The position numbers and the translations under genes were made by a program. The notes beneath the pieces were generated by a model that searched no databases, was not told the DNA's origin, and saw only the letters and a list, made by a program, of their open reading frames with translations. Shown here one piece after another: positions 1-64,000 of a DNA stretch of 64,000 bases (positions are counted from its first letter, which is position 1; the number at the start of each line of letters is the position of its first letter). The stretch spans positions 28,600 through 92,599 of the forward strand of contig CAZPQX010000001.1 of the NCBI GenBank assembly GCA_964589445.1. Direction: 5' to 3'. The DNA comes from an uncultured Candidatus Saccharibacteria bacterium (GTDB lineage Bacteria; Patescibacteriota; Minisyncoccia; Phycocordibacterales; WO2-35-19).

Positions 1-168
1 CAAAGGCCCGGCACTGTGTCCACTTCCTGCCTCAAGCAAAGACTCGATTATCGAAATGCGAATATCATTTGCCGTACTCGCAAGAAATTTTATTTTTTCA
101 TCATTTAGTATTTGCATTGATTTAATTGTAAAACTAAAAATCAAAAACGAAAAGGTAAAAACAAAATT

Positions 169-840
169 TTACAACACTTGCATTTCTTTGATCACCTCCC
201 TAGGGTCGGGTGAATTAAAAATAGTTGAACTAGAAACAAATCGAGTTACTCCAGAATCTTTAAGTGATTTGATTGTTTCTTTACTCACTCCAATATCTAT
301 TTGTATCGGCACGGACGGGTGCCTTTTGTTAAATTCTGATATTTTTTGGAGCACCATTTCGTCAAGGCTCACACCGTTGTAGCCCACTCTGTCGTTTCCC
401 ATAAACTGCACAAAGTCTATCATTGGCAAATACTGTTCTAACAGAGAAGAGTCTACAGAAGGCTTGATACCAACTCCAGCTTCGCATCCTGAGTTTTTGG
501 CAGCTTCTATGCATTCTTTTGTATGGTCAGTAGAGTCTATGTGGATGACGAAACTCTTGGCACCCATAGAAATAAAATCAGTGATGTATTCCACCGGGTG
601 AAATGTGAGCATATCTACCTCAAAATCAAATTCATCAATAAGAGGAAACTTTTCTTCTCCCCTTACGAACTGGATCATCTCTTCAAATTGGTTGCCATTA
701 AAAGGCCATGTCTTAGGCGGAGCGTATTCTCCATCCACTATGTCTATTTGTACTTTTTTGACACTACCCACCACCTTCGAAAATGTTTCTCTGACCATTT
801 TCAAATTTTGAGGAATGATGGCTGGTATGATTTCGTTCAT
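169..840 (-). CDS. rpe: ribulose-phosphate 3-epimerase-like
   Basis: 223 aa; N-terminal 'IIPAIIP...VQIDIVDGEYAPP' pattern parallels the Rpe 'IAPSIL...HVDVMDGHFVPN' region; (beta/alpha)8-type spacing; sits next to rpiB. Confidence 0.7.
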   Translation of the reverse strand: MNEIIPAIIPQNLKMVRETFSKVVGSVKKVQIDIVDGEYAPPKTWPFNGNQFEEMIQFVRGEEKFPLIDEFDFEVDMLTFHPVEYITDFISMGAKSFVIHIDSTDHTKECIEAAKNSGCEAGVGIKPSVDSSLLEQYLPMIDFVQFMGNDRVGYNGVSLDEMVLQKISEFNKRHPSVPIQIDIGVSKETIKSLKDSGVTRFVSSSTIFNSPDPREVIKEMQVL

Positions 841-847
841 TTTTTAG

Positions 848-1318
848 TTATGGATTTATATAGAGAGATTCTTCCATTTTGTCTATTTCTCTAAGCCTCC
901 TTATGTGTCTACTCTCTTCTGAAAATTCTGTCTTGAGCCAGAGCTCGACTGCTTCCTTGGCCTCCTCTTCAGAAATAAACCGGGCTCCTAGGGAAAGTAC
1001 ATTTGAGTCGTTGTGTTCTCGTGAAAGTTTTATTATTTCTTTATTGCCTCCGTAGTAAACCACTGCGCGCACATTGGGGAATCTGTTTGCGACTATCGCC
1101 TCTCCTTGGCCGCTTCCACCAAGGATAATGCCTTTGGAGTTTTCTGCATCCTTAAATACCTCCACTCCCACCTTTTCTACTTCGAGGGGGTAGTCGTCTC
1201 CTTCTTTAAATTCTTTTGGCCCCAAATCCACCGCCTCAAACCCGAGAGTTTTGACAAACTCCACTAAAGTTTCCTTGAGTTTAAACCCGGCATGATCTGA
1301 TGCAAAAAATATTTTCAT
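848..1318 (-). CDS. rpiB: ribose-5-phosphate isomerase B
   Basis: 156 aa; 'MKIFFASDHAGFKLKE' N-terminus and 'GGSGQGEAIVANR' match the RpiB/LacAB family. Confidence 0.85.
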   Translation of the reverse strand: MKIFFASDHAGFKLKETLVEFVKTLGFEAVDLGPKEFKEGDDYPLEVEKVGVEVFKDAENSKGIILGGSGQGEAIVANRFPNVRAVVYYGGNKEIIKLSREHNDSNVLSLGARFISEEEAKEAVELWLKTEFSEESRHIRRLREIDKMEESLYINP

Positions 1319-1330
1319 AAAAGTTAACTT

Positions 1331-2389
1331 TTACAAATACTTACCTATCGCAAGTACGTGCTTCACCAGTGTCGCTGTGTACCCCATCTCGTTGTCATAC
1401 CAAGCGCACACTTTGACCAAGTTACCGCTGACGACACGAGTGAGCCCAAGGTCGGCGATAGAGCCATAGAGTGAGCCGATGATGTCAGAAGAGACTATAG
1501 GGTCGTTGGTGACAGTGAAGATACCTTCCCATCTTTTCTCCTTGGCTGCTTCGGTGAGTATTTGGTTTATTTCTTCAACACTAGTGTCTCTCTTGGCGAT
1601 AAGGGTGATGTCAGCGATAGACCCAGCGACTACAGGCACTCTCATAGAGATGCCATCAAACTTACCTTCAAGGTCGGGGATGGCTTTGGTGACTGCGATA
1701 GCGGCTCCAGTAGAAGTGGGTAATATATTTTGAGCCCCAGCTCTACCCTCTTTAAAATCTTTTTTGTTTGGACCATCGACTATCGACTGGCTAGCTGTGT
1801 ATCCGTGCACTGTGTTCAAAATAGCCTTTTCGATACCTATCTTTTCGTGGAGTATCTGCATGAGTGGGCTGCCTGCATTGGTAGTACAAGATGCATTTGA
1901 AGAAACCTTTGACTTCTCTAGTTTTTCGTCATTTATACCCATGAGCACAGTTGCCTGTGTCTCGTCAGCGGGCGCGTCTTTGGCTGGAGCTGTGATGACC
2001 ACTCTCTTTGCCCCAGCTTCGACATGCACTTTTGCCTTTTCAAAAGAAGTGAAGGCACCTGTCGACTCTATCACCACATCAATATTTAAATCCTTCCAAG
2101 GCAAGAGGTTTGCTTCCTTTTCAGAGAGAAAAATTATTTCTCTCTGACCCCGCGAAGCTTCAGCGGAGTGGGGTCCAATTATTATCGCTTTCTTATCGTC
2201 CCTTACAGAAACAGGAAACTGAGCCGGCCCATAAGCAGTATCGTATTTGATAAGGTAAGCGATATTTTCGATGTCACCTAAGTCATTGATAGCTACCACT
2301 TCTATTTCTGGGTTTTTTTGAGAAAGTTTGAGAAATGCTCTACCTATCCTTCCTGCGCCGTTTATTGCCACTCTAATTTTTTTATCCAT
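1331..2389 (-). CDS. gap: glyceraldehyde-3-phosphate dehydrogenase
   Basis: 352 aa; 'INGAGRIGR' NAD-binding motif and 'ASCTTN' catalytic-Cys motif. Confidence 0.95.
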   Translation of the reverse strand: MDKKIRVAINGAGRIGRAFLKLSQKNPEIEVVAINDLGDIENIAYLIKYDTAYGPAQFPVSVRDDKKAIIIGPHSAEASRGQREIIFLSEKEANLLPWKDLNIDVVIESTGAFTSFEKAKVHVEAGAKRVVITAPAKDAPADETQATVLMGINDEKLEKSKVSSNASCTTNAGSPLMQILHEKIGIEKAILNTVHGYTASQSIVDGPNKKDFKEGRAGAQNILPTSTGAAIAVTKAIPDLEGKFDGISMRVPVVAGSIADITLIAKRDTSVEEINQILTEAAKEKRWEGIFTVTNDPIVSSDIIGSLYGSIADLGLTRVVSGNLVKVCAWYDNEMGYTATLVKHVLAIGKYL

Positions 2390-2486
2390 GGGTTTTTATT
2401 CTTACTTGTAGTCCTCAAATTATACTACTCTGTACCCACTTTTACACCCTACTTTGTGCATATAAAAATTGGCAAAAGGAAAACCC

Positions 2487-2524
2487 CTTCGGCATCGTTC
2501 GAACTGATGACGCCGAAGGGGGTG
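2487..2524 (-). terminator. rho-independent terminator hairpin, minus-strand sense
   Basis: Perfect 10-bp stem ccccttcggc/gccgaagggg; on the minus strand it is followed by UUUUCCUUUUG. Confidence 0.5.
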
Positions 2525-2728
2525 TAGACGAGCATAGGTCCAGTGGTTGAACATGAATCTTGCATGGAAACCAATCATAAACTCTTAGTCCCACATTGGG
2601 GGACGGATATTTACAAAAGGCAGCCATTCCTTTTTAGGGGCTCATTTTTGGCTTTCAAGCTCAGCTTGAAAGCGGTAATGATACTCACATGTTGCAAGTG
2701 ACTGGGTTGGCGGTGTGTCCGCCTTACA
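2525..2728 (-). ncRNA. candidate small structured RNA of about 200-240 nt, identity unknown
   Basis: GC-rich non-coding stretch in an AT-rich genome. A near-consensus sigma70 promoter lies on the minus strand (TTGACA, 17 nt, TATAGT at about 2735-2767). A strong terminator lies at 2487-2524. The only ORF (2442-2627) runs through the terminator hairpin. Confidence 0.3.
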
Positions 2729-2734
2729 TCGTCT

Positions 2735-2767
2735 TCTGACCACTATAATAAATATTCCTAAAATTTT
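2735..2767 (-). promoter_or_regulatory. sigma70-like promoter (TTGACA-17-TATAGT) on the minus strand
   Basis: rc of 2735-2767 reads TTGACAAAATTTTAGGAATATTTATTATAGTGG. Confidence 0.4.
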
Positions 2768-2849
2768 GTCAAGTGTTTTTAAAAAAATCACATAAACAGA
2801 AAACCCGCTGCGGACAGCAGAGGACTCTCTGCTACCGCACGCGGGCTAT

Positions 2850-3113
2850 TTAGCGAGGTGCCAAGGTGATGAAGTATTCGCCGTAATGGTCGGTACCGAA
2901 TTCTGCCTTCTTCCACCCGCCGGTCGCCGTATATTTCCTGGCGACCTCTTTCACTATGCGAGGAGTGTGGTTGGGTGATTTTGGTACCGGGAAAACACAA
3001 TTTTCTCCAGGAACAAAGTTGTTCATCAGGAAAAGATCACACTTTTCTTCGAGGTGTTTTGCGTAGATCAGCTCGTCGCTGTTCAACGCCAAATCTTTTG
3101 GTGTCAAAGCCAT
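2850..3113 (-). CDS. hypothetical small protein (87 aa)
   Basis: ORF with locally elevated GC; hairpin 2796-2840 lies just downstream; no recognisable motifs. Confidence 0.3.
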   Translation of the reverse strand: MALTPKDLALNSDELIYAKHLEEKCDLFLMNNFVPGENCVFPVPKSPNHTPRIVKEVARKYTATGGWKKAEFGTDHYGEYFITLAPR

Positions 3114-3257
3114 TTTTTGGTTCTCCTTTATATATTATAGCAAACTTACAGGATTTGTCAACCAAGTTAGAAATATTATTTCTAACTGGGTCAATAGCAA
3201 AAATAACACCAAAAAACACCACTTTTAGGGGTGTTTTTTGTGCTTTATTTTGAGTAT

Positions 3258-5636
3258 TTAAGCCGTTTTGGATTCCTTTGTTGTAGCCGTTGTGTTTACT
3301 ATATCGTCTATTGAGCAAACTCCAGAGGCACAAGCGAGCTCTTGCTTCGAGTCTATCTCATCACTTCCCTCGTAAGTCACTATCTTAGAGAAGTCGATGT
3401 GCTCTAGCCTCTTCATGAGCTCGGTATAAGTCTTCTCATCTATCTTTTCATACGGAGCGAGCTGGTAGACATGGTTGTCTCGAGGGAGGAAAGAAAGTCC
3501 GCCGATGATGTCCCAATTCTTGTAGAGCCAGTTTGCCACCTCTATCCACTCGTCTTCGCCTACTGATATGGTGGTCGAAGGGTTGTGCTCGGTGAAATTC
3601 TCCTTTACCTGCTTCCAGTACTCAAGCTGCTCTATTGCAGTCTGGTCATCTTTGAAAGCTGTGGTCTTTGGAGATTTGACTGGGAAGTCGATGACATAGG
3701 TAGTCGCATTTTCCATGGTCTGTCCGACTTCTGGGTTGTAAGGCACGCCCTGGTCTTTAAGCATTTTAAATAGTGAGTCTGTAGCCGCTATCCTCACTCT
3801 CCTGATGTAATACTCTGAGAATCGTGGGTGGACTCCAGAAGAAGAGTCGACAGTCTGAGATAGGTTGCCAGAAGGTTTGGTACAAGTGATGCAAGTAGAC
3901 TCAGGGATATCAAACCTCTTTGCAAATTGCCTGTTTACTTTTATCGCCTCGAGCTTGAGCTCTCTCATCACCTCTGGCTTCCTGACCACAGGAGAGTCCC
4001 ACTGACCGGTGATAGATACGCCGAGGAGTCTCTCCTTGTCGCAATTTTCTTTCCATTCTTTTGAAAGGTATGGGAATTTGGTAAGTGTCGCTTGGTAAGT
4101 ACCGATGATAGCAGCCACTCTAACCTTTTTCTTCAAGCTTTCGAGGGTGTCGCTGTGGCGAGCCACTACTTCAGAGAGGTTACAAAATTGCTTTGACTGG
4201 AGGATGATTTCACCACATGGGTTGGTGCCTACAGGCTTCAAAAATTTGTTATCTTCGGAGACGACACCTGTTTCCTTGAATAACTTAATTCTTCTTTCTG
4301 GCAATGTTTTGACGAGACCACCACGGTTGAATATGCCTCTCTCGCCTGCATTTGATTTGATAAGGGCAAGCCATTCATCTAGGAATTGTTCGTTAGTAGG
4401 CTTTTCGTTGTAAACTGCGCTGTTGTTTGCGAGCATCCTCTGTGGGTCTGTGTTCCAAAATTGTCCTTTCTTTGCGTCTCTTATCTCATCGTCCTCAAGG
4501 TCGGAAAGAGAGATCATAGCGCTCCTTCTCACGCCTCCCGCGACAACACACTCTCCTATCTTGCAAATGATGTCATGAGCGTCTATCGTGCGGAGTCTCT
4601 TGCCCTGTCTCGCTAGCATTTTTGATTTGGTAAATCGCAAAACATCCATAAGTGGTTGAGGGCCTGAAGATTTGCCACCCATAGTAGCGAGTCTTGCTCC
4701 GGCAGGGCGAAGCTGTGAGAAATCAAACTCCACATCCTTACCTTCTGCCCAAGTGTTCATACCCAAAGAAAGTGCGTCGGCCCAACCTTCCTTGCTGTCA
4801 GGTATGACATGTACAAGAGGTTTACCTCCAGTCTGTTTTTGTATTTGAGGAAGTTTCTCTATGTTGTCACTTTCTACAGACCAACCAGCTCCAGTGCCAC
4901 ACATGGAGATATACATTATTTCAGCGAAGTCTTGGAATGAGCTAGGAGCGATATAGGAGCAGTTGTAAGCACAGACATTTGTCGCTCTAGCTGCCTTACC
5001 TGCAAATTGGAGGAGCCTCATCGAAGGCATGGCTTCTTGTTTCAAAATAGTTTCTCTCACTTCTTCGTATTCTGCTTCCTTGAGTTTCTCGCCCAAATTT
5101 TCTTTCATAAAGCTCATGTATCTGTCCACTGTTTCCATCCAAGTTTCTCTTCTGTTCTCTTCAGCCATCCATTTTGAATATGTCCTGTAGTAGATAAACT
5201 CACCCAAAGCATTTTTGAAATATTTTTTGCTATCAGAAGCAAGCTTTTTTACTCTTTCTGGCACTGCAATACCCTTTAAGCGGACTTCTGATCTTCTTTG
5301 TCTATAGAGAATGTAGTTTTTGGCAGTATTTACGTATTCAGAAAGTATAAGCTCTTTTTCGACGCTATCTTGTATACCCTCTACATTTGGCAAAAAGTTT
5401 TTGAACTTCTTTGAAATCCTCACCAAATCCGCAAGCACCTTGTGAGCCACCATACGAGCCTCTGCTTCGCTGCCTTCGTTTGAGGCCACCATAGCTTTGT
5501 TTATGGCATTTACTATCCTCTCAAAATCAAAAGATGCGATGGAGCCATCTCGCTTTTGTACTTTCTTTATGAAATCTTCCATAGCACTTTTTTTAGTTTG
5601 CTTTATTGAAGAGGATTTTTTTGCTATTTTTGCCAT
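3258..5636 (-). CDS. ribonucleotide reductase catalytic subunit with N-terminal ATP-cone (probably class II, B12-dependent; no nrdB neighbour)
   Basis: 792 aa; ATP-cone 'VQKRDGSIASFDFERIVNAINKA'; active-site 'TNPCGEI'; C-terminal Cys pair 'ACASGVC'; no small-subunit gene nearby. Confidence 0.8.
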   Translation of the reverse strand: MAKIAKKSSSIKQTKKSAMEDFIKKVQKRDGSIASFDFERIVNAINKAMVASNEGSEAEARMVAHKVLADLVRISKKFKNFLPNVEGIQDSVEKELILSEYVNTAKNYILYRQRRSEVRLKGIAVPERVKKLASDSKKYFKNALGEFIYYRTYSKWMAEENRRETWMETVDRYMSFMKENLGEKLKEAEYEEVRETILKQEAMPSMRLLQFAGKAARATNVCAYNCSYIAPSSFQDFAEIMYISMCGTGAGWSVESDNIEKLPQIQKQTGGKPLVHVIPDSKEGWADALSLGMNTWAEGKDVEFDFSQLRPAGARLATMGGKSSGPQPLMDVLRFTKSKMLARQGKRLRTIDAHDIICKIGECVVAGGVRRSAMISLSDLEDDEIRDAKKGQFWNTDPQRMLANNSAVYNEKPTNEQFLDEWLALIKSNAGERGIFNRGGLVKTLPERRIKLFKETGVVSEDNKFLKPVGTNPCGEIILQSKQFCNLSEVVARHSDTLESLKKKVRVAAIIGTYQATLTKFPYLSKEWKENCDKERLLGVSITGQWDSPVVRKPEVMRELKLEAIKVNRQFAKRFDIPESTCITCTKPSGNLSQTVDSSSGVHPRFSEYYIRRVRIAATDSLFKMLKDQGVPYNPEVGQTMENATTYVIDFPVKSPKTTAFKDDQTAIEQLEYWKQVKENFTEHNPSTTISVGEDEWIEVANWLYKNWDIIGGLSFLPRDNHVYQLAPYEKIDEKTYTELMKRLEHIDFSKIVTYEGSDEIDSKQELACASGVCSIDDIVNTTATTKESKTA

Positions 5637-5879
5637 ATTTTTGTAAAAAATTTAATAATTTAATAATTTTTTATCGTTTTTTTAATAAATTTAAAAAAAT
5701 CAGTTCAATTATTTTACAATTTTAAAAGAGCTACCACACTGTGGATAAGGCAAAAAACATCCACTCCAAAACAATTAAATTTTTATGTAAAGACTATTGT
5801 CTAATCACTGTTGTTTACAAGAGATGTTTGGGTACAAAAAAATTATTTTCAATTTTTACAAAATTTAAAATATGAAAAA

Positions 5880-5906
5880 GGTCGCCGACACCTCGCATCG
5901 GCGACC
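5880..5906 (-). terminator. terminator hairpin for the DUF192 gene
   Basis: ggtcgccga...tcggcgacc 9-bp stem, followed on the minus strand by CUUUUUCAUAUU. Confidence 0.5.
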
Positions 5907-6032
5907 TTATGGTAGCTTCGTTCACCACACTAGCAAGGCAATGTAGTGCAGCCTTGCAAAGGTGTGAGCGTTTACTCCATGGGAGTTGCTACCTAGATCA
6001 AAAACTTATCATTTTTAAAAACATGTCAACAA

Positions 6033-6548
6033 CTACTGTATCTCCACCAAATACCAGGCACCAATGCCGTGAGATTCAAAAAAACCAGCGTTTGTCTCTA
6101 AAACATACAAAGACTTAGCTGGAGGAAAGAAAACTTTAGGAAAAGTGTTGGGAGATACATCTTTTTCTATATGTACGATTGCTCCATTTTTATCTACCCA
6201 GGCTATATCTATAGGGAAAGCCATCTCTTTCATCCAAATACCTGGGTATGTCTCTTCTTCAAACACAAAAAGCATTACCCTATCCTTCTCCAAAGACTCT
6301 CTACCCGAAAGTCCTCTCTCTCTTTCACTATCTTCATCCAAAATTTCAGCTTCAAACTCCACACCTCCTATTTTTATAGTCTCCGATTCTTTTTTAGTTA
6401 TCATCTCTGGATTGGTCTCTTTTTGGGCAATCTGTTTGGTAGTCGTATTTATTTTATTTGTTTTTTTGATCCAAAAAATACCGGTAGTAACAAAAAATAT
6501 TAAACAAAAAGTAAGGGTGGTAAAAAACAAGTATTTAAAATATTTCAT
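6033..6548 (-). CDS. DUF192 (COG1430) family protein, N-terminal membrane anchor
   Basis: 171 aa; 'FPIDIAWVDKNGAIV' is typical of DUF192; N-terminal hydrophobic helix. Confidence 0.7.
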   Translation of the reverse strand: MKYFKYLFFTTLTFCLIFFVTTGIFWIKKTNKINTTTKQIAQKETNPEMITKKESETIKIGGVEFEAEILDEDSERERGLSGRESLEKDRVMLFVFEEETYPGIWMKEMAFPIDIAWVDKNGAIVHIEKDVSPNTFPKVFFPPAKSLYVLETNAGFFESHGIGAWYLVEIQ

Positions 6549-6571
6549 AAACTAATTCTACACCTACAAGC

Positions 6572-6602
6572 AAAACAAAAACACCCTCGATTGCTCGAGG
6601 GT
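6572..6602. terminator. hairpin terminator downstream of the RRM gene
   Basis: caccctcga...tcgagggtg stem flanked by T/A runs on both sides. Confidence 0.5.
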
Positions 6603-6627
6603 GTTTTTGTTTTGAGGAACTATGGTA

Positions 6628-6921
6628 TTACCTACCGAAGCCACCTCTGCTACCACCTGTATTACGAGGTCTGTCCTCCTTAGGACGAGCTTCGTTTACA
6701 GTGAGAGCTCTACCGTCTACATCTTTGCCGTTTAGGCCGTCGATTGCAGCAGTAGCTTCAGCTTCATTTGTCATAGTGACAAATCCGAAACCTTTTGAGC
6801 GGCCGTCTGTTCTGTCGATAACGACAGCAGCCTCGCTCACTTCGCCGAACTCAGAGAACATAGCTTTGAGATCAGCATCAGTTGTTTTGTAGGGTAAATT
6901 ACCTACGAAAAGCCTTTTCAT
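6628..6921 (-). CDS. RRM-type RNA-binding protein with Gly/Arg-rich tail
   Basis: 'KRLFVGNLPY' (RNP2) and 'KGFGFVTM' (RNP1), C-terminal 'GGSRGGFGR'; start placed at the internal Met 'MKRLFVG', since the longer ORF has an implausible N-terminus. Confidence 0.8.
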   Translation of the reverse strand: MKRLFVGNLPYKTTDADLKAMFSEFGEVSEAAVVIDRTDGRSKGFGFVTMTNEAEATAAIDGLNGKDVDGRALTVNEARPKEDRPRNTGGSRGGFGR

Positions 6922-7025
6922 TGCGAACTTTTTATTTTTTTTGATTAAAACGACCAAGCGCTTCCGCCTGATTGTTTGCAAACAATAAGCTCGCAAAACA
7001 AACTAGAAGAAACCCGCTTACCCAT

Positions 7026-7715
7026 CTATTGTATCACCTTTTTGCCTTTGAGGTCAAGACCGATAGTCACAGCGTCCCTTATCACCTTATCGCCAAGGTC
7101 AGAGAAGAAAGAGGCTGATCCAAATTTAACTTCCCAATCAGCTCTGTTTATAGCAAAAGAGCCCTTTGCATAAATGTTGCCAGCTTCATCCGAAGAAAGC
7201 GTAGCTGTAAAGGAAACTGGCTTTGTGATGCCTTTGAGAGTCAAATCACCAGAAAAAACGTATCTACCTGCCGCAGCTCCAGCTTCGCTAGAAGAGCTAA
7301 CGCTTTTTAGAGTAAATTTACCAGTTGGATGAGTAGTTACACCAAAGAAATCATCGCTCCTAAGGTGTTTTTCAAGATCTGCAATGTTTTCATCGCTTTC
7401 TATTGTATTCATGTCGATGACAAACTCTCCAGAAGCGACACCATTTTGATCTACAACGAAATTTCCTGAAGAAAGTTTTATTGTACCAGTATGCCCACCC
7501 CCAACTATCTTTTCACCCTGCCATGTGATAACACTTGTTTCTGCATTTACATCATAACTACCCTTCTCAACTGCAGATATGCTAGTAGTTGAAGACGCCA
7601 TATTTTGTTCTAAAGCAAGGTTTTCTTCTACTGGAGCCTTAGTTTCTCTACTAAAAGCAAACGCAGCAATTGCTACAACCACTATCACACCAGCTATAAT
7701 ATAAGTATTTTTCAT
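7026..7715 (-). CDS. YceI-like periplasmic/secreted protein
   Basis: 229 aa; signal/anchor N-terminus; 'VTTHPTGKFTLKS' and 'GDLTLKGITKPVSF' are typical of the YceI family. Confidence 0.8.
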   Translation of the reverse strand: MKNTYIIAGVIVVVAIAAFAFSRETKAPVEENLALEQNMASSTTSISAVEKGSYDVNAETSVITWQGEKIVGGGHTGTIKLSSGNFVVDQNGVASGEFVIDMNTIESDENIADLEKHLRSDDFFGVTTHPTGKFTLKSVSSSSEAGAAAGRYVFSGDLTLKGITKPVSFTATLSSDEAGNIYAKGSFAINRADWEVKFGSASFFSDLGDKVIRDAVTIGLDLKGKKVIQ

Positions 7716-7900
7716 GAATCGTGTTTTTTTAATTTAATCCTTTTAATTTGCCTTTTTAGACATTTTTAGTATTATATTGGAGCTTGAGTACGTTATCAAG
7801 TATTTTTCGTTTTTGCTTACTTTTACGGAAGGTAAAACTTGGCGGCAAAACCTAAAATCATTATTAAAGTAACCATGCCAAGTTAGTTGTATTATTATAA

Positions 7901-8977
7901 ATGACAAAAGAAATAGAAAGCATCAGTTTGATGCAAAAACTCCTCGATGAATCCATTCTACCTCCTGCCAAAGAAAGCATAGTAGAAGGAACTGTTATAT
8001 CTATAGGTAAAAATGCTGTTTATGTAAATCTCTCACCTTGGGGAACTGGGGTGATATTTGGACGTGAATACATAAACGCGAGAGACCTGATAAAGAAGAT
8101 AAACATCGGGGACAGCATCACTGGTAAGGTTATCGGTTCAGACAATGAGGACGGTTATATAGAAATCTCACTCAAGGAAGCAAAACAAGCCATAATATGG
8201 AGCGAAGCTGAGATGGCGATAAGGGACAAGAAGGTATTCGAGTTAACCATAAACGAAGCCAACAAAGGTGGGCTCATGCTATCTTGGCAGGGCATCACAG
8301 GCTTCCTTCCTGCTTCTCAACTCAAGACAGAACACTACCCTAGAGTTGCTGATGGAGACAAAGATAAAATACTCGACGAGCTTAGGAAGCTTGTTGGTAC
8401 AAAGATAGATGTAGTCATTATCGGAGTAAATGCTAAAGAAGGTAAGCTTATATTCTCAGAAAAAGATACTGACAGCGGTGAGAAGGGTAAGATGATGGAT
8501 AAATACACTCTAGGTGATGAGCTTATGGGTGAAGTGACTGGCATAGTAGATTTCGGAATATTCGTAAAAATAGAAGACGGACTCGAAGGTCTAGTACACA
8601 TTTCCGAAATAGACTGGGGCCTAGTCGAAAACCCACACAAATTCGCCAAAGTTGGAGATAGGGTCAAGGTCAAGATCATAGAAATAAAAGACGGAAAGAT
8701 TTCCCTATCTATGAAAGCTTTGAAGGAAAACCCATGGAGCGAAGCTAAGAATAAATACAAGAAGGACGACATGGTGACTGGTGTTATCATCAAGTTCAAC
8801 AAGCACGGTGCCCTTGCTTCTATCGAAGAAGGAGTAGCAGGTCTTGTACACATCTCAGAGTTCGGTAGTGAAGAAAAACTCAGAGAGAAACTTGAGCTTG
8901 GTAAGACATACAAATTCAAGATCACAATCTTCGATCCTAAGGATCAAAAGATGGCCTTGTCTTTCCTCGAGAAATAA
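7901..8977 (+). CDS. rpsA: 30S ribosomal protein S1 (short, 4 S1 domains)
   Basis: 358 aa; four repeated S1 OB-fold units ('G.V..I...G.FV.L..GL.GL.HISE'). Confidence 0.85.
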   Translation: MTKEIESISLMQKLLDESILPPAKESIVEGTVISIGKNAVYVNLSPWGTGVIFGREYINARDLIKKINIGDSITGKVIGSDNEDGYIEISLKEAKQAIIWSEAEMAIRDKKVFELTINEANKGGLMLSWQGITGFLPASQLKTEHYPRVADGDKDKILDELRKLVGTKIDVVIIGVNAKEGKLIFSEKDTDSGEKGKMMDKYTLGDELMGEVTGIVDFGIFVKIEDGLEGLVHISEIDWGLVENPHKFAKVGDRVKVKIIEIKDGKISLSMKALKENPWSEAKNKYKKDDMVTGVIIKFNKHGALASIEEGVAGLVHISEFGSEEKLREKLELGKTYKFKITIFDPKDQKMALSFLEK

Positions 8978-9041
8978 TTTAATCTTACACAAGATGGTTT
9001 GGGGTAGCTGATACGAGCACCCCACAGAAACGGCGCCCTGT

Positions 9042-9082
9042 AATCCAGATCAACAAGGGGGCGCCGTTTTCTATTTGCAAAA
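9042..9082 (+). terminator. rho-independent terminator after rpsA
   Basis: cggcgccc...gggcgccg stem followed by TTTTCTATTT. Confidence 0.5.
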
Positions 9083-9154
9083 ATATTTTAATACTATATA
9101 TTACCAAAAGCCTTGGACCGTGCTCTGGAATAATGGGATTCCTAATTCCATTAT

Positions 9155-9197
9155 TCCTCTGAGTCAGGAGACCCGTGCCGAACGCTTTTCACCGCCG
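9155..9197 (+). terminator. second plus-strand terminator (cccgtgccg...cggcacggg + TTTTATATTT)
   Basis: Strong hairpin plus U-run in plus sense only; the region 9090-9200 between the two terminators has a TTGCAA-17-TATATT promoter-like element and a 10-bp inverted repeat ggaataatgg/ccattattcc. Confidence 0.35.
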
Positions 9198-9214
9198 GCA
9201 CGGGTTTTATATTT

Positions 9215-9736
9215 CTAATTAAACTCATTCATTGCCCTGTCTCGGCCTTCGGTAGCCATAGTTTCCACTATCTGCGCCACCTTTTTATAAACTTTTTTGA
9301 GCGTTTCTTGCTCTGTGGGTTTAAACTTGGCTAATATAAAATCAAGCACTTTTTGCTCCCCTTCTGGCTTTTTGACCTTACCATTTGCTGTAGTAGGAGA
9401 AACACCTATCCTTATCCTGGTAAATTCTTTTGTTTTGACTGCTTTGATGACTGACTCGAGTCCCCTGTGCCCACCACTACTTTTATTGAAAGATATTTTG
9501 ACGGTGCCAAGCCCAAGATCTAAATCATCATAAATAACCACCAGCTTCTCAGCATCCTTTTTACTTTTCACGAATTTGGCAATAGCACGGCCAGAGTTAT
9601 TCATAAACTCTTCTGATTCCACTATCTTCACCTTCTTTATATCCAAATCCTTTAACCTTAAAGCAGCATCTTTGCCGGCATTGTGACGGGTGCCTTCGTA
9701 TTCTTTTCCTGGATTACCTAGGCCAAAAATGATCAT
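9215..9736 (-). CDS. pth: peptidyl-tRNA hydrolase
   Basis: 173 aa; 'MIIFGLGNPGKEYEGTRHNAG' canonical Pth N-terminus. Confidence 0.9.
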   Translation of the reverse strand: MIIFGLGNPGKEYEGTRHNAGKDAALRLKDLDIKKVKIVESEEFMNNSGRAIAKFVKSKKDAEKLVVIYDDLDLGLGTVKISFNKSSGGHRGLESVIKAVKTKEFTRIRIGVSPTTANGKVKKPEGEQKVLDFILAKFKPTEQETLKKVYKKVAQIVETMATEGRDRAMNEFN

Positions 9737-9767
9737 AAATTTTGAATTAGTTTTTATATGTAATATA

Positions 9768-10373
9768 ATGCATCAAATGAATGACGATAACAACACAAGC
9801 AAAGCCCCTGAAACTCAAAAAGAGAGCTCTTCATTTTGGGAAATGGTAAGGTATCTAGTCATAGCTTCTCTCATAGTTTTCCCTTTTAGGATGTTCATAG
9901 CTCAGCCATATATAGTAAGTGGGTCTTCAATGGACCCCACCTTTGAAAATGGCGACTACCTTATAGTTGATCAGATAAGCAAAAGGTTTAGCGAACCCAA
10001 AAGAGAATCAGTGCTTATCATCCGTTACCCGGTCGATCCTTCCAAGTTTTTTATAAAAAGACTCATAGGATTCCCCAACGAAACAATAGAAATAAAAAAT
10101 GGCATTGTGACGATATTCAACGAAAGTCACCCAGAAGGATTTTCTCTCGACAATTCATACATAGAGCACAAAAAGAGTGACAGTTTCTCGATAAAACTCG
10201 GCGATTCCGAATATTTCGTCATGGGAGATAATAGAGCAAACAGCTCAGATTCGAGAGTTTGGGGCCCCCTTCCAAGTGAAGATATTGTGGGCAAACCGAT
10301 ACTTCGCTTGTTCCCAATCAAAAAGATTGGTATCCTTCCTGGCGAGGTAAACAATAATGAAGGACAAAAATAA
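9768..10373 (+). CDS. lepB: signal peptidase I
   Basis: 'SGSSMDPTF' (Ser box) and 'GDNRANSSDSRVWGP' (box E); start chosen at the internal Met to avoid overlapping pth, whereas the tracked ORF begins with GTG at 9690. Confidence 0.8.
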   Translation: MHQMNDDNNTSKAPETQKESSSFWEMVRYLVIASLIVFPFRMFIAQPYIVSGSSMDPTFENGDYLIVDQISKRFSEPKRESVLIIRYPVDPSKFFIKRLIGFPNETIEIKNGIVTIFNESHPEGFSLDNSYIEHKKSDSFSIKLGDSEYFVMGDNRANSSDSRVWGPLPSEDIVGKPILRLFPIKKIGILPGEVNNNEGQK

Positions 10374-11496
10374 GGCTAAAAAAGAGGAAAAACTGAGCAA
10401 TGAAGCCAAAATTGCTCGTTTTTTCGGTTTCAAAAAGGTGGCTGCACCAGAGCTTATAAAGGCTGATTTTGATGCGGTGAAGAAGCTCGAACCGTCTGTA
10501 TTCCCCGAAGAGAAGGCTGCTATACTCCGTATGTATTTTGAGGAAAAAAAGAACGGAAATCACAGCGTAGGGAATATTTATATTGAAAAACCATTCCCAG
10601 GTTCAAAAGACACTTCCAAAAAGTCTGGGAGACTCGATGTCGATCTTTTTTCTATCAGCTCCCCCAAATATGTCTCTGAATGTTTGATCATTCTGACTTC
10701 CATACAAATACTTGAGGAGATAGGCCACAAAGACATGGAGGTGCGCATAAATTCAATAGGCGACAAAGACTCCATAAATTCATTTCAAAGAAATCTGACT
10801 TCTTACATAAGAAAAAATATCTCTCTCTTCCCTAGTGATTTGCGTCAGGTAATAAAAAAAGATCAATTTGTACTTCTAAGGGAAAAACACGAAGGCTGGG
10901 AAAAGTTTCAAAATGAATGTCCTAAACCAGTCGACTTTCTTTCTGAGGCAAGCAGAACACATTTTAAGCAAGTACTCGAGTTTCTAGAGGTCATGAACAT
11001 AAACTACTCCCTAGACCACTCTCTCCTTGGAGATTTCGAAATAGGTTCTGAAACTGTTTTTGCAATAGAAAACACAGAAAGACTCGCATATGGTTTCCGC
11101 TTAAATAGACTAGCAAAAAAGGTTGGATACAAAAAAGATTTGCCGGTTTGTTTTATCAATATTTCTGCAAAAATCATAAAACAAAGCAAAACTTCTAAGG
11201 TAAGTAATGGAAACCCAAAATTCTTCTTGATCCAATTTGGAAATGAAGCTCGTCTCCAAAGTTTCCTCATTCTAAGGCAAGTATTCGATGCAAAAGTTAA
11301 TATTCTCCACCTTTTAGAGAAAGATAGGCTAGACGAGCAGATGTATATAGCCGAAAAATCTGGTGTGCCTTATATCATGCTCGTAGGTCAAAAAGAGGCT
11401 CTAGACCAGGTGGTAGTCATAAGGAATGTAGCCACAAGATCCCAGGAGACGATTGCCCTCTCATCTATAGCTGATAAGGCAAAGGAGCTATCGTAA
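10357..11496 (+). CDS. histidyl-tRNA synthetase-like protein with degenerate catalytic motifs (HisZ/HisRS paralog-like)
   Basis: 379 aa; 'EVRINSIG' matches the HisRS 'LELNSIG' region; C-terminal class-II anticodon-binding domain 'PYIMLVGQKEALDQVVVIRN'; the HisRS motif-2 'FRHERPQ.GRYRQF' and 'GGRYD' motifs are not recognisable. Confidence 0.5.
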   Translation: MKDKNKAKKEEKLSNEAKIARFFGFKKVAAPELIKADFDAVKKLEPSVFPEEKAAILRMYFEEKKNGNHSVGNIYIEKPFPGSKDTSKKSGRLDVDLFSISSPKYVSECLIILTSIQILEEIGHKDMEVRINSIGDKDSINSFQRNLTSYIRKNISLFPSDLRQVIKKDQFVLLREKHEGWEKFQNECPKPVDFLSEASRTHFKQVLEFLEVMNINYSLDHSLLGDFEIGSETVFAIENTERLAYGFRLNRLAKKVGYKKDLPVCFINISAKIIKQSKTSKVSNGNPKFFLIQFGNEARLQSFLILRQVFDAKVNILHLLEKDRLDEQMYIAEKSGVPYIMLVGQKEALDQVVVIRNVATRSQETIALSSIADKAKELS

Positions 11497-11544
11497 GTCC
11501 CCTATTTACATTATAAACTGTTTTATGTTAATATAATTCCCGAT

Positions 11545-11781
11545 ATGGCAACAAACGTAGAAGTCACAAAAAACGGCTCCGAAAACAATCTTGGAGTTAT
11601 AAGGAAATTTACAAAAAGAGTTCAGGGCTCAGGCATTTTGTCTAGACTCCGAAGCAAAAGATACAGCTCCCGCAAACTATCCGAATACGTAAAAAAGAAG
11701 AAAGCCCTAAAGAGGATAACCAGAAAAGAAGAAGTAAGAAACCTCATAAAGATGGGCAAGATGCAAGGAAACATCGACTAA
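11545..11781 (+). CDS. rpsU: 30S ribosomal protein S21
   Basis: 78 aa basic protein; 'LGVIRKFTKRV' and 'SRLRSKRYSSRK' are similar to the S21 'ALRRFKR...RRREFYEKPS..RK' pattern. Confidence 0.7.
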   Translation: MATNVEVTKNGSENNLGVIRKFTKRVQGSGILSRLRSKRYSSRKLSEYVKKKKALKRITRKEEVRNLIKMGKMQGNID

Positions 11782-11808
11782 ATTATAGATTTTAGAAAAT
11801 AGACAGTA

Positions 11809-12162
11809 GTGGATAAAAGCAAAGATACAACTTCATTGGTTGAAACAATTAAAGAAGAAATCCTAGGGAAAGCTTACGAGCTTTCTTTTGCGTTCATAGA
11901 GGCACCGGAGATGCAAAAGCTAAATAAAGAGTATCGAGACAAAGACTACCCCACCGACATACTCTCCTTCCCTCTTTCAGATACAGCAGGCGAGATTTTG
12001 ATATGCAAAGAAGTGGCAGCAGAAAAATCAAAAGATTTTGATATGTCAGAAAGTGATTATTTAGTCTTCCTTGTTATCCACGGCCTACTACACCTTAAAG
12101 GCTATGATCATGGTCAGGAAATGGAATCTCTCGAAAAAAAATACTTGGCCAAATTTAAGTAA
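11809..12162 (+). CDS. ybeY: rRNA maturation endoribonuclease YbeY
   Basis: 117 aa; 'HGLLHLKGYDH' zinc-binding motif. Confidence 0.85.
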   Translation: MDKSKDTTSLVETIKEEILGKAYELSFAFIEAPEMQKLNKEYRDKDYPTDILSFPLSDTAGEILICKEVAAEKSKDFDMSESDYLVFLVIHGLLHLKGYDHGQEMESLEKKYLAKFK

Positions 12163-12233
12163 AATTAAATTTTCTTCATAAATCAACAGGTAAATTTGTA
12201 ACTATCATTAAAAGTATAGTAAAATTTGGTGAT

Positions 12234-13430
12234 ATGAGTTCTCGATATACAGTAGGTATAGATATAGGTACATATGAAGTAAAAGTTGTTGTAGCTCTAC
12301 ATACAGAAGAAAGTCCATTGCCTAAAATAGTTGGCACAGGCAGAAGCGAATCAAAAGGTCTTCGTCATGGCTACACCATCAATATGAGTGATGTGGCAAA
12401 GAGTGTCAGAGTGGCAGTAGCTCAAGCAGAAAAATCTTCAGGTATCCAAATAAAAGACGCTTTTATATCAATAGGAGGTGTGGGTCTTTCGAGTATCAAT
12501 TCAAATGGTTCGTGTATAGTGGCAAGAGCTGATCAAAAAATAACAGAAGCAGATTTAGATGCAGCCCTATCAGCTGCAGAAGAGTCAATACCACAAAGCC
12601 TTACTCAAAACAGAAAGATAATTTACTCCATACCAGTGGCTTGGAGGATAGATGGCAAAAATGTATTAGGAAGAGTGCTTGGTATGAAGGGTGTAAAACT
12701 CGAAGTAAAAGTACTTTTTGTAAGTTGCTTAGAACATCACCTTGACGACTTGGTAGAAGCAGTAGAAGAGGCTGGTGTGAGGGTGATAGACGTTGTTGCT
12801 TCCCCTATCGCTGCCTCTTTCGCCATTCTTTCAAAGAGCCAGAGGATAGCTGGATGCGTGCTTGCAAATATTGGAGCTGAGACAGTGTCTATGGTTGTAT
12901 TTGAAAATCAAATCCCCGTCTCCCTTGAGGTTTTTGGTATAGGCGGAAATGATATAACCAACGACATAGCTCTTGGGCTAAAAATTTCTCTCGAAGAAGC
13001 AGAATCAATCAAACTCGGAGGTATCACTTCTACAAATTATTCAAGAAAAAGACTTGAAGAAATAGTCTCTGCGAGACTCGGTGATATTTTTGAACTTATC
13101 GAAGTCCACCTCAAAAAAATTGGTAAGTCTGGACTGTTGCCAGCCGGGATAATTATCACAGGAGGTTCTTCTTCTATCGGAGCAATCGAAGACTTGGCTA
13201 GGAGCTACCTTAAACTTCCTTCACGCACAGCCTCATTAAATTTTGGTTCTCTCCAAGGAAGTAACGGTAATTCAAAATTTCAAATAAAAGATTCTTCCTG
13301 GTCAGTGTCATACGGCCTTTGTATAGTCGGCAATATGCCCGAAGAAAGTAGTGAAAGCTTAGGGCTCAAAAAACAAGGAAAAGATATTTTCAAAAAAGTA
13401 CTCGATATCATAAAACAATTTCTGCCTTAA
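12234..13430 (+). CDS. ftsA: cell division protein FtsA
   Basis: 398 aa; actin-like 'VGIDIGTYEVKVVV' N-terminus, immediately upstream of ftsZ. Confidence 0.9.
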   Translation: MSSRYTVGIDIGTYEVKVVVALHTEESPLPKIVGTGRSESKGLRHGYTINMSDVAKSVRVAVAQAEKSSGIQIKDAFISIGGVGLSSINSNGSCIVARADQKITEADLDAALSAAEESIPQSLTQNRKIIYSIPVAWRIDGKNVLGRVLGMKGVKLEVKVLFVSCLEHHLDDLVEAVEEAGVRVIDVVASPIAASFAILSKSQRIAGCVLANIGAETVSMVVFENQIPVSLEVFGIGGNDITNDIALGLKISLEEAESIKLGGITSTNYSRKRLEEIVSARLGDIFELIEVHLKKIGKSGLLPAGIIITGGSSSIGAIEDLARSYLKLPSRTASLNFGSLQGSNGNSKFQIKDSSWSVSYGLCIVGNMPEESSESLGLKKQGKDIFKKVLDIIKQFLP

Positions 13431-13522
13431 ATTTAGAACACAAAACTCCATTCTTACAAGTTTTGTAATTAAGGGCTTTTTTTGGTATTATCGAGGTGAT
13501 TGATATTTAATTTAAAGATTTT

Positions 13523-14755
13523 ATGCCTCAAATAAAGCCAGAAGTAGAATCATTTGCGCGAATAAAGGTGCTTGGCGTCGGAGGTTCCGGAAAGAACGCC
13601 GTCAACCATATGATAAATTCCAAAGTTAAGGGAGTTGATTTTGTTGCTGTAAATACAGACGCTCAGGATTTACACTATTCTGAAGCAAAAAGAAAGATAC
13701 ATATAGGTAAAAACCTTACTCGTGGACTCGGTACCGGCATGAACCCAGAGCTAGGTAAAAGAGCAGTAGAAGAAACAAAAGAAGAAATCCAAGAAGCTAT
13801 AAAAGGAGCTGATATGGTTTTTATAGCCTGTGGATTAGGCGGTGGTACAGGCACAGGAGCAGCCCCAATAATCGCCCAGACAGCAAAAGAGCTCGGCACA
13901 CTCACAGTAGCAGTGGTGACTAAACCTTTTTCATTTGAAGGAAGCCAGAGGATGAGACTTGCGGAAGCAGGATTAGAGGAACTTAAGAGATCCGTTGATG
14001 CTCTTATCGTCATACCAAACGACAGACTACTTGCAACGATAAGCAAAGAAACCACAGCGAGAAATGCCTTCGCGATGTGTGATGAAATATTAAAGCAAGC
14101 CGTCGAAGGTATCTCAGACCTCATCACAACTCCAGGTATCATCAACATAGACTTTGCCGACATCAAGGCAGTCATGGAGGGCGCTGGTGGTGCACTTATG
14201 GGTATAGGTAGAGCTAGCGGCGAAAATCGAGCCGTAGAAGCAGCTAAACTCGCTATCAATTCCCCACTTCTCGAAGTATCTATCAATGGCGCCAAGGGAG
14301 TACTCTTCTCTATTGCAGGAGGTGACGACCTTACAATGTTTGAGATACATGATGCAGCCAAACTCATTACCGAGTCAGCAGATCCAAATGCAAAGATAAT
14401 ATTCGGTACAGTAAGAGACGAAAAACTCAAGAAAGGTGAGGTTAAAATTACAGTCATCGCTTCAGGTTTCCCTGAAAACTTCTCTTCTGTTAGGCCAATT
14501 CCATTTGAAGACAGACCTTTAAACAATAACGAGGATGATAATCAAACAAAGGGTAAAATATTTAACTCAATGTTTGGTGGTAACAAAGAAAAAGAGAGGC
14601 CAGTAGAAAAAGAAAGGGAGAGGGAGAGAGAAGAAATACAAAGAGAAGAGCCTACTACCCCACCAGAAGAAAAGAAATCAAACGTGATAATAGAAGAAGA
14701 CGAAGACGAATGGGGTGCTGTACCAGCCTTCCTAAGGAGAAGTAAGTTAAAATAA
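13523..14755 (+). CDS. ftsZ: cell division GTPase FtsZ
   Basis: 'GVGGSGKNAVNHM', 'GGGTGTGAAPIIA' tubulin signature; acidic/KE-rich C-terminal tail. Confidence 0.95.
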   Translation: MPQIKPEVESFARIKVLGVGGSGKNAVNHMINSKVKGVDFVAVNTDAQDLHYSEAKRKIHIGKNLTRGLGTGMNPELGKRAVEETKEEIQEAIKGADMVFIACGLGGGTGTGAAPIIAQTAKELGTLTVAVVTKPFSFEGSQRMRLAEAGLEELKRSVDALIVIPNDRLLATISKETTARNAFAMCDEILKQAVEGISDLITTPGIINIDFADIKAVMEGAGGALMGIGRASGENRAVEAAKLAINSPLLEVSINGAKGVLFSIAGGDDLTMFEIHDAAKLITESADPNAKIIFGTVRDEKLKKGEVKITVIASGFPENFSSVRPIPFEDRPLNNNEDDNQTKGKIFNSMFGGNKEKERPVEKEREREREEIQREEPTTPPEEKKSNVIIEEDEDEWGAVPAFLRRSKLK

Positions 14756-14850
14756 AAAGTAACAATCAAAACTCCCTGAAAAGGGATTTTTGATTTTCAA
14801 TGTATCTTGTATAATTAGTTAAAATTAAAATAATCATCGAATTTAAAGAT

Positions 14851-15777
14851 ATGCACGAACTAATCATTATTGGTGGAGGTCCAGCGGGGGCGGCTGCGGG
14901 AGTTTATGCTGCAAGAAAAAAGATAAAGACTCTTCTAATAACAGATACCTGGGGTGGCCAGAGCTCTGAGTCCGTTGGTATCCAAAATTGGATAGGAAAC
15001 ATAGAAATACCAGGTGTTGAATTTGGTAAACTTCTCAAAAATCATGTAGTTCACTACAAAGAAGACTCTGTTGAGATAAAAGAGAATGAAAAGGTGACAG
15101 AAATTTCAAAACAGGATGGTGGTTTTTTAGTAAAGACAGACAAGGGTGAGTATCTATCCAAAACAGTACTTATAGGTACCGGGAGCTACAGAAGGAAACT
15201 CGATATACCTGGAGCAAAGGATTATGAGAATAAAGGCATAGTCTACTGTGCTTCTTGTGATGGGCCTCTTTTTGCCGGCCAAGATGTCGCAGTCATAGGT
15301 GGAGGCAATGCAGGCTTCGAATCAGCCGCACAACTACTTGCCTACTGTAATAGTGTAACTCTATTAAACCGCAGCGATAAATTTAGAGCTGACCCTGTGA
15401 CGGTAGAAAGTATAAAAAAGAATCCAAAAATGACTGTCCTTACAAATGCTGTGCCAGTAGAAGTAAAAGGAGATAAGTTCGTTAATACTTTAGTTTATGA
15501 AGACACTACCTCAAAAGAAAAGAGAGAACTAAAAGTAACAGGGGTCTTTGTAGAAATTGGCCTACTTCCTACTACTTGGTTTGCAGAAAAAACAGGCGTA
15601 GAGATGAACGACATAAAACAGATCAAAGTAGACCCAAAAAACCAGAGGACAAGCGTACGTGGCCTCTGGGCAGCCGGAGACTGCACTGACGGTCTCTTCC
15701 ACCAAAACAATATTGCTGCGGGAGACGCAGTCAAGGCTCTCGAAGATATCTATTTGGAGCTTCAGAGAATGAAGTAG
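14851..15777 (+). CDS. trxB: thioredoxin-disulfide reductase
   Basis: 308 aa; FAD 'IIGGGPAGAAAGVYAAR', redox 'CASCDG', NADPH 'VAVIGGGNAG'. Confidence 0.85.
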   Translation: MHELIIIGGGPAGAAAGVYAARKKIKTLLITDTWGGQSSESVGIQNWIGNIEIPGVEFGKLLKNHVVHYKEDSVEIKENEKVTEISKQDGGFLVKTDKGEYLSKTVLIGTGSYRRKLDIPGAKDYENKGIVYCASCDGPLFAGQDVAVIGGGNAGFESAAQLLAYCNSVTLLNRSDKFRADPVTVESIKKNPKMTVLTNAVPVEVKGDKFVNTLVYEDTTSKEKRELKVTGVFVEIGLLPTTWFAEKTGVEMNDIKQIKVDPKNQRTSVRGLWAAGDCTDGLFHQNNIAAGDAVKALEDIYLELQRMK

Positions 15778-15931
15778 CAGATTCTCAAATATTGTTGAGG
15801 TATGTTCTATAAAAAACCTTGAACCACTAAAGAAAAAGTTGTTTCAAGGGATAGAAGTGTTTTTTAGAGAATATACCGAATAAAATATTTGAGAATAGGC
15901 ACGCTCAAGAACTATTTTTGTTTTTTAAAAT

Positions 15932-17164
15932 TTACTTCCTAGAAACGTCCTTTATTTCTTTAGAGATTATATCTTCTGCATCAGTCAAATCGTCATCAAA
16001 CTTCTCCAAAAACTCAATTTCCTCTTTTGTTAGTTTGCGCTTAAATTCTGCCTTTCTTAATTTTTGAATATATTCTCTTAGGTCACTGTGCAATATATCA
16101 AACGACTTACCGAGGACTTTTTCTGCCTCGAGACTTTCCTTTTTAACCCTTCTGTAGAGGTTGAAGAATTTATACCATCCATACATAATCAAGAGTATAA
16201 ATATTATGACGAGTATTGCTGCGGGTATCAATACTTTCATTAGGCCGATGGTATATGAGCCAATACTCAATATTAGGGGCTTTTCTACAAATATATTTAT
16301 ATTTTGAGATGATAGAGTTATATTTTTATCATCCGCAAGAGCTTCTACCCAAACAGTATAGTTACCTTCTTTTAATATCGGTTGACTAATAAAACTAAAC
16401 TGATAGTAGCTGTTTGTTTTTACTTGGTGAGTTTGTACCAACCCATCCTTGTCCTTTAATGATATTTTGAGTAGACCATACTTATAAGGAGCTGTTCCTG
16501 ATATCTCTATACTCTCATTAACTTTAATTTTAGAGGGGTATAAATCTATATTTAATGGTGGGGCTATCTCACTATCTGTAGACTCTGGTTCATTTTTTGT
16601 TTTTTCTTCGACAGGAAGGAGTGCAGGTTTAGGCTCTTCTACAGGAACAGGCTTTACTGGCTCTACAGCTGGCAAGTTTATTATATTTATTTGTGAATTG
16701 CTGGTGCCAGAGATGATATCTGTACCCAATCCATCGTTTTCTCTAACAGCTGAGTTCGAAAATATTATTGAAGCTAAGCCAGTTTTTTTTGCCCTAAAAA
16801 TAATAGACACAATATTTCCATTACCACCTGTAAATCCAGGGTTAGGCACTCCGCCATTAAAAGTTATTTGGCCGACACTATTTGAAAAGCCTGGCTCCTC
16901 CACCCACAAAGAAAAGATTGAAGATCTTTTATCAATCGAAACTACTTCTAACAAATCTTTCGGAAATTGAATTATACTTTCTGCATTGTTTATTACCTTA
17001 CCTAGAGTGTCGACTGTAATTTGGATATTTATTATATTACCAACTGAAACCTCATTTTGTGACGGTCTCATTTGCAAAAAAGCAGCATCTACTTTTTGAT
17101 TGAAAGAGAAGAAAAATATTGCAAAAAATACCGCTATCAATAACTTACTGTTTAACAATTTCAT
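15932..17164 (-). CDS. membrane-anchored surface protein with N-terminal cohesin-like domain
   Basis: 410 aa; signal peptide; the ~140-aa domain 'VDTLGKVINNAESIIQFPKDLLEVVSIDKRSSIFSLW...NIVSIIFRAKKTGLASIIFSN' resembles a cohesin jelly-roll; single C-terminal TM helix plus charged cytoplasmic tail. Confidence 0.5.
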   Translation of the reverse strand: MKLLNSKLLIAVFFAIFFFSFNQKVDAAFLQMRPSQNEVSVGNIINIQITVDTLGKVINNAESIIQFPKDLLEVVSIDKRSSIFSLWVEEPGFSNSVGQITFNGGVPNPGFTGGNGNIVSIIFRAKKTGLASIIFSNSAVRENDGLGTDIISGTSNSQINIINLPAVEPVKPVPVEEPKPALLPVEEKTKNEPESTDSEIAPPLNIDLYPSKIKVNESIEISGTAPYKYGLLKISLKDKDGLVQTHQVKTNSYYQFSFISQPILKEGNYTVWVEALADDKNITLSSQNINIFVEKPLILSIGSYTIGLMKVLIPAAILVIIFILLIMYGWYKFFNLYRRVKKESLEAEKVLGKSFDILHSDLREYIQKLRKAEFKRKLTKEEIEFLEKFDDDLTDAEDIISKEIKDVSRK

Positions 17165-18041
17165 TTTTTACTTTTCTCATTTTTATAAAGACAAAAATGA
17201 GAATTATTATAAATATAGCCACAAAAGGATAGTAAGTATTTTTGGAATCAGGACTATATACTGACTCTGTGACATTTAAAGCAAAATCATAAGCCTTAAC
17301 GACTATTTTTAGGGATTCATCTTGTTTCTGTAAAACGTATGTATTTCCACTACGAACTGGGGGCAAATCCCCTTCTATAACCTCGTAGTAAGCCACTCCA
17401 GATTCATCATCTACTGTATTAAAAGATAAAAATTTTCGCCCATCAAAAACAGAACCTTCTTGTCCTAAATATATCTCAAAAGAGTTTGGGGGAGTTTGAT
17501 CTTTTTGTAGTATACGAGGCCATTCATCGCGAGACTCAAAGCCTTCTGGTTTTGGCAAAATATTTAATTCAAAATTATCTGTACTTACAGCGTCCTTAGT
17601 GCCCTTCCCGTCATTTAGATAGGCATTGATTTCGGATGTTTTGAATGTTACTTTTCCAGGCTTATCAAGGTTTAGGATTATTTTAAAAACAACCAAATCT
17701 TTAGAGTTGATACCATCTGGTATACCTCCGATAAAAGATACTTCTTTTTCGTTCATCGAGAGTGAAGGTTTTTGGGGCCAAAGAGAAAAAGCAGAGCCTG
17801 CAACACTTAAATCTCCGACTGAAATATTCTTTGATGCATAATCAAAGAATATTTTTCCCTCTATAGCGTTTATTTCCTTACCTTCTGAATCAGCTCTGAC
17901 ATCCACTACTATATTGTCTCCCACAAAAAAATCTTTTTCTTTTGTATCAAAGAATAATGTAGTAGCTGAGACAAAAGAAGGAGCAAACACCAAGCCCACA
18001 AGAACGATGAAAAATATTTTTTTGTTTGATAATTTATTCAT
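17145..18041 (-). CDS. second membrane-anchored cohesin-like protein
   Basis: 298 aa; signal peptide; 'DVRADSEGKEINAIEGKIFFDYASKNISVGDLSVAGSAFSLW' cohesin-like; C-terminal TM anchor 'YYPFVAIFIIILIFVFI'. Confidence 0.45.
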   Translation of the reverse strand: MNKLSNKKIFFIVLVGLVFAPSFVSATTLFFDTKEKDFFVGDNIVVDVRADSEGKEINAIEGKIFFDYASKNISVGDLSVAGSAFSLWPQKPSLSMNEKEVSFIGGIPDGINSKDLVVFKIILNLDKPGKVTFKTSEINAYLNDGKGTKDAVSTDNFELNILPKPEGFESRDEWPRILQKDQTPPNSFEIYLGQEGSVFDGRKFLSFNTVDDESGVAYYEVIEGDLPPVRSGNTYVLQKQDESLKIVVKAYDFALNVTESVYSPDSKNTYYPFVAIFIIILIFVFIKMRKVKNEIVKQ

Positions 18042-18043
18042 GT

Positions 18044-21000
18044 TTATTTTTTACTTCCCCATTCGTATAACATTATAGAGAAGTCCACCGAGTTCACTTT
18101 ATTGTCTTTGTTGATGTCTACGCAAGGATTTTTGAATGGTTGTAAGGTCTGCCAAAATGAAAGTAGTATTGAAAAGTCTACAGAGTTTACTTTTCTGTCT
18201 GCGTTGAAGTCCGAACCATTACAAGCATTTGGGGAAATAGTTGGGATGATAGGGGTAGCCACAGAGCCACCACCACTTCCTCCCCCACCACCTCCACTTC
18301 CACCACCATTAGATCCCCCACTGCCAGCAACCGCACTAAATGATCGGGAAGCGCTTGAACTTTCTATACCATAATACACCTTCACTTTAAAGAAGTAGTC
18401 CCCTGTACTTGGCACGTCAGCACTCAAGGTGGTATCGAAGTCTTCTCCTGGGTTTATAAATTTAGCAGCTAGTGAGTAGAAGACGTCATCCCCGCCTCCA
18501 CAAGTATTATTTACATTAGAGACAACACACCACTCATATTGATACTCTGCACCATTTGAACCTTCGTTTGTTATGGTGACATCTGCGGCTACCACAGGGA
18601 CAGTGTTATCAGAGATACCCCTAATGATAACTTGTGGTGGGTTTGATGTGACCGTCCAGTAGTCATTGCCTGGCAAAGTTTTACCTGATTCAACTGTGGC
18701 TGAGAACACACTTTCCCATGTGCCAGCTGCAGCGTCGTTTGCTGTAGTGTATGAATACGTGTAAGTACCTACACCAGTCCTTGTCATTGCTACATTATTT
18801 ACTACTACATTACGACTTGGATCATAGATAGTGACAGTAGGTGTGCTGAGTGAGTCAGTAAGTGTGCCGTCGTAGATAGTGGTGACTGTAGCTAAGTAAT
18901 TAGACCCAGCTGAGATCGTGCCGAAATCAGAAGTTGTGACTGTCCATGGTGACTGAGAAGAAAGTGTGAGGGATGTGAGTGTACGTGTTGAAGCATTCCA
19001 AACATCAGTCACTAATGTACCAAATGATGTGAGTGTGCGGCTTCCAGAGCTCCAAACGCTAGCTGGGATGCCGGTAATGCTTGAAAGTAGCTGGGAGACT
19101 ATAGAAGATGATGCAGTGTTGATGACAGCTGCGATTGATGTAGAAGCACTTAGGACTTTTGAATCAGTATTGGCATTTACTGCAGATGTGATACCTGAAG
19201 TTTGTGCATTTGTATTAGCATTTATGTTTGCAGCAAGAGATGTGGATGCTGTTAGTACAGCAGAGTTTGTGTTGGAGTTAACTGCATTTTGAGAGTTTGT
19301 CACCGCCGCTCCGAGCGAAGTTGATGCGCTCAAGACTTGGGAGTTTGTGTTGCTGTTGATATTGGCCTGTGCCGAAGTGATAGCAGCAGCTATAGAGGTT
19401 GAAGCTGTGTTTGTGTTGGCGTTTACTGCAGATGTGATGCCTGAAGTTTCGCTGTCTGTATTTGCGTTAATCTCAGATACGATCGATGACGAAGCGGTTT
19501 GGAGGTTACCGAGTGTAGCGAGTGATCCAGAGTCGAGATTAGCATCGGTGAGGCGGCGGGTGGCATAGCTCCAAACATCAGCAGCAGTGATTGAACCACC
19601 GGAGGTAATGGTCCTCGTACCATATGACCAGACGTCAGCGACTAATGTACCGAAGGAATCAAGCGTTCTCCCTCCATAGCTCCAAACGTTTGCTGGGATG
19701 CTTGTGATACTTCCAAGTACTTGAGAGACGATCGATGACGATGCCGTGTTGATGAGAGCCCCAATAGAAGTGGAGGCGCTTAGGACTCTTGAGTCAGTAT
19801 TTGCGTTTACGATGTCCACGACTGAGGTTGAGGCGTTGTTAACTCTAGTATTGGTGTTGTTATTAATACTTGTCTCGCTATTTGAAACTGCTGCTGCAAT
19901 GGATGTTGAAGCAGTTAGGACAGCTGAGTTGGTGTTTGAATTCACGAGAGCCACAACCGAAGAAGATGCATTACTTATCCTTGTGTCTGTGTTTGCATTA
20001 ACTGCACTTGTGATACCTGATGTCTGAGCATTTGTATTTGCATTTATGTTTGCAGCAAGAGACGTTGAAGCGGTTAGGATGGCAGAGTTGGTATTTGAGT
20101 TAACCTGCGAAGTGATGGATGACGAAGCTGTCTGTAGGTTTCCAAGCGTCGCCAAGGAGCCAGAATCCAGGTTTGCGTCGGTGAGGCGGCGTGTGGCAGC
20201 AGACCAAACTCCAGTTGCGGTGTCAGAGACCAGAGTACCAAAGGATGTGAGGGTGCGGCTTCCAGAGCTCCAAACGTTAGCTGGGATACCGGTAATGCTT
20301 GAAAGTAGCTGGGAAACTATAGACGAGGAGGCTGTATTCATAAAGGCTGCAAGAGAAGTTGATGCAGTCAAAACTCTTGAATCAGTGTTAGCGTTCACAG
20401 CAACTTGAGAGTTTGTCACCGCCGCTCCGAGAGAAGTTGATGCGCTCAAGACCTGAGAGTTGGTGTTGGAATTTATATTTGTTTGAGACGCGGTGATCGC
20501 GGCGGCGATACTAGATGAAGCGCTGTTTGTGTTTGCATTTACAGCACTTGTGACACCGGAAGTCTGAGTGTTTGTGTTTGCGTTGATATTTGCAGCGACA
20601 GATGTAGAAGCGGCTAATATAGCAGCGTCAGTGTTTGAGTTGACAGCAGAGGTGATGCCGGATGTTTGAGTGTTTGTATTGCTATTGATTTGCGAAGTGA
20701 TGGATGATGACGCTGTTTGAAGATTTGAGAGAGTTGCGAGAGAGCCCGAGTCGAGGGTAGCATCGCTGAGGCGGCGAGTGGCATAGCTCCAGACATCGGC
20801 CGCAGTCAATGAGCCTCCAGAAGTTATAGTCCTAGTACCATAAGACCATATGTCTGCGACTAGTGTACCGAAGGAATCAAGAGTTCTGCCTCCATAGCTC
20901 CAAACGTTTGCTGGGATAGAGGTGATACTTCCGAGTACTTGAGAGACGATGGAAGATGATGCTGTGTTAATAAGAGCTCCAAGAGAAGTTGAGGCAGTCA

Positions 21001-22771
21001 AAACTCTCGAATCAGTGTTTGAATTCACGAGAGCTACGACTGAAGATGAGGCATTATTAATTCGAGTGTCGGTATTGGAATTAACTGCAGAAGTAATAGA
21101 TGACGTCTGGGTATTCGTGTTTGCATTGATATTTGCAGCGAGAGATGTCGAAGCTGTTAGGATGGCAGCATTGGTATTTGAGTTAACTGTATTTTGTGAG
21201 TTTGTGACTGCCGCTCCAAGCGAAGTTGATGCACTCAAGACCTGAGAGTTGGTGTTGGAATTTATGTTTGCTTGAGAAGCAGTGATAGCCGCTGCAATAG
21301 AGGTTGAGGCATTGTTTGTGTTTGCGTTCACAGCCGATGTGATACCCGAGGTTTTGGAATCTGTATTTGAATTAATCTCAGATACAATTGAAGATGAAGC
21401 TGTTTGAATATTTGAAAGGGTCGCAAGTGAGCCTGTATCGAGGTTTGCATCTGTCAAACGGCGTGTTGCTGCACCCCATACACCAGTTGCAGTATCCGAT
21501 ACGAGTGTACCAAATGATGTGAGTGTACGACTTCCAGAGCTCCAGACGCTAGCTGGTATGCCGGTGATGCTTGAGAGGAGTTGGGATACGATAGATGACG
21601 AAGCGGTGTTGATGAGGGCTCCAAGAGAAGTCGATGCAGTCAAAACTCTTGAGTCAGTATTAGCATTCACAGCAACCTGTGAGTTTGTGACAGCAGCTCC
21701 AAGAGAGGTTGAGGCGCTCAAGACTTGGGAGTTTGTATTTGAGTTTATGTTTGTTTGAGAAGCAGTGATAGCGGCCGCGATACTAGAGGAAGCACTGTTT
21801 GTGTTTGCATTTACAGCACTTGTGACACCGGAAGTCTGAGTGTTTGTGTTTGCGTTGATATTTGCAGCGACAGATGTAGAAGCGGCTAATATAGCAGCGT
21901 CAGTGTTTGAGTTGACAGCAGAGGTGATGCCGGATGTTTGAGTGTTTGTATTGCTATTGATTTGCGAAGTGATGGATGATGACGCTGTTTGAAGATTTGA
22001 GAGAGTTGCGAGAGAGCCCGAGTCGAGATTTGCGTCGGTGAGGCGGCGGGTGGCGGCAGACCATACACCAGTTGCTGTATCGGATACCAATGTACCAAAT
22101 GATGTGAGACTTCGGCTTCCATAACTCCATATATCAGCCACTAAAGTACCGAAAGATGTAAGTGTCCTACCAGAAAAACCCCAAATTGTTGCTGGGAGGG
22201 TTGAAAATAAAGAAGATGAGGCAGTTTGAATTTGCAAATCAGTGTTGGCATTCACGGCACTTGTGATGCCTGAAGTTTCGCTGTCTGTATTGCTATTTAC
22301 CTGTGAGACTACAGATGATGATGCAACCTGAATCAATGAACCGAGTGAAGAAGAAGCGGTTTGCACATCTGAAAGTGAGGCCACTTGGCTTTCAAGAATA
22401 AAACTCTTGTTTTGTTTTATAAGATCAACCCCCGGAGTACCACAAGCTATTTCAGCTGGCCAAGTACCAAGGGTTGAAGAACCAGCAAAGTTGTAATAAT
22501 GCCATCCATTGGACTCCTCGCTCATCGTTACAGCATTAGCAAACTGTATGTTGTTAGGGCTCCATATGCTTATAGTACAGTCAGTAGTTGATGGTGTGTA
22601 ATCGTCGTTGTAAAGAAATTCCCCTATCTGAAATGCTGTGTCTTTAGGATACCTCGCTATAGCCAGAGCCAAAAGTGGAGTAAACAAAAAAATATTTACA
22701 AACAATATACTTAATATTGTCTTTTGAACTAAAAATTTTTTTATTTTTTCTTTATTCACAAAATTAATCAC
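18044..22771 (-). CDS. giant (1575 aa) Ser/Thr/Asn-rich tandem-repeat surface protein with C-terminal dockerin-like domain
   Basis: N-terminal signal/anchor; repeated blocks 'VWSYGSRTLTSFGTLV...RRLTDANLDSGSLATLSNLQTASSSI' and 'NANTNTQTSGITSAVN' occur at least 4 times. The C-terminus 'DFNADRKVNSVDFSILL...DINKDNKVNSVDFSIML' is a duplicated Ca-binding dockerin-type motif, preceded by a Gly-rich linker. Confidence 0.7.
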   Translation of the reverse strand: MINFVNKEKIKKFLVQKTILSILFVNIFLFTPLLALAIARYPKDTAFQIGEFLYNDDYTPSTTDCTISIWSPNNIQFANAVTMSEESNGWHYYNFAGSSTLGTWPAEIACGTPGVDLIKQNKSFILESQVASLSDVQTASSSLGSLIQVASSSVVSQVNSNTDSETSGITSAVNANTDLQIQTASSSLFSTLPATIWGFSGRTLTSFGTLVADIWSYGSRSLTSFGTLVSDTATGVWSAATRRLTDANLDSGSLATLSNLQTASSSITSQINSNTNTQTSGITSAVNSNTDAAILAASTSVAANINANTNTQTSGVTSAVNANTNSASSSIAAAITASQTNINSNTNSQVLSASTSLGAAVTNSQVAVNANTDSRVLTASTSLGALINTASSSIVSQLLSSITGIPASVWSSGSRTLTSFGTLVSDTATGVWGAATRRLTDANLDTGSLATLSNIQTASSSIVSEINSNTDSKTSGITSAVNANTNNASTSIAAAITASQANINSNTNSQVLSASTSLGAAVTNSQNTVNSNTNAAILTASTSLAANINANTNTQTSSITSAVNSNTDTRINNASSSVVALVNSNTDSRVLTASTSLGALINTASSSIVSQVLGSITSIPANVWSYGGRTLDSFGTLVADIWSYGTRTITSGGSLTAADVWSYATRRLSDATLDSGSLATLSNLQTASSSITSQINSNTNTQTSGITSAVNSNTDAAILAASTSVAANINANTNTQTSGVTSAVNANTNSASSSIAAAITASQTNINSNTNSQVLSASTSLGAAVTNSQVAVNANTDSRVLTASTSLAAFMNTASSSIVSQLLSSITGIPANVWSSGSRTLTSFGTLVSDTATGVWSAATRRLTDANLDSGSLATLGNLQTASSSITSQVNSNTNSAILTASTSLAANINANTNAQTSGITSAVNANTDTRISNASSSVVALVNSNTNSAVLTASTSIAAAVSNSETSINNNTNTRVNNASTSVVDIVNANTDSRVLSASTSIGALINTASSSIVSQVLGSITSIPANVWSYGGRTLDSFGTLVADVWSYGTRTITSGGSITAADVWSYATRRLTDANLDSGSLATLGNLQTASSSIVSEINANTDSETSGITSAVNANTNTASTSIAAAITSAQANINSNTNSQVLSASTSLGAAVTNSQNAVNSNTNSAVLTASTSLAANINANTNAQTSGITSAVNANTDSKVLSASTSIAAVINTASSSIVSQLLSSITGIPASVWSSGSRTLTSFGTLVTDVWNASTRTLTSLTLSSQSPWTVTTSDFGTISAGSNYLATVTTIYDGTLTDSLSTPTVTIYDPSRNVVVNNVAMTRTGVGTYTYSYTTANDAAAGTWESVFSATVESGKTLPGNDYWTVTSNPPQVIIRGISDNTVPVVAADVTITNEGSNGAEYQYEWCVVSNVNNTCGGGDDVFYSLAAKFINPGEDFDTTLSADVPSTGDYFFKVKVYYGIESSSASRSFSAVAGSGGSNGGGSGGGGGGSGGGSVATPIIPTISPNACNGSDFNADRKVNSVDFSILLSFWQTLQPFKNPCVDINKDNKVNSVDFSIMLYEWGSKK
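18950..22200. repeat. near-identical DNA tandem repeats (~1.27 kb period) inside the giant gene
   Basis: Antisense ORFs 20614-20796 and 21886-22122 encode identical C-terminal peptides ('...HPASPLLSTQTLTLLY'), offset by 1272 bp; long identical DNA blocks are visible by eye. Confidence 0.8.
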
Positions 22772-22776
22772 TCATT

Positions 22777-22944
22777 ACAAAAATGTTACTTCCACCGACT
22801 ACTGCAGGGATTTCTGAACAAAGTAATACTCCATTTGATTGTAATAATGCATCGTTAGGTACATAACCAGAATTTCCAGCAGGAATTTCTAGTACAAAAT
22901 CTTGTCTATCACCAGATTGTGCCAAAATATCGTTAATTGCCATA
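22777..22944 (-). CDS. small hypothetical protein (~55 aa)
   Basis: ORF 'MAINDILAQSGDRQDFVLEIPAGNSGYVPNDALLQSNGVLLCSEIPAVVGGSNIFVMSD', tightly packed between neighbouring minus-strand genes. Confidence 0.3.
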
Positions 22945-22947
22945 AAT

Positions 22948-23634
22948 TTACAGACCTAATTTATTTGAAATTTTCTTTTTAACTAATTTTTTTGCAAAAG
23001 CTACAACTTCAGCTGTTGTTGTAGCTGCGGATTCATCTAGTATCTCTGGCTTTTCAGTAATTACATCATCTATATTTGTGGTATCTGATGATGTAGCATT
23101 GTTGTTTTTATTTTCTTCAGGAGTAGAAATGTTTGGGAAAATTGCTTCTGGTGTTGTAGTAGGAACCTCAAGAGAAGGGTTTGACTCTTCAATTGTTGTT
23201 GGTGTGGTTGTAGATATGTTTGATGGTGGAGCAATAATTGGTGGAGTAGTTGTAGCTGATTCGGCCACTTCCGAAGTTTCAGTATTTTCAGTAACCTCAG
23301 TTTCTTCTACTTGTTCTGTGGAAGGAGTGTCACCTGATTCTTGTGGTACGATATCCTCAACCACCTTATCGACAGCAACCTGTTTGCTGTCTTTTCCAAA
23401 AAGACTATCAGGGTCTAACTTCATGACTTCAGCAAGTAATTCATCTGGATTAGAAATAGAATACACCATACCTCCATATGCAATAAACTTTGCTTCATAT
23501 CTGACCAGTGGTTCATTCGGCATCGCAGCAGATGCGCAAATAATAGAATCTCCATCGTTGTAATAACCAGTTTGATCATAAACGACCATCGATGGGTTGT
23601 CTGTAAGCTTTTGTCCTTTTGTTAAATAGATCAT
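22948..23634 (-). CDS. hypothetical protein: ~90-aa N-terminal domain plus Pro/Thr/Glu-rich low-complexity linker
   Basis: 228 aa; 'TTTPPIIAPPSNISTTTPTTIEE' linker; in operon with surface genes. Confidence 0.5.
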   Translation of the reverse strand: MIYLTKGQKLTDNPSMVVYDQTGYYNDGDSIICASAAMPNEPLVRYEAKFIAYGGMVYSISNPDELLAEVMKLDPDSLFGKDSKQVAVDKVVEDIVPQESGDTPSTEQVEETEVTENTETSEVAESATTTPPIIAPPSNISTTTPTTIEESNPSLEVPTTTPEAIFPNISTPEENKNNNATSSDTTNIDDVITEKPEILDESAATTTAEVVAFAKKLVKKKISNKLGL

Positions 23635-23679
23635 ACTCTTTTGTTTAAAATTATATCATGAATTATTATTTACATAATA

Positions 23680-26517
23680 TTACTGTGTTAACACTGCTCT
23701 TACCTTAATATTATCTCCGAGTGAAGCTGGGGTATAACGAATATAAGTTGTTTCGTTTCCTTTATCTGTCGTATTATAACTTCCCCAAGCTCCCCCAGTG
23801 TTTGTTGATTTTTGCCAAGTACCACTATTGGTAGAAGTGGTGTAATCATCTACAAGCAAATCACCATTTACTGCATTGTATAATCTCACACGTAAAGTTG
23901 GCACCGTTCCCCCAAAAGCGGTAGCGAAGCGCCAGACAAATTGTTTATTTACCGGACTCGATAATCCAACAGATGGTTGGTAGTGTGAGTCGGTAGTGAC
24001 AGCTGTGTCGTCATACACCAGAGTAATACTCATGATACGAGCAGGTATACAAAACGTACCAATTGTCGCAAACTCAAACATAAACTGAATTCTTGGTGCA
24101 CCAGAAATACCGGTTAGATCGCCCCCATAATTGATAAGAGTCCATTCACCCGTATTATCATCAATACCACTTATTCTAAAATATATATAGAAAGGCTCTG
24201 TGTTGAGCGAAAACTCACCACTACCAAGGGCGTCATCATGAGAAATAAACACACTTCTAAACTGAGTACAGTTTGGGGTATATAGAGCTGGAGTAATAAC
24301 TCTTTGATTTGAGGAAGATGCATACGTAGAGTGAGCAGAGAGAGGGAGTGAATAGAGTTGGGAAAGAGCTGTTGTTGTACCATGCTTTACGATATGTGCG
24401 ATACCATTTTCGCTCCAGATAGAAGTGACTTGAGAGGCAGTGTTGAAATGAGGGATGGTATAGCTGTTCCAATCAATGACATATGCAGAGCCGGCACCAA
24501 TAGTTCCAGCATTTGATGAAAGTGTGATAGCGGTGGCAGAAGTGAAAGCAGAAATTGTGTACCAAGTAGAAATGGCAGTTGGATCAGTAGAACCAAAACC
24601 GATACGATATCCAACCATAGCTGCGACAAAAAATGTGTTGGTGCCAGTGACCGCGGTACCAGACACAGCCACTGTTCCCGAAGAAATATAAGCATTTCCC
24701 AAAGATGATGCTTGATCTTGCTGTTTATCATCAACCCCCCAAATGTGATCAAAAGCATCTCCAGCAGATGTAGGATATTTTGTAACATAGTGTCTTACAC
24801 CAGTAGCACCAGTAGTAGTAACAATCAATCTATCCATAGCATCTGCAATCTCGACACTGCTCAATAACGAAGTTGCGGGAAATGTACTCGCTGATCCTGG
24901 AGGAATTTCTGGTCGGTTATCAGAGATCCATCCCAGATTCCCAGCAAATATCTTATCAAGCCACGCGCGATAAATACGAGTAGTGGTGACAAAATACAGA
25001 GAGTGCTCCCCTGATCCTGGGCCGTGATTCAAAGTGCCACATCGCCCATTATTTACCCCTGACAAAGTACCTGTGACAAGTTGAGGAGCTGTTGAGACGA
25101 CGTCTGCTGAATCGATAATATAAACAGCACCCGGAGCAATAGTTCCAGCGGATGATGAAAGTGTGATAGCGGTGGCAGAAGTGAAAGCAGAAATTGTGTA
25201 CCAGGTAGTGACCGTGGCAGGACTCGTAGTATTAAAACCAATTTTCATCCCCACCATACTCGAGGTGAATGTTGTGCCAGTGCCAGTCACAGCAGTGCCA
25301 GCCACTTCGACAGTTCCTGTAGTGTAGTAGGCAATGGACATGGTCATCTTGCCAGAGGCGATAGCGCCAGTTGCTCGCAGATTGTAGCGATAGACACGGG
25401 CAAAAGTCGAACCAAATCCATCAAGCACATATGCATAATGAAGGCCCTTGGTCACCTCATCGGCAATGGTCAATCCACATGCTGCTTGGTTGGTGACGAC
25501 GTTGCCAGGAGTACCAGCGTCAGAGAGCCAGTATGTGGCTTTGATATTATCAGTAGTAGTTGCGACGGGAATAGTCGTACCAGTTGGTAAAAAATCAGCG
25601 TAGTTAACTCCTTTCACAAGATGTAGTCCACCATTCGCGACTGTGGCATTGGTAGAAGTGATGGCAAATCGTAATTCCTCGATCACATATGCCGTGCCAG
25701 CAGCAAGAGTGCCTGCACTACTTGCAAGTGTAATACCCGTCTCACTACCAATTGCAGATATGACATACCAGCTCACGATAGCGGTTGGGTCAGTGGAGCC
25801 AAAACCAATACGTGCTCCGACAGCAATGCCTTCATCAAGCCATTTTGTGCCATTGCCAGTCACTGCAGTAGCAGAAACCTCGACAGTGCCAGTCGTATGT
25901 AAATACCTCAGAGACCTAAACCCACGCAAAGTGTGAGCGGCGGCTGAAGTAAGGAGAGTTGCCACAATAAATCCCTTCCATGTATACACGGAAGTGGTTT
26001 TATTGTATTCATAGAGACAAATTTTTCTTGGAGCAACAGAAGTGGCTAAGTTTTCAATCATAAATACCCAGTCAACAGTCGAGCTGTAGGTAATCGCGTG
26101 AGGATACATCATTGGGGTGTTATAAACGACAACATATGGTGTACCGGCAGCGATGGTTCCAGCGGATGAGCCCAAGGTGATACCAGTAGTCGAGGCTCTG
26201 GCACTAATCGCATACCAAGCTGTCACTTTGGCTGGATCAGTCGAACCAAAACCTATCGACATACCAATCATTGAGGTTTGGAAATTTGTAAGGTTTCCAG
26301 TAACCGCTGTGCCAGAGACAGTAACGGTCCCTACATTATCAACCACTTCCTGCATTGGTAGAGCTGTAGCGACAGGCAGAGGTCCGACATATTTATCGGT
26401 CACTGCGGTACCAGTTTTTTGTACGATAAGTGTTCCCAAATTTGTCTTAGTTGCATCATACGAGCTAATTGGTGTCGTACTTCCCGTGAATTTATGTTTT
26501 ACAGCGCGGTATGGCAT
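23680..26517 (-). CDS. large paralogous repeat protein A (945 aa), unknown family
   Basis: Internal ~60-aa repeats 'GTV.VSGTAVTG.GT.F...MVGM.IGFGSTDPT.I..WY.IS...S.T.ITL.SSAGTI.AG..YVI'; conserved C-terminal module 'DDKQQDQ...NEITYIRYTP...KVR.LLTQ' shared with B and C; no signal peptide. Confidence 0.7.
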   Translation of the reverse strand: MPYRAVKHKFTGSTTPISSYDATKTNLGTLIVQKTGTAVTDKYVGPLPVATALPMQEVVDNVGTVTVSGTAVTGNLTNFQTSMIGMSIGFGSTDPAKVTAWYAISARASTTGITLGSSAGTIAAGTPYVVVYNTPMMYPHAITYSSTVDWVFMIENLATSVAPRKICLYEYNKTTSVYTWKGFIVATLLTSAAAHTLRGFRSLRYLHTTGTVEVSATAVTGNGTKWLDEGIAVGARIGFGSTDPTAIVSWYVISAIGSETGITLASSAGTLAAGTAYVIEELRFAITSTNATVANGGLHLVKGVNYADFLPTGTTIPVATTTDNIKATYWLSDAGTPGNVVTNQAACGLTIADEVTKGLHYAYVLDGFGSTFARVYRYNLRATGAIASGKMTMSIAYYTTGTVEVAGTAVTGTGTTFTSSMVGMKIGFNTTSPATVTTWYTISAFTSATAITLSSSAGTIAPGAVYIIDSADVVSTAPQLVTGTLSGVNNGRCGTLNHGPGSGEHSLYFVTTTRIYRAWLDKIFAGNLGWISDNRPEIPPGSASTFPATSLLSSVEIADAMDRLIVTTTGATGVRHYVTKYPTSAGDAFDHIWGVDDKQQDQASSLGNAYISSGTVAVSGTAVTGTNTFFVAAMVGYRIGFGSTDPTAISTWYTISAFTSATAITLSSNAGTIGAGSAYVIDWNSYTIPHFNTASQVTSIWSENGIAHIVKHGTTTALSQLYSLPLSAHSTYASSSNQRVITPALYTPNCTQFRSVFISHDDALGSGEFSLNTEPFYIYFRISGIDDNTGEWTLINYGGDLTGISGAPRIQFMFEFATIGTFCIPARIMSITLVYDDTAVTTDSHYQPSVGLSSPVNKQFVWRFATAFGGTVPTLRVRLYNAVNGDLLVDDYTTSTNSGTWQKSTNTGGAWGSYNTTDKGNETTYIRYTPASLGDNIKVRAVLTQ

Positions 26518-26520
26518 GGA

Positions 26521-28947
26521 TTAATTTTGAGTTAAGAGTGCCCTGACACTAATATTACCGAGTGGCGATGTGGGGATATAGCGAATATAGGTGATTTCGT
26601 TTGTTTTGTCAGTATCGTTATACCCTACCCAATTATTTCCCCCATCGATTGATTTTGTCCAAGCACCATTTGTTGGACTGACCGTGGTATCAGTAAAAAT
26701 AGACACATTGGTAGCGGCGTTAAATAATTCGACTTTAAGTGTCGGCACTACCCCACCGAAAGGCTGAGTAAATCTCCAAACAAAGTGCTCACTTGCAATA
26801 CTCGATAACCCAGTAGAGAGTTGGTAATGTGAATCAGTTGACCCATCTTCGTATGTGACGACCACTTTCATGATGCGTGACGGCAAGCAGATTGCACCTA
26901 TCGTAAAAAACTCAAACATAAATTGAATCGCACTTGCTGCAGTCACTCCAGATAAATCACCAGCGTCATCGACTAGTACCCATGAACTCGTAGCGTCATC
27001 TCCAATATTGGCCGTGCGATAATATACCCTAAATGTCTCAGGGGGCAATATCAAAGGGTTGGCTCCAATATAATGGTTATCGCAAATCAGCACTTGATCA
27101 AATTTTACACAACCAGTTGTATCAATTGATGGAGTGATAATTCTCTGACTCGCAGATGAGGCGTATGTCAAGTGAGCCCCAAACGGCAATGAGTACATCT
27201 GATTTAATAGAGCAGTTGCACCCATCCTCACAATATGGACGACACCGTTACTTGCAGCACATGATAATAGTTGGGCCCCGGTGTTAAAGTGGATTGGTGC
27301 TCTCGGATCGGCGATTGATTGATCTTGTTGCTTATCATCGATACCAAAGATGTGATCAAATGGGGTTGTATCTGTCGAAGGATATCTGGTGACATAATTA
27401 CGAAGCGAGGTGCTAGCAGTAAAGTTGGTAATAACAAAACGATCAATGGAGCTAATATAGGTCATGTTGGTCATGGTGGCAGTGGCTGGGAAAGTAGCGA
27501 CGCCACCAGGGGGGATCTCTTGTCGAGCATTAGCCGCTGTCGCAAAAGGTGTGGCGGCAGCAGTGATAGCGCTAACCGCCGCACAATAGAGACGGGTGGT
27601 AGTAACAAAATACAAAGAAGAAGAGCCTGAAAGTGGGCCATGAGCAGTAGTAGCGATTTCCAAATTTTGCGCTGACTGGTTAGGAATCGTACCAGTCAAA
27701 GCTTGTGTACCAGTAATAACGATATTAGCACCAGCAAGTTGCATTTTACCAGAAGCAGTAGTGTTGTTGGAGCACAAATTATATTTGTATATTATTGCGT
27801 TTGATGTGTTTGTACCATTCAAGACATAGGCAAAATGAGTTTGTTTGTTTGTTTCTGCCTCCACAGCAAGACCGTTCGCTGCAGTGTTTGTAACTGCGCC
27901 GGCTCCCGCATCACAGAGCCAATAGACTCCCCTCTGGTCATTCACCGAAGTCGCGATAGAAGGAAATGTGGAGCCTGCAGTCGTGAAGTCGTGGTAGCCA
28001 GCACCTTTGAGTAGGAAGAGGCCGCCGTTTGCGGCGGTGCTGTTTGTGAGGGCAATAGCAAATCTCAACTCCTCGATGACGTAAGAAGTACCTGCAGGGA
28101 TAACACCAGGTGAGGTGGTAAGTCCGATAGAAGTATTGCTATTGATTTGTCCGATATGATACCACTGCGTGATCTGCGTTGGGTCAGTGGAGCCAAAACC
28201 GATGCGGGGACCGAGGCCTCCGGCGACAGCAGTGGCGCCGGTGCCGGCGGCAATACCATCCGTTTGAAATAGTGTATTTGTCCCAGTAACAATACAATCC
28301 GCAATCACAAAAGCAGTACCAGCAGCATAGGCGCTGGAGGCTCCTAAGATGTTCATAGTGGAAGTGGTGGCAAAAGAAATGATTGGATACCAACAATTAA
28401 TTTGAGCTGGGTTAGTACTTCCAAAACCAATCATTTTACCGACATATGTTGCGAGGAATCCTGTTGCAGAGTGAGTGACGAGACCTGCAGTTGACACAGT
28501 CACGGTACCAGTTGAGTACACTGATGATGGAGCAGCTACAGCTACAGTGCCCGTAGTGTGGAGGTAGCGGAGTGCACGGAAGCCACGGTTTACGTTGGTA
28601 CCGTTTGGTGTGGTTGCTGTTATGAATCCTTTCCAGTTGTAGGTAGCGAGACTCTTGTTGTATTCATATAAAAAGATACGTTTCGTGGCACCAGTGCCGT
28701 TTTCAAGAAGAAACACCCAATCAATAGTGGAGCTATATGTGATGGCATGAGGAAATACCATGGCCACACCAGTGGATTCTTCCATAGGTCTCGCTACCGC
28801 TACTGGCAATGGCCCCACAAAATTATCTTCCGGATTGGTACCACTTTTTTGGATCATCAATGTTCCCAAGTTTGTCTTGGTTGAATCGTATGAAGCTATT
28901 GGTGTCGTTGCTCCGTTGAAGATGTGTTCGACTGCGCGTAGTGACAT
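26521..28947 (-). CDS. large paralogous repeat protein B (808 aa)
   Basis: First 348 aa identical to protein C; C-terminal module shared with A and C. Confidence 0.7.
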   Translation of the reverse strand: MSLRAVEHIFNGATTPIASYDSTKTNLGTLMIQKSGTNPEDNFVGPLPVAVARPMEESTGVAMVFPHAITYSSTIDWVFLLENGTGATKRIFLYEYNKSLATYNWKGFITATTPNGTNVNRGFRALRYLHTTGTVAVAAPSSVYSTGTVTVSTAGLVTHSATGFLATYVGKMIGFGSTNPAQINCWYPIISFATTSTMNILGASSAYAAGTAFVIADCIVTGTNTLFQTDGIAAGTGATAVAGGLGPRIGFGSTDPTQITQWYHIGQINSNTSIGLTTSPGVIPAGTSYVIEELRFAIALTNSTAANGGLFLLKGAGYHDFTTAGSTFPSIATSVNDQRGVYWLCDAGAGAVTNTAANGLAVEAETNKQTHFAYVLNGTNTSNAIIYKYNLCSNNTTASGKMQLAGANIVITGTQALTGTIPNQSAQNLEIATTAHGPLSGSSSLYFVTTTRLYCAAVSAITAAATPFATAANARQEIPPGGVATFPATATMTNMTYISSIDRFVITNFTASTSLRNYVTRYPSTDTTPFDHIFGIDDKQQDQSIADPRAPIHFNTGAQLLSCAASNGVVHIVRMGATALLNQMYSLPFGAHLTYASSASQRIITPSIDTTGCVKFDQVLICDNHYIGANPLILPPETFRVYYRTANIGDDATSSWVLVDDAGDLSGVTAASAIQFMFEFFTIGAICLPSRIMKVVVTYEDGSTDSHYQLSTGLSSIASEHFVWRFTQPFGGVVPTLKVELFNAATNVSIFTDTTVSPTNGAWTKSIDGGNNWVGYNDTDKTNEITYIRYIPTSPLGNISVRALLTQN
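27905..28947. repeat. ~1.04 kb segment identical to 30557-31599 (5' parts of paralogs B and C)
   Basis: Identical antisense ORFs 28065-28304 = 30717-30956 and 28184-28396 = 30836-31048 (offset 2652 bp); the two proteins are identical through '...GVYWLCDAG'. Confidence 0.85.
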
Positions 28948-28950
28948 AAA

Positions 28951-31599
28951 TCAATTTTGAGTCAGCAAGGATCTGACTTTAATGTTATCTGGCAAAGTGT
29001 CTGGTGTGTAGCGGATATAGGTGATCTCATTACCTTTATCTGTATCGTTGTACGATATCCAGTTAGTACCTCCATCGATTGTTTTCTCCCACGTTCCAGC
29101 TTGAGTAACTGAATCGTCATCAAGAAGTAGTCCTCCAGTGACTGCGTCATATAGTCTGATTCGCAACGTTGGCACAACCGAACCAAAAGCTGTAGCAAAA
29201 CGCCACGCAAACTGTTTGCTTGACTCTACTGTTTTACCACTTGATGGTTGGTAATGTGAGTCAGTTGAAAGGTCATCATATAAAACAGCGACGGACATTA
29301 TCCTACCGGGTACACAAAGTAAACTGATAGTTGTAAATTCAAACATAAATTGAATACTAGTTGATGGTGACAAACCAGTTAAATCACCATCTTCTGCCAA
29401 TTGGATCCATGCGCCGGTATTGTCTGTTATTCCACTTGTTCTATAAAAAGAAAATGTAGAACCTGTCGGTATACGGAATTCCTCACTTCCTAAGTGATCA
29501 ACGACTGAAGTCATCATTCTTTTAAATGAACTACAATCAGGAGTAAATATTTCAGGGGTTATGACTCGCTGGTTAGTTGATTCTGAATAAAACCAATGGG
29601 CACCGAGCGGTAGGGCATACATCTGACAGAGCGCGGCTGTAGCACCATGTTTTACTATGTGAGCTATGCCGTTTTCACTCCAAACAGAAGTAACCTGAGA
29701 AGCGGTGTTGAAGTGGATCGGAGCATTAGGGTCAGCAATTGACTGGTCTTGCTGTTTATCGTCAAGACCAAAAAATCGGTCAAACTGGTCCCCCGCTACC
29801 GCGGGGTAACGAGTCACATAATGTTTAAACGCGGTAGCACCTGTAGTCAATACAATCAACCGATCGATAGAATCTGAAATTTCAATAACGTTCAGGGCTC
29901 CTGTAGCTGGAAAGGTGCTCACTGAGCCAGGTGGGATTTCTGGTCGGTTGTCAGAGATCCAGCCGAGATTACCATCAAATATCTTTGATATCGCTGCTCT
30001 ATAAATACGAGTTGCGGTTAAGAAATAGAGAGATTTTTCGTTAATACCTGGACCATGAAGCAATGTGCCTACACGTCCATTATTTACACCAACCACAGTA
30101 CCTGTGACAAGTTGTGGTGCGGTAGATATTACATCAGCAGAGTCAATGATAAATGAAGCACCTGGACCGATACTTCCAGCGGAAGCCGAAAGAACAACAA
30201 CAGTTGTAGATGTAAATGAAGCAATGGTATACCAGGTAGTTACATTGGCTATACTTGTGGTACTAAAAGCGATACGCATGCCCACCATTGCTGAAGTGAA
30301 CACAGCACCTGAAGCCGTTACAGATGTACCTGATACTGTGACAGTAGTCGCACTTGAAGTAGAAGTGACATATGCAATAGTCATTAGCATTTTACCTGAT
30401 GTTACAGTACCGGTTGCTCTCAAGTTGTACCGGAAGCATCTCATAAATGTAGAACCGATACCATCAAGTACATATGCGTAATGGAGTCCTTTGTTGAGTT
30501 CTGTGTCTATAGCAAGACCACACGCCGCTTGGTTGGTGACTACGTTACCAGTGGTGCCCGCATCACAGAGCCAATAGACTCCCCTCTGGTCATTCACCGA
30601 AGTCGCGATAGAAGGAAATGTGGAGCCTGCAGTCGTGAAGTCGTGGTAGCCAGCACCTTTGAGTAGGAAGAGGCCGCCGTTTGCGGCGGTGCTGTTTGTG
30701 AGGGCAATAGCAAATCTCAACTCCTCGATGACGTAAGAAGTACCTGCAGGGATAACACCAGGTGAGGTGGTAAGTCCGATAGAAGTATTGCTATTGATTT
30801 GTCCGATATGATACCACTGCGTGATCTGCGTTGGGTCAGTGGAGCCAAAACCGATGCGGGGACCGAGGCCTCCGGCGACAGCAGTGGCGCCGGTGCCGGC
30901 GGCAATACCATCCGTTTGAAATAGTGTATTTGTCCCAGTAACAATACAATCCGCAATCACAAAAGCAGTACCAGCAGCATAGGCGCTGGAGGCTCCTAAG
31001 ATGTTCATAGTGGAAGTGGTGGCAAAAGAAATGATTGGATACCAACAATTAATTTGAGCTGGGTTAGTACTTCCAAAACCAATCATTTTACCGACATATG
31101 TTGCGAGGAATCCTGTTGCAGAGTGAGTGACGAGACCTGCAGTTGACACAGTCACGGTACCAGTTGAGTACACTGATGATGGAGCAGCTACAGCTACAGT
31201 GCCCGTAGTGTGGAGGTAGCGGAGTGCACGGAAGCCACGGTTTACGTTGGTACCGTTTGGTGTGGTTGCTGTTATGAATCCTTTCCAGTTGTAGGTAGCG
31301 AGACTCTTGTTGTATTCATATAAAAAGATACGTTTCGTGGCACCAGTGCCGTTTTCAAGAAGAAACACCCAATCAATAGTGGAGCTATATGTGATGGCAT
31401 GAGGAAATACCATGGCCACACCAGTGGATTCTTCCATAGGTCTCGCTACCGCTACTGGCAATGGCCCCACAAAATTATCTTCCGGATTGGTACCACTTTT
31501 TTGGATCATCAATGTTCCCAAGTTTGTCTTGGTTGAATCGTATGAAGCTATTGGTGTCGTTGCTCCGTTGAAGATGTGTTCGACTGCGCGTAGTGACAT
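28951..31599 (-). CDS. large paralogous repeat protein C (882 aa)
   Basis: N-terminal 348 aa identical to B; middle and C-terminal parts are mosaic with A (e.g. 'SLYFLTATRIYRA...GNLGWISDNRPEIPPGS'). Confidence 0.7.
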   Translation of the reverse strand: MSLRAVEHIFNGATTPIASYDSTKTNLGTLMIQKSGTNPEDNFVGPLPVAVARPMEESTGVAMVFPHAITYSSTIDWVFLLENGTGATKRIFLYEYNKSLATYNWKGFITATTPNGTNVNRGFRALRYLHTTGTVAVAAPSSVYSTGTVTVSTAGLVTHSATGFLATYVGKMIGFGSTNPAQINCWYPIISFATTSTMNILGASSAYAAGTAFVIADCIVTGTNTLFQTDGIAAGTGATAVAGGLGPRIGFGSTDPTQITQWYHIGQINSNTSIGLTTSPGVIPAGTSYVIEELRFAIALTNSTAANGGLFLLKGAGYHDFTTAGSTFPSIATSVNDQRGVYWLCDAGTTGNVVTNQAACGLAIDTELNKGLHYAYVLDGIGSTFMRCFRYNLRATGTVTSGKMLMTIAYVTSTSSATTVTVSGTSVTASGAVFTSAMVGMRIAFSTTSIANVTTWYTIASFTSTTVVVLSASAGSIGPGASFIIDSADVISTAPQLVTGTVVGVNNGRVGTLLHGPGINEKSLYFLTATRIYRAAISKIFDGNLGWISDNRPEIPPGSVSTFPATGALNVIEISDSIDRLIVLTTGATAFKHYVTRYPAVAGDQFDRFFGLDDKQQDQSIADPNAPIHFNTASQVTSVWSENGIAHIVKHGATAALCQMYALPLGAHWFYSESTNQRVITPEIFTPDCSSFKRMMTSVVDHLGSEEFRIPTGSTFSFYRTSGITDNTGAWIQLAEDGDLTGLSPSTSIQFMFEFTTISLLCVPGRIMSVAVLYDDLSTDSHYQPSSGKTVESSKQFAWRFATAFGSVVPTLRIRLYDAVTGGLLLDDDSVTQAGTWEKTIDGGTNWISYNDTDKGNEITYIRYTPDTLPDNIKVRSLLTQN
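30557..31599. repeat. second copy of the ~1.04 kb direct repeat
   Basis: See 27905-28947. Confidence 0.85.
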
Positions 31600-31613
31600 A
31601 ATAAAATAACTGA

Positions 31614-32204
31614 TTAAACTTCTAAATAATCCATATTAATCTGCACTGTTCCTGTACCATCTATGACCGCATAAAAAACTTCATCTACCCCGCCTTCTAT
31701 ATAATTTGGATGGTTGTTTGAACCATACAAGCCCCCAGTCTTCGGTGCATAATAATATTCGAAGTTTGTACCGCCTGCGGTAAACCGGAAGGCGACACTA
31801 GTCATATCGGCCGACAAAGAAAATTTTGCATTATAGATACGTATTTTTTTACCAGAAGCTGGTGTGTGCACAGTGCCCGAGCTAGTCAAACCTATAGTTT
31901 TTTTGAGTATAAGATTCCCCGTCTTTATTGCTGGGTCTATCCTTGTATTTGAACTGTCTCTGACACCCACTACACTAGTTGATGGTGTACCTCCCATCAC
32001 CAAAGCTTCTGCTTTACTTGGTAAAAGCTGACTTGCGACGACACCAGCACCGACTATCCCAGCTAGCTTAATAAAAGATCTTTTATCGTTATCAAATTCA
32101 ATATTTGACTCCTGTACCAGATCAACAGGAATAGTATTTGCCACTTGAGTGACATCTACTTTTTTATTTTTTACAAGCTTAAAAGAGTACTCTGAAGAAA
32201 TCAT
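31614..32204 (-). CDS. secreted protein with twin-arginine-like (KR) Tat signal peptide
   Basis: 196 aa; 'DKRSFIKLAGIVGAGVVASQLLPSKAEA' = S/T-(K/R)R-x-F-L/I-K motif + hydrophobic h-region + AxA cleavage site; first gene of the surface operon; divergent from tatC/tatA. Confidence 0.55.
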   Translation of the reverse strand: MISSEYSFKLVKNKKVDVTQVANTIPVDLVQESNIEFDNDKRSFIKLAGIVGAGVVASQLLPSKAEALVMGGTPSTSVVGVRDSSNTRIDPAIKTGNLILKKTIGLTSSGTVHTPASGKKIRIYNAKFSLSADMTSVAFRFTAGGTNFEYYYAPKTGGLYGSNNHPNYIEGGVDEVFYAVIDGTGTVQINMDYLEV

Positions 32205-32265
32205 TTTTAAATTGTGAATACATTATGGATTATATTATGAAGAAACGATGAATACAAAATAATCT

Positions 32266-33042
32266 GTGTATATGATGAAGAAAAATAATGTATACTGCTC
32301 ATATAAAAATCAAATGGACGAATTTAATAAAAAAATAGAGAAATTTTTACCCTTTTTAGAAGATTTGCGCGAGCGTTTATATAGAGGAGTTATATTATTT
32401 GTTATTTTTTTTATAGTAGGCTTCTTTTCTACTGGTTTAATCCTAAAAAAAGTTTTAAACATTATAAAAATTGACCAGGTCACAATTTCCACATCTTCAC
32501 CATTTCAATTTGCAGACATTGCGATGGATATGGGTTTTTTCCTTAGCATAATGGTTTCGGTACCCTATATAATCTATAGTTTTTATGCATTTATAGTTCC
32601 TGCCCTAACAAGGAAAGAGAAAATTAAATTTTTAAAATCTATCCCCATAAGTATAGGGTTGTTTGTTGTGGGATTTTTGTATGGTTTTTTTATACTTTAT
32701 TATGCACTCGGAATTTTAGCATCACTAAATACAAGCTTGGGGATATCCAACATATGGGATATAAGCCAATTCCTATCACAGATTTTTATCACGGCCGCAC
32801 TCTTAGGTTTTGTATTTGAATTCCCTCTTGTGTTGACCTTATTTGTAAAGATGGGGATGATAAACAATCAACTACTTAAAGATAAAAGGCGTGCAGCTTA
32901 CTTTTTTATACTCCTCCTTACATCTTTACTTCCCCCAACTGACGGCATATCATTATTAGCAATGTCATTGCCACTCGTGTTATTATACGAAGCGACAATA
33001 TTAATAAATAATAAAAAAGAACATGCTTGGATTAGGACCTAG
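32266..33042 (+). CDS. tatC: Sec-independent protein translocase TatC
   Basis: 258 aa; 6 TM segments; 'FLEDLRERLYRGVILFVIFFIVGFF' matches the TatC family. Confidence 0.8.
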   Translation: MYMMKKNNVYCSYKNQMDEFNKKIEKFLPFLEDLRERLYRGVILFVIFFIVGFFSTGLILKKVLNIIKIDQVTISTSSPFQFADIAMDMGFFLSIMVSVPYIIYSFYAFIVPALTRKEKIKFLKSIPISIGLFVVGFLYGFFILYYALGILASLNTSLGISNIWDISQFLSQIFITAALLGFVFEFPLVLTLFVKMGMINNQLLKDKRRAAYFFILLLTSLLPPTDGISLLAMSLPLVLLYEATILINNKKEHAWIRT

Positions 33043-33190
33043 AGAAATAATTATTTTGGCCGTTGTACTAGTTTTGCTTTTTGGATCAAAGAAAATACCA
33101 GAACTTGCTAGAAGCATAGGTGAAGCTATCAGACATGTTAGAAACGGTTTTTCTGATGTAGAAAAAGATAAATCAGATAAGTTATCTTAG
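33023..33190 (+). CDS. tatA: Sec-independent translocase TatA/E
   Basis: 55 aa, not in the ORF track (<60 aa): 'MLGLGPREIIILAVVLVLLFGSKKIPELARSIGEAIRHVRNGFSD' is a canonical TatA TM + amphipathic helix; overlaps the tatC stop. Confidence 0.7.
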   Translation: MLGLGPREIIILAVVLVLLFGSKKIPELARSIGEAIRHVRNGFSDVEKDKSDKLS

Positions 33191-33219
33191 TTTCCCAAAT
33201 AATTATTACCAAATAGTAA

Positions 33220-33813
33220 ATGAGTAATTGGAAGCGAATTTCTTTGATAGTTTTTGTGTTAATTGGAGGCACAGCTACTTTTAGCTATTGGTCTATAAAC
33301 CAATTTAATTTGGCTTTTAATAGTCTAGATACTTCGTACCTCGCAAGCACACACGAAGCATACTCTTCTCTTAGAAGACAGGTTGATTTGGCTTCCACCT
33401 CTCCCCAAGCTTCACAAATTTCAGCTTCTTCTACTGATACTAATATCGAATTATCATTCTCTTTTCCTAAAAAAGGCTTCAACATATATAGCGGATGTAC
33501 TTACGAGATACCACTACAATCTTCCACTACTATAGCTTCAATAGAAGCTAGTCTGATAGACAGAGGTACAAAAGATTTGATTAATATTACAAAAAGCGGC
33601 TTACAAAAAAACATCGAGTTAGAAAATAGTTCACAAAATTTTAAATGGAAAGTTGGATCAGTTTGGCCAGGAGAATACTATATACAAACATCAAAAATAA
33701 ACGGCTCTGATATACAAACAAAGAGTGAGATATTCCTTATAAACAGAATGCCAGAAGACATAGACGTCCCCGCACAAAAAGAAATCTGCAAACAATCAAA
33801 CGGAGTTCTATAG
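33220..33813 (+). CDS. hypothetical membrane-anchored extracytoplasmic protein
   Basis: 197 aa; N-terminal TM 'ISLIVFVLIGGTATF'; no known motifs. Confidence 0.5.
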   Translation: MSNWKRISLIVFVLIGGTATFSYWSINQFNLAFNSLDTSYLASTHEAYSSLRRQVDLASTSPQASQISASSTDTNIELSFSFPKKGFNIYSGCTYEIPLQSSTTIASIEASLIDRGTKDLINITKSGLQKNIELENSSQNFKWKVGSVWPGEYYIQTSKINGSDIQTKSEIFLINRMPEDIDVPAQKEICKQSNGVL

Positions 33814-33831
33814 GGAGATTTTTATCTATTT

Positions 33832-35253
33832 TTGTGTATAATCTCCATTATGCATAAAAATAAAATAAAAACCTTATTAATATTAAGTATCTTTTTCTTT
33901 TTTGGTATAAATACTGCTTTTGCAACTGATTGTAATTTCAACAACATGCCAAACATGCAGTTTAGAGATAACAATATTTATGTTAAATCCCTTCAAGAAA
34001 CACTGAATTCTTCAAAAGACACTCAGGTATCAATGTATGGAGATGGATCACCAGGCAAAGAATCAACTTATTTTGGTACTGCTACATACAAAGCAGTTAT
34101 AAAATTTCAGGAAAAATACAGATCTGAGATACTAACACCTGTAGGAATTACTAATGGTAATGGTTTTGTTGGATCTGCAACAAAAAAACAATTAGAAATA
34201 GTGTGTCTATCGACAAACCAATTATCAAATAGTCAAACAAATACAACATTAGTAAATTCAGTAAACCAGTTGGCCGCAGCATATAATTCACTACAAAAAA
34301 GTTATAATAACCTACTGAATTCAAAGAAAAACAACTCCAATTATTACAAAAAAATAAACACATCTACATCCACAGCAACACAAAATAATAACAATTCTTC
34401 AAATACTGTCTCAATTAACCAACCAACGACGACTCCTGCAATTCCGACAATAAATACAAATTCAAAAATGCAGTGGGGTGCTTATGTTGGATACAACCAA
34501 ACTGATTTGGCAAATTTTGAATCCCTTGTTGGTAAAGAAGCCAATATCCAAGCTATTTTTTGGGGATTTGATGATACCTTCCCATCTCTATATAAGTCTA
34601 CAGTTGGAGAAAAAGGCAAAACATTAGTTATTTACTGGGAACCAAATTTTGGTTATGACAATATAAATAATGGAAGCCAAGATGATTATATAAGAAAATT
34701 TGCAGAAGGAGCCAAATCTTATGGTTATCCAGTATTACTCAGCCCCTTTGATGAAATGAACCTAAACGAAGAAGCGTGGGGTTATGGAAACAATAACAAT
34801 AATGCTTCTAAATTTTTAATATCTTGGAAAAAAATAAGAGACATATTTAATTCAGTGGGAGCAAATAATGTAAAATTTGTAATTACGTATAATAATGTTT
34901 CTATTCCAGATGTGTCTGGAAATAAATTTCAAGACTACTATCCGGGTGATAATTATGTAGACTACATAGGTATAGATGGTTTCAATTTTGGAAATCCGTG
35001 GCAAAACTTCAGTAGCGTTTTTGACAATACAATAAAAACACTGTCCACATATAACAAACCTATATACATAATGTCTACCGCTTCAGCAGCCGGCAACAAC
35101 AAAGCCGCATGGATAATTGATGGGTTGGGAACCCAGATAAAAAATTATAGCAATATACTTGGTTGGATATGGTTTAACCAAAACAAAGAACAAGATTGGA
35201 GAATAAACTCTGATATAAATTCTCTTGCTGCGTTTAAATCCATCTTGCCTTGA
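33832..35253 (+). CDS. secreted glycoside-hydrolase-like enzyme with N-terminal peptidoglycan-binding domain
   Basis: 473 aa; signal peptide; PG_binding_1-like 'VKSLQETLN...DGSPGKESTYFGTATYKAVIKFQEKY'; the C-terminal TIM-barrel-like region 'QWGAYVGY...VIYWEPNFGYD...YIGIDGFNFGNPW' resembles GH26-type glycanases (family uncertain). Confidence 0.55.
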   Translation: MCIISIMHKNKIKTLLILSIFFFFGINTAFATDCNFNNMPNMQFRDNNIYVKSLQETLNSSKDTQVSMYGDGSPGKESTYFGTATYKAVIKFQEKYRSEILTPVGITNGNGFVGSATKKQLEIVCLSTNQLSNSQTNTTLVNSVNQLAAAYNSLQKSYNNLLNSKKNNSNYYKKINTSTSTATQNNNNSSNTVSINQPTTTPAIPTINTNSKMQWGAYVGYNQTDLANFESLVGKEANIQAIFWGFDDTFPSLYKSTVGEKGKTLVIYWEPNFGYDNINNGSQDDYIRKFAEGAKSYGYPVLLSPFDEMNLNEEAWGYGNNNNNASKFLISWKKIRDIFNSVGANNVKFVITYNNVSIPDVSGNKFQDYYPGDNYVDYIGIDGFNFGNPWQNFSSVFDNTIKTLSTYNKPIYIMSTASAAGNNKAAWIIDGLGTQIKNYSNILGWIWFNQNKEQDWRINSDINSLAAFKSILP

Positions 35254-35283
35254 CTTATGTTAATTTATGTGCAATATGTTTGA

Positions 35284-36330
35284 ATGCCTCGAGCTAAAAA
35301 TAAAGTAAAAATATCACTCCTAGTTCCCTGTTACAACGAAGAAAAATCCCTAAGGGCATCTATTTGTGCCGCACTAAAACAAACCAGACCTTTTGATGAA
35401 ATGGTTTTTATAGACGACTCCTCAAAAGATGCGACTCCCGAAATATTAGCCTCTTTTGGAAGTAAAATTACCGCAAAAAGAACTCCCAAAAATACAGGGA
35501 ATAAATCCAGTGCACAAGAATTTGGTATGCAATTTATAACAGGTGACATAGTTGTTACAACAGACGCTGACACGTTACTAGATAAAGATTTTGTTAAACA
35601 AGCAGAAAAAAGTTTTGAGGATGAAAAAGTTGTAGCTGTAGCAGGACACGTTAAAAGTTTGCCCTATAACTGGCTTACACTATGTAGAGCTTTTGAATAT
35701 ATAATAGGACAAAATATCCACAAAATGGCCCAGGATCATTTGGGTTATATATTTGTAATGCCTGGGGCAGCAAGTGCTTTTAGAACAAAATTATTCAAAG
35801 AACATATCACCTTTGACCACGATACAATCACAGAAGATCTGGATTTTACATATAAAATGCACAAAAATAACCTGAAAATTATATATAATGAGGATATGAT
35901 TTCTTATACTCAAGATCCTGCTGATTTAAAGAATTATATAAATCAAATGCGCAGATGGTTCGGTGGTGGATGGCAAAACTTGTTAAAACACTACAATATA
36001 ATAATCACGACACCCATAAGGGCAGCAGAATTAGCACTACTTTACTCAGAAGGACTTATATTTTCGGTGTTAGTTTTTGTGTTACCACTCCTAAACATAT
36101 ACTTTGAAGTTAAATTAATTATTGGATATTTTATTGTTTCATTATCTTTTGCTATTTGGGCAGCATGGAAAGAAAAAAGAATTGCTCTGGTATTGGCACC
36201 CTTCCCCTACTTAATACTGGTATTCATAAATTCCTATATTTACCTTGAACAATTCATAAAAGAGATTATACTAAAACGCCGAAACTTAGTCTGGTTTAAG
36301 CCAGAAAGAGTTGATATAAATACAAATTAA
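35284..36330 (+). CDS. family-2 glycosyltransferase with C-terminal TM helices
   Basis: 'ISLLVPCYNEE', 'FIDDSS', 'TTDADTLLD' (DxD), 'QMRRWFGG' (QxxRW-like) are characteristic of processive GT2. Confidence 0.8.
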   Translation: MPRAKNKVKISLLVPCYNEEKSLRASICAALKQTRPFDEMVFIDDSSKDATPEILASFGSKITAKRTPKNTGNKSSAQEFGMQFITGDIVVTTDADTLLDKDFVKQAEKSFEDEKVVAVAGHVKSLPYNWLTLCRAFEYIIGQNIHKMAQDHLGYIFVMPGAASAFRTKLFKEHITFDHDTITEDLDFTYKMHKNNLKIIYNEDMISYTQDPADLKNYINQMRRWFGGGWQNLLKHYNIIITTPIRAAELALLYSEGLIFSVLVFVLPLLNIYFEVKLIIGYFIVSLSFAIWAAWKEKRIALVLAPFPYLILVFINSYIYLEQFIKEIILKRRNLVWFKPERVDINTN

Positions 36331-36343
36331 TTAATACCCAGCC

Positions 36344-36610
36344 ATGCCCCTAACACCATTTGTCGGACTTTCTACTTTTTTACATCTTTTTGTTATTTTA
36401 TGGAAGAAATTTATTGGTTGGAAACTTCCAGCCATGCATTATACAGGCAAGTTCAAATTAATATTTCAAGCGGGAATACTTCTAATGATGACCGTTATTT
36501 TTTCAGGAATAATGTTTGGGGCAATAAGTCTAATAGTTAAGAGTACAGAAGACAAACACTCCTCAATACAAATAGTCAAAAATTCTGCTCATTTTTTGAT
36601 AGATAAATAA
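36344..36610 (+). CDS. small membrane protein (88 aa)
   Basis: Two hydrophobic helices; directly follows the GT2 gene. Confidence 0.35.
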   Translation: MPLTPFVGLSTFLHLFVILWKKFIGWKLPAMHYTGKFKLIFQAGILLMMTVIFSGIMFGAISLIVKSTEDKHSSIQIVKNSAHFLIDK

Positions 36611-36721
36611 TTACACAATCTTTTTGTTTATAAGTAAAATATTTTAAATTTAATACAAACACTTGACTATTTATTATATTTTTGTTAATAAAACCTATAC
36701 TTTAATTCAAAATAACAACAT

Positions 36722-38764
36722 ATGAACAGATTCACAGCGGAGACAGTACTGCCAAAATTTACTGTAATTACAGCAATTATTACAATACTAGTATTTTCAC
36801 CCCTAAAATTACTAGCCTCTTCAAATCTAATCTTGAATTTTGATTTTGAGTCAAATTCTATTAATTCTACTAATCCCGACAATTGGTTTACTGGCACATA
36901 TGGTTCAGCGAGTACAACTTTTTATTACCCAGCATCGGGACCATTGGGAGATAGCGACAAATCAGCTAATATTACAGTATCAGACTACCTTGATGGAGAT
37001 GCTAAATGGATTTTCGAAAAAGTCCCCGTTAAAGCCGGCTATGAATACGAGTACTCTGATAGCTACAAGTCAGATATATCCACAAATTTAACAGCTGAAT
37101 ATTTTGATTCAGAAAACAATCATATTTCTTATGGTGGTTTTTTTAACCTTCCTTCAACCTTGGGAGAATGGCAGACAAGTAATGCCACCTTTACAGTTCC
37201 TGCTGGGGCTTCTTTTATGACTGTCTACCACCTAATATCTGGTAATGGTTCTCTAACAATCGATAATGTAAATTTATCAGAAACTTCTGTACCAGAAGCT
37301 TTTGATTATGGTTTTGTAAGCCTTACTTTTGACGATGGATGGGTTTCTCAATACAGTAATGCTTTTCTAGAAATGAAGAAAGATAATATACCAGGTACTT
37401 TTTTTGTTATAAGTACAGCAACAAAAAACTCCTCCCTAAATATTTTGAAAGATAATGTTACCACTGCAGATATGGTAGTTTCTAGTACCACAGATAGTAT
37501 TACTTGGTCTCCACTATACCTTGATCCAAGTATTCAAGAATATTTTTTCTCTGATCTATATACAGCGACAGCTACAAGCACAATATCTATAACCTACAAA
37601 ACAAGTAACCCTGAATTATCTCACACCATAACATCTCAAATTTTACCACCTGGTGAAAACTTAAACGGCTCTTTTTATTTTTCTTTACCCCCATCAATTG
37701 TAAATGGAGTAACAATTAAACACTCTGCAGAATCAGGAACTCTTGCTACCTCTAATGAATCAATGAATAGGTTGATTAACAGCTATATGAGCAAAGAACA
37801 ACTCCTTGATATACAGCGTAGTGGGAATGAAATTGCTGTTCACACCAAAGATCATTGCAACCTATCATTTATAACTGATACTGCACGATGTGCATTTATT
37901 CCCACAGGACCTCTAACACTGTCCCACCAAATAAATGATGCTCAGAGCGAATTGATTTCAAATGGGCTTAGTCCAGCCAATACAATAGCTTACCCGTATG
38001 GATCTTCTAATTCATCTGTGTATGATTTTATGAAATCTAATGAAATGTTTGTTGGTGGACGTGGTCTTAATATAGGTTATAACTATAAGAATTCAAAAAA
38101 GTTTGATCTAAAAGTCCAAATAATAGACGCCTCCACAACCCCAGACCTCATAGAAACATGGATACAATCATCAATCTTAAATAAGAGTTGGTTAATACTT
38201 GTATTTCATCAAATTGATAACCCTGTTAAGTTACAGAGTTTGGGTGAAAGTGGTGGTACTAGTCCAGATATATTCAAATCGCTTCTTGAGTATATTAAAA
38301 ATAACAATATACCTGTGAAAAGCATGTTAGATGGAGTGAATATAATGAATAACAATATTTCCACTACTACACCTCCAAATAACCCAGAAATAGAAAGTAC
38401 AAATCCCAACACTAGCAGTAATAATAATTACATTGGTAACACTGGTGGGAGTCGTAGAAGTTTAGTAATAATTACCAAACAAAATGAAAATGCCACATCT
38501 ACCGGAGAAGTTTTGGGAACAACAACTTACAAATTTATTCGCAATTTACGTGTAGGTTCAAGAGGTGAAGATGTAAAAGAATTACAAAATAGACTCACCC
38601 TAGACGGAGTATACTCAGGACCCATAACCGGATACTTTGGAATACTAACAAAGGGAGCTGTGATATCTTACCAAAATAAATACGGAATTAATCCTGTTGG
38701 TATAGTAGGACCAATAACTAGAAATCATCTTAATTTGTTTGCTTTAGTATATAAAGTAAAATAA
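36722..38764 (+). CDS. secreted polysaccharide deacetylase (NodB homology) with N-terminal carbohydrate-binding-like domain and C-terminal PG-binding domain
   Basis: 680 aa; 'GFVSLTFDDGWVS' NodB motif 1; CBM-like N-terminal beta-sandwich ('GSLTIDNVNLSE'); C-terminal PG_binding_1 'GSRGEDVKELQNRLTLDGVYSGPITGYFGILTKGAVISYQNKYGI'. Confidence 0.7.
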   Translation: MNRFTAETVLPKFTVITAIITILVFSPLKLLASSNLILNFDFESNSINSTNPDNWFTGTYGSASTTFYYPASGPLGDSDKSANITVSDYLDGDAKWIFEKVPVKAGYEYEYSDSYKSDISTNLTAEYFDSENNHISYGGFFNLPSTLGEWQTSNATFTVPAGASFMTVYHLISGNGSLTIDNVNLSETSVPEAFDYGFVSLTFDDGWVSQYSNAFLEMKKDNIPGTFFVISTATKNSSLNILKDNVTTADMVVSSTTDSITWSPLYLDPSIQEYFFSDLYTATATSTISITYKTSNPELSHTITSQILPPGENLNGSFYFSLPPSIVNGVTIKHSAESGTLATSNESMNRLINSYMSKEQLLDIQRSGNEIAVHTKDHCNLSFITDTARCAFIPTGPLTLSHQINDAQSELISNGLSPANTIAYPYGSSNSSVYDFMKSNEMFVGGRGLNIGYNYKNSKKFDLKVQIIDASTTPDLIETWIQSSILNKSWLILVFHQIDNPVKLQSLGESGGTSPDIFKSLLEYIKNNNIPVKSMLDGVNIMNNNISTTTPPNNPEIESTNPNTSSNNNYIGNTGGSRRSLVIITKQNENATSTGEVLGTTTYKFIRNLRVGSRGEDVKELQNRLTLDGVYSGPITGYFGILTKGAVISYQNKYGINPVGIVGPITRNHLNLFALVYKVK

Positions 38765-38776
38765 AACTATTTTTGA

Positions 38777-39298
38777 CTACTTATTATTTGGAGTGCCAAA
38801 CATTTGGACGACGAAGACAGCTTCCCTGCCCTTATACATACCAGTTGAAGTAGCTATACCTATCTCTTTATAGCGAGGATTTATGATATTCAAAAAGTGA
38901 CCTCGTGATTTGACCCAAGCAGTATGCACCTCCTCACTATCGGTAAAGTTTACAGCCAAGTTTTCACCTGCATATTCGTACCTATATCCAGCCTGGTCTA
39001 TCCAATACCAAGGTGTCTTCCCATCTGGGCTATTGTGAGCAAAGTAGCCTTTTGAAGCCATGTCGTTGGCCTTCATCTGTGCTGCAAGCTCTAAATCTCT
39101 GTTTACAGTGAGTTTCTCGGCATTATTGAGACTTCGCTCATCATTGGCCAAAGCGACGAGTACAGAGCCATATACAGCCGAAAGAGAGTCTATTACTGCC
39201 CCTCTAAAACCTGAAAACACACTTATACCCACGACAAATGCTGCGATTATCCCTATTCCAATTTTTAGCTTCATAATTTCTTTTTTACCCTTAGTCAT
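38777..39298 (-). CDS. CAP/SCP (PR-1-like) domain secreted protein
   Basis: 173 aa; N-terminal anchor; 'GYFAHNSPDG', 'GENLAVNF', 'HTAWVKSRGHFLNIINPRYKEIGIA' are typical of the CAP superfamily. Confidence 0.75.
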   Translation of the reverse strand: MTKGKKEIMKLKIGIGIIAAFVVGISVFSGFRGAVIDSLSAVYGSVLVALANDERSLNNAEKLTVNRDLELAAQMKANDMASKGYFAHNSPDGKTPWYWIDQAGYRYEYAGENLAVNFTDSEEVHTAWVKSRGHFLNIINPRYKEIGIATSTGMYKGREAVFVVQMFGTPNNK

Positions 39299-39379
39299 TA
39301 AGACCTGAATTTTAACATTTTATATTGTCTAAAACAAAATAAGTCAAATAGCCTTATGTGTAGAGATTAAAAATATAAA

Positions 39380-39650
39380 AAGAAAATGCCCCGGGTGGGA
39401 CATTATGGTGTGGAAAGTCAGAGGCAGCATACGTCTTGCGGAGTAGATGGGAGTGCCACCCCTGACTTCCACCCCTTAAGTATATCACTAAGCCAACCTC
39501 CTGTCAAAGTCAATTTTGATATAAAAAAATGCCCCGGAGATAAACCTCGCGGGACAATATGGTGGAGCCGGGGATGGCAGGAAAGGGTCGTGGACGCCAC
39601 TTTTGGATTGGAGTTGCCACCCCCAAGCTCCATGGAAGAAACCATAGACA
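39380..39650 (+). ncRNA. two tandem, related GC-rich small structured RNA candidates (~110-130 nt each)
   Basis: Each unit starts 'aaaATGCCCCGG', shares 'GGGACAwTATGGTG' and a 3' 'GAGTtGCCACCCC...TCCA' block, and is preceded by a TATAAA -10-like box. Stems co-vary (unit A GGAAAGTCAG/CTGACTTCC vs unit B GGAGC/GCTCC at the equivalent position). Unit B's ATG runs into a stop after 4 codons and the two units are out of frame, which argues against coding. Confidence 0.3.
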
Positions 39651-39851
39651 GAAAATAAGTCAACAAAAAAGACTACCCAAGTGGTAGTCGGGCAGTTGGA
39701 TGGGAAGGTGTGGTGGTACTGAAGTTGCGCGTCCAGCAGCCATGACATGTCCCTCCTACATCCAACCGCTCCATAACAATACAAGATTATAAAAACAAGT
39801 CAATTTTATTGAAATTAAGCCTATAATTTGTTAAATTGTTCTAGTAGTATC

Positions 39852-39924
39852 GCGCGGTTAGCTCAGTTGGTAGAGCGCGTCATTGACGTTGACGATGCCG
39901 GGGGTTCGAATCCCTCACCGCGCA
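39852..39924 (+). tRNA. tRNA-Val (anticodon GAC)
   Basis: Manual fold: acceptor GCGCGGT/ACCGCGC, D-stem GCTC/GAGC, anticodon stem CGTCA/TGACG with loop TTGACGT, T-arm GGGGG-TTCGAAT-CCCTC, discriminator A. Confidence 0.9.
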
Positions 39925-39952
39925 CAAAAATTTGCGTAGCAGAATTTTTGTG

Positions 39953-40100
39953 CGCGGTAGCAAAGCAACTGCTTGCTTTGCGTGGGGATTCGAAAAGATT
40001 TTTGATATTTTTTCAGCAGAAAAAATCAAAAATCTGGGGCTGAGGAAAAATTTTGTGACGACAAAATTTTGAGGTGGCCAAATCCCTCACCGCGCACAGC
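39953..40100 (+). other. degenerate tRNA-Val-like copy / att-type direct repeat of the tRNA 3' end
   Basis: 'gcgcggtagc...gtggggattcgaa' mimics the tRNA 5' half. A ~95-nt insert follows, containing the inverted repeat gatttttgat/atcaaaaatc. Then 'aatccctcaccgcgcaca' exactly repeats the 3' 18 nt of tRNA-Val (39909-39926). Confidence 0.4.
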
Positions 40101-40104
40101 GCAA

Positions 40105-40140
40105 AATTAAAACCGGTTTTGATACCGGTTTTAATTTTTG
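40105..40140. terminator. perfect 15-bp inverted repeat hairpin (aaaattaaaaccggt/accggttttaatttt)
   Basis: Read directly; flanked by A/T runs on both sides, so possibly a bidirectional terminator. Confidence 0.4.
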
Positions 40141-40192
40141 TGCATATACACAAATGCAATATCCCCGCTCTTAATATAGAAGCTAGGCAGTC

Positions 40193-41410
40193 GTGAGTTA
40201 TAATAACCATGTGAGAAAAAAGAAAAAAATTTTAAATCTAAACAAAAGATTTGCCCTCTACTCCTTCCTATCTCTCCTCTCTATTGTTTTTTTCGCCTCT
40301 GGCATTTCTTACTTAAATAGAGATATTTATAAACCAGTGCCTCACCGCAATAGCGTAGACACCAAAGTTTCAATAAGTGGCATGCGGGAAGTGTCTAATC
40401 GAGTCAAAAATACGAACCCGGAATTTAAAAGCCTCACCTGGGCTGAAACAAAACAACCCAGCCTTTTCGAAAACCAGCTCGCAGCAGTAGCGAGAGCCAT
40501 CAAATCTTTGGCACCTCAAAACCCTGAGCCACTAGAAATGGGTAGTTGGGTCTGGACTCCAAACAAATACCTTACAAAAAGTTATGTGGATCAACTCATC
40601 TCTGGAGCAAAATCAAACGGTATAAATGTCATCTATCTCGCAGTAGATTCATATATCGATATCTTTGAAATGCCGAAAGGCGAAGAGAGAAACGCAGCCA
40701 AAAAAATATTTGACGACAACACAGAGTATTTTATAAAAAAGGCAAACGAGTCAGACATACAAGTCGACGCCATGGCGGGTTGGCAAAACTGGTCAGAGCC
40801 AGGCAACGAATACAAAGGCCTCATAGTCATGAACTACGCAAAAAGCTTCAATACCAAAAGTGAATACAAATTCCGAGGTTTCCAATACGATGTTGAGCCA
40901 TATTTACTTCCAAAATACAAAGAAAATCCAGAAGAAGTACTCAAAAATTTTGTCTCCTTTGTAGATAATTCAGAAAAATTTTTGAAAGATAGCGACCTGA
41001 GATTCTCGATAGTTGTGCCGGACTACTATGACGAAGGCGACGGCATGACACCCAAATTCAAATACGGAGGTGTAAACACATTTGCCTTCAAACACCTGCT
41101 CAATATTTTAGACAGGAGAGAAAATAGCTCTATCATACTCATGTCATACCGAAACTTCGCCGAAGGTCCAGACGGCTCGATAGAGGTGAGTAGAAATGAG
41201 ATAAACACCGGCCTTCGCGGCAGACACAATACCAAAATAATAGTAGCTCAAGAGACTGGCGACTTCCCTCCTCCTTACATCACATTCCACAACACATCCA
41301 AAAGGTACTTTGACGAAGAGGTGAGCAAAATAGAAGCTTCCCTCGGTAAACACAGGAACTTTGGTGGCATATCTATACATTACATCAACTCATTCTTGGC
41401 ACTTAAGTAA
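40193..41410 (+). CDS. membrane-anchored extracytoplasmic hypothetical protein (possible TIM-barrel glycosidase-like fold)
   Basis: 405 aa; N-terminal TM; 'GSWVWTPNKY...GINVIYLAVDSY' resembles GH-like families; no confident assignment. Confidence 0.45.
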   Translation: MSYNNHVRKKKKILNLNKRFALYSFLSLLSIVFFASGISYLNRDIYKPVPHRNSVDTKVSISGMREVSNRVKNTNPEFKSLTWAETKQPSLFENQLAAVARAIKSLAPQNPEPLEMGSWVWTPNKYLTKSYVDQLISGAKSNGINVIYLAVDSYIDIFEMPKGEERNAAKKIFDDNTEYFIKKANESDIQVDAMAGWQNWSEPGNEYKGLIVMNYAKSFNTKSEYKFRGFQYDVEPYLLPKYKENPEEVLKNFVSFVDNSEKFLKDSDLRFSIVVPDYYDEGDGMTPKFKYGGVNTFAFKHLLNILDRRENSSIILMSYRNFAEGPDGSIEVSRNEINTGLRGRHNTKIIVAQETGDFPPPYITFHNTSKRYFDEEVSKIEASLGKHRNFGGISIHYINSFLALK

Positions 41411-41447
41411 ATTTGTGTTAATAATTTAAAGTAAAATATAATACTTT

Positions 41448-42485
41448 ATGGATATTGTTTCCTTTAAAGAAGCATTTGACCCCCTACTTGCCCGCCACCT
41501 TGCGTATAAAACTGACTGCTACAAAAAAATAACCCAGAACCAAGAAATACTAGAAATACTTAGTCATATAAATGAGATAAGCAAAGGAGGCAAAAGACTA
41601 AGGCCTTTTATTATTTATTCAATATACAAAACCCGCAATCCACAATCACAAATAGAAGAAATACTAGATCTTCTTTTAGCTATAGAAATATTTCATATAT
41701 TTTGTCTCGTACATGACGACATTATGGACGAAGCAGACCTGCGCCATGGCAAAAAAACAGTACACAAATATACCGAGGATATATTGAAAGAAAAAAACAG
41801 AATAAACACAAAAAGAGTTTCAGAGGGCCAAGCCATCCTAGTGGGCGATATTTTGTTTAATGCCGTCTATGAGCTTTTGTACAAAGACAGCTGGGCGGGA
41901 GATATGGAAACCAAAAACAAAATAATAAATATTTTTACAGAGCTAGTAGACGAGGTTTGTGTCGGCCAGATGATAGATATAAATATAGTTTCAAAAAAAG
42001 ATTGTAGCCTAGAAGAAATAATGGAAAAAACAAAGCTCAAAACAGCTTACTATTCCTTTGCGAGACCGATACAAATCGGCTTCGCGCTCGTGGGAGAAGA
42101 GCATTCTTTTACAAATGAGTTCGGGGAAAATATAGGCATACTCTTCCAAATACAAGATGATTTGCTCGATATAATCGGCAAACAAGAAGAAACAAATAAA
42201 AATACCCTCTCTGACGTACTCAAAAACCAACACACACTACTCACTGACTACATAAACAATAAAGCAGAAGCACGATATAGAGAATCCCTAAAAAATATAG
42301 AGAATTTAAAAAGAGATGAGATAATAAACCTCTTCGTTCAGTCAGGTGCAACAAATCACGCAAAACAAATCATAGAAGATTATAATAAAAAATGTATTTC
42401 AATAATACAAAATTCTGACATAAGCGAGAGCGACAAAAATATATTCAAATACCTAACTTCCCTCTTACAAAACAGGACAAAATAA
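41448..42485 (+). CDS. polyprenyl diphosphate synthase (GGPP-synthase type)
   Basis: 345 aa; first Asp-rich motif 'LVHDDIMDEADLRHG' and second 'FQIQDDLLDI'. Confidence 0.85.
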   Translation: MDIVSFKEAFDPLLARHLAYKTDCYKKITQNQEILEILSHINEISKGGKRLRPFIIYSIYKTRNPQSQIEEILDLLLAIEIFHIFCLVHDDIMDEADLRHGKKTVHKYTEDILKEKNRINTKRVSEGQAILVGDILFNAVYELLYKDSWAGDMETKNKIINIFTELVDEVCVGQMIDINIVSKKDCSLEEIMEKTKLKTAYYSFARPIQIGFALVGEEHSFTNEFGENIGILFQIQDDLLDIIGKQEETNKNTLSDVLKNQHTLLTDYINNKAEARYRESLKNIENLKRDEIINLFVQSGATNHAKQIIEDYNKKCISIIQNSDISESDKNIFKYLTSLLQNRTK

Positions 42486-43327
42486 TGAAAAAAGACACAA
42501 TAGAACTGGCAAGAAAAATAGAGAAAAAGCACGGCACCAGCTACTACATAGCCACACTTTTTTTGCCTGAAGAAATAAAAAGAGAGGTTTTTGTGCTTTA
42601 CGCATTCGTGAGGACTCCGGACGAATACGTAGACAACCCAAAAGTGGGCGAAGATCCAAAGCAAAAATTGGATGAATGGAAAAAAGAATGGCAAAACACA
42701 TTTGAGACAGGAGTAGGTCAAAACAAAATACTCCTAGCCACAAGGGAAATATTTAAAAAGTACAAAATACCTTTTGAACTTAGCATTGAATTTATAGATT
42801 CAATGATCCAAGACTTAAATATAAACAGATACGAAACATACGATGAGCTGCGACAGTACATGCGAGGTTCTGCAGAGAGCGTGGGGGTCATGCTTACATA
42901 TATATTTGGCTATACTGAGCCGCAGGCTTTCATTTATGCGAGGAAGCTAGGCGAAGCGATGCAGCTCACCAACTTCCTTAGAGACATAAAAGAAGACTAT
43001 TTTGATAGAAATAGGATATATGTGCCAAGAGAGTACATGCAAAAATTTGGCATAACAGAAGAAGATATAAAGAACCAAAATGTGAATCCTGATTTTAGAG
43101 AAATGATGTTTTTCCTAATTGAAAAAGCTCGCGCAATATACAGACAGTCTGATGAGGGCATAAATATGCTCTCTCCCAAAACCCAATTTGCCGTCAGAGC
43201 AGCTTCACGACTCTATGAGAAGATTTTGGATAAAATAGAAAACCAAAATTACAATATTTATAAGCAGAGAGCTAGGACGAACTTTTTAGAAAAAGTGTGG
43301 CTAATATCAAAATCATATGTCAAATAA
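42485..43327 (+). CDS. crtB: phytoene/squalene synthase family (CrtB-like)
   Basis: 280 aa; 'YAFVRTPDEYVDN' and 'LTNFLRDIKEDYFDRNRIYVPRE' are conserved motifs of the family; start overlaps the upstream stop. Confidence 0.8.
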   Translation: MKKDTIELARKIEKKHGTSYYIATLFLPEEIKREVFVLYAFVRTPDEYVDNPKVGEDPKQKLDEWKKEWQNTFETGVGQNKILLATREIFKKYKIPFELSIEFIDSMIQDLNINRYETYDELRQYMRGSAESVGVMLTYIFGYTEPQAFIYARKLGEAMQLTNFLRDIKEDYFDRNRIYVPREYMQKFGITEEDIKNQNVNPDFREMMFFLIEKARAIYRQSDEGINMLSPKTQFAVRAASRLYEKILDKIENQNYNIYKQRARTNFLEKVWLISKSYVK

Positions 43328-44822
43328 AAAAGTAATAATAGTGGGTGCTGGCTTTGGAGGACTTTCTTTGGCCGCCATACTTTCAAAAAAAGGTTTTGAT
43401 GTTTCTATTTATGAAAAAAACGAGCAAATCGGAGGCAGAGCCCGAGTGATAAAAGAAAATGGCTACACATTTGATATGGGGCCTTCTTGGTACATGATGC
43501 CCGATGTTTTTGAAAACTTCTTTGATATTTTAGGAGAAAATATATCTGACTACATTAGCCTCAAAAGACTCTCCCCTTCTTATAGAGTCTACTTCAAGGG
43601 AAATAAAAAGCCGTATGATTTTTATTCTGATCGAGAAAAGAACACCAAGATTTTTGAAGAGATAGAGCCCGGCTCATCAAAAAAGCTTTTTGAATATTTG
43701 GATGAATCCAAGAGACAATACCAAATAGCCAAAAAAGAGTTTATGTACAAAAACTATGATTCTATTTTTGATTTCTTCAACAAGAGAGTCATGAAAGAAG
43801 GCAGGCGGCTCGAGATATTCAACTCGATGAAAAGGATAATAGAAAGAACGGTAAAATCTGAAGTGTTAAGAAAGGTTTTGCAATTTCACATGGTGTTCCT
43901 AGGCACAGCACCCAAAGACGCGCCAGGTATTTATAGACTGATGAACCATGTAGATTTTGATATGGGTGTTTGGTACCCAGACAAAGGTATTTATGAATTA
44001 CCCAAGGCGATAGCCAAAGTAGCAGAAAAATATGGGACCAAAATACATTTAAACTCCCCAGTAAGAAAAATAATAGTTGAGAACAAAAAAGCTACCGGTA
44101 TCGAGCTTGATTCGGGAGAAAAAGTTTTTGCAGATATCGTGGTCTCCAACGCAGACTTACACCATACAGAAGAAAAGCTCTTAGGAGAAGAGTTTAGAGA
44201 GAGAAGTGAAAAGTTTTGGAGTAAAAAGAAGATGGCACCGAGCGCCTTTATCATGTACCTCGGAGTAAACAAAAAGTATGACTCCCTCGCCCACCACACC
44301 CTGCTCTTCTCCAAAGATTGGGATCTAAATTTTGCACAAATATTTGATAAGGCCAAATTCCCCGACGACCCTTCGATATATGTGTGTGCTCCAGGCAAGA
44401 CAGACCCTTCTGTGGCACCCGAAGGCAAAGAAAACATATTTGTTCTCGTCCCCATAGCTTCAGATCTAAAATACACAGAAAAAGAAATCGGCGAATGGAG
44501 AAATAAAGTAATAAAAATACTCGAAGAAAATATGGGGCTCGACGGACTCTCTCAAACAATAGAATACGAAAAAATATATTGCGTCAAAGATTTTGAAAAA
44601 GACTACAACAGCTACAAAGGCAGCGGCCTCGGACTTGCCCACACACTCATGCAGTCTGCATTCTTTAGACCAAACAACGTATCCAAAAAAGTTAAGGATT
44701 TGTATTTCGTAGGTGCTGGCACCAACCCAGGCATCGGCATGCCTATATGTGTCATATCAGCTGAAACTGTCTACAAGAGGATAATGGGCATACAAGACCC
44801 AGAGCCCATAAAGGAAGTCTAA
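43317..44822 (+). CDS. crtI: phytoene desaturase (CrtI family)
   Basis: 501 aa; FAD fold 'KKVIIVGAGFGGLSLAAILSKKGFDVSIYEKNEQIGGRA'; C-terminal 'YFVGAGTNPGIGMP'. Confidence 0.85.
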   Translation: MSNKKVIIVGAGFGGLSLAAILSKKGFDVSIYEKNEQIGGRARVIKENGYTFDMGPSWYMMPDVFENFFDILGENISDYISLKRLSPSYRVYFKGNKKPYDFYSDREKNTKIFEEIEPGSSKKLFEYLDESKRQYQIAKKEFMYKNYDSIFDFFNKRVMKEGRRLEIFNSMKRIIERTVKSEVLRKVLQFHMVFLGTAPKDAPGIYRLMNHVDFDMGVWYPDKGIYELPKAIAKVAEKYGTKIHLNSPVRKIIVENKKATGIELDSGEKVFADIVVSNADLHHTEEKLLGEEFRERSEKFWSKKKMAPSAFIMYLGVNKKYDSLAHHTLLFSKDWDLNFAQIFDKAKFPDDPSIYVCAPGKTDPSVAPEGKENIFVLVPIASDLKYTEKEIGEWRNKVIKILEENMGLDGLSQTIEYEKIYCVKDFEKDYNSYKGSGLGLAHTLMQSAFFRPNNVSKKVKDLYFVGAGTNPGIGMPICVISAETVYKRIMGIQDPEPIKEV

Positions 44823-45658
44823 AAAACTTTTAAGGCTATAACGAAAAATATGATCATCCCCACCAAAGAATTTAACTTTGGGAAATGTTTATATAATTCA
44901 AAAAGCTTAGCCTCCCCCGCGTCATAAGATTTAAACATCAAAAATATATACGGGAGAGAGAGTACCACCCCGAGATAAGAGATATAAGGCAAAACCAAAA
45001 GACCAGACAAAAGATAAAGAGCAGCACACAAAATAATAGTCTTCTTTTTTTCGAGCTTTGTCGCTATTGTCTCTATCCCCGATTCTCTGTCGGCAAATAT
45101 GTCGGGCACGGCAGAGTATGCATGCATCGCCATCGCCCAACAAATACCAGATATTACAGGCAATACGATACTCCCCTCACCACCTACAAGGAAATACCCA
45201 AACACACCAGTGACGACATAGTGGCTCGCAGAAAAGAAGCTATCGAGCACAGGTCTTACCTTAGCCCTTATAGGCGGAGCAGAATAAAAGGTGGCAAAAA
45301 AGTAAAATAAAATCAGGGCCACAAATGCTTTAACAGAAACAAAAAATGACAAAATAAAGAAAGGTAAATTGGTTATAAATATATAGAAAAATACTTTTTT
45401 GTGGAGAGAAGGATTGAGCAAGTCTTCATAACCAGTCTTTTTGGGGTTCAATTTATCAGTCTCGTAGTCAAAGATATCGTTGATACCATAAATGAGTAGG
45501 TTGGCTGGGAATATAAAAAACAATCCAAAAATGAGTATGTAAAAATAGTTTGGTTGCTCTAAGGCAGACATGCCCGCAAAAACTCCGAGCAAATAAGTGC
45601 CAAATTCATATATCCAAAACCTCGGCCTAGAAATATTAAGTATTTTTGATATTTTCAT
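44819..45658 (-). CDS. UbiA-family prenyltransferase (carotenoid/lipid prenylation)
   Basis: 279 aa; ~8 TM; 'NDIFDYETDKLNPKK' is the UbiA Asp-rich motif; convergent with and abutting the crt genes. Confidence 0.7.
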   Translation of the reverse strand: MKISKILNISRPRFWIYEFGTYLLGVFAGMSALEQPNYFYILIFGLFFIFPANLLIYGINDIFDYETDKLNPKKTGYEDLLNPSLHKKVFFYIFITNLPFFILSFFVSVKAFVALILFYFFATFYSAPPIRAKVRPVLDSFFSASHYVVTGVFGYFLVGGEGSIVLPVISGICWAMAMHAYSAVPDIFADRESGIETIATKLEKKKTIILCAALYLLSGLLVLPYISYLGVVLSLPYIFLMFKSYDAGEAKLFELYKHFPKLNSLVGMIIFFVIALKVF

Positions 45659-46101
45659 ATTATTTCTGTTTTATACTTCTTTTTCATTTCCGCAAGCGTT
45701 TCTTCTATAATAAATTTTAGCACTTTCAGATCGATATCCGCCACACTTTTTATAGCAAGGCATGATTTGCCTGAAATTTTATACTTCCCGAGCTTTTCAA
45801 TGTCTTTTTTATAACTCTCCCAACCAATGATGTTGTATAGAGTGAAGCCCGTTTTAGAGACAGCAAAGCCTGTCATAAGGTATGAATGTTCCCCTCCTTT
45901 ACTGTCCAAGTAATGATATTTCCCAAACCCAAAGATTTTATTCCACATCACGCACGGTGAGCCAGTAGCTTTTGAGTACAGGTCAACCAAAGCCAACGCT
46001 TCGCTCTGCACTTTTTCCTTACCCTTAAAGTTTTCTTTCAAATATTTTTCAGGGCTAATGGTTGTTGGTTGTGTTTTGTTGGTGTAGGTCATAATGTTCA
46101 T
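45655..46101 (-). CDS. DUF1801 (YdhG-like) domain protein
   Basis: 148 aa; pattern matches DUF1801. Confidence 0.55.
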   Translation of the reverse strand: MNIMTYTNKTQPTTISPEKYLKENFKGKEKVQSEALALVDLYSKATGSPCVMWNKIFGFGKYHYLDSKGGEHSYLMTGFAVSKTGFTLYNIIGWESYKKDIEKLGKYKISGKSCLAIKSVADIDLKVLKFIIEETLAEMKKKYKTEII

Positions 46102-49100
46102 TTATTTTTTTGATCGTATCAAGTACCGGCGGATTACTTACACCCTCGGGAATCACAGGATCTGTGTCCTCAGGACTTAGACCCATTGCATCTGGATCAG
46201 TTGTACCTATTTCCCAAGCGTTCTTATTTATAAAACTACTTTTTACAATACCGTGATCAAAAAATATCTTAGGGGGAAAAGACTGTTTATCCTTTATAAA
46301 AGATGGTGCAATGAGATAAAAACCCCATCGCTTAAAGCTATTTATAAAGCCATTAAGATTGTTTAGAGACTGAGGAGTCATTGTATGTGTTCTTCCAGCA
46401 TTTAACACTAGTTTTCCTTTTGACTCTTCGGCATTAGCGAAGTTTGTTGATATTACAAACCTATACCAAAGTGGATTTTTCTTAGAAAAGCCCATTATTG
46501 TCGTTACTCGCATTCTATTTTCGGGGTCTTCTTTTCCAAGAAGTTCTTGCCAGTTTTTAAAGATGGCTTTTGCTTTGTCTTCGTTTGTGAACATTACCGC
46601 TAGGACTGGAGGTTCGTCTGGCGCAACAAGATAAGCAATGCCCTCCCATCCAGCCTCATCCCAAAGATGCGCCTCGATAATTGAGATGTTTTCCATCTGA
46701 TCATGACGTATAGCTTTTCTATCTTTAGCATCTTTCTCGTCCCTTTCATCAGGGTCATCTCTTAACTGCTTCAATAAATCATGTTTTATCTTCCCAGCCT
46801 CGGATTCGTTATATTCATATTTCTTGTTTGTTTCAGTAATCCATTCTTTGATATCTCTCTTAGGTTTGTATCCTAAAACATTACCCTGAACAACTAGTGG
46901 CGACGCGAATGTAAAAGCTCGCACACTAACCTCTTCGTCTCGAAAAAGCTTTTCAAGGTCAGTGTGTGCATCTCTGAATGAAATCGAGTGTCCAATAATA
47001 TTAACCACTGCATCAAACATATCCTTGTAAATACTTTCTTGTTCGGATCGTTTAAGAGAATGAGGATTAAAGTCTCCACAAGTTATATTAAATGTAACAG
47101 CTCCATCCTTTTTTACCTCATGAGAAACTTTAATACCCAGAGCCTCATCTTTAGTGATTGTAATGCTCACAACACTTTTATTCCCATGAGAGTCCATTTC
47201 TACAGTCGTAGCCAAAAATCCCTCAAGAGAAGCAAGGATGTATTCTCCAATTTCAATATTTGGGCTGCAGTTCTTAGTTTTAACAATGAAAGTTGTTCCT
47301 AAAATAATAGATTTAAGTTCAACTTCATCATTGATGTAAAAAGATGGTTTGTCTGACAGTTGTGCTTGGCTCGGCTGAGTGAAATGTGAATCAAAGTATT
47401 CATCAATCTCCTGATCATTCATCTTTTCCAACAATACTTGCGGCAACGCCTTCTTTCCACATAATCGATATATCAAGGCATGCGCAGCAAGATCCAAATC
47501 CATACTCATCAAAGTATCTGGTAAAAACTCCAACGATGGCAAAACTTCTTCGGGAGTTTTAATCAATAGCAGTCCTAACTGAGCACCATAGAACATGTCA
47601 TCATGCAAGAGTTTTTCTTTCTCTTCATGACTCTTAATGAACTGACCATTCATTATGTGGTTAAGTTGATGCCACTCAAGAGAATATCCCACTCTACCCA
47701 AACGAAGCTCGAGTAATCTCAGCCGATCATACGAAAGTAATTGCAACTTATTAATCTCACTTTTACTATGAAAATCCATAGTCGTATATGATGCTGCGTG
47801 TAGCATGGCAGCCCTTGCGGCCCATAACAATCCAACAGCCTCATAGGTAAAAGATAGATGTGCAAGAGCAATTACAAGCCCATTTCTTTCTTCTTCTTTG
47901 TAGAGTGGAACCAATGATTTACCCAGACTTGAAATTGCTTTATAAAATCTTTTTCCATCTATGTGTTGCATTGATCGCTCCAAGATCACTCGTGCGGCCT
48001 CGGTCGAACTTTTTCTTTCAGAGATAACTTCTACCAGTTTATCCTGAAGTTTTTCAAAGCTTTCATTTCCAGAGTAAACATCATTTATTTCTCCAATTAG
48101 CGTGTAAATCCTTTCTAGAGGGAATCCGAGTAAGCCTTTGGAGCGATCGACAATGTCACTAATATTATTAAAGATTTCACTCATGGCATTCTGATCTTTT
48201 CTTGACCATGGGATCTCTAACATAATCAGCATAAACTCTGCTTGTAATGCCGCACTTGGTCTAGACTCATCGTTCTTGAATGCTTCAAGTTTCTCCTGAA
48301 CTATTTTCTTTTTCGAGTCCGTATAAGAAACCTCAACTTTATCTGTACTAGCTGCCAAAGTCCTCATTAGACCAAGTAAGTTATTGAGTCTTTCAACCAC
48401 TGAAAAATTGACAGTACCATCGGTTAGTGATTCGATTTCCTGATAGTTATTGATCAATATATCGTAATCGTTATACCAAAAATAAAGTGTCCATATTTCA
48501 TTATACTTTGCATTAAAACTTTGTTCAGAGGATCCGTATTTTTCCGCTAATCTTTTTGCACGAGCAAATAAACCTTCGACTTCTATCTTGGGTTTTTCCA
48601 TTTCAGCCGCTACAATTGCAGATGAAAGAGCATCGTCTACTATTGCAAAGTTAACTCTATCTTCTTGCACAGCCTCATCGATGCTTTTGTTCATTTTTTC
48701 AAAGGCAGCTTGTCGATCTGTATCCCTTGGTCCAATCCTTACAATCTCCTTGTAGGCAGGATCTATTTTGAGTTCCTCAATAGCAAGATATTGTAGTCTG
48801 TTCCCGAAGACCTTATCGATTATCCAAGTTCGATCATGTATCGTAACCGGGACACCATACTGTTTGGTTAGAGCATCTTCTACTTTTGCTCTCTGATCAG
48901 CCTTAACGAACCTGCTGGTTACAAAGAATAATCTTTTATAATCTCTGCCTACTTCGATCATTTTCTTTACGTCGCCATCAACCTTGGTTTTCCAATTTAC
49001 CGTTGTACTAAAAGCGAAGCCCCAACGTTCGTTAGGCACTTTTTCAACTCCGAAATAGTGTGTATCTTTAATTACTTCTGATACTGGTGCAGTTTCAGTA

Positions 49101-49423
49101 TCAACCTTACCGTCACCGCCTCCAACAGGACCCGTTTGTTTCCTTAGGTTGGGCTGAATCACGAGCTGACAAAGTTTTCGTGCAAACTCTTCGAAATCGT
49201 ACTCTTGCTTCTTAATCGATAATGTCTCTAAATGGTACTCCAGTTCCAAACTATTGAGCTGTGATTCTTTTATCACTTCCGTGTCTGAAAAACTACCCGG
49301 TCGTCGTTTTTCCATGAAGCTTCGTGGAGAAAAGTTTGTACCATCATTTTCGCGTTTAACTTTTTGTTTCATAATCTTTTTAATTACTAAACACCTTCGT
49401 ACACACCTCCACCAAAAATCCAT
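46055..49423 (-). CDS. large (about 1100 aa) cytoplasmic hypothetical protein, no recognisable domains
   Basis: Long uninterrupted ORF with native AT-rich codon usage; the real start may be an internal Met near 49372; no P-loop or nuclease motifs found. Confidence 0.55.
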   Translation of the reverse strand: MDFWWRCVRRCLVIKKIMKQKVKRENDGTNFSPRSFMEKRRPGSFSDTEVIKESQLNSLELEYHLETLSIKKQEYDFEEFARKLCQLVIQPNLRKQTGPVGGGDGKVDTETAPVSEVIKDTHYFGVEKVPNERWGFAFSTTVNWKTKVDGDVKKMIEVGRDYKRLFFVTSRFVKADQRAKVEDALTKQYGVPVTIHDRTWIIDKVFGNRLQYLAIEELKIDPAYKEIVRIGPRDTDRQAAFEKMNKSIDEAVQEDRVNFAIVDDALSSAIVAAEMEKPKIEVEGLFARAKRLAEKYGSSEQSFNAKYNEIWTLYFWYNDYDILINNYQEIESLTDGTVNFSVVERLNNLLGLMRTLAASTDKVEVSYTDSKKKIVQEKLEAFKNDESRPSAALQAEFMLIMLEIPWSRKDQNAMSEIFNNISDIVDRSKGLLGFPLERIYTLIGEINDVYSGNESFEKLQDKLVEVISERKSSTEAARVILERSMQHIDGKRFYKAISSLGKSLVPLYKEEERNGLVIALAHLSFTYEAVGLLWAARAAMLHAASYTTMDFHSKSEINKLQLLSYDRLRLLELRLGRVGYSLEWHQLNHIMNGQFIKSHEEKEKLLHDDMFYGAQLGLLLIKTPEEVLPSLEFLPDTLMSMDLDLAAHALIYRLCGKKALPQVLLEKMNDQEIDEYFDSHFTQPSQAQLSDKPSFYINDEVELKSIILGTTFIVKTKNCSPNIEIGEYILASLEGFLATTVEMDSHGNKSVVSITITKDEALGIKVSHEVKKDGAVTFNITCGDFNPHSLKRSEQESIYKDMFDAVVNIIGHSISFRDAHTDLEKLFRDEEVSVRAFTFASPLVVQGNVLGYKPKRDIKEWITETNKKYEYNESEAGKIKHDLLKQLRDDPDERDEKDAKDRKAIRHDQMENISIIEAHLWDEAGWEGIAYLVAPDEPPVLAVMFTNEDKAKAIFKNWQELLGKEDPENRMRVTTIMGFSKKNPLWYRFVISTNFANAEESKGKLVLNAGRTHTMTPQSLNNLNGFINSFKRWGFYLIAPSFIKDKQSFPPKIFFDHGIVKSSFINKNAWEIGTTDPDAMGLSPEDTDPVIPEGVSNPPVLDTIKKINEHYDLHQQNTTNNH

Positions 49424-49465
49424 TTGTGTCGCGGAGGTGGTTAAAGATTGTGCATCCGTATTTAA

Positions 49466-49885
49466 TCATATATTGAAATTAAAATGATTCACCGCGACCT
49501 CTTCGCCACCTATCGCGCGGTAAAATGCTACGGCTCCCTCATCTTCTGACTCGGCCTCGACAAAAATAGTCCCGACACCTCGTGCGCGCGCTTCTTGCTT
49601 CAATGCTTCCACAAGCTGCTTGCCCAAGCCTTTCTTTTGAAACAGAGGACTCACAGCAATGTCATAGACATACAATTCTTTTGTTCCATGAATTGGTGTC
49701 ATGAAAAATGCTACCAACCCACCAACAACATGCGCTTCCACCACCGCTCCCAAGATCACACATGAACTGTTTTTAATCATTGAGGATAAGTATTCATCTG
49801 TCGTGTTGTACGGAGACTCAAATGCAAGCGAAAAGGCAGTAGCAAGCTCTTTCAATTCAGCTATATTTTCTAATTTTTTTATCAT
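49466..49885 (-). CDS. GNAT family N-acetyltransferase
   Basis: 'IAVSPLFQKKGLGKQLVEAL' (Q/RxxGxG/A acetyl-CoA motif); start set at 'MIKKLENI', not at the longer tracked ORF. Confidence 0.75.
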   Translation of the reverse strand: MIKKLENIAELKELATAFSLAFESPYNTTDEYLSSMIKNSSCVILGAVVEAHVVGGLVAFFMTPIHGTKELYVYDIAVSPLFQKKGLGKQLVEALKQEARARGVGTIFVEAESEDEGAVAFYRAIGGEEVAVNHFNFNI

Positions 49886-50016
49886 AATTTGCTTATATAT
49901 AAACTCCATAATAAACAAAATAACTGAAATAATACAATGTAAATGTCTATATATTTGGAAAATAAGTGTTTTTATGTAAAAATAGTCTGGTACAAGCATT
50001 TTGTACGAAAACATAC

Positions 50017-50105
50017 GGAGACGTGTCAGAGTGGTCTAATGTGCCTCTTTGCTAAAGAGGTGTGCCCTTTAAAAGGCACCGACGGTTCGAATCCGTCCGT
50101 CTCCG
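50017..50105 (+). tRNA. tRNA-Ser (anticodon GCT)
   Basis: Manual fold: acceptor GGAGACG/CGTCTCC, anticodon stem CCTCT/AGAGG with loop TTGCTAA, long variable arm 'gtgccctttaaaaggcac', T-arm GACGG-TTCGAAT-CCGTC, discriminator G. Confidence 0.9.
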
Positions 50106-50180
50106 CATTGACAACCTGTTAGTTTTGTTGACCCATATGCTCGATGCCGAGCTGTGACCCACAAAGCTACAGTTGTAAGA

Positions 50181-50207
50181 AAAAGAGCGAACAATCGCTC
50201 TTTTTCT
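50181..50207. terminator. hairpin aaaaagagcga...tcgctcttttt between tRNA-Ser and the first island gene
   Basis: 7-bp stem flanked by A-run and T-run (bidirectional). Confidence 0.4.
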
Positions 50208-50215
50208 TTTACTAC

Positions 50216-50806
50216 TCAACCTGCCTTCGGTAACGGAACTACTAGCTCAAAGCCATTAGCACTGGTGTTGTGCGGATCCTCAGCAAGACCAATACAGAAC
50301 GTATTAAGCGGACTTTCCGGTAGATCTATCGTACCCATCCCTTCCGTTGGTTGATATCCTCCTGCCGTAAACGGCAGACCGTTCTCCCCGAGGAAGGAAA
50401 AGATAATAACAACGCTGTTCGTGTTGGTCGGCGGCGTAAGCACAAGCGGGTTTGGCTTCGGCTGGTCGTTATCGAGTGTCTGCCAATCCTTTATGCGAAT
50501 CATAAAAAGCACGCCCGAGACAGGTAACGGCACTTTGTAAAATGCTCGTTCCGTCTTGCCGTTTACAATCTCTTTCACTTCGAGCAGGTTGTCTGGGAAC
50601 TTGTACGAGATGTCGAGGGTTGTCGGGTCGGTGCGCTTGATAGGAACAGGTAATGTAGTTGGCACATCCGTGCCTCTCGTCAGGTCGGCTATCTTGTTCT
50701 TGAAAGAGAGCTTGAGACAGCCGCGTCCCTGCGCGTCCTTGAAATACAGAAGCGATCCGAGGTATTTATTGCCTATCAGTAGATGTGACTTGATCTCGTT
50801 GCTCAT
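50216..50806 (-). CDS. hypothetical protein (196 aa)
   Basis: ORF with island-type composition; no motifs. Confidence 0.45.
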   Translation of the reverse strand: MSNEIKSHLLIGNKYLGSLLYFKDAQGRGCLKLSFKNKIADLTRGTDVPTTLPVPIKRTDPTTLDISYKFPDNLLEVKEIVNGKTERAFYKVPLPVSGVLFMIRIKDWQTLDNDQPKPNPLVLTPPTNTNSVVIIFSFLGENGLPFTAGGYQPTEGMGTIDLPESPLNTFCIGLAEDPHNTSANGFELVVPLPKAG

Positions 50807-51293
50807 ATTCGTTTATGCGCTGGGCTAGTTCAGCAGGATCAAAGCGACCTTTGTTTTCTATTCGGAGCAGTGGCACGCCCGCATCAGCTAAAATGCGCTC
50901 CACCTCTTTGTCTCGCTCCTGTCGGTCAGGTCGTTCATGACTTTTGTCGTCTAGCTCAATGGCGAGCTTGGGCGAAATGTACGCCTTGTCGCACAGCACG
51001 AAATCAACGGACTTGCGGTTGATGTGTGCGAGTGCCGCACGCCAGTCCTGTCCCTTCACTTTGTTATCAAGAATGGTCGGGAGATGCACCTGTGCGAAGA
51101 CGTAGTATTTGTCGCCAACAGCGGCAATGAGTGCACCATAGAATTCGTGCTCAGCACGAGTGAGGAAGAATTGCTTACGGGTGTAGCGATACTTTGGTTT
51201 CTCGCGTTCTTCGCCGCCTTCAACAACCGCCTTGAGAATAGCTAGAGCTATGAAGAGGACTATGACGATTCCTGCGAGGATATAAATATTCAT
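50766..51293 (-). CDS. DUF2726-like (restriction-endonuclease-fold) protein with N-terminal TM helix
   Basis: 175 aa; 'YYVFAQVHLPTIL...VDFVLCDK...IELDDKSH' fits the DUF2726/PD-(D/E)xK-like family often seen in defence islands. Confidence 0.5.
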   Translation of the reverse strand: MNIYILAGIVIVLFIALAILKAVVEGGEEREKPKYRYTRKQFFLTRAEHEFYGALIAAVGDKYYVFAQVHLPTILDNKVKGQDWRAALAHINRKSVDFVLCDKAYISPKLAIELDDKSHERPDRQERDKEVERILADAGVPLLRIENKGRFDPAELAQRINEYEQRDQVTSTDRQ

Positions 51294-51302
51294 CCGATTT
51301 CA

Positions 51303-52061
51303 TTAAGAGGACGCTGCTTCTTTAAAGCGGCTCACTTTGCCGTCGTGGATGTCTATCATGAAAGAAAGCAACATGTCGTAAACCAAAAGCCAGAGACCTC
51401 CATTCTTAGTTCCTCGTACGCGCGCTAACCACATGTTATGATTTGATATTTCATCCGCTTTGAAAGAATAGTCCTCCGAGAAAAAACCACCCTTTTCATT
51501 CTTCGCAATTTTATTAATGCAATCTTCTATCAGTTTTACGTATTCTGGGAATGGCTTCCAAAGTGCCATTTCATAAGCCGCCTTGACCATGTGAGAACCA
51601 TAGTTGCCGTTCTGTAGCTGTATGAGAAATTCATCATGCTCTGATTTGGTCTTGGCATACTTCGTAACCTCTACTTTCGTAAGATTCTCGAGGTATTCCG
51701 TTATGTATGGTTGGTTCCTCTCAACGAATTCTGAAACGGCCTTGTCGCTTACCTCCAGTAACTGAATTGAATTCAACAGGTTGATTAGCGCACTTACTCT
51801 AGAAAAAAGATTCTCCGATTTAAGCTCATTTATTTGTCGCTCAATGAGAGCCACAATCGCAGGCGGAATCTGATTGCCGTCTTGGCTCAGGATAAATTTG
51901 ACCTCACCTATAAGCTCTTCAATTTGCTTCCTTGAGTCGTGAATTATCTCAAGCTGTTCCTTTGAGGTCTTGGTTGCAAATTGATCAAAATATTGGACGG
52001 ATTTTATCTTGTTCATACACTTAATGTTATCAAAATTCGTTTCCTTTATCCAGAAAGGCAT
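51303..52061 (-). CDS. hypothetical protein (252 aa)
   Basis: ORF abutting the recombinase gene. Confidence 0.45.
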   Translation of the reverse strand: MPFWIKETNFDNIKCMNKIKSVQYFDQFATKTSKEQLEIIHDSRKQIEELIGEVKFILSQDGNQIPPAIVALIERQINELKSENLFSRVSALINLLNSIQLLEVSDKAVSEFVERNQPYITEYLENLTKVEVTKYAKTKSEHDEFLIQLQNGNYGSHMVKAAYEMALWKPFPEYVKLIEDCINKIAKNEKGGFFSEDYSFKADEISNHNMWLARVRGTKNGGLWLLVYDMLLSFMIDIHDGKVSRFKEAASS

Positions 52062-53413
52062 TATTCCTCTACCAGAGTAATCTTCTTGTCATTCAGCACC
52101 AGCCTCGACCGCAAGTGACCCATTAATTCGCGCTTCTCAAGCGGCGTTCCTTCGCGTAGCACATACTTGGCGTATTCGCGCGTGGCAATGTCATCCTCGT
52201 CGATCTGCATCTTCGGCTTGCCTTTGACCGCCAACCTTTGCAGTCGGTTGAATCGCTTGATTTCTTCCTCAAGTTTCATTCGCATACCAAGTTCATTCAT
52301 GTTCAGCCTATCGATGATCTTGAATAGCTCCTCGACTAATTCCTCCTCGCGTATGTATTTATTCTTGCAGTTACGATCCCTTGCCTTCGAGCAAGAGTAG
52401 TAGACGTACTTTGCGTTTGTTCCGTCCTTGAGCAGTTTGTATTTCTCCTGCGCCGTTATCCCTGACCCGCACATGCCACAGGTGAAGAGCTTTGTGAAGG
52501 CGAACTCTCGGTTCTCTCTGACTATCTTGTCTCGCTTCAGCTGTTCCTGCACCTTCCTGAACAGCTCCTCGGTTATCAGTGGCTCATGCGTGCCTTGATA
52601 CCACTGTCCTGAGTTTCGGGGATACTCAAATGGTCCATAGTAGATCGGCATCTGGAGCATTCGATACACTCCACTCAATGTTAGCGGCCTGTTGCCGCGA
52701 GTATGGAAGTTGAGGTCGAAGCGGAGCCAGTTGTATACCTTTCGTCCCGACCATTGTTCATACGCCACTTTCTCGAACATTTGCTTTACGATTGGCGCGC
52801 GTTGCGGATCGACGACGATCCTGCATTTCTTGTCCATGAGCTTTTGATTCAAGTATCCGAGCGGTGCCATGCCTGGCCACAATCCCATCTCCACTCTCGT
52901 TCGCAGTCCTCGCTTAACGTTGATACCTCGATTGTCGTTCTCCAATTTTGCTTGGCTTCCAAGGATCATCAGAAGAAACTTCTCGTTCGGGTTATTGCCG
53001 AACGTCTGTCCGAAAGTTCGGATCATGTGTAACTTTCCTGCATCCATCAAATCCACGATTCGTCCGAGATCTCCGGCATTTCTTGAGATGCGATCCGGTG
53101 CCCATGTGAGAATTCCGTTGTATTTGCCGTCCCTGACTTCTTCGACTATTTCATTGAACACTGGCCGTTGACCTGTCTCCTTAGCCGAGTGACTTTCTCG
53201 CTTCATGGTCACGATCTCCAGACCCTCCCGTTCCGCGAGCTGGAGCATCTCCTTGATCTGGCTGTCGATACTCAAGACTTGCCGTTCCTCAGACTCGCTA
53301 CTCTTTCTTGCGTAAAGGCAGTATTTCACCTTTACGGGGATTGCTTCTTGTTTGGCAGCCATCCCATGCGGCGCTTGTATTGTGTTATTCATACAACAAC
53401 ATTGATGACGCAA
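52061..53413 (-). CDS. large serine recombinase (integrase)
   Basis: 'LYARKSSESEERQVLSIDSQ' catalytic Ser motif; resolvase domain, recombinase domain and Cys-rich zinc ribbon 'CGMCGSGI...YYSCSKARDRNC'; true start probably an internal Met ('MAAKQE'). Confidence 0.85.
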   Translation of the reverse strand: MRHQCCCMNNTIQAPHGMAAKQEAIPVKVKYCLYARKSSESEERQVLSIDSQIKEMLQLAEREGLEIVTMKRESHSAKETGQRPVFNEIVEEVRDGKYNGILTWAPDRISRNAGDLGRIVDLMDAGKLHMIRTFGQTFGNNPNEKFLLMILGSQAKLENDNRGINVKRGLRTRVEMGLWPGMAPLGYLNQKLMDKKCRIVVDPQRAPIVKQMFEKVAYEQWSGRKVYNWLRFDLNFHTRGNRPLTLSGVYRMLQMPIYYGPFEYPRNSGQWYQGTHEPLITEELFRKVQEQLKRDKIVRENREFAFTKLFTCGMCGSGITAQEKYKLLKDGTNAKYVYYSCSKARDRNCKNKYIREEELVEELFKIIDRLNMNELGMRMKLEEEIKRFNRLQRLAVKGKPKMQIDEDDIATREYAKYVLREGTPLEKRELMGHLRSRLVLNDKKITLVEE

Positions 53414-53445
53414 CCCTCCCTAGGAGTCCAGAGCGTCCCACATCC

Positions 53446-53778
53446 CTAAGAAGTTGGTAAATCGGTCGGCCTGAATTCCTCGATTTCTTTCCTGAGCCTC
53501 TCCATATCACTGAGTACTGCTGTATAGATTTTCTTTATCTTTTCTTTATCAAAATTTGATTCGTCGTTCTCTAAAAAATCGACAAGGTCATCGTCGAGGA
53601 AAGAAGCAAGCGATATGTACGCTCCCGCAAGAAGCTGCATTCGCTCTTTGATCGCTCGCTTCAAATGCTTCTTCGACTCAGGCAAGGAAGACATCCGGTT
53701 GAACGGCGTTGTGCCGGTCGGCTCATGGTATTTGAAATGCTTGCTCGCATCTATGATTGCCTCGATATCATCATTCAC
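53446..53778 (-). CDS. hypothetical protein (110 aa)
   Basis: ORF upstream of the recombinase on the same strand. Confidence 0.4.
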   Translation of the reverse strand: MNDDIEAIIDASKHFKYHEPTGTTPFNRMSSLPESKKHLKRAIKERMQLLAGAYISLASFLDDDLVDFLENDESNFDKEKIKKIYTAVLSDMERLRKEIEEFRPTDLPTS

Positions 53779-53873
53779 ATAGCAAGGGATGACGCTGATC
53801 CATTTATAAGTCCAGACCTATCGCTCTTCGCAAAAAGTCTAAGATGTTGTAAACTTATGGTAAGTCACTATTT

Positions 53874-54065
53874 ATGGCGAAACCGGATGACAAACTAAAG
53901 AAATTGCCGGATATACTGACGCTTAAGCAAGCCTCGGATGTTCTAAATGTTCATCCAAACACTTTGCGTAATTGGGACAAAAAAGGGGTTCTAAAAGCGA
54001 TAAGATATGGTGACCGTCGAGATCGCCGTTTTAAGAAGAGTGACCTCCTAAAGTTACTCAAATAA
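53874..54065 (+). CDS. excisionase/AlpA-family HTH DNA-binding protein
   Basis: 63 aa; 'LTLKQASDVLNVHPNTLRNWDKKGVL' helix-turn-helix typical of Xis/MerR-type small regulators. Confidence 0.6.
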   Translation: MAKPDDKLKKLPDILTLKQASDVLNVHPNTLRNWDKKGVLKAIRYGDRRDRRFKKSDLLKLLK

Positions 54066-54066
54066 A

Positions 54067-57000
54067 ATGGCTCGCTTCACTCGTAAATTTGATGCAAAGG
54101 CATATTGGGCAACGAAGCCTTACTGCACAGTTTGCAAGAACCACAAAGTGAAGGAAGGAAATATATGCTATGAATGCAAACAAGCGGCAATGAAACAAAA
54201 ACGCGAACTCAATAAGAATAACGAGGTAGAGATAGAGTCTTTTGCCTCTGCTGATATTGAGACTCCAGAGCCGCGAAAGAAGCGCGTTTCTAATATTTCA
54301 GCTGAGGCACAAAACAAAGTCGTTCGACTGTTTACATATTTGGAGAAGGCCCTCGCTGTCGATGATTCCATTGTTCGAGATTTTCGTACCAATACAGCAG
54401 CACCTTCTCCATGGTGGCTGGCAGACTATCCTACAGACCTCGAGAACCTAAGTATCCGCCCTTTTGATACTGAGAAAACTCCTGAAGGCGTGCAATCTAC
54501 TTCATGGCTGAAGGTGGAGAAGAAGAACATCAAGGCGGCACCTGAACTGCCAAGCCAACTTGAAGAGTGGATCGATGAGGTTAACCCACTACAAGAGCCG
54601 GTCGCTAAAGAAAAGGTAGATCGAAAAGTCCGCTTTGCTGACGACAAAGATCGTGAGAAGGAATTCAAGAATTTCCGGAAGAATTTTGAGCAAGGAGATG
54701 AAATTCCTGAAATCCTAAAAGATTGGGTGACAATCTTGCCAAACCAGTTGCCAGAATCAATCAGTGTGAAATACGTTCCTGATAATTGGGCGGATCATCC
54801 TGAGCTTGCAAAGTTGCTCGATGGATATACCGAAAATGAATGGAAGCCATGGGCAGAGCAGGTGAAGAAAGTCTATAAAGCAAATCTTCTCTACGATCAG
54901 CTCTATGCGCTCCGATTGCTCCTGAAGAACGAAGGAGATAACTACGAGCTCCTGTTGGGTCATGGTGTTTTGACCTGGCAACATCAGGGAGTAGGCACGA
55001 TCTACACTCCAGTTTTCCTAAGCCCTCTTACGCTCGATTTTGATGCGTCAAAACGAACGATTGAAATCAACCCTGATCCGATGTTCAGGAATTTCGTCGA
55101 GACCTCATCGCTCTACGAGACTGACAATCCGGCTGAAATGGATCTCATCACTTGGGGAGATACCATCAATGCCAATCCGTTCGACTTCTGGCATCTTGAA
55201 ACCCTCAAAGGTCAAGCACAGACGCTAGTCAACTACATCTCACCGGACGGAGAAGATAATTTTACTGACGAAATCGTATCTGCTCCTACTGCATCAAAAA
55301 ATCCAAGTATCTGGAACGCTCCGGTGATCTTTGCTCGAAAGCGAACCAACGATATGTGGTCAAAGTACGCGGCTACGATTCGCAAGGATATCGAGCAGTA
55401 CGGAGTCGAAGCGACTGAATTCATCACTGACCTTGTTGGTGAATATGACGAAACTCCTGTAGGTGCGCGTGATGGATCTGATGGTGAACGCATGGAAAGC
55501 GGTAATGTATCTATTCCGGAATCAGAACTCTACTTCCCATTGCCTTGGAATGACGAGCAGAAGCGAATCGCAGAAAGACTCGATGCAAATTATGGTGTCG
55601 TAGTTAAAGGCCCGCCGGGTACTGGAAAGAGCCACACCATCGCAAACCTGATCTCTCGCTTCTTGGCACAGGGTAAGAGCGTCCTAGTTACTTCACAGAC
55701 GAGTAAGGCCTTAGAGGTGTTGCGTGAAAAGCTTCCTGAAAATATCAGGAGTCTTGCCGTGTCCCAGTTGCAACAGACTGCGAAGCGAGACGATGTGCTC
55801 CAGCAATCGATTGGAGAGATCAGCTCTAATCTCGGCGAGAGAGATACTAAATTTAGTGAAGCACGCGCAGAGAATGTCCGCAGGGATCTTAAGAAAGTCC
55901 GAGAAGAAAAGGCTACCCTCGCAGCAAAGATTCGGCAGTACATCCTTACTGACTCATCGGAGAATTTGGTTATCGATGGTGAAGAAATAAAGCCTATCGA
56001 TGCGGCAAAATTTGTCGATAAGAATAAAGACAACGAGGCTATCGCTTGGTTTACCGACAAGGTTCCATTTGATTCCGCCCCTAACTTTACAGAGGAAGAT
56101 TTGCAGGAAATTTATGACCTCGCCAAGGATGTGGAGGAGGTAGATCGATCTCTTCACAAAGAAGATTTACCTGATCACTCGATCCTCCCTAATGAGGACG
56201 TGGTATTGAGCGCATTCGCTGCGCATCGTGATCTCAGTGCTAAATCTAAGGCCTCTGACGAAGCGTTCAGCAAGGCGAAGATCGATCAAGAGACGCTTGG
56301 TCAGCTATGGGAACTCCTCAGCAGGGCGAAGAAAGTCTTGGGATCTATAAATCAGGATTACGAGCAGGAAATCTTCGACGCCTGTGCGATTAGCCAGAAT
56401 GAGCGTGATAAGTGGTCTTCTATCCTCTCAAAGATTTCAGAAAAGATTCAAATCGTGGCGAAGGGAAAGAACAATGCTATTGGACATGTCATTACCGGAC
56501 AATCCAATCTTTCAACTCACGACCTTCGCGAGGCAGTCGAAGCGTTGTATGCAAAAGCATCAAAGGGAAAACTTGGAACATTTGGCAAGATGCTTCTCCC
56601 TGGAAATGCAAAGCGCATTCTTGAAACCTACAAAGTGGATGGAGCGGGACCTGATAGTCCTGAGAGAGTAGAAATCTTGCGAAATTCGATACTTGTCGAA
56701 GCCGCAGAACGTGAGATCAAGACGCTCCTAGAGCAGGGACTTTCAGCTCTCAAGAACCCTCTCGAAATCGATCTGGATCGTCTTGATCTGGTCAAGCTCG
56801 AGGTATTCGTTGCAAGCATTCAAAGACTTGCAAACTATCATTCTGATTTCGCTGGAATCAATACCTGTTTCAATGAGGTGAAGGAACTCTCTGATCTGTC
56901 GTTCACTAAGAAGACCGACATTGAGACCGCTATCGAACTTACTGCATCGCGTGCAGCCGCATTTGAGCTTAAGAATCTCGAGAAATCATTTACAGAATGG

Positions 57001-58872
57001 GAAGAAACTATCCGATCGTCAGTAAACTTCCGCACTCAGCACGTCATTGTCGATGATCTGGCTCAAGCAATTGTGAAGCGCAACTCTACCGGTTGGAAGA
57101 GTTGCATTGAGGAACTCAATTTGCTCGTTGGAAAGAAGGAGAAAGCGACGAGGCTTAACGAACTATGTGAACAGATCAAAGAACAGGTACCAAATCTGTG
57201 CCGTGAAATCATCGAGCTAGCTGATCAGAAGCAGAAATTTGATTGTCCAGAGAATCTGCTGATCGCATGGAAAGTCGCACGGCTTGAGTCATGGCTCAAT
57301 CATATTCATGACCATGTTGATGTCGATACCTTGCAGAGTGAACTCGAGCGTTTAAACAAAAAGGAATTTGAACTCAATTCTGAACTCGTTACTGTGCTTG
57401 CGTGGCAGCGTCAGATCGACAAGGTTACCAAGCGTCAGCGCGATGCTTTGATGGCTTGGTCCGATGCAATGAAGAAGTATGGTAAAGGCACTGGAAAATA
57501 TGCGAACAAGTGGCTGAATGCCGCACAGCAATCTCTCAAGGAAGCAAAGAATGCAGTTCCTGTCTGGATCATGCCTCTTCACCGCGCAGCTCAAATGTTC
57601 TCAGACCCTACGGCGGGAATGTTCGATGTGGTGATCTTCGATGAGGCAAGTCAATGCGATATTCGTGGTCTCACTATCGGATATCTTGGTAAGAAATTGC
57701 TTGTCGTTGGAGACCCTGACCAGATCAGTCCGGCGGGCATATTCCAAGATCAGGAAAAGACCTTTGAACTTATTTCCCGATTCCTCTTCGATATTCCCCA
57801 TAAGGATAACTTCTCGATCACTTCGAGCCTCTTCGATCTGGCAAAGATTCGTATTCCAAACATGATCCAGCTGAATGAGCACTTTAGATGCGTTCCTGAG
57901 GTCATTGCGTTCAGCAACTACCACATCTACGATTCAAAGCTTAAACCGCTTCGACATCCGCACCCTAAAGGACTCCTGAAGCCTGCTCTTGCTCCTATAT
58001 TGGTCGAGGGAGGCTATCAGAACACCAATAATAAGGTGAACGAACCAGAAGCGAAAGCTGTCGTAGAGAAGCTTGTAGAACTTTTGGAGGATCCGAATTA
58101 CCAGAAGCGTCCTGACGGCCATCTTTGCAGTTTTGGAATTATTTCTCTGCTCGCAGAAGATCAGGCGAAATACATCAAGGATCTAATTTTGAAACACCCG
58201 AAGATCGGAGAGAAAGTGATCGAGGAAAGAAAGATTATTTGTGGTGACGCATACGCATTCCAAGGCGATGAACGCGATGTGATGCTTCTATCCATGGTAA
58301 GAGCCCTTGATCCAAACAAGCCAAATGACACTGTCGCACCTCTTACTGATAAGGGTGCAGCACAACGCTTCAATGTGGCTGCTACTCGCGCACGTGATCA
58401 GGTATTCCTTTTCCACTCAATTCCTTTGGAAGAATTCCGAAATCAGAATGATTGGCGATTCAAGCTACTTAATTGGTACTACGATCCAAAGAAAGAGGAA
58501 CTCAAAGCTGGCCGCGAGATACTTAAGAAAGAATTTGATTCAGGCAGAGCGTCAAACTTCTCATACGAAGTTGGAAATCTCATTATCGATAAAGGTTATC
58601 AGGTTCTGCCTGAATATCCCGTAATCGGCTATCGTATAGATCTTGTAGTTCAAGGTGCTGAAGCTCGTCTTGCAGTTGAATGTGACGGAGACCAGTATCA
58701 TACGCTCGAAAACTGGGAAGAAGATCAAGTCCGCGAGAGACAACTTCGCCGTGCTGGGTGGGAATTCTGGCGTGTGACCGGTAGCTCATTCTATCGCCAC
58801 AAGGAAAAAGCACTCGATAGCCTTTGGAAGAAGCTCGACGAGCTTGGTATCAAGCCGATGATTGATCGCTAG
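54067..58872 (+). CDS. 1601-aa SF1 helicase (AAA_11/AAA_12, Upf1-like) fused to a C-terminal DUF559/Vsr-like endonuclease; N-terminal Cys4 zinc finger
   Basis: Walker A 'GPPGTGKSHTIANLI', Walker B/motif II 'VVIFDEASQCD', motif VI 'VAATRARDQVFLFHS'; C-terminal 'RIDLVVQGAEARLAVECDGDQYH...RRAGWEFWRV' = DUF559; N-terminal 'CTVCKNHKVKEGNICYEC'. Confidence 0.8.
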   Translation: MARFTRKFDAKAYWATKPYCTVCKNHKVKEGNICYECKQAAMKQKRELNKNNEVEIESFASADIETPEPRKKRVSNISAEAQNKVVRLFTYLEKALAVDDSIVRDFRTNTAAPSPWWLADYPTDLENLSIRPFDTEKTPEGVQSTSWLKVEKKNIKAAPELPSQLEEWIDEVNPLQEPVAKEKVDRKVRFADDKDREKEFKNFRKNFEQGDEIPEILKDWVTILPNQLPESISVKYVPDNWADHPELAKLLDGYTENEWKPWAEQVKKVYKANLLYDQLYALRLLLKNEGDNYELLLGHGVLTWQHQGVGTIYTPVFLSPLTLDFDASKRTIEINPDPMFRNFVETSSLYETDNPAEMDLITWGDTINANPFDFWHLETLKGQAQTLVNYISPDGEDNFTDEIVSAPTASKNPSIWNAPVIFARKRTNDMWSKYAATIRKDIEQYGVEATEFITDLVGEYDETPVGARDGSDGERMESGNVSIPESELYFPLPWNDEQKRIAERLDANYGVVVKGPPGTGKSHTIANLISRFLAQGKSVLVTSQTSKALEVLREKLPENIRSLAVSQLQQTAKRDDVLQQSIGEISSNLGERDTKFSEARAENVRRDLKKVREEKATLAAKIRQYILTDSSENLVIDGEEIKPIDAAKFVDKNKDNEAIAWFTDKVPFDSAPNFTEEDLQEIYDLAKDVEEVDRSLHKEDLPDHSILPNEDVVLSAFAAHRDLSAKSKASDEAFSKAKIDQETLGQLWELLSRAKKVLGSINQDYEQEIFDACAISQNERDKWSSILSKISEKIQIVAKGKNNAIGHVITGQSNLSTHDLREAVEALYAKASKGKLGTFGKMLLPGNAKRILETYKVDGAGPDSPERVEILRNSILVEAAEREIKTLLEQGLSALKNPLEIDLDRLDLVKLEVFVASIQRLANYHSDFAGINTCFNEVKELSDLSFTKKTDIETAIELTASRAAAFELKNLEKSFTEWEETIRSSVNFRTQHVIVDDLAQAIVKRNSTGWKSCIEELNLLVGKKEKATRLNELCEQIKEQVPNLCREIIELADQKQKFDCPENLLIAWKVARLESWLNHIHDHVDVDTLQSELERLNKKEFELNSELVTVLAWQRQIDKVTKRQRDALMAWSDAMKKYGKGTGKYANKWLNAAQQSLKEAKNAVPVWIMPLHRAAQMFSDPTAGMFDVVIFDEASQCDIRGLTIGYLGKKLLVVGDPDQISPAGIFQDQEKTFELISRFLFDIPHKDNFSITSSLFDLAKIRIPNMIQLNEHFRCVPEVIAFSNYHIYDSKLKPLRHPHPKGLLKPALAPILVEGGYQNTNNKVNEPEAKAVVEKLVELLEDPNYQKRPDGHLCSFGIISLLAEDQAKYIKDLILKHPKIGEKVIEERKIICGDAYAFQGDERDVMLLSMVRALDPNKPNDTVAPLTDKGAAQRFNVAATRARDQVFLFHSIPLEEFRNQNDWRFKLLNWYYDPKKEELKAGREILKKEFDSGRASNFSYEVGNLIIDKGYQVLPEYPVIGYRIDLVVQGAEARLAVECDGDQYHTLENWEEDQVRERQLRRAGWEFWRVTGSSFYRHKEKALDSLWKKLDELGIKPMIDR

Positions 58873-59023
58873 GTCTTCGCGACACGTTTTCAAAAGTGAT
58901 AAAATAAATCTACAAAGTCCCAAGACCTAACCCTCGAAAGAGATATGGTCGCAAAACCGTCCAAGGCAGTTTCCTCGCACGAGGATTCGACCTTTTGTGT
59001 CGAGTCGGTGCGGGGATTTTGTT

Positions 59024-60073
59024 TTATCCACCTATCCAGAACCACAGGTTATTCTTGGTCTCCTCGCTCAACTTGTAGGCATCAGCATGCGACATTACAC
59101 CCATATATGAGCGAAGCGAAGATTGCAGGGTTTCCTCGCTAATATTCCCGTCCTTAAACATTGCCGCTTTCTCTCGGAGCTTACGGATCATTCTGCGCCT
59201 CGTTCGTGCTCTGAGAAGGATATGGTGTGGAAAGATAACGTAGCCTAAGAAATCCACTCCTTGGTTTGGCTTACGGACAATAACCTTTTCAGGGTGAAGG
59301 GATAGCTTGAGTTGTTCTTGCAGGAAATTCTCCATCTTGACAAGGATCGGTTCCAATTCTGATTCGTCATGGCTCAATACCACAAAATCATCGGTGTAAC
59401 GGACATAGCACGCGACTTTCAGTTCGCGCTTAACGAACTGGTCAAATTCATTCATGTATACATTCGCAAAAATCTGCGAAGTGAGATTGCCGATCGGAAC
59501 ACCTCTATGACTGAAAAGATCGGACTGACCGCTAGAGAAGCTTCCTACAATTTCTCTCAAAAGCTCCATCATCTCTGGATCTTTTATTTTCCTTTCAAGA
59601 ATAGACAGCAGGATTGTGTGGTCCACCGAATCAAAGAATTTTCTTACATCACATTTAAGCGCATAGCAGGGGCGCGTGTAATTCTTGCTTACTTTGCGGA
59701 TCATTGTATTGAGTGTCGCAACCCCCTTATGAGTTCCTTTGCCTACGCGACAAGAGAACGAGGTCGGTATAAAAGTAGGCTCAAAAATCGGATTCAATAC
59801 ATTGAAAACTGCATGGTGCAGAACTCTGTCTCGCACGCTTGCTTTATGTATATGTCGGCGCTTCGGATCATAGATATGAAAACCCATATACGGACGATGT
59901 TTGTAGGTCTTGTCCCTAATCTCTCGGTACAACTCGAAAACATTCTGCTCAAGATTTCTCTCGAACTCCAGAACGTCCTCCTTCTTTCCTTTGTCCCGCT
60001 TGAATTCGTCCCAAGCCGAAAACAAGTTTTCGGGACTGCACACATTATCAAATAATTTATTAAATGTTTTCAT
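59024..60073 (-). CDS. diversity-generating retroelement reverse transcriptase
   Basis: 349 aa; RT motifs, 'YVRYTDDFVV' (YxDD); DGR-specific motif-4 'GVPIGNLTSQIFANVYM' (SQ in place of the group-II QG). Confidence 0.85.
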   Translation of the reverse strand: MKTFNKLFDNVCSPENLFSAWDEFKRDKGKKEDVLEFERNLEQNVFELYREIRDKTYKHRPYMGFHIYDPKRRHIHKASVRDRVLHHAVFNVLNPIFEPTFIPTSFSCRVGKGTHKGVATLNTMIRKVSKNYTRPCYALKCDVRKFFDSVDHTILLSILERKIKDPEMMELLREIVGSFSSGQSDLFSHRGVPIGNLTSQIFANVYMNEFDQFVKRELKVACYVRYTDDFVVLSHDESELEPILVKMENFLQEQLKLSLHPEKVIVRKPNQGVDFLGYVIFPHHILLRARTRRRMIRKLREKAAMFKDGNISEETLQSSLRSYMGVMSHADAYKLSEETKNNLWFWIGG

Positions 60074-60426
60074 CTATGAATGACACTGACATCCCAATTC
60101 TTAAGAAATCGTATGAGCTTTATAAGATCTTTCACGAATACCGAAGAGTTATTCCGAAGACGGAACGCTTCACGGTATACGAGCGTAGCGAGAACGCCAT
60201 ACTCGACGTTATCGAATGCTTCTTTGAGGCAGGATACATGCGAAGCAATAACAAAGTTGCATTGCTGGAAAGAGCGAGCGTGAAGCTTAATCTTCTGCGC
60301 TTCTTCTTCCGTCTCATGAAGGAGAGCAAGACCTTCGACAACAAGAAATACGTTGCGCTTCAGACGGTCATCGACGAGATCGGCCGAATGCTGGGCGGAT
60401 GGATCCGTTCCAGCAGCGCGAGGTAA
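60064..60426 (+). CDS. avd: Avd-like accessory variability determinant (four-helix-bundle protein)
   Basis: ~117-120 aa; 'IPKTERFTVYER...FFEAGYMRSNNKVALLERASVKLNLLRFFFRLM...IDEIGRMLGGWIRS' matches the four-helix-bundle / 23S-IVS protein family used by DGRs; the likely start is the second ATG (~60076). Confidence 0.7.
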   Translation: MFSSMNDTDIPILKKSYELYKIFHEYRRVIPKTERFTVYERSENAILDVIECFFEAGYMRSNNKVALLERASVKLNLLRFFFRLMKESKTFDNKKYVALQTVIDEIGRMLGGWIRSSSAR

Positions 60427-60474
60427 CAAAAGAGCGTCCGCTGGGACGCTCTTTTGCCGATGAAGGAGTGACTT

Positions 60475-60602
60475 CGGAACGAACCCGGAAGCCGACCCGT
60501 AGTTGTCGTTGGCATTGTCGAACCAGTTCGTGTCGAACTTGACCTTGCCGTCGTTGAAGTTGAAGTACGGGGCGTTGTCGAAGCGGACATCGGAATCCGG
60601 AT
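60475..60602 (-). repeat. DGR template repeat (TR)
   Basis: 128-bp repeat with ~10 mismatches to VR at 61014-61141; every mismatch is at a T on the plus strand (= A in the minus-sense TR). Confidence 0.85.
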
Positions 60603-60906
60603 GTTTGCCTTTACCCGTCCGTGTCACCGAAGCTTGAAAGCGGTTCCTGTTGGAAACAAGACGCGATCTCGCTCCTGAATTTTATTCAGCAACACCCGCC
60701 GTATAGGCTTATTGGTTTGCATTGAATAAAAGCAAGCAGTATCTCCTTATCGCGGCACTCTCCTCCAAACCGTAATCGAGAGGACTCTGGCCGGTTTCTC
60801 TAAAGAGAAAGAGTTCGGCGACGGCAATCCGTAAACGGCCGTGCATTAGCCTAGACTCGCCGTTAATTGTATCAAAAATTGAGCGCTACGCGCATAAAAA
60901 GAAATC

Positions 60907-60936
60907 AGGGTTACCCACGCTGTGGATAACCCTGAA
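60907..60936. terminator. hairpin cagggtta-cccacgctgtgga-taaccctg ~70 bp 3' of VR (target-gene terminator and/or DGR-associated stem-loop)
   Basis: 8-bp stem, T-runs on both sides. Confidence 0.5.
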
Positions 60937-61004
60937 ATTTTTTGCCGCGAATTCAAGAATCAAAAGAAAGGATTCAAAAGACTCAAGAATTCGAGGATCG
61001 AGGA

Positions 61005-61898
61005 TCAGTTCTGCGGAACGAACCCGGAAGCCGACCCGTAGTAGTCGCTGGCATAGTCGAACCAGTACGTGCCGAACTTGACCTCGCCGTCGTGGAAGTT
61101 GAAGTACGGGGCGCGGCCGAAGCGGACATCGGAATCCGGATCGTCGTACTCGTCACCCGAGCAGTCGATCCAGAGGTCGTCATAGTTCATGAGCCGTTCC
61201 GGATGGGTCAGGATCATGATGCCGATGGCGAACGCGCCGAGGCCGAACTCGTTGGAGGCGAAAACCTCGCGAGCACGACGAACGGAACGTCCACGATGAC
61301 GGATGCCGAACTGCGCCGGAACGACGAGGATGTCGTGATCTTTCTGCTCGTCGCCGAGCTTCTGGAACACGCCTGCCGTCTTGGTTGTCTGCCGAAGACG
61401 CTCGGGACCGAGCTGGCCGTCGCGGTAGTTGTAGAACTTGCCGTTACGGGTCTGCTTGATCATGTCGAGCACCTTCTGCACCGCCTCGTTGTAGGTCGGG
61501 GCGATCTTCTCCCACTTCGGGATGGCGAACCATCCTTCGGCGTTCGGGGGAAGCGCACCTTCGGCCAGCTTCTCGTCGGCGTAGCCGATGCCGGGGAACA
61601 GCTCGCGCAGACGGTTGGTCTGTTCGGTGATGCCCTTCGGCTTGTAGCCGGAGAGGTACCCGTAGCTGGATTCGGTTTCCTCGTCCTTGAACTTGTCGGA
61701 GACCGACAGGTCCTTGAGCGAGGCGAGTGCCGCATTGCGGATTGCTTCGGCGAATTCGTCGCCGTGTTCGATGACGCGCTGTGCGCCAGGGTTGTCGAGA
61801 CCGAGCTCACCGAGAACCTTCTCGATGGCATCGGAGCCGAACCGGTTGATCTGCTTGATCTGACCGGCGGTTGCGTTTGTCTGAGTAATCGCGTTCAT
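61005..61898 (-). CDS. DGR target protein with C-terminal variable C-type-lectin-like region
   Basis: 298 aa from the GGAG-preceded start 'MNAITQTN'; C-terminus 'SDVRFGRAPYFNFHDGEVKFGTYWFDYASDYYGSASGFVPQN' is encoded by VR; markedly GC-rich. Confidence 0.75.
   Translation of the reverse strand: MNAITQTNATAGQIKQINRFGSDAIEKVLGELGLDNPGAQRVIEHGDEFAEAIRNAALASLKDLSVSDKFKDEETESSYGYLSGYKPKGITEQTNRLRELFPGIGYADEKLAEGALPPNAEGWFAIPKWEKIAPTYNEAVQKVLDMIKQTRNGKFYNYRDGQLGPERLRQTTKTAGVFQKLGDEQKDHDILVVPAQFGIRHRGRSVRRAREVFASNEFGLGAFAIGIMILTHPERLMNYDDLWIDCSGDEYDDPDSDVRFGRAPYFNFHDGEVKFGTYWFDYASDYYGSASGFVPQN
61014..61141 (-). repeat. DGR variable repeat (VR)
   Basis: See TR. The TR-encoded peptide is 'DSDVRFDNAPYFNFNDGKVKFDTNWFDNANDNYGSASGFVP'; the VR-encoded version has Asn (AAC) codons diversified to G/R/H/Y/S. 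Confidence 0.85.
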
Positions 61899-62397
61899 TT
61901 GCGTTATCTCCAATTTTTCTGAATTGCCGAAATCGCTCGGTGACGACTTGTCCCTGTATGAGACGAGTTTGCTGAGGCCTAAACTAAGCCACAAAAAGCT
62001 CGTCTCATGCATCGTTATGCAGTGATCCTTATCTCAAAGAGCAGTCTCCAGTATCATATCAAACAAATGACTGTTTGTCAATGATTTTGGCGATATGTCA
62101 AATGTCGGTAAAAGGGCTTCGCAACAGCCTTTTTCTAAGCTAAGCTACTGACTAATACCATCAATTTTGGTATTATGTTCTTGGTACAACTGAATATGAA
62201 TTGACCTAACCCCTCAGGGATTTCCCCGAGGATATGGTCGAAAATTCCGTCCAAAGTAAAGAACTCCTAATCAGAGCTACTTTGGACGGTCATATCTCGA
62301 AAGGGGTATGGGTATATCTCACGGGATATATCGGCCTGGTTAGGAGCTTTTTGCTACCTGACTAATTATTAGATTAGTTAAAAATCCGTCCAAAAAT

Positions 62398-63078
62398 ATG
62401 AATGATTCTTCACAGCCTTCAGCGAAGGCTACGCACCTTACCCTAGGTGGCATTATCGTCTGGCTCTTTAGTATCGGTTTTCTGTTCTCAGGGTTCATGT
62501 CCCTCTTTACCAACTTCGGCATGGGATTGATCATGATCCTCGCGGGTCTCTTGTTCCTCCCACCGCTGACAAAATACTTGAAAGAGAAGCACAACTTCTC
62601 GATCTCCGGTCCGCTCAAAATAGTGCTCCTATTCGGGATCATTATCATGGGCGGCTATTTTATTAGCCAAGATGATGACACGGCACCAGCAACCGTAACG
62701 GAGACTCGTCCTTCAGCCGCGTACGATGTTTCGTCTCTTGTCGGACTCAGCCTCACGGAGTTGAGAACCAAACTCGGCACTCCGTCATACGACACCGAAC
62801 CTACCGCACAGCAACTTGCTCTCGGTGGAATCGATACGTGGGAAAAGAGCTGGGATGTCGGTGAGTACAGCATCATGGCAACGTACGACATCAAGACAAA
62901 GGAAATCACTGACCTGTTCTTCGGCGCAGATAGCGACGCGGCCTTCAAGCGATTCGAGGATACCAACAATATCCTTGCCGCAGGAAACCTCTCAACAAGC
63001 GATCCTAAATACTCGGTCGAGTTCGTCAAAGCGAAGAATGGTCCCGGCTACACCGGAGCTATCATCCGCGCAAAGTAA
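62398..63078 (+). CDS. membrane protein with extracytoplasmic C-terminal domain
   Basis: 226 aa; 3 TM helices then 'SQDDDTAPATVTETRPSAAYDVSSLVG...' soluble domain. Confidence 0.5.
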   Translation: MNDSSQPSAKATHLTLGGIIVWLFSIGFLFSGFMSLFTNFGMGLIMILAGLLFLPPLTKYLKEKHNFSISGPLKIVLLFGIIIMGGYFISQDDDTAPATVTETRPSAAYDVSSLVGLSLTELRTKLGTPSYDTEPTAQQLALGGIDTWEKSWDVGEYSIMATYDIKTKEITDLFFGADSDAAFKRFEDTNNILAAGNLSTSDPKYSVEFVKAKNGPGYTGAIIRAK

Positions 63079-63081
63079 GCC

Positions 63082-63879
63082 ATGAAATTCCAATTACCCG
63101 GCTTCGTCGATCGGTACTTCAAGAAACAAGAGGGTCTCAAGAAATACCAAGAATCAATTACTTCGTTTCTAGCAGACAGCGAGATTTCAGTCGAAGAGAA
63201 CGAAAAGCTTGTGGAGATGCAAAAGGAATTCGGCCTATTCGCCGAGGACGTGAAAGGTATTCACAAAACCTCGATTGCTTCCGTATTCACGAGTATCGGT
63301 TCTGACAAACGGATCACTGACGAGGAGAAAGTTTCTCTTGAAAAGTTGCTTACCCACTTCAACGTCTCGAAAGAAGACATCGCGTTCAATCAAGACAGCT
63401 TCAACAAGTATTATGCTCTTGCTCTCATTGATAAGGGAGTGCTGCCTACGATAAGTAACCCTGAGTCACAGGTGAATATTGTCTTCAAACCAGATGAGAT
63501 CCTGCACTGGGGCATGGTGGCAAACTTGATGAAGCGTAAGAAGATAACGACAAAAATAAATTACGGCGGACTCACCGCTTCGGTCAAGATTATGAAAGGG
63601 GTACGCTACCGCGTTGGCTCGATGAACATAGGTAGCGAATCCAAGGAAATAATAGATATGGAGGATTCCGGCATCTTCTACGTCACTAACCAACGTCTTG
63701 GCTATCTTGGATACCGCAAACAATTCTCGTTCCCATTCAAGAAGATTGGGTCACTAGAGCTTCGTCCAGATGGACTTCATATCTTCAAGGACGGCAAGGA
63801 AGCCCCGTATATTCTTCAGTTGAGCGATTACGAGTTAGCACTTGCGGTTATTTCATTCCTCTTAAATAAGGACGCATAA
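63082..63879 (+). CDS. hypothetical protein (265 aa)
   Basis: ORF immediately after the previous gene; no motifs. Confidence 0.45.
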   Translation: MKFQLPGFVDRYFKKQEGLKKYQESITSFLADSEISVEENEKLVEMQKEFGLFAEDVKGIHKTSIASVFTSIGSDKRITDEEKVSLEKLLTHFNVSKEDIAFNQDSFNKYYALALIDKGVLPTISNPESQVNIVFKPDEILHWGMVANLMKRKKITTKINYGGLTASVKIMKGVRYRVGSMNIGSESKEIIDMEDSGIFYVTNQRLGYLGYRKQFSFPFKKIGSLELRPDGLHIFKDGKEAPYILQLSDYELALAVISFLLNKDA

Positions 63880-64000
63880 GAGCCCCTATAGGGATACCTT
63901 TTTGAATTCCTCTTTGTACTTCTCAATCACATCCAAAACCTCGCTATCTTCTTCGAGGTCAAACCCGAACCTGCCGTCCGTGATGTGGATGCCGTAGCGG

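Follow-up and report, generated by a model that had tools for sequence, protein, structure and literature searches.

The stretch of DNA analysed here (64,000 nt, hereafter the window) carries on its minus strand, between the genes for class II ribonucleotide reductase (RNR) and GAPDH (gap), a unit that is best read as an independently transcribed, intrinsically terminated and highly structured non-coding RNA gene, probably of a new and very narrow family with an accessory, trans-acting product; we put the probability of this reading at roughly 60%. As an object it is of an ordinary kind, a small RNA (sRNA) gene, with an unusual modular pattern of two alleles. Comparison of related loci places the unit as an accessory cassette in a recombination hot spot between RNR and gap. 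Based on the relatives of its GAPDH, the host belongs to the Patescibacteria, near the Zambryskibacteria/Paceibacteria. The initial annotation of this region had proposed a promoter-to-terminator non-coding unit on the minus strand, and all of the elements of such a unit are present, at coordinates a few bases removed from those first given.

Promoter, terminator and boundaries of the unit

The RNA unit sits between an orphan 87-aa ORF cassette and the gap promoter, with the following features, listed in the direction of transcription:

5636..3258, minus strand: class II RNR
3161..2802, minus strand: orphan 87-aa ORF cassette with its own perfect promoter and terminator
2847..2802, minus strand: upstream boundary, the terminator hairpin of the 87-aa ORF cassette, outside the RNA (dG -34.8 kcal/mol, z -7.5)
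2772..2745, minus strand: sigma-70-type promoter, -35 TTGACA at 2772..2767, 16-nt spacer, -10 TATTAT at 2750..2745
2740..2474, minus strand: predicted primary transcript of ~255-265 nt including terminator and U-tract, from the promoter and terminator positions
2734..2524, minus strand: structured core of ~211 nt, defined by its folding-energy z-score, the independent fold of a second long copy and compensatory pairs
2734..2729 with 2531..2526, minus strand: P1 closing stem, AGACGA with UCGUCU
2723..2709, minus strand: P2 hairpin GGCGG-ACACA-CCGCC, common to the long and short types
2673..2651, minus strand: P5 distal hairpin, an inverted repeat with perfect 11-bp arms
2616..2575, minus strand: P8 arm, UUGUAAAU..UC..GUCCC-loop CCAAUGU-GGGAC..GA GUUUAUGA
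2521..2474, minus strand: intrinsic terminator, hairpin at 2521..2484 followed by UUUUCCUUUU at 2483..2474
2477..2419, minus strand: downstream boundary, the shared flank TTTTGCCAATTTTTATATGCAC and gap's own promoter
2389..1331, minus strand: gap (GAPDH), followed by rpiB, rpe and tkt

In a consensus scan the promoter matches at 11 of 12 positions, and matches of 11-12 out of 12 are rare (three in 8 kb). All five copies of the unit identified in this work keep it (ACTTGACAA..GGAATATTTAWTATAG) while the flanking DNA diverges, with conservation extending to both hexamers and to the spacer block GGAATATTTA. Transcription is predicted from this position to start around 2740-2736. The TTGACA of the near-consensus promoter proposed initially is present, but the TATAGT with which it had been paired (2747..2742) would need a spacer of 19 nt and not the 17 nt given, and the -10 element is instead TATTAT. 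The terminator had been described as a hairpin with 10 perfect pairs and a U-run and is just that, forming 13 pairs in all, 10 of them perfect (CCCCUUCGGC/GCCGAAGGGG; dG -25.8 kcal/mol, z -6.35). It is conserved in the related locus L084, with changes from U-A to U-G and from G-U to A-U, and a different terminator occupies the same position in the short type of the RNA. A reading of the GUUCGAA in the terminator loop as a T-loop or tRNA-like element was rejected, as L084 does not conserve it and has GUUGCAA instead. The GC-rich character ascribed to the unit holds only in a relative sense, the RNA having 48.6% GC, the flanking intergenic DNA 20-33% and the window as a whole 41.5%.

The hairpin upstream of the promoter, previously noted as separating the unit from a small ORF, is real and is the terminator of the 87-aa ORF; it is directly followed by UUUUCUGUUU, and a remnant of its 3' half is found in the same place in locus L109. 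The RNA is not the 3'UTR of the 2850-3113 ORF, a possibility that had been raised initially and is excluded: a strong terminator of its own closes this ORF, and L111, L114, L083 and L109 have the RNA but lack the ORF. Downstream, the gap promoter (TG[CT]AAA-16/17-TATAAT, -10 TATAAT at 2424..2419) is located between the RNA terminator and the ATG, and relatives without the RNA, both close and distant, likewise have a TATAAT 25-35 nt ahead of the gap ATG.

Besides its very strong terminator, the 87-aa ORF itself (2850-3161, minus strand) has a promoter, TTGACA-16-TATAAT, that is perfect and includes a TG extension. A search of a 5.8-billion-protein set returned only the protein itself. Among the loci compared, a 37%-identical relative (E 9e-12) occurs at the same RNR|gap spot, without the RNA, in L008 (3536-3775), and there is a weak relative in L009. 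The neighbouring small ORFs have no matches in Pfam, PHROGs or PADLOC.

Fold, covariation and coding potential

The 263-nt body has a minimum free energy of -93.5 kcal/mol (z = -5.77), and none of 200 shuffled sequences folded as well. In the predicted structure, P1 encloses the P2 hairpin, after which P3 and P4 lead to a junction from which P5, P6 and the P7/P8 arm branch off, and P1 is followed by a 3-4-nt linker and the terminator. The second long copy (L109 with L084), folded independently, adopts the same architecture as the copy in the window. Between the two long copies the P8 arm keeps all 15 of its pairs, with changes on the 5' strand (U.G to C-G and G.U to A-U) and an invariant 3' strand, and the block GAGUUUAUGAUU (2584..2573) within the arm is invariant. 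The distal P5 hairpin is the most variable part of the core, and is replaced in L084 by an irregular, longer hairpin. No repeats were detected within the RNA unit.

Covariation in the long type was assessed using helices defined by hand on the two-copy alignment (P1, P2, P3, P4a, P4b, P5a, P6, P7 and P8a-c), leaving out the indel-rich distal P5 hairpin. Over the 50 pairs tested, 98% of cells are standard pairs; six pairs have changed on both sides and remain paired (one each in P2, P3, P4b, P5a, P6 and P7), and a further four have changed on one side through G.U. In controls in which the 3' partners were slid by 1-3 columns, 30-41% of cells were paired, with zero or one double change. From the three short copies come two more compensatory pairs, one located in P2 and the other in the distal hairpin, where UGG/CCA has become GGG/CCC. 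Across all five copies, P2 has undergone two independent compensatory changes, giving GGCAG/CUGCC in L084 and GACGG/CCGUC in L111 and L114, and P1 covaries between the types (C-G in long, U-A in short). The check for conservation and co-variation proposed with the initial annotation returned five copies with compensatory changes in both types. Because the sample is no more than two long-type and three short-type sequences, the statistics are weak, and shuffled controls reached the observed covariation values in 8 of 500 (long) and 57 of 500 (short) cases. Read on the plus strand, several of the conserved G.U pairs would turn into A.C mismatches and, on this evidence from pairing, the minus strand is therefore the functional strand.

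Comparison of the window with the L084/L109 genome gave 82% identity for the RNA and 54-61% for the four-fold degenerate sites of gap and RNR, a difference that indicates purifying selection on the RNA. The initial annotation had noted that the only internal ORF runs through the terminator, which is true of both a 61-aa ORF (2442..2627) and a 52-aa ORF (2420..2578). In L084 the 61-aa ORF meets a stop after five codons; the 52-aa ORF has a 46-aa counterpart there, but nine of the ten codons that differ are changed non-synonymously and a pair of indels shifts the frame between them. Neither ORF is conserved as a protein and the coding hypothesis was rejected.

Distribution among related genomes

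The closest GAPDH and RNR proteins were looked up in a large assembly collection, which yielded four more copies of the RNA in addition to that in the window. The resulting five copies come only from the closest relatives, all within one narrow clade; two have the long core and three a short core. In all five, the RNA is situated between RNR and gap, directly upstream of gap and co-oriented with it, behind the same promoter. The copies outside the window are:

L109 (3' end) with L084 (5' end): long type; two contigs from the same sample with an 11-nt overlap (nhmmer E = 1.9e-28)
L083: short type; after an ORF other than the 87-aa ORF
L111: short type; follows the RNR terminator immediately, no small ORF being present
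L114: short type; follows the RNR terminator immediately, no small ORF being present

The second long copy was stitched from the end of L109 and the start of L084, which overlap by only 11 nt, and follows an ORF unrelated to the 87-aa ORF; the GAPDH of this strain is 88-91% identical to that of the window. The assembly of SRR11509474 breaks inside the RNA gene (L109 4260-4270 and L084 1-11, overlap GACGAATGTCG), and allele heterogeneity in the population is one possible cause of the break. What the short type shares with the long one is the promoter, P1 (its 5' strand retained and its 3' strand still able to pair) and the P2 hairpin; its core, of ~65 nt, and its terminator are different, and the long and short cores are unrelated to each other.

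The unit is absent from L112 and L113, the GAPDHs of which fall in the same 90% cluster as those of L084 and L111, and from L085 (GAPDH 85%), in which RNR and gap are 95 nt apart. Using nhmmer and the covariance model at and around the syntenic site, no RNA was found in 80 loci of GTDB GAPDH relatives. Approximately 25 of these 80 loci keep the RNR-gap synteny with a spacer that is mostly only ~75-100 nt, and the 87-aa ORF and RNA therefore represent an insertion at a variable spot. In six loci, whether they carry the RNA in its long or short form or lack it, homology resumes exactly at TTTTGCCAATTTTTAT, beginning with TTTTGCC, right after whichever terminator is present. As the unit is present, shortened or absent in the closest strains, it is an accessory and not a housekeeping RNA.

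Searches over a wider range of sequences returned no further members. The covariance model of the RNA (R1), which scores 235 bits, had strong matches only in the window and L084 when run over 128 sources (~1.04 Mb), with weak matches on the short copies driven by P1 and P2. No paralogue was found in the window with nhmmer, the 16 matches of a metagenome pattern scan (ATGTGGGAN{2,4}AGAGTTTATGA) were all due to chance, and three IMG/VR pattern scans and a blastn search of phages produced no real match.

Other small units occupy the same location. A cassette in L083 (4247-4665), L109 (3701-4105) and L112 (1-60) is composed of an orphan ORF of 91-96 aa (57% identical between two loci), a GC-rich stretch of ~130 nt and a terminator; the GC content of the stretch is ~75% as estimated by eye, compared to ~41% for the genome as measured on the window. 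In more distant relatives the RNR|gap spot holds a different promoter-terminator unit of ~100 nt (L006 3640-3800, L108 2715-2860, L104 1-125 and L028 ~2520-2545) with no Rfam match, the first hairpin loop of which (UCCUCCGAG) resembles an anti-Shine-Dalgarno sequence.

Relation to known RNAs and possible roles

Rfam 15 has no family covering the RNA in the window, either at gathering thresholds or at E<=10, and its only matches in the window are one LOOT RNA and two tRNAs. The homologous copies in L084, L109 and L111 have no match at E<=1, and no family covers the RNA in 16 syntenic relatives. The candidates tmRNA, RNase P RNA and SRP RNA were rejected (no Rfam match, and no tmRNA detected by ARAGORN), as were type I/III antitoxin RNAs, retron msr-msd and guide RNAs (omega, bridge, crRNA and TIGR), there being no adjacent toxin, reverse transcriptase (RT), nuclease or recombinase and no repeats; the only RT in the window lies ~56 kb from the RNA. 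A literature search on structured RNAs of the CPR or on LOOT returned nothing relevant.

The unit has most in common with generic trans-acting sRNA genes with Rho-independent terminators that are found in accessory or variable regions, sharing an own sigma-70-type promoter, an intrinsic terminator, a lack of coding capacity, variability between strains and a position between core genes. With the two long and three short sequences in hand, it has the attributes expected of such a gene, namely its own promoter and intrinsic terminator, a conserved structure with compensatory changes and no conserved ORF. Compared to typical base-pairing sRNAs, it is larger and more structured (a closed multi-helix core of ~211 nt) with no obvious single-stranded seed, and among sRNA genes the combination of two alleles with the promoter, P1 and P2 in common and with unrelated cores is unusual. 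The raiA, ROOL, GOLLD and OLE RNAs are large orphan non-coding RNAs with complex folds, discovered by comparative genomics and all represented by Rfam models. The RNA described here resembles them in its size (>200 nt), covariation-supported multi-junction fold, sporadic distribution and orphan biochemical function, but differs in having no Rfam match at E<=10, a far narrower distribution and no association with prophages or tRNA clusters.

The initial annotation favoured a 6S-like or other housekeeping RNA, a category that would also take in divergent SRP, RNase P or tmRNA. The size of ~250 nt, strong promoter, stable fold and GC content above the intergenic background all agree with such an assignment, and with 6S RNA (RF00013 and related models) in particular the likeness extends to order of size, promoter strength and structural stability. 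6S RNA forms a long, rod-shaped hairpin, opened in the middle by a large bubble that imitates an open promoter, and is a lineage-wide housekeeping RNA, whereas the RNA here has a branched fold closed by P1 without a rod or central bubble, matches no model in any copy and is missing from the nearest strains (L112, L113 and L085) and ~80 GTDB relatives, making this assignment exceedingly improbable. It is also highly unlikely that the region encodes no functional RNA and is a read-through tail of the 87-aa ORF, the decaying remnant of a cassette or a small-protein gene. The location is prone to insertion, the unit is found in very few genomes and the 52- and 61-aa ORFs are present, all of which would fit; against this, the 87-aa ORF ends at its own terminator and is dispensable to the occurrence of the RNA, the RNA evolves much more slowly than four-fold sites and does so with compensatory changes, and the internal ORFs are not maintained as proteins.

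Given its placement, the RNA could instead be a cis-acting leader of gap, either a riboswitch or a protein-binding attenuator, with the terminator gating read-through from the strong promoter. All copies lie immediately upstream of this metabolic gene on the same strand, and the succession of closing P1, short linker and immediate intrinsic terminator resembles an aptamer with its expression platform. This synteny carries little information because all copies derive from one narrow clade, and other properties run counter to those of leaders: gap's own promoter intervenes after the terminator and is conserved in strains without the RNA, neither the cores nor the terminators of the long and short types are related, no known aptamer class is matched and there is no conserved antiterminator. 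In folds of truncated transcripts, pairing the 5' arm of the terminator with upstream sequence improves the energy by no more than -1.1 to -2.3 kcal/mol in three of the four copies; the fourth has an alternative at -7.6 kcal/mol that the others do not share. A leader function is accordingly judged unlikely and the RNA is probably not a gap riboswitch, though a minor contribution in cis by read-through may occur since every copy is co-oriented with and directly upstream of gap. We infer that the RNA is neither a core housekeeping RNA nor a regulator required by gap. A further explanation, somewhat less doubtful than a leader and still improbable, is an RNA of a conflict system (antitoxin-like, anti-phage or conferring strain-specific immunity) with a core under diversifying selection and a partner encoded elsewhere. 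Presence, absence and alternative cores vary among strains with GAPDHs at least 88-92% identical, the hot spot also exchanges small orphan ORF cassettes with strong promoters and the same genome has a diversity-generating retroelement (DGR) and a helicase-nuclease defence candidate, though these are 50 kb away. Conversely, the genes next to the RNA include no toxin, reverse transcriptase, nuclease or Cas-like gene, the neighbouring small ORFs are without database matches and are not consistently linked to the RNA, and the RNA has no repeats and no matches in phage or IMG/VR collections.

This distant region of the window contains:

54067-58872, plus strand: 1601-aa SF1 helicase with a C-terminal MTES_1575/DUF559 nuclease domain
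59024..60073, minus strand: DGR reverse transcriptase (RVT_1 1e-26; phrog_1423 4e-124)
62203-62332, plus strand: LOOT RNA (RF03000), a full-length match at 78 bits

The DGR region spans 59024-62012 on the minus strand, with a 131-nt template repeat (60472-60602) that is 92% identical to a variable repeat (61011-61141) at the 3' end of an ORF (61005..62012); all ten mismatches are adenines in the RT-proximal copy. The LOOT RNA and the start of the DGR target gene are ~190 nt apart. The best PADLOC matches of the SF1 helicase-nuclease, a candidate for a defence function beside the DGR, are PDC-S37 (1e-62) and Hhe (4e-34).

Under the preferred reading of an accessory sRNA gene, the RNA would be expressed from a strong, constitutive-looking promoter and act in trans as a stable folded molecule. 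P1 and P2 would form a common scaffold, for stability and/or for a shared protein partner, and the exchangeable core would set what is bound, whether a protein or a nucleic-acid target. Searches for targets within the window, by duplex formation and by complementarity, have low power and found nothing beyond chance. RNAduplex against 63 start regions gave a best value of -40.9 compared to a mean of -41.2 for shuffled RNAs. The longest complementarity in the window is a 14-mer (~0.1 expected by chance) located in the non-conserved P5 hairpin, and was taken as coincidence because this stretch is not conserved in the L084 copy. The 14-mer is at 60631-60644, where the minus strand is identical to part of the P5 hairpin (ACCGCUUUCAAGCU), 29 nt from the DGR template repeat.

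The polymorphism in presence, absence and allele, together with the cassette hot spot, would fit an accessory and possibly conflict-related role, which is speculative. A bolder and rather unlikely version is that of a modular accessory RNA, in which a chassis of promoter and P1/P2 receives unrelated cores (long, ~170 nt; short, ~65 nt) swapped by recombination between strains. Such an RNA might serve as an RNA-only, strain-specific determinant of specificity, for example in the phage or host conflicts of an episymbiotic CPR bacterium, and would count as one type of cassette in a hot spot of tiny promoter-terminator units that had not been described before.

The Patescibacteria (CPR) have small, streamlined genomes, and to our knowledge hardly anything has been reported on their regulatory or structural RNAs. 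The tempting label of a 6S-like housekeeping RNA is corrected here, the RNR|gap spacer is marked as a hot spot for cassettes, and a defined structure and covariance-model seed can now be used for searches of metatranscriptomes. A multi-helix RNA core of ~211 nt that is held under purifying selection, yet is present, swapped or absent among near-identical strains, shows that even these minimal genomes carry accessory RNA genes.

What the first reader, a model, noticed from the sequence alone, without database searches (positions are those of the whole stretch)
18044..22771. Giant repeat protein: near-identical ~1.27 kb DNA tandem repeats with a dockerin-like tail
At least four copies of a ~210-420-aa unit ('SWSYGTRT..TSFGTLV', 'NANTNTQTSGITSAVNANT') are nearly identical at the nucleotide level. 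This will be prone to slipped-strand length variation, and short-read assemblies of this gene are likely to collapse or expand. The 'D.N.D..VNS.D' pair after a poly-Gly linker is a classic type-I dockerin-like signature.
Basis: seen in the sequence. Interest (0 to 1): 0.55.

Follow-up and report, generated by a model that had tools for sequence, protein, structure and literature searches.

The report
Cohesin-anchored surface fibre of Patescibacteria
A 1,575-residue secreted repeat protein of an ultra-small (Patescibacteria) bacterium ends in a genuine dockerin and is followed, here and in all 80 related genomes examined, by genes for membrane-anchored cohesins, so it is most likely a long cell-surface fibre plugged into the membrane by a cellulosome-style connector; its repeats are alike as protein but mostly not as DNA.

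Summary
The ORF (window 18044-22771, minus strand) is real. It holds about five and a half ~210-aa units, which alternate between two types to give a 424-aa (1272-nt) super-unit. The units are NOT near-identical as DNA: identity is 75-87%, synonymous sites are near saturation (dS ~1.2, dN/dS 0.04-0.08), and only one 233-nt tract is exactly repeated. The dockerin call is correct: Pfam Dockerin_1 scores above its cut-off, and both Ca-loops are intact. New finding: the two genes immediately downstream encode signal peptide + cohesin + C-terminal TM helix. The cohesin fold is supported by AlphaFold/Foldseek (TM 0.74-0.82 to solved cohesins), and 8 of 28 family members hit Pfam Cohesin. The order dockerin gene then cohesin gene(s) holds in 80/80 related Patescibacteria loci. 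Relatives that end in a TM helix or SH3 domain instead of a dockerin have no cohesin nearby. The stalk looks like a polar-core, non-heptad coiled coil ([IV]xxNT motifs, period 3.75), interrupted by undescribed 'VWxYxxRTLTSFGTLV' connectors. Best reading: a membrane-tethered fibre of roughly 120 nm or more, probably for contact or adhesion, and not a cellulosome. The assembly warning is strongly borne out: 43/80 relatives have the gene truncated or gapped. Slippage is unlikely. This is a new variant of a known kind.

The parts
18044..22771 (-). Fibre gene, 1575 aa: signal peptide, Ig-like tip domain, repeat stalk, two Ig-like domains, Gly linker, dockerin
   Evidence: ORF list and translation. 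Family of 41 homologues, most carrying Dockerin_1 plus MG2 Pfam hits.
22658..22771 (-). N-terminal signal peptide (aa 1-38, ...LLALAIA|RY)
   Evidence: Read from the sequence. A helix at aa 5-29 in the AF2 model. Homologues all have a hydrophobic N-terminus ending in AxA just before the conserved domain. The cleavage site is inferred.
22391..22657 (-). N-terminal Ig/macroglobulin-like beta-sandwich (aa 39-127), inferred to be the distal tip
   Evidence: AF2 pLDDT 91-96. Foldseek gives only weak hits to MG/Ig domains. Conserved Cys, Gly and aromatic columns in the family alignment.
18947..22390 (-). Repeat region (aa 128-1275): six stalk segments rich in S/T/A/N with 33 [IVLM]N.NT motifs, separated by six W-motif clusters
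   Evidence: AF2 predicts long helices for the stalks at pLDDT 50-75, and the W clusters are unresolved at pLDDT below 50.
21795..22027 (-). 233-nt tract exactly repeated at 20523-20755 (offset 1272 nt); the only long exact repeat in the gene
20523..20755 (-). Second copy of the 233-nt exact repeat
18329..18946 (-). Two C-terminal Ig-like domains (aa 1276-1376, weak MG2 hit; aa 1377-1481)
   Evidence: Pfam MG2 at E 2.9e-4, below its cut-off. Strongly conserved columns in the family alignment A2. The domain limits are inferred.
18263..18328 (-). Gly/Ser linker (aa 1482-1503), encoded by a 21-nt DNA repeat
18059..18229 (-). Dockerin (aa 1515-1571): Ca-loops at aa 1521-1532 and 1552-1563, with Cys1517 and Cys1550 preceding the loops
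   Evidence: Pfam PF00404 above its cut-off. Alignment to PDB dockerins 2yik and 2vn5_B. Loop positions 3, 5 and 12 are invariant or nearly so in the family. Coordinates.
17145..18041 (-). coh298: signal peptide, cohesin-like domain (aa ~27-165), second domain, C-terminal TM helix. Its start codon lies 2 nt after the fibre gene's stop
   Evidence: BLASTP to the coh410 N-domain gives 29% identity, E 2e-11. A homologue lies directly downstream of the dockerin gene in 80/80 loci. No direct Pfam hit.
15932..17164 (-). coh410: signal peptide, cohesin domain (aa 28-165), disordered linker, Ig-like domain, TM helix, ~80-aa cytoplasmic helix. Overlaps coh298 by 20 nt
   Evidence: AF2 mean pLDDT 82.6, N-domain above 90. 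Foldseek top hits are cohesins with TM 0.74-0.82 and rmsd 2.4-2.9 A. 8/28 family members hit Pfam Cohesin. Homologues are named 'cohesin domain-containing protein' by NCBI. Present in 74/80 loci.
22764..32204 (-). Conserved upstream same-strand module: p196 (31614-32204, Tat-like signal), three paralogues p882/p808/p945 (28951-31599, 26521-28947, 23680-26517), p228 (22948-23634), 58-aa ORF (22764-22943). Function unknown; whether it belongs to the same apparatus is inferred from synteny only
   Evidence: Synteny in the 80 loci. No Pfam hits. p945 has three stretches matching phrog_1591 'tail fiber protein'.
32266..33042 (+). tatC, adjacent to the module here and located between p228 and the fibre gene in most relatives
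   Evidence: Pfam TatC at E 2.5e-39. Synteny.

Best explanation
The gene encodes a Sec-secreted, elongated surface fibre of a Patescibacteria (Paceibacteria-type) cell. Its C-terminal Ca-binding dockerin plugs into the extracellular cohesin domain of one or both type-I membrane proteins encoded immediately downstream (coh298, coh410). This tethers the fibre non-covalently to the cytoplasmic membrane, with the conserved N-terminal Ig-like domain at the distal tip.

The ~1150-residue middle is a series of alpha-helical, probably trimeric, polar-core coiled-coil segments. They have hendecad/pentadecad-type periodicity, with Asn at core position 'd' followed by Thr, and are joined by short W-motif connectors. 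If fully helical, the 823 stalk residues would span about 120 nm or more.

The likely role is contact or adhesion to a host cell or surface, or acting as an envelope spacer.

Shown: the dockerin, the cohesin fold, the membrane-anchor topology features, operon-like packing, and universal synteny. Inferred: that this dockerin binds these cohesins, the coiled-coil and trimer state, the fibre's polarity and length, and the adhesive role.
For: - Dockerin. Pfam scores above its cut-off. Both Ca loops D-x-N-x-D-x-x-x-N-x-x-D are present and align to solved type I dockerins. The loop residues are invariant in the family.
- Cohesins. The AF2 model of coh410 has an N-domain pLDDT above 90. Foldseek's top 50 hits are dominated by cohesin modules, E 1e-8 to 1e-12, TM up to 0.82. 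8/28 homologues hit Pfam Cohesin, best E 1.7e-8. coh298 is a paralogue of that domain.
- Topology. Both cohesin proteins have an N-terminal signal peptide and a C-terminal TM helix, and the fibre has a signal peptide.
- Linkage. The genes are 2 nt apart or overlapping. A coh298-like ORF lies directly downstream of the dockerin gene in 80/80 loci. A coh410-like ORF follows in 74/80, and 3 of the 6 exceptions are contig ends.
- Exclusivity. The 64-kb window holds exactly one dockerin and two cohesins.
- Natural control. Relatives whose C-terminus is a TM helix or an SH3_3 domain have no cohesin-like ORF within 8 kb. The dockerin is therefore interchangeable with other anchoring modules.
- Stalk. 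There are 33 [IVLM]N.NT motifs spaced 15, 19, 22 or 26 residues apart. The hydrophobicity spectrum peaks at 3.75 with power 312, against a shuffle maximum of 146. AF2 predicts long helices. N@d followed by T@e is the commonest polar core motif of trimeric autotransporter stalks, and 15+11-residue repeats occur in the Saa stalk (PMC13580157).
- Selection. dN/dS of 0.035-0.08 between units shows the repeat sequence is under strong purifying selection.
Against: - No binding data, and no complex model could be run.
- The window's own cohesin proteins do not hit Pfam Cohesin even at E 10. The assignment rests on a predicted structure and on transitive homology.
- coh298 was not modelled.
- The stalk helices have only moderate to low confidence (pLDDT 50-75), and the W clusters are unresolved.
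- The spectrum has an equally strong peak at 2.15 (= 15/7), so a beta-rich 15-residue repeat is not excluded.
- Oligomeric state is untested.
- Two cohesins for one dockerin is unexplained.
- No domain with a known ligand was found at the tip, so 'adhesin' is a guess from architecture.
- In the close relative L001 the dockerin is nearly identical while the cohesin genes are only 57-85% identical. That is not what tight co-evolution would predict.
Confidence: 0.65

Rival explanations
1. The anchoring is as described, but the stalk is a beta-rich fibre rather than a coiled coil. It could be a beta-solenoid or a triple beta-spiral built from ~15-residue repeats.
For: The spectrum peak at 2.15 residues (15/7) is as strong as the 3.75 peak. 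The composition is S/T/N-rich. AF2 confidence for the helices is only 50-75.
Against: AF2 predicts continuous helices and no strands in any stalk segment. Spacings of 15, 19, 22 and 26 place I/V/L/A every 3.67-3.8 residues, and variable coil lengths fit poorly with regular solenoids. The stalks contain no Pro and few Gly. The [IV]xxNT motif matches the known N@d/T@e coiled-coil motif (PMC13580157).
Confidence: 0.2
2. The adjacency is not a binding pair. The dockerin would bind another partner, such as a host-cell component, a glycan, or a cohesin encoded elsewhere. The two cohesin proteins would receive other dockerin proteins.
For: No binding evidence exists. In L001 the cohesin genes diverge while the dockerin stays nearly identical. 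Dockerin-domain envelope proteins in Saccharibacteria were discussed as possible glycan binders (PMC10633639).
Against: Synteny holds in 80/80 loci across many candidate phyla-level lineages. The genes are translationally coupled. No other dockerin or cohesin lies in the 64 kb. Cohesin genes are absent where the dockerin is replaced.
Confidence: 0.15
3. A cellulosome-like enzyme complex for polysaccharide degradation.
For: Only the presence of dockerin and cohesin modules.
Against: The fibre and its neighbours have no glycoside hydrolase, CBM or other catalytic Pfam domain. Each anchor protein has a single cohesin. Only one dockerin lies in 64 kb. Anchoring is by TM helix, not SLH or sortase.
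Confidence: 0.02
4. A prophage or tailocin tail-fibre gene rather than a cellular surface structure.
For: W-motif clusters also occur in proteins without a dockerin, one of them in an SPbeta-like phage structural module. Seven of 53 such proteins carry phrog_1084. The upstream p945 has phrog_1591 'tail fiber' modules.
Against: No PHROG hit for the fibre and no tblastn hit in 50,697 phage records. The cluster sits at a fixed chromosomal place next to trxB/ftsZ/ftsA in several genomes. No capsid, terminase, portal or integrase gene lies nearby. Signal peptide plus dockerin plus TM-cohesins is a cellular export-and-anchor design.
Confidence: 0.03
5. The copy number (1575 aa) is an assembly artefact: the true gene has more or fewer 424-aa super-units.
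For: The 233-nt exact repeat at offset 1272 is longer than usual assembly k-mers. 43/80 relatives are truncated or gapped at this gene. Same-strain and relative Logan contigs break inside the gene.
Against: The ORF is uninterrupted and free of N. All other unit pairs differ at 13-25% of bases, so they supply unique k-mers. The unit order A/B alternates regularly.
Confidence: 0.25

Closest known systems
Type I cohesin-dockerin anchoring of cellulosomal proteins to the cell surface (e.g. Clostridium thermocellum OlpA/OlpC cohesins with their dockerins, PDB 3ul4, 4dh2; C. cellulolyticum 2vn5)
   Same: The dockerin is a duplicated Ca-binding F-hand at the C-terminus after a flexible linker. The partner has a ~140-aa beta-sandwich cohesin, and these PDB entries are among the best structural matches. 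The two dockerin halves are 14/20 identical over the loop-helix segment with the same residues (S-V) at positions 10-11. That is compatible with a symmetric, dual-mode dockerin, but this is inference.
   Different: The cargo is a fibre, not an enzyme. The anchor carries one cohesin and is fixed by a TM helix instead of SLH domains or sortase. There is no scaffoldin and no CBM. The organism is a Patescibacteria with a reduced genome. A Cys precedes each Ca-loop, which could form a disulfide. The window's cohesins fall below Pfam detection.
Non-cellulosomal cohesin-dockerin pairs (e.g. Clostridium perfringens GH84C cohesin-FN3, PDB 2w1n, the top Foldseek hit)
   Same: Cohesin and dockerin are used as a general protein-protein connector outside cellulose degradation.
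   Different: Those pairs link secreted enzymes or toxins. Here the pair links a structural fibre to membrane anchors, and it is encoded as a fixed three-gene unit in a whole bacterial lineage.
Stalks of trimeric autotransporter adhesins (YadA, SadA, Saa families)
   Same: Long fibrous surface protein. Polar-core coiled-coil signature with Asn at 'd' followed by Thr. Non-heptad 11- and 15-residue periodicity. Coiled-coil segments interrupted by short connector motifs (PMC13580157).
   Different: No C-terminal beta-barrel translocator and no outer membrane. Anchoring is at the C-terminus by a dockerin. No Pfam TAA domain hit. The trimeric state is not shown. The resemblance is in the way it works, not homology.
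Dockerin-domain envelope protein SEML1_0315 of the Saccharibacterium Southlakia epibionticum, essential for epibiotic growth (PMC10633639)
   Same: A Patescibacteria envelope-associated protein with a dockerin domain, linked by its authors to host interaction.
   Different: It comes from a different class (Saccharibacteria). No cohesin partner or fibre architecture is described in the passage read. Homology to this protein was not tested.
W-motif ('VWxYxxRTLTSFGTLVxD') repeat proteins from metagenomes, some phage-encoded
   Same: They share the 18-residue W-motif clusters: 898 cluster representatives at E<=1e-3.
   Different: Most lack a dockerin (11 of 139 have one), are shorter, and have other C-termini. 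The motif is not in Pfam, and PHROGs gives it no function.

Membership tests
Dockerin type I (Pfam PF00404) | Profile match above the curated cut-off | tested here: met
   28.6 bits against a cut-off of 22.9, E 1.6e-6, aa 1521-1567.
Dockerin type I (Pfam PF00404) | Two duplicated ~22-residue segments, each a 12-residue EF-hand-like Ca loop (Asp/Asn at positions 1, 3, 5, 9, 12) followed by a helix | tested here: met
   DFNADRKVNSVD-FSILLSFW and DINKDNKVNSVD-FSIMLYEW. Both align in register with solved dockerins 2yik and 2vn5_B. The loop residues are invariant or nearly so in 17 homologues.
Dockerin type I (Pfam PF00404) | Ca2+-dependent binding to a cohesin | not testable with these tools
   Needs biochemistry or a complex prediction.
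Cohesin (Pfam PF00963) | Profile match of the protein itself | tested here: not met
   No Cohesin hit for coh298 or coh410 even at E<=10. However, 8 of 28 aligned family members hit it, best E 1.7e-8.
Cohesin (Pfam PF00963) | ~140-150-residue flattened beta-sandwich (jelly-roll) superimposable on solved cohesins | tested here: met
   coh410 aa 28-165 has pLDDT above 90. Foldseek: 4dh2_A TM 0.74, rmsd 2.5 A; 6kgf_C TM 0.78; 2vo8 TM 0.82. Cohesins dominate the top 50. coh298 is assigned only by 29% identity (E 2e-11) to this domain.
Cohesin (Pfam PF00963) | Binds a dockerin | not testable with these tools
   Supported only indirectly, by 80/80 synteny and by the absence of cohesins where the dockerin is replaced.
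Cellulosome | Dockerin-bearing carbohydrate-active enzymes | tested here: not met
   No catalytic or CBM domain in the fibre or its neighbours. Only one dockerin in 64 kb.
Cellulosome | Scaffoldin with multiple cohesins | tested here: not met
   One cohesin-like domain per anchor protein.
Trimeric autotransporter adhesin | C-terminal YadA-type beta-barrel membrane anchor | tested here: not met
   The C-terminus is a dockerin, and no TAA Pfam domain was found.
Trimeric autotransporter adhesin | Trimeric coiled-coil stalk with N@d layers | tested here: inconclusive
   The motif and periodicity fit. Monomer AF2 helices have low confidence. The oligomeric state was not tested.
Phage tail fibre | Similarity to viral fibre families or a location in a viral genome | tested here: not met
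   No PHROG hit, no tblastn hit in phage records, and a conserved chromosomal context.

The most novel reading that the evidence does not exclude
The whole tightly packed ~16-kb same-strand block, with tatC alongside, could encode a previously undescribed surface organelle of Paceibacteria-type Patescibacteria. The block is p196 with a Tat-like signal, one to three highly conserved p945-family proteins carrying phage-tail-fibre-like modules, p228, a 58-aa protein, the dockerin fibre and two TM-cohesins. On this reading the organelle would be a host-contact apparatus, with the fibre tethered to the membrane by cohesin-dockerin plugs. The fibre gene would be exchanged between species by recombination.
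Probability: 0.25. Interest if true: 0.8.

Novelty: new variant of a known kind. Interest (0 to 1): 0.55.

Why it matters
How ultra-small Patescibacteria outside the Saccharibacteria attach to hosts or surfaces is unresolved. A recent study of Paceibacteria on methanogens states that the structures underlying attachment still need to be clarified (PMC10936435).

This locus gives a concrete, widely conserved candidate: 533 stretches in species-representative genomes. It comes with a simple testable mechanism, in which a dockerin plugs into a membrane-anchored cohesin.

It extends cohesin-dockerin biology from enzyme scaffolding to tethering a structural fibre in a monoderm with a minimal genome.

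It points to an undescribed 18-residue W-motif connector shared with phage proteins.

It also warns that this gene is broken or gapped in about half of published MAGs, so copy numbers and 'pseudogene' calls for it are unreliable.

Tried and rejected
- Tandem Repeats Finder found only the Gly-linker repeat, because its longest period is 500. I used self-BLAST instead.
- A self-BLASTP of the protein returned nothing usable.
- NCBIfam gave nothing for the fibre.
- Pfam at E<=10 and phmmer against PDB gave nothing for coh298 or coh410.
- A family profile against PDB sequences gave only a marginal scaffoldin hit, 5aoz at E 0.48. Fold comparison was needed.
- PHROGs and tblastn against phage records gave nothing for the fibre or its W-cluster.
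- Foldseek of the fibre's N-terminal model gave only generic Ig/MG matches, so no ligand could be inferred.
- The exact fibre protein and P0001 could not be located by exact look-up.
- The p945-family profile against PDB gave nothing, and two small contigs for W-motif proteins were uninformative.
- Literature searches for cohesin/dockerin together with Patescibacteria, Parcubacteria or CPR found no description of this cluster in the open-access library. Subscription papers were not searched.
- Rejected readings: cellulosome, prophage tail fibre, and simple slippage-prone identical repeats.
- Caveat: my family HMM for cohesin was built from an alignment that includes coh298 itself, so its hit to coh298 is not independent evidence.
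Full report
THE OBSERVATION

Window 18044-22771 (minus strand) is one uninterrupted 1575-codon ORF with a GTG start.

Six clusters of a short motif (W-x4-R-x-[LI]-[TDS], typically VWSYGxRTLTSFGTLV) lie at aa 196-260, 409-455, 623-685, 833-880, 1029-1090 and 1239-1275. They separate stalk segments of 147-166 residues (68 for the first). The stalk segments are made almost entirely of S, T, A, N, V, I and L.

Units are therefore ~210 aa long.

At the DNA level the best pair is only 87.4% identical over 660 nt, and the remaining pairs are 72-84%. The sole long exact repeat is a 233-nt tract (21795-22027 = 20523-20755); the next longest is 32 nt.

Between units, protein identity is 85-96% while synonymous sites are close to saturation: pS ~0.6, dS ~1.2, dN/dS 0.035-0.08. 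The units are therefore old or deliberately diverged copies held constant as protein by selection. They are not fresh, slippage-prone duplicates. The 233-nt identical patch looks like a recent gene-conversion tract (inference). It is the one place where unequal recombination could add or remove a super-unit.

THE DOCKERIN

Pfam Dockerin_1 matches aa 1521-1567 with 28.6 bits against a cut-off of 22.9.

After the Gly/Ser linker (aa 1482-1503) come two 12-residue loops, DFNADRKVNSVD and DINKDNKVNSVD. Both have Asp/Asn at positions 1, 3, 5, 9 and 12, and each is followed by the helix FSI[LM]L..W.

The segment aligns in register with solved type I dockerins: 2yik at E 2.7e-4, and 2vn5_B. Loop positions 3, 5 and 12 are invariant or nearly invariant in 17 homologues. 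A Cys precedes each loop (C1517, C1550); a disulfide between them is possible but untested.

The next two genes on the same strand are coh298 (17145-18041) and coh410 (15932-17164). The first starts 2 nt after the fibre's stop codon, and the second overlaps the first by 20 nt. Each encodes a signal peptide, a ~140-residue beta domain, a further domain and a C-terminal TM helix.

Neither hits Pfam Cohesin, even at E 10. Several other lines of evidence do point to cohesin:
- Homologues of coh410 are named 'cohesin domain-containing protein [Patescibacteria group bacterium]' by NCBI.
- 8 of 28 aligned family members hit PF00963, best E 1.7e-8.
- The AlphaFold model of coh410 (mean pLDDT 82.6, N-domain above 90) superimposes on solved cohesins with TM 0.74-0.82 and rmsd 2.4-2.9 A. 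Cohesins dominate the top 50 PDB matches.
- coh298 is a paralogue of that domain, at 29% identity and E 2e-11.

The model also shows a disordered linker, an Ig-like domain, a TM helix and a long cytoplasmic helix in coh410. The cohesin therefore faces outward.

CONSERVATION

The fibre belongs to a family of dockerin-bearing proteins of 869-2339 aa in Patescibacteria. One is named 'dockerin type I domain-containing protein [Candidatus Taylorbacteria]', and the best identity to the query is only 47%.

A scan of species-representative genomes found 533 stretches encoding relatives of the C-terminal part, and 80 loci were kept. Nearly all carry Patescibacteria-type labels.

In 80/80 loci a coh298-like ORF lies directly downstream of the dockerin gene. 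In 74/80 a coh410-like ORF follows, and three of the six exceptions are contig ends. Within the 64-kb window there is exactly one dockerin and two cohesins.

More distant relatives of the fibre end in a TM helix or an SH3_3 domain instead of a dockerin. In the loci fetched for these, no cohesin-like ORF lies within 8 kb. The dockerin thus behaves as one of several interchangeable anchoring modules, and the cohesin genes travel only with the dockerin.

This is the main support for the proposed mechanism: the fibre is exported by Sec and held on the membrane by dockerin-cohesin binding. The binding itself is inferred, not shown.

THE STALK

The stalk contains 33 [IVLM]-N-x-N-T motifs. Of the 46 NT dipeptides in the region, 33 have I/V/L/M three residues before. 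The motifs are spaced 15, 19, 22 or 26 residues apart.

Within each spacing class, I/V/L/A recur every 3.67-3.8 residues. The summed hydrophobicity spectrum peaks at 3.75 with power 312, against a maximum of 146 in 200 shuffles. It peaks equally at 2.15, which is 15/7.

AlphaFold, run on a monomer with 20 sequences, predicts long uninterrupted helices for the stalks at pLDDT 50-75. It leaves the W clusters unresolved at pLDDT below 50, and gives a confident Ig/macroglobulin-like sandwich for aa 39-127.

Asn at core position d followed by Thr at e is described as by far the commonest polar core motif of trimeric autotransporter stalks. Stalks built from 15- plus 11-residue segments are known from the Saa adhesin, and such polar coiled coils are typically predicted with low confidence (PMC13580157).

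I therefore read the stalk as a polar-core, non-heptad coiled coil, probably trimeric, with moderate confidence. At 0.15 nm per residue, 823 stalk residues would span about 120 nm (inference). A beta-rich 15-residue repeat remains a live rival.

THE W-MOTIF

An exhaustive HMMER search with one W cluster found 898 cluster representatives at E<=1e-3 and 235 at E<=1e-10. Among the top hits only 11 of 139 carry the family dockerin.

The motif is not covered by Pfam. PHROGs gives only families of unknown function, with phrog_1084 in 7 of 53 proteins. One such protein sits in an SPbeta-like phage structural module with YonB, YonD and YonG.

The connector is thus an undescribed repeat shared by cellular fibres and some phage proteins. 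Its structure is unknown.

ASSEMBLY

- Two Logan contigs from a relative end at the same base, aa 1064, where the repeats begin.
- A same-strain Logan contig (99.7% identical, seen in 9 samples) starts inside the dockerin at window 18188.
- Among the 80 species-representative loci, the gene runs off a contig end in 26. In most of these the end lies 120-525 nt upstream of the start of the match to the unique C-terminal part.
- In 17 loci the gene holds a 100-N run inside the repeat region. That includes 12 of the 14 loci where the N- and C-terminal parts fall in different frames.

These N runs are most simply scaffold gaps. The tool notes that a few stretches are masked, so this is not certain.

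Apparently complete genes range from 416 to 2290 codons, but given the above these lengths are unreliable. The window's copy is uninterrupted and N-free. Because of the 233-nt exact repeat, its copy number still needs long-read confirmation.

COMPARISON WITH KNOWN SYSTEMS

The system works like cohesin-dockerin anchoring of cellulosomal components to the cell surface, but it is not a cellulosome. There are no enzymes, no CBM, no multi-cohesin scaffoldin, and the anchors use TM helices rather than SLH domains.

It resembles a trimeric autotransporter adhesin in stalk design but fails that family's defining feature, the C-terminal beta-barrel.

A dockerin-domain envelope protein is essential for epibiotic growth of a Saccharibacterium (PMC10633639). 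Dockerins on Patescibacteria envelopes are therefore known as domains.

I found no description of the conserved dockerin-fibre plus TM-cohesin unit in the open-access library. The domain annotations already exist in NCBI.

I rate this a new variant of a known kind, of moderate interest. The interest would be higher if the whole upstream module proves to be part of one apparatus.

VERDICT

- The dockerin interpretation is supported.
- 'Near-identical DNA' and 'slippage' are not supported.
- The assembly fragility is strongly supported.
- The best explanation is a membrane-tethered, dockerin-anchored surface fibre, with confidence about 0.65 for the anchoring mechanism and less for the coiled-coil and adhesin details.

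Noticed in passing
window 22764-32204 (-) and 32266-33042 (+): A tightly packed same-strand module lies upstream of the fibre gene. It comprises p196 (with a Tat-like 'KRSFIKLAGIVGAGVVASQLLPSKAEA' signal), three paralogues of 808-945 aa without signal peptides or Pfam hits, p228 (acidic, Thr/Pro-rich) and a 58-aa ORF, with tatC adjacent. The module is conserved next to the fibre gene in most of the 80 loci, in either orientation. The p945 family has more than 1235 hits, up to 88% identical, and all are 'hypothetical'. Its function is unknown.
   Followed up: partly
window 23680-26517 (-), aa ~206-280 and two further stretches: p945 contains a repeated ~70-aa module (…TGTVxVSGTAVTGxGTxF…GxxIGFGSTDPTxIxxWYxI…) that matches the N-terminal part of phrog_1591 'tail fiber protein' (E 1.3e-17, three stretches). 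A family profile finds nothing in PDB sequences.
   Followed up: partly
window 27813-28947 vs 30459-31599: The 5' parts of the paralogues p808 and p882 form a 1.14-kb direct repeat that is 96.9% identical. This is a far more DNA-identical repeat than anything in the flagged gene, and a likelier site for recombination or assembly collapse.
   Followed up: partly
window 18044-19583 vs L001:1-1540: The 3' 1.5 kb of the fibre gene is 99-100% identical in DNA to a relative, apart from one patch at 82% (18834-18983). That relative's adjacent cohesin genes are only 57-85% identical and its housekeeping flank 86.7%. This could reflect recent inter-species recombination of the fibre gene, or a chimeric Logan contig. 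A same-strain contig found in 9 samples also breaks near this junction, at 18188.
   Followed up: partly
window 22764-22943 (-): A 58-aa ORF (MAINDILAQSGDRQDFVLEIPAGNSGYVPNDALLQSNGVLLCSEIPAVVGGSNIFVMSD) has a stop codon that overlaps the fibre gene's GTG start. Homologues follow p228 in 31 of the 80 loci, so it is probably a real small gene.
   Followed up: partly
window 62203-62332 (+): A LOOT RNA (Rfam RF03000) scores 78.1 bits against a gathering score of 46.4.
   Followed up: no
window 54067-58872 (+): A 1601-aa protein has superfamily-1 helicase AAA_11/AAA_12 domains and a C-terminal REase_MTES_1575 nuclease domain. It may be a defence or repair helicase-nuclease.
   Followed up: no
L084 (ENA ERZ19569752 scaffold_291), gene 446-2989: An 847-aa W-motif protein without a dockerin lies in an SPbeta-like phage structural gene module with YonG_N, YonD_N and YonB. 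The W-motif connector is therefore shared with phage proteins.
   Followed up: partly
L077:1-3531 and 8492-13562: One genome carries two copies of the dockerin-fibre plus coh298 plus coh410 unit within 14 kb.
   Followed up: no
window 46055-49423 (-) and 33832-35253 (+): Two further large ORFs (1122 aa and 473 aa) have no Pfam hit.
   Followed up: no

Follow-up and report, generated by a model that had tools for sequence, protein, structure and literature searches.

The window, i.e., the whole 64-kb stretch of DNA analysed here, was found to carry a gene cluster in which the gene of a 196-aa protein with a predicted Tat signal (A; 31614..32204, minus strand) leads an operon, and a tatC-tatA pair lies divergent from it. 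The 242-aa TatC (32314..33042, plus strand) matches the Pfam TatC profile (PF00902, E = 2.5e-39) over 207 of its 208 positions and aligns along its full length with the Aquifex TatC 4b4a (E = 9e-16, residues 13–232), and the 55-aa TatA (33023..33190, plus strand), whose gene shares its first 20 nt with the end of tatC (stop at 33042), scores 57.3 bits with TIGR01411, over the TatA/E family cut-off of 53.9, and matches PF02416 at E = 2.6e-14. All three ORFs are present as the original prediction described them, including the overlap of tatA with the tatC stop, and these profile matches confirm tatC and tatA. The 60-bp distance given there between A and tatC needs correction: it was counted from GTG 32266, where the longest tatC ORF begins, and since the alignment of every orthologous TatC begins at residue 17 of that long ORF, ATG 32314 was taken as the true start, which sets the divergent gap at 109 bp. 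A promoter and terminator scan of this divergent region was uninformative, returning fewer matches than shuffled sequence. With the equivalog model TIGR00945, the TatC of the window scores 114, under the cut-off of 132.7, and is therefore regarded as a divergent member; the Glu of 'LEDLR' and that of 'RKEK' are invariant in six patescibacterial TatCs. The window holds one tatA and one tatC, and because no tatB and a single TatA-family ORF are present in these 64 kb, the pair is interpreted as a minimal TatAC system; two tatA genes stand side by side in locus L003. Directly downstream of tatA lies the gene of a 197-aa protein with an N-terminal TM segment or signal (33220..33813, plus strand), for which a Pfam search gave no match. 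Its homologues were detected by tblastn just past tatA in 18 of 54 TatC-anchored loci (L008–L014, L017–L020, L022–L025, L027, L031 and L038) and also in L119, and this neighbour of tatA is conserved in the TatC sub-clade to which the window belongs.

On the minus strand, A is followed after 14 bp by B1, an 882-aa protein without a signal (28951..31599), which comprises a six-bladed beta-propeller, inserted small beta-barrel repeats with the motif 'G-x-RIGFGST-x-P-x-QI-x-x-WY' and a C-terminal beta-sandwich. The A-B gap measures 6–19 bp in the window and in four of the five further loci that contain B; in the fifth, L005, it is 77 bp. Two paralogues of B1 follow, namely B2 of 808 aa (26521..28947, minus strand; identified by BLAST and sequence), whose N-terminal ~400 aa are ~84% identical to the B1 of L004, the B1 of the window being similarly near to the B2 of L004; and B3 of 945 aa (23680..26517, minus strand; identified by BLAST and a PHROG match), whose repeat motif matches the N-terminal region of phrog_1591 'tail fiber protein' in three stretches (E = 1.3e-17). 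Further downstream are C, a signal-less protein of 228 aa whose N-domain of ~80 aa is conserved and whose tail is rich in Thr, Pro and Glu (22948..23634, minus strand), and D, a signal-less operon member of 59 aa, just below the 60-aa ORF threshold (22764..22943, minus strand). Orthologues of C were observed between B and D in each B-encoding type-1 locus (L001, L004–L007) and are absent from the B-less L003, and Pfam and PHROG searches of C gave no match; C may be regarded as a candidate assembly or export chaperone. Orthologues of D, with 57–61 aa, lie immediately upstream of tatC in L001, L004, L005 and L007.

The operon continues with three proteins carrying Sec signals. E is a repetitive surface protein of 1575 aa that carries a Sec-type signal and, at its C-terminus, a dockerin (18044..22771, minus strand; PF00404 Dockerin_1, 28.6 bits, cut-off 22.9). 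Its orthologues adjoin the cluster in most of the 54 TatC-anchored loci and in six of seven A-anchored contigs, the remaining one, L006, stopping at D. F, with 298 aa (17145..18041, minus strand), has a Sec signal, an extracellular domain common to G and a C-terminal TM anchor, and in G, with 410 aa (15932..17164, minus strand), a Sec signal and the N-domain common to F are joined by an Ig-like region, a TM anchor and a tail in the cytoplasm; the G orthologue of L004 matches Big_13 with 33.4 bits (cut-off 27). It was considered whether F and G are cohesins that pair with the dockerin of E, and this found no support, as no cohesin match was obtained in Pfam (E <= 5) or among PDB sequences. A PHROGs search of A, D, F and G, like that of C, gave no match. 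A signal peptidase I is encoded within the window at 9690–10373.

The predicted Tat signal and modular structure of protein A

In protein A, a leader (residues 1–67) precedes one 'VVGV-x5-N-x-RI-x-PA' stalk repeat, and a jelly-roll head forms the C-terminal part at ~98–196. The leader corresponds to a predicted Tat signal peptide (32004..32204, minus strand), delimited from the translation, from motif statistics on 120 homologues and from alignments, and consists, in order, of a long n-region that carries the conserved motif YSF-x-L at its N-terminus, the sequence DNDKRSFIK, a Gly/Ala-rich h-region and PSKAEA, which contains the AxA site. The Tat motif D-N-D-K-R-S-F-I-K occupies residues 38–46 (32067..32093, minus strand), with KR replacing RR, and is followed by LAGIVGAGVVASQLLPSKAEA, AEA closing residues 1–67. 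Compared with the Tat consensus S/T-R-R-x-F-L-K, the D-K-R-S-F-I-K of A has Lys as its first Arg, and the remainder fits. The pattern D-x-x-[KR]-R-x-F-[LI]-K, together with an h-region rich in Gly and Ala, was present in 120/120 A homologues, of which 107 have KR and 13 RR. The K/R exchange is confined to the first twin position, and no variation occurs at the second R, at F, at [LI] or at K. The h-region spans 15 aa with 43% Gly+Ala and a Kyte-Doolittle hydropathy (KD) of 1.86, lower than the 2.2–2.9 calculated for the Sec signals that E, F and G carry in this window, and a basic c-region residue was found in 120/120 homologues. The AxA site followed by [LY][VI][MF]G was recovered in 114/120 homologues by a strict pattern and in 120/120 by a looser one. 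The n-region has a median of 45 aa in the family, with a maximum of 100, and harbors the conserved SF-x-L motif. On residues 42–67 of A, NCBIfam TIGR01409 (TAT_signal_seq) scores 19.2 bits, over the cut-off of 16.7; across the family this model matches at E <= 0.01 in just 9 of 26 members, and HMM support for the signal is thus borderline. The KR-variant Tat signal that had been proposed for the 196-aa protein is supported by this score and by the motif in all 120 homologues. It also stands as the sole such signal of the window, since a regex scan of ORFs of at least 50 aa, requiring [KR]R-x-hydrophobic-hydrophobic and a Tat-type h-region, returned no other real gene. On sequence grounds, A is probably a genuine Tat substrate whose signal is naturally of the KR type, and the protein would depend on Tat and would probably be cleaved after AEA.

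The family is modular: a conserved leader is followed by a short 'VVGVK...N-x-RINPATEE' stalk repeat, present once or several times, and then by a head that can be exchanged and is a jelly roll in this case. Type-1 and type-2 A proteins have the leader and the stalk repeat in common and nothing else, and the type of the A head follows the type of the immediately downstream protein, which is always signal-less. Residues directly past the putative AxA site are conserved as strongly as the signal itself, and these ~30 residues were considered as an export or sorting signal; this was rejected, as other members have one to four copies of the unit and leaderless phage homologues contain it too, which identifies it instead as the stalk repeat. 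A search of the A profile against PDB sequences gave no match.

Conservation of the cluster and its relatives in phages

The usual gene order of the cluster is A, one to three large signal-less B proteins, C, D, tatC and tatA, accompanied by the Sec-exported E, F and G, and it was found in ultra-small Patescibacteria of Paceibacteria/Parcubacteria and ABY1-type groups. The original prediction of a dedicated local Tat pair gains from this comparison, as A and tatC-tatA share an operon in most genomes, and the divergent instead of in-line placement of tatC-tatA seen in the window recurs in the close relative L119. Among long contigs anchored on A homologues, A occurs with tatC and/or tatA in 7/7, L006 having only tatA before the contig end. 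Among the TatC-anchored loci, which represent 54 species-level genomes, 29 have an A-family HMM match upstream and in the same orientation. As for the remaining 25, 18 have <5.3 kb upstream or have cluster genes up to the contig edge; in five further ones (L009, L012, L014, L018 and L021) the upstream end is taken by a large cut-off ORF at the start of the locus, of 711 to 2,826 aa as read; and the absence of A is unexplained by the sequence end in L031 and L061 only. The A-less TatC loci were weighed as an argument against dedication and set aside, being mostly explained by upstream ORFs cut at the locus start. Because the linkage recurs in independent genomes, the association of A with tatCA is far above chance. 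Tat substrates were scanned for in 64 kb of the window genome and in 20-kb pieces of the other genomes, and across ~0.9 Mb of these loci a Tat-type signal recurs only in A-family ORFs. The family is large: clustering at 90% identity gives more than 500 A-family groups, and clustering at 50%, with variants counted, gives 362. In every variant of the cluster, the proteins encoded downstream, like B, C and D, have conserved non-hydrophobic N-termini and no signal.

Relatives of A and B were also observed in phages. The phage contig L062 encodes a leaderless homologue of the A head and immediately after it a homologue of B (43% identity, E = 2e-37), and also matches terminase, adaptor and major-head proteins, and the same order of A head then B was found on the IMG/VR contigs L065/L088, L086 and L087. 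Full-length relatives of B are present in 53 IMG/VR loci, and tatC, tatA, E, F and G in 0/53. L063 and L081 are clear phages, with TerL matches of 4.8e-183 and 9.5e-92, respectively, and portal proteins. A Foldseek comparison places B1 near podovirus tail tubular protein B and P22 gp10-like proteins, at low TM-scores. A tblastn search of the A head against the curated INPHARED phage genomes gave no match, and the phage evidence comes from metagenomic viral contigs. The A head and B share ancestry with proteins of the phage virion, and their adjacency in phages suggests a physical pair.

The cluster was also considered as a prophage or mobile element, and this was rejected, as the cellular clusters are without capsid, portal and terminase, their flanks vary by genome, and their conservation extends over more than 50 genomes; a serine recombinase of the window (52061–53413) is 20 kb distant. 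Base composition differs along the cluster, with a GC of 0.45 for B and E vs 0.32 for tatC, and was rejected as a sign of horizontal transfer of A to E, as the housekeeping genes of the window reach 0.44–0.455 and the GC3 values overlap.

Proposed Tat-dependent export of a phage-derived surface module

The reading that we favour, with a probability of roughly 60%, is that a surface module of phage origin folds first and is then exported by a dedicated TatAC; in it, A carries the signal and B may piggyback. As the A head and B are related to virion proteins that fold and assemble in the cytoplasm, an exporter of folded proteins would be needed, not Sec. The original suggestion of a folded or cofactor-containing substrate is accordingly kept in its first half, indirectly, through the virion homology of the A head and B, and dropped in its second, as no Cys/His cluster is present among the invariant residues of A and its head is a plain jelly roll. 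From the gene order, the co-variation and the absence of a signal in B, we infer an A-B complex and piggyback export, and a function at the surface is proposed as well. The tightly coupled genes would allow A and B to be co-translated; both would fold and probably associate in the cytoplasm, C and D possibly assisting; the KR signal of A would be recognised by TatC, with passage via TatA and cleavage after AEA by signal peptidase; and the module would be displayed on the surface alongside the scaffold of E, F and G, plausibly as the attachment or recognition device of epibiotic cells. A possible and more tentative extension is that a phage virion module, made of a jelly-roll head and a propeller-containing nozzle- or fibre-like protein, was domesticated as a surface organelle of Patescibacteria, which would be assembled in the cytoplasm, as happens in phages, and exported ready-folded by a private TatAC, with a KR carrier and a ~90-kDa piggyback partner, the exchangeable cassettes and E/F/G serving host recognition and attachment.

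It is rather unlikely that TatAC exports A alone, which would then be a small fibre or head protein, folded and perhaps trimeric, with B, C and D acting in the cytoplasm, where they could stay, or taking another route to the surface. The presence of the signal in A only is consistent with such export, the jelly-roll head and stalk repeat could themselves form an oligomer that requires folded export, and the argument for an A-B interaction comes from gene order, co-variation and absent signals; however, B is related to phage virion proteins and has a propeller and tail-fibre-like repeats, a cytoplasmic job for up to three paralogues of 800–950 aa is hard to imagine, the A head type co-varies with that of the downstream protein, and the A head and B are neighbours in phages too. 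Less probable still is an uncleaved, Tat-inserted N-terminal anchor of the Rieske-like kind, formed by the KR motif and the hydrophobic stretch, in which case A would be a membrane-tethered stalk and head and the conserved SF-x-L of the unusually long n-region would remain cytoplasmic. The conservation of the sequence past the cleavage site on par with the signal would suit an anchor, whereas the near-universal AxA site, the signal peptidase I gene of the window and a Gly/Ala-rich h-region of 15 residues, short for a stable TM helix, argue against one. An ordinary Sec signal, or a stretch that resembles a Tat signal by chance, with tatC-tatA serving substrates elsewhere in the genome, is already disfavoured and very improbable: the KR in place of RR and the modest TIGR01409 score, with most members missing E = 0.01, point that way, but the tatCA linkage is kept over more than 50 genomes and several cluster architectures, KR and RR interchange around an invariant R-x-F-L-K core, and the low hydrophobicity and the universal basic c-region residue are unlike the adjacent Sec signals.

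Export of a folded A-B module by its own TatAC would bear on a large part of bacterial diversity, as CPR/Patescibacteria constitute such a part and live attached to other cells, and to our knowledge their surface machinery beyond type IV pili is largely undescribed. The cluster is widespread, and its proteins are strongly conserved yet without annotation; a search of the literature for Tat in Patescibacteria returned just generic mentions of TatA and TatC, and this cluster is not described there. The surface module appears to be the main, perhaps only, Tat client of these genomes, which gives a concrete reason for the retention of Tat in minimal genomes with almost no redox enzymes. Tat export is not known to have been linked before to phage-derived structural proteins, and the module, if truly exported in this way, would be the first phage-derived surface apparatus dependent on Tat and would explain why reduced genomes retain the system. 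Exchangeable cassettes are as expected for host-recognition devices, and the natural, family-wide KR signal with its own TatC makes the cluster a clean system for how TatC recognises KR.

Comparison with known Tat systems and phage proteins

Minimal TatAC systems linked to a substrate are known in monoderms, such as phoD-tatAd-tatCd in Bacillus subtilis and the tatAC that lies beside fepABC in Staphylococcus aureus. As in these, the pair of the cluster is TatB-less, adjoins its putative substrate or shares an operon with it, and that substrate has the sole Tat-type signal nearby. Unlike them, the substrate is a cofactor-less jelly roll of phage-like ancestry and not a phosphodiesterase or a haem/iron peroxidase, the operon adds large signal-less partners and a Sec-dependent surface scaffold, and KR is the norm.

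The 'hitchhiker' export of hetero-oligomers by Tat, as in the E. coli hydrogenase-2 HybO-HybC and DmsAB, offers a second likeness, in that the genes suggest a small signal-bearing subunit with an adjacent large partner without a signal, and C and D are placed where signal-binding chaperones would be expected. The differences are that a cofactor is lacking, that the partners are phage-virion homologues and not redox enzymes, and that the A-B complex is one we infer.

Tat signals with KR are generally weaker than those with RR, and natural ones are known from Salmonella TtrB and the plant chloroplast Rieske protein. A shares with these the Lys for the first Arg and the retention of the other consensus positions; unlike in these cases, KR is fixed in ~89% of a whole family with its own translocase and is not an isolated exception. 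Compared with the podovirus tail or nozzle proteins (T7 gp12 'tail tubular protein B' and P22 gp10) and with the jelly rolls of capsid cement and turret proteins, the TM-scores to the phage proteins being low and a phage role as nozzle, fibre or decoration being conceivable, the cellular copies differ in being chromosomal, in standing without capsid, portal and terminase, and in having a Tat leader and being tied to tatCA and E/F/G.

The tat genes and their linkage to A

The three open reading frames of the original prediction are all present in the window, namely the 196-aa Tat-signal protein A (31614-32204, minus strand), tatC on the plus strand, and a 55-aa tatA (33023-33190, plus strand) that shares 20 nt with the end of tatC. 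TatC matches PF00902 of Pfam over the whole profile (2.5e-39) and the Aquifex TatC structure 4b4a (9e-16), and TatA passes TIGR01411 (57.3 bits, cut-off 53.9). The longest tatC ORF runs from GTG 32266 to 33042; in a BLAST comparison the alignments of five orthologous TatCs all begin at its residue 17, which places the real start at ATG 32314 and makes the divergent gap between A and tatC 109 bp instead of the roughly 60 bp first proposed. No further TatA/B-family gene was found across the 64-kb window, and the locus therefore holds a minimal TatAC pair. The window also encodes ftsA, ftsZ, lepB, GAPDH and a class II ribonucleotide reductase and is patescibacterial (CPR) chromosome, and every named A homologue comes from Parcubacteria-type lineages.

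That the Tat pair is local and dedicated, as originally predicted, is supported from both directions. In the A-anchored set, comprising the contigs of six A homologues on long assemblies and of one close relative (L119), A clusters with tatC and/or tatA in all seven contigs; the sequence of L006 stops with tatA as the one tat gene present. On the six long contigs A and the tat genes share a strand and apparently one operon. In the reverse test, one genome per species was scanned for relatives of the patescibacterial TatC, giving 54 loci that are all patescibacterial in gene content despite some records titled Gammaproteobacteria, and in 29 of them an HMM built from the A alignment detected a co-directional upstream ORF of the A family. 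Among the other 25 loci, 18 either offer an upstream sequence shorter than 5.3 kb or have cluster genes reaching the contig edge, and in five (L009, L012, L014, L018 and L021) the upstream end is taken up by a large ORF cut off at the locus start, which exceeds 2,770 aa in L009, L014 and L021 and covers most of the 10-kb flank, leaving L031 and L061 as the sole loci without an explanation. This TatC clade has thus conserved its linkage to A. Across the approximately 0.9 Mb of TatC-anchored loci, A-family members are the only recurrent proteins that combine a [KR]R-x-F-L-K motif, an h-region and an AxA site. The Parcubacteria-type cluster also occurs in MAG records titled Gammaproteobacteria or Pseudomonadales (L012, L018, L021, L042, L044, L049, L050, L052 and L059-L061) and in many titled 'Saccharibacteria', and the taxonomic labels of those TPA assemblies appear unreliable.

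A family-wide KR signal

Residues 38-46 of A read DNDKRSFIK and are followed by LAGIVGAGVVASQLL, PSKAEA and LVMGG. The NCBIfam model TIGR01409 scores A at 19.2 bits (cut-off 16.7), although it is a short model that reaches E <= 0.01 in just 9 of 26 relatives. Comparison across the family weighs more heavily. The motif D-x-x-[KR]-R-x-F-[LI]-K was observed in all 120 of the closest database clusters of A, with lysine at the first twin position in 107 and arginine in 13, and with the second arginine, the phenylalanine and the lysine invariant. KR is a tolerated natural variant of the Tat signal, found likewise in Salmonella TtrB and the chloroplast Rieske protein. The h-region of the family is always 15 residues long, with 43% Gly+Ala and a mean Kyte-Doolittle hydropathy of 1.86, compared with 2.2-2.9 for the Sec signals of the surface proteins E, F and G and of two other exported window proteins, and a basic residue lies within the six positions preceding the AxA site in 120/120 members. 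Tat signals are kept from entering Sec by just these traits, a weakly hydrophobic h-region and a basic c-region. No other real gene of the window carries a comparable signal, in agreement with the prediction that the one in A stands alone.

The n-region is long (median 45 residues) and has a conserved N-terminal (Y/H)-S-F-x-L motif. In one A homologue (L013:1694-2698) this N-terminal motif ('FLPNSHSFLLVR...') occurs in three copies ahead of the Tat motif, a repetition that fits a binding site, for example for a chaperone, better than it fits a spacer. In L005 (14702-17875) and L057 the dockerin protein E begins '...RRNRRFLLSVWVLLALPLFFASSASA', an RR-containing signal, whereas E of the window has a plain Sec-type signal; E might be an additional Tat client in some genomes.

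Cluster organization, modular A and phage relatives

BLAST comparison among the loci defined a common gene set of tatC, tatA, A (about 200 aa, KR signal), the large signal-less B (790-950 aa, one to three paralogous copies), the small signal-less C (190-270 aa) and D (57-61 aa), and three Sec-exported surface proteins: E (430-1575 aa), with repeats and a C-terminal dockerin (PF00404), and F (about 290 aa) and G (410-590 aa), which have C-terminal membrane anchors and share an N-domain of about 150 aa. In the window A is followed on the minus strand by B1 (28951-31599), B2 (26521-28947), B3 (23680-26517), C (22948-23634), D (22764-22943, 59 aa), E (18044-22771, 1575 aa), F (17145-18041) and G (15932-17164), with intergenic gaps of -20 to +45 bp. 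Relative to loci such as L004, the A-to-D block is inverted between E and tatC, which gives the divergent layout; the same layout recurs in L119, whose A is 85% identical to that of the window, so the arrangement is a variant of the lineage rather than an artefact of assembly. Most of window E is made up of imperfect repeats rich in Ser/Thr/Asn/Ala, each several hundred residues long ('NSNTNTQTSGITSAVNANT...WSYGSRTLTSFGTLV', at least four occurrences), and Tandem Repeats Finder detected none of these at the DNA level. The genes that directly follow the tat pair (33832-38764) form an envelope-polysaccharide set: they encode a 473-aa secreted protein, a GT2 glycosyltransferase, and a polysaccharide deacetylase that also has a peptidoglycan-binding domain; GT2 and deacetylase genes are also near the cluster in L003 and L119. 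Farther along, a polyprenyl synthase, a phytoene/squalene synthase and a phytoene-desaturase-like FAD oxidase stand side by side (41448-44822), a carotenoid- or squalene-type pathway, unexpected for a metabolically reduced CPR genome. The region 50017-58872, of raised GC (0.46-0.53) and adjoining a tRNA-Ser, encodes a large serine recombinase (52061-53413, GC3 0.62) and a 1601-aa protein (54067-58872) in which an SF1 helicase is joined to an MTES_1575/DUF559 endonuclease domain, and is probably an integrated element or defence island.

The A proteins are modular. Type-2 A proteins (245-335 aa) in the TatC-anchored loci share with window A only the leader (SF-x-L, KR motif, h-region and AxA) and the next ~30 residues (L-I/V-M-G-S-x-P-x-x-x-VVGVK-x-x-x-N-x-RINPA-x-E), and their C-terminal domains are unrelated to the jelly-roll head of the window's type 1. 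A profile search of the full library with A retrieved 362 clusters at 50% identity, of two kinds: the leader part alone with other C-terminal domains, and the jelly-roll head alone at the end of leaderless proteins of 314-621 aa with coiled-coil N-termini. The VVGVK...INPATEE unit is present in one to four copies in the matched proteins, which marks it as a stalk repeat and rules it out as part of the signal.

The downstream gene co-varies with the head: a jelly-roll A is directly followed by B, a type-2a head by a 590-870-aa protein with an 'HRWLQDLADD' motif, and a type-2b head by a 960-1700-aa protein starting '...VWEWCRFAP'. No signal was found in the proteins directly downstream of A, whatever the head type. 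The co-variation is imperfect, L003 and L039 having a type-1 A without B, but is still what a physical pair of A and its partner would produce. For TatC, TatA and the 197-aa gene that follows tatA in the window (33220-33813), the nearest relatives, at 63-74% identity, belong to the sub-clade L008-L027, whose cargo is type 2 (another A head and a partner of 590-1800 aa), whereas that of the window is type 1; the pattern looks like cassette replacement and inversion beside a constant tatCA anchor (32314-33813). B1, B2 and B3 (23680-31599) share 85-91% identity with their three counterparts in a Vogelbacteria genome (L004:10672-18591), well above A (57%), C (54%), D (63%) and TatC (48%) of the same operon, a mismatch suggesting that the B cassette has recombined or been exchanged laterally between lineages. 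Against L006 the identities are 74% for B1 and 62% for A, and B1 and B2 are near-identical over their N-terminal ~400 aa.

Relatives of both the A head and B were observed in phages. The 20.9-kb contig L062, with terminase, head-tail adaptor and major-head-protein matches, encodes a leaderless A-head homologue (P0254) directly followed by a B homologue (43% identity, E = 2e-37, colinear from residue 1). An IMG/VR scan with the A profile yielded three viral contigs with leaderless A-head homologues: L063 reads unmistakably as a phage from its primase, TerL (4.8e-183) and portal (2.3e-128), the A-head homologue lying immediately after the portal gene; and L065 has the order major head protein, 156-aa ORF, A-head homologue, B. 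A scan of IMG/VR with the B alignment found 53 viral loci encoding full-length B relatives, including L081, by its TerL (9.5e-92), portal and protease/capsid fusion a phage; an A-head homologue lies just upstream of B in three of the 53, and tatC, tatA, E, F and G are absent from all. Phages, too, thus possess the A head and B as a gene pair. The predicted B1 model (pLDDT 83.4, pTM 0.79), rated good, is all-beta, and its Foldseek matches among predicted viral structures are podovirus 'tail tubular protein B', 'P22 gp10' and 'stabilization protein' entries (E 4e-11 to 1e-6, with TM-scores of just 0.12-0.28); a tail-fibre PHROG matches the repeat motif of B3 (1.3e-17). The protein preceding tatC in the type-2 cluster L008 (6850-7653) has a match to the peptidoglycan hydrolase domain PF01832 just below threshold (29.8 vs 30.2 bits), and phage contig L087 encodes an endolysin-domain protein (8432-10186) two genes after its B homologue; wall-cutting activity may be part of the module.

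A probable private exporter for phage-type cargo

The best-supported reading is that TatAC at this cluster is a private exporter for A. Phage proteins of the A-head/B kind fold and assemble in the cytoplasm, and the cargo would be a phage-type structural module made ready-folded and probably oligomeric, which would account for the use of Tat rather than Sec. B would be carried out bound to A in hitchhiker mode, a step proposed because B has no signal of its own and is tightly coupled to A, because the downstream protein type co-varies with the A head, and because phages pair B with the A head; C and D would be chaperones for assembly or signal binding, on the model of HybO/HybC/HybE. The main rival, of lower but appreciable probability, is export of A alone. 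The AxA site and the shortness of the h-region make a Tat-inserted anchor that stays uncleaved a less likely possibility. A Sec signal beside tat genes by coincidence is effectively excluded by the conserved synteny.

General statements place TatA and TatC in Paceibacteria, Microgenomatia and Saccharimonadia (PMC9166423). Full-text literature searches returned no account of this cluster or of Tat-exported phage-like proteins, and A-family members are all annotated 'hypothetical', without a Pfam domain. Cellular A has a Tat leader where the phage version has a coiled-coil N-terminus, and the A-head/B pair is wired to tatCA and the E, F and G surface proteins. The export logic is already known in kind, as substrate-linked TatAC, possibly with hitchhiking, whereas the novelty lies in the cargo, in a KR signal common to the whole family, and in the conserved cluster.

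Follow-up and report, generated by a model that had tools for sequence, protein, structure and literature searches.

We analyzed a 64-kb stretch of DNA (hereafter, the window) and identified, just upstream of a tRNA-Val gene, what is probably a tandem array of three sibling small RNA (sRNA) genes that are transcribed independently from the minus strand and putatively act in trans. The RNAs are presumably expressed. Arrays of the same design occur beside tRNA-Val in two related genomes.

Anatomy of the array

The minus strand of the block at 39377-39803 carries three tandem units, arranged head-to-tail in the order U3, U2, U1, with promoters and terminators recognized as matches to consensus sequences (Table 1). 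All units follow one plan. A predicted sigma-70-like promoter is followed by a GC-rich stem of 14-22 bp, which carries a mostly unpaired, C-rich and G-poor apical region of 22-56 nt. A short, A/U-rich linker (CCAYAAUG-like) then leads to an intrinsic terminator of the form AUGYCY...RGGCAU and a U tract. Counting the arrays of the related contigs L008 and L009, a -35 box (TTGAC(A/T) or TTGATA) stands at the right distance in 11 of 11 units. At the sequence level, the minus strand of each unit, in the window and in the relatives, ends in a GC hairpin with a U tract. A consensus scan of the window region found promoters and terminators for the units on this strand only.

Table 1. Array units and adjoining genes, with positions in the window
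Feature	Position	Strand	Description	Basis
tRNA-Val(GAC)	39852-39925	+	Divergent from the array	ARAGORN and Rfam
U3 promoter (predicted)	39776-39803	-	TTGACT, 16-nt spacer, TATTGT; divergent from the tRNA-Val promoter	Consensus scan
U3 RNA (predicted), ~110 nt	39665-39774	-	Long hairpin 39690-39772, terminator stem-loop 39671-39689, U tract 39665-39670	
U2 promoter (predicted)	39636-39663	-	TTGACT, 16-nt spacer, extended -10 TGgTTTCTT	Read from the sequence
U2 RNA (predicted), ~111 nt	39523-39633	-	Hairpin 39563-39632, linker CCAUAUU, terminator 39530-39556, U tract 39523-39529	
U1 promoter (predicted)	39479-39507	-	TTGACA, 17-nt spacer, TATACT, TG before the -10; 11/12 consensus	Consensus scan
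U1 RNA (predicted), ~101 nt	39377-39477	-	Hairpin 39407-39475, linker, terminator 39385-39404, U tract 39377-39384	Consensus scan (terminator)
CAP-domain protein gene	38777-39298	-	Downstream of U1	Pfam CAP

The U1 promoter is kept in L008 as TTGATA-17-TATACT, and the L009 array has a promoter in the position equivalent to that of U3. The U2 promoter, with its weak -10 element, is the weakest of the three and was missed by a strict consensus scan; the same geometry (TTGACA-16-TGG-TAAGTT / TAGCTT) is found in the homologous units L008_B and L009_c. The consensus scan also picked up the U3 terminator. The U1 hairpin has about 21 bp and a 24-nt apical region (CUCCCAUCUACUCCGCAAGACGUA). The U2 hairpin has 17 bp with one bulge and a C-rich apical region of 35 nt.

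The locus had first been noticed in a sequence-only reading, which described two GC-rich RNA elements on the plus strand beside tRNA-Val, each beginning at ATGCCCCGG and following a TATAAA box. The strings it quoted are all in place: ATGCCCCGG at 39387 and 39530, GGGACAWTATGGTG at 39397-39410 and 39551-39564, and GAGT(T)GCCACCCC at 39451-39462 and 39611-39623. The tRNA gene proved to be tRNA-Val(GAC), and the composition was as described, with a GC content of 0.43-0.57 in the block vs 0.24-0.35 in the flanking spacers (whole window, ~42%). Overlapping open reading frames (ORFs) of 82-98 aa do cross the block on both strands, at 39386-39658 (+), 39418-39666 (-) and 39488-39784 (-). The proposed boundaries were mistaken. 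ATGCCCCGG is the reverse complement of the 3' arm of the terminator (…CCGGGGCAU), not an RNA 5' end, and the TATAAA strings are the complement of the U tail plus the spacer before the next -35 box of the minus-strand genes, not promoter boxes. The count of two units was also short by one, U3. In its minus-strand form, the combined motif GGGGTGGCA-N35-65-CCATAWTGTCCC has exactly 2 occurrences in the 64 kb, with 0.00 expected from 100 shuffles.

The array does not belong to a known RNA family represented in Rfam. The sequence-only reading had found no match by eye, and in a scan with the Rfam 15 covariance models no family reached its gathering threshold on any array unit from the window or L008-L011. 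At E-values up to 10, the best sub-threshold matches on the array were noise. SRP/4.5S RNA, 6S RNA, tmRNA, RNase P and Y RNA were rejected for lack of an Rfam match, and a retron was also considered and rejected. RsaE/RoxS-type sRNAs resemble the array units: they too are ~100 nt long, with a terminator and with unpaired loops rich in C. Unlike these RNAs, an array unit folds as one long hairpin, and the RsaE/RoxS models did not match at E up to 10. We also rejected a leader of the CAP-domain gene. This gene has its own promoter (TTGACT-17-TATAAT), located past the U1 terminator, and the arrays in L008 and L009 precede other genes. Outside the array region, the Rfam matches in the window were a LOOT RNA and tRNA-Ser at 50017. 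The LOOT RNA (RF03000; 62203-62332 (+)), a known motif annotated without a function, scored 78.1 bits (gathering score, 46.4) and fits a Candidate Phyla Radiation (CPR) genome.

Stem pairing and the transcribed strand

The units were compared in a structural alignment, made by hand, that sets 10 of them in one register and omits L009_a, whose architecture is the same but which is not alignable. Its 5' strands follow MAFFT. The 3' strands were positioned according to pairing, and because the alignment was fitted to the predicted fold of each unit, it leans towards structure. With this leaning, 96.6% of 174 stem cells pair, compared with 75.7 +/- 2.0% in shuffles, none of which reached the observed value (0/500; apical loops masked by N). 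Controls with slid partners gave 43-54% pairing, and the covariation score was 0.518 vs 0.203 in shuffles. Pair-counting over the 10 units, which are paralogues or orthologues from three genomes, found changes on both sides in 14 of 23 pairs. An independent count over positions 3-18 found standard pairs in 149 of 153 cells and double changes at 13 of 16 positions. The alignment thus indicates that the predicted stems evolve by compensatory change. The co-variation that the sequence-only reading had pointed out between its two elements is real and much more extensive than it first appeared.

The strand of the structure can be read from its non-Watson-Crick pairs. In the aligned stems, read on the minus strand, G·U pairs occur 21 times and A·C pairs never. 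Neither a DNA palindrome nor a plus-strand RNA would give such an asymmetry, which argues for a structure at the level of a minus-strand RNA. The comparison of U1 with L008_D, its orthologue in L008 (93% identical, with all 6 differences being transitions), points the same way. Two of the differences fall in the stem, a C-to-U change opposite G and a U-to-C change opposite G, and they keep G-C/G·U pairs on the minus strand only. Predicted folds also favor this strand in the window, with z-scores of -4.5 vs -1.7 for U1, -4.1 vs -2.4 for U2 and -6.1 vs -3.3 for U3 (minus vs plus; the U3 minus-strand fold has -51.9 kcal/mol). Across the three genomes, the fold energy was lower in the RNA sense than in the reverse complement for 9 of 11 units, tied for L008_C and higher for L009_b. 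These results, together with the minus-strand promoters and terminators, show that the original plus-strand reading was wrong.

Certain elements are common to the units regardless of their loop sequence. A G-C pair occupies stem position 16 in all 10 units and an A-U pair position 15 in 8 of 10, and the linker and terminator base are common to most units. U1, U2, L008_B, L008_C, L009_d, L008_A and L009_b align in one register with common motifs. U1 and U2 would be paralogues ("sibling sRNAs") of a small family that may also make up the L008 and L009 arrays. Leave-out searches with profile HMMs and covariance models recovered only U2 (and U1, trivially) and missed U3, L009_a and the L008_A/L009_b pair; the HMMs, which used sequence alone, and the covariance model, built from the N-padded hand alignment, were too weak or too unspecific to tie U3 and L009_a to the family. 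U3 and L009_a are array members by position and design and putative homologues of the other units.

Arrays in related genomes and the surroundings of tRNA-Val

The gene after tRNA-Val in the window codes for a 405-aa protein, and homologues with 94, 89, 86 and 81% identity each lie beside an identical tRNA-Val gene. The contigs with the two closest homologues, L008 (94%) and L009 (89%), are the two that reach upstream of tRNA-Val. Both come from Candidatus Zambryskibacteria, and both carry four-unit minus-strand arrays of the same design directly upstream of tRNA-Val. The homologues that the sequence-only reading had called for in related genomes therefore exist, and tRNA-Val(GAC) is the constant array neighbor in all three genomes with an array (the window, L008 and L009).

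Besides U1 and L008_D, U2 and L009_c are orthologues, L008_A has its counterpart in L009_b, and L008_C and L009_d have a common terminator. The apical loop is poorly conserved between U2 and L009_c, a divergence that is unusual for seed regions; in the L008_A/L009_b pair, the loop is the conserved part. The number and identity of units differ between these very close genomes. In the window and L009, the place next to tRNA-Val is taken by a complete first unit (U3 and L009_a). At the corresponding place in L008, between tRNA-Val and L008_A (2738-2790 (-)), no more than a T tract and a weak hairpin are seen, apparently what remains of a lost unit, as if units came and went quickly.

We searched for the array beyond these genomes. 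The window sequence itself recurs only in the Logan assembly L001. Homologues of the CAP-domain protein belong to Candidatus Zambryskibacteria (Parcubacteria/Patescibacteria) and place the genome of the window in this group, and in L002-L005 and L017 there is no array upstream of the CAP gene, so that synteny on this side is absent. A metagenome scan with a 63-mer of tRNA-Val returned one contig, L012, in which the CAP and tRNA-Val genes abut with no array between them. In the more distant Zambryskibacteria L013-L016, the tRNA lies beside the 405-aa gene and no family members were found. Further copies of the units were found neither in the 64-kb window nor in the 14 other loci searched. Scanning GTDB species representatives with GGGGTGGCA-N35-65-CCATAWTGTCCC gave two chance matches (Porphyromonas and Thermoguttaceae), both without the fold. 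On present data, we conclude that the array is an insertion or expansion restricted to a narrow sub-clade.

The 640-nt gap in the more distant L013 holds two other small units with a promoter and terminator each, at 1325-1474 (-) and 1070-1246 (-). One is a candidate long-hairpin sRNA whose sequence is unrelated to the array family, and the other is probably a small protein with a Shine-Dalgarno (SD) site; a small ORF with GAAGGAG-N7-ATG lies at about 1150 of this contig.

The 3' side of tRNA-Val has features of its own. A very stably folding module of ~170 nt (z = -8.7) directly follows the tRNA gene, at 39926-40145 (+). The last part of the module is an 18-nt sequence identical to tRNA-Val from the T loop to the 3' end (AATCCCTCACCGCGCACA), and a terminator follows. 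In the window, pairing of the 5' part of the module (GTGCGCGGT...GGGGATTCGAA) with this copy gives an acceptor/T-arm resembling that of a tRNA, into whose "T loop" two hairpins are inserted. All five close relatives have the module, which comes in two sequence variants (also at L009 2128-2500, L010 96-270, L011 177-450 and L008 2867-3040), and L009 and L011 have 2-3 repeats at a spacing of 170-194 nt. The modules look like serial att-site scars left by small elements integrating at tRNA-Val, or like a tRNA-like RNA that is co-transcribed with the tRNA. L008 and L010 also have extra small genes after tRNA-Val, one of them for a NYN-domain protein.

Farther downstream, genes for a polyprenyl synthetase, a squalene/phytoene synthase and an FAD-dependent amine-oxidase/phytoene-desaturase-like protein stand in a row at 41448-44822 (+). 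These genes form an isoprenoid cluster of the carotenoid or squalene type, which is noteworthy in a reduced CPR genome and is kept beside the 405-aa gene in L008 and L009. The window also contains several very large ORFs of 1,100 to 1,600 aa, including those at 18044-22771 (-) and 54066-58872 (+).

Mode of action and precedents

The predicted sRNAs would most likely act by base-pairing: their apical and terminator loops, C-rich and exposed, would bind G-rich sites in target RNAs, and the long stem would be a stabilizing scaffold that displays the loops. Overall, the apical regions consist of 39% C and 20% G, and seven units reach 40-54% C, compared with 21% C in the window. UCC(A/G) motifs recur in the apical loops and in some terminator loops. 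Our model for this mode is the tandem LhrC sRNAs of Listeria monocytogenes, whose CU-rich loops pair with AG-rich sites (PMC5880928). The array units share with LhrC the display of C-rich single-stranded loops on stem-loops and in the terminator loop. Tandem sibling sRNAs that arise by duplication are a known theme (PMC4211561). Besides LhrC1-4, described clusters include OmrA/B, PrrF1/2 and AbcR1/2 (PMC4211561, PMC5880928). Our array resembles these clusters in having several related sRNA genes of ~100 nt placed head to tail, each with its own promoter and Rho-independent terminator, and in a putative origin by duplication. The array units have no sequence or Rfam relationship to any of the four. 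They also differ from these siblings in their much longer stems (14-22 bp) and in being far more diverged, with stems fully re-written by compensatory changes and unrelated loops; moreover, their number and identity change between very close relatives.

Other observations do not favor a simple LhrC-like model. Duplexes between the loops and the 64-kb window, which represents ~5-10% of the genome, were no better in energy than those of shuffled loops. One strong duplex of the U3 apical region, at 18621-18680, was set aside as irrelevant, since it is antisense to the local mRNA (on the non-coding strand). An SD motif (GGAG/GAGG/AGGA/AAGG at -20 to -3) precedes only 4 of the 48 window ORFs of at least 150 aa, and the genome seems to make rare use of SD sites. 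A mechanism in which C-rich loops block SD sites, as in the target logic of LhrC, is therefore doubtful in this CPR host and probably does not apply as such. The near absence of SD motifs, the lack of a target in the 64 kb and the differences in loop sequence between some orthologues together weaken the simple LhrC-like model.

Because the base-pairing model is weakened in this way, a protein-binding role is a serious alternative, if an unlikely one in our judgment. The same three minus-strand sRNAs would then bind or titrate a protein, such as a poly-C-binding KH-domain protein or another RNA chaperone, and the stem base, with its fixed G-C and A-U pairs, would form the binding platform together with the linker and C-rich loops. 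This would account for the retention of positions 15 and 16 regardless of loop sequence, for the linker and terminator base common to most units, and for loops that are C-rich yet differ in sequence between orthologues. It is also consistent with the absence of SD sites and of any base-pairing target that stands out. However, no gene for a candidate partner adjoins the arrays, and the genes in the far flanks differ across the three genomes. We also saw no short repeated motif like those of CsrB/RsmZ on the transcribed strand; GGA motifs would fall on the wrong strand.

We consider it improbable that the units are instead a fast-evolving cassette array of the CPR lineage, in which a constant scaffold of stem, linker and terminator displays hypervariable C-rich apical loops as programmable guides or decoys. 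The logic would be that of TIGR-Tas systems, whose stem-loop arrays have been described in CPR bacteria and phages (PMC12045711), and the loops might target phages or the episymbiont's host bacterium, or serve an unlinked effector encoded elsewhere. The parallels are tandem hairpins with variable palindromic stems and variable loops in CPR/Patescibacteria, an array content that varies among close relatives while the scaffold is kept, and a U2 loop that reads CCA-N9-UG-N4-CCA-N11-UG. TIGR units are nevertheless short, have no individual promoters or terminators and are cut from one precursor, and their two spacers of 8-12 nt each sit between a box C (CCA) and a box D (UG) motif (PMC12045711). 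As judged by sequence, each unit of our array has its own promoter and terminator, and a single one of the 11 units has the dual box C/D pattern, which arises by chance in 4% of shuffled units. TIGR arrays also adjoin a Nop-domain Tas gene (PMC12045711), and no Nop/Tas domain was found among the nine flanking proteins, three of which have no Pfam match. The one protein neighbor common to the three arrays is the 405-aa protein, which is also encoded in array-less genomes. A search of viral contigs with the linker-terminator motif gave 0 matches, and a BLAST search of the whole region against phages matched the tRNA alone. We therefore rejected a TIGR-Tas array as the identity of the locus. Should the cassette reading nonetheless be true, it would represent a promoter-per-unit alternative to CRISPR- and TIGR-type arrays.

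We regard it as very doubtful that the units are DNA-level palindromes, such as REP/MITE-like repeats or integron attC sites, or a small protein-coding region. They do form tandem imperfect inverted repeats next to a tRNA gene, a typical recombination hotspot that carries att-like duplications on its 3' side. The array, however, lies on the 5' side of the tRNA rather than at the 3' att site, and repeats of this kind would be expected neither to show the excess of G·U over A·C, which indicates selection on RNA, nor to be missing from the rest of the window and the 14 other loci. Integron attC sites were rejected since the R'' (RYYYAAC)/R' (GTTRRRY) core pair is found in no unit on either strand. 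ORFs are open on both strands, but those over the window, L008 and L009 arrays do not correspond to each other, and no ORF is conserved. A public Logan gene call places a 90-aa "protein" over U1 and U2 on the wrong strand (39386-39658 (+); L001 720-992). It has no relative other than itself among 5.8 billion protein clusters, and we rejected protein coding on these grounds. The 90-aa ORF is spurious and is caused by the GC-rich RNA genes. The suggestion of the sequence-only reading that the block holds structured sRNA genes rather than coding sequence is thus supported.

Plus-strand sRNAs that start at ATGCCCCGG, are driven by TATAAA and are possibly co-transcribed with tRNA-Val are scarcely credible: they would share the orientation of the tRNA and would fold, as any hairpin can, but more weakly than the minus strand, with 21 G·U pairs turned into A·C mismatches and a C-to-U change opposite G in U1 vs L008_D that only the minus strand tolerates, and around the units we found neither terminators nor good promoters on the plus strand, whereas each unit has both on the minus strand.

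The model of three minus-strand sibling sRNAs acting in trans thus remains our preferred reading. Full-text searches of the literature on CPR and small RNAs returned only the TIGR-Tas paper as a match. The anatomy of the array itself holds nothing unexpected; Rho-independent-terminated sibling sRNAs are a well-known kind of gene, and it is the lineage-restricted sRNA family that is new. In practical terms, the RNA array misled gene callers, which reported a spurious 90-aa "protein" in its place. The regulatory RNAs of CPR bacteria are almost unexplored, and the locus offers a clean and testable case in which three or four predicted RNAs of ~100 nt with strong promoters evolve by compensatory change beside a tRNA gene, in an organism with a very small genome and seemingly no SD-dependent initiation. 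If expressed, the array RNAs would count as one of the first sibling sRNA families to be described in Patescibacteria, and they would raise the question of what sRNAs with C-rich loops target when there is no SD site.
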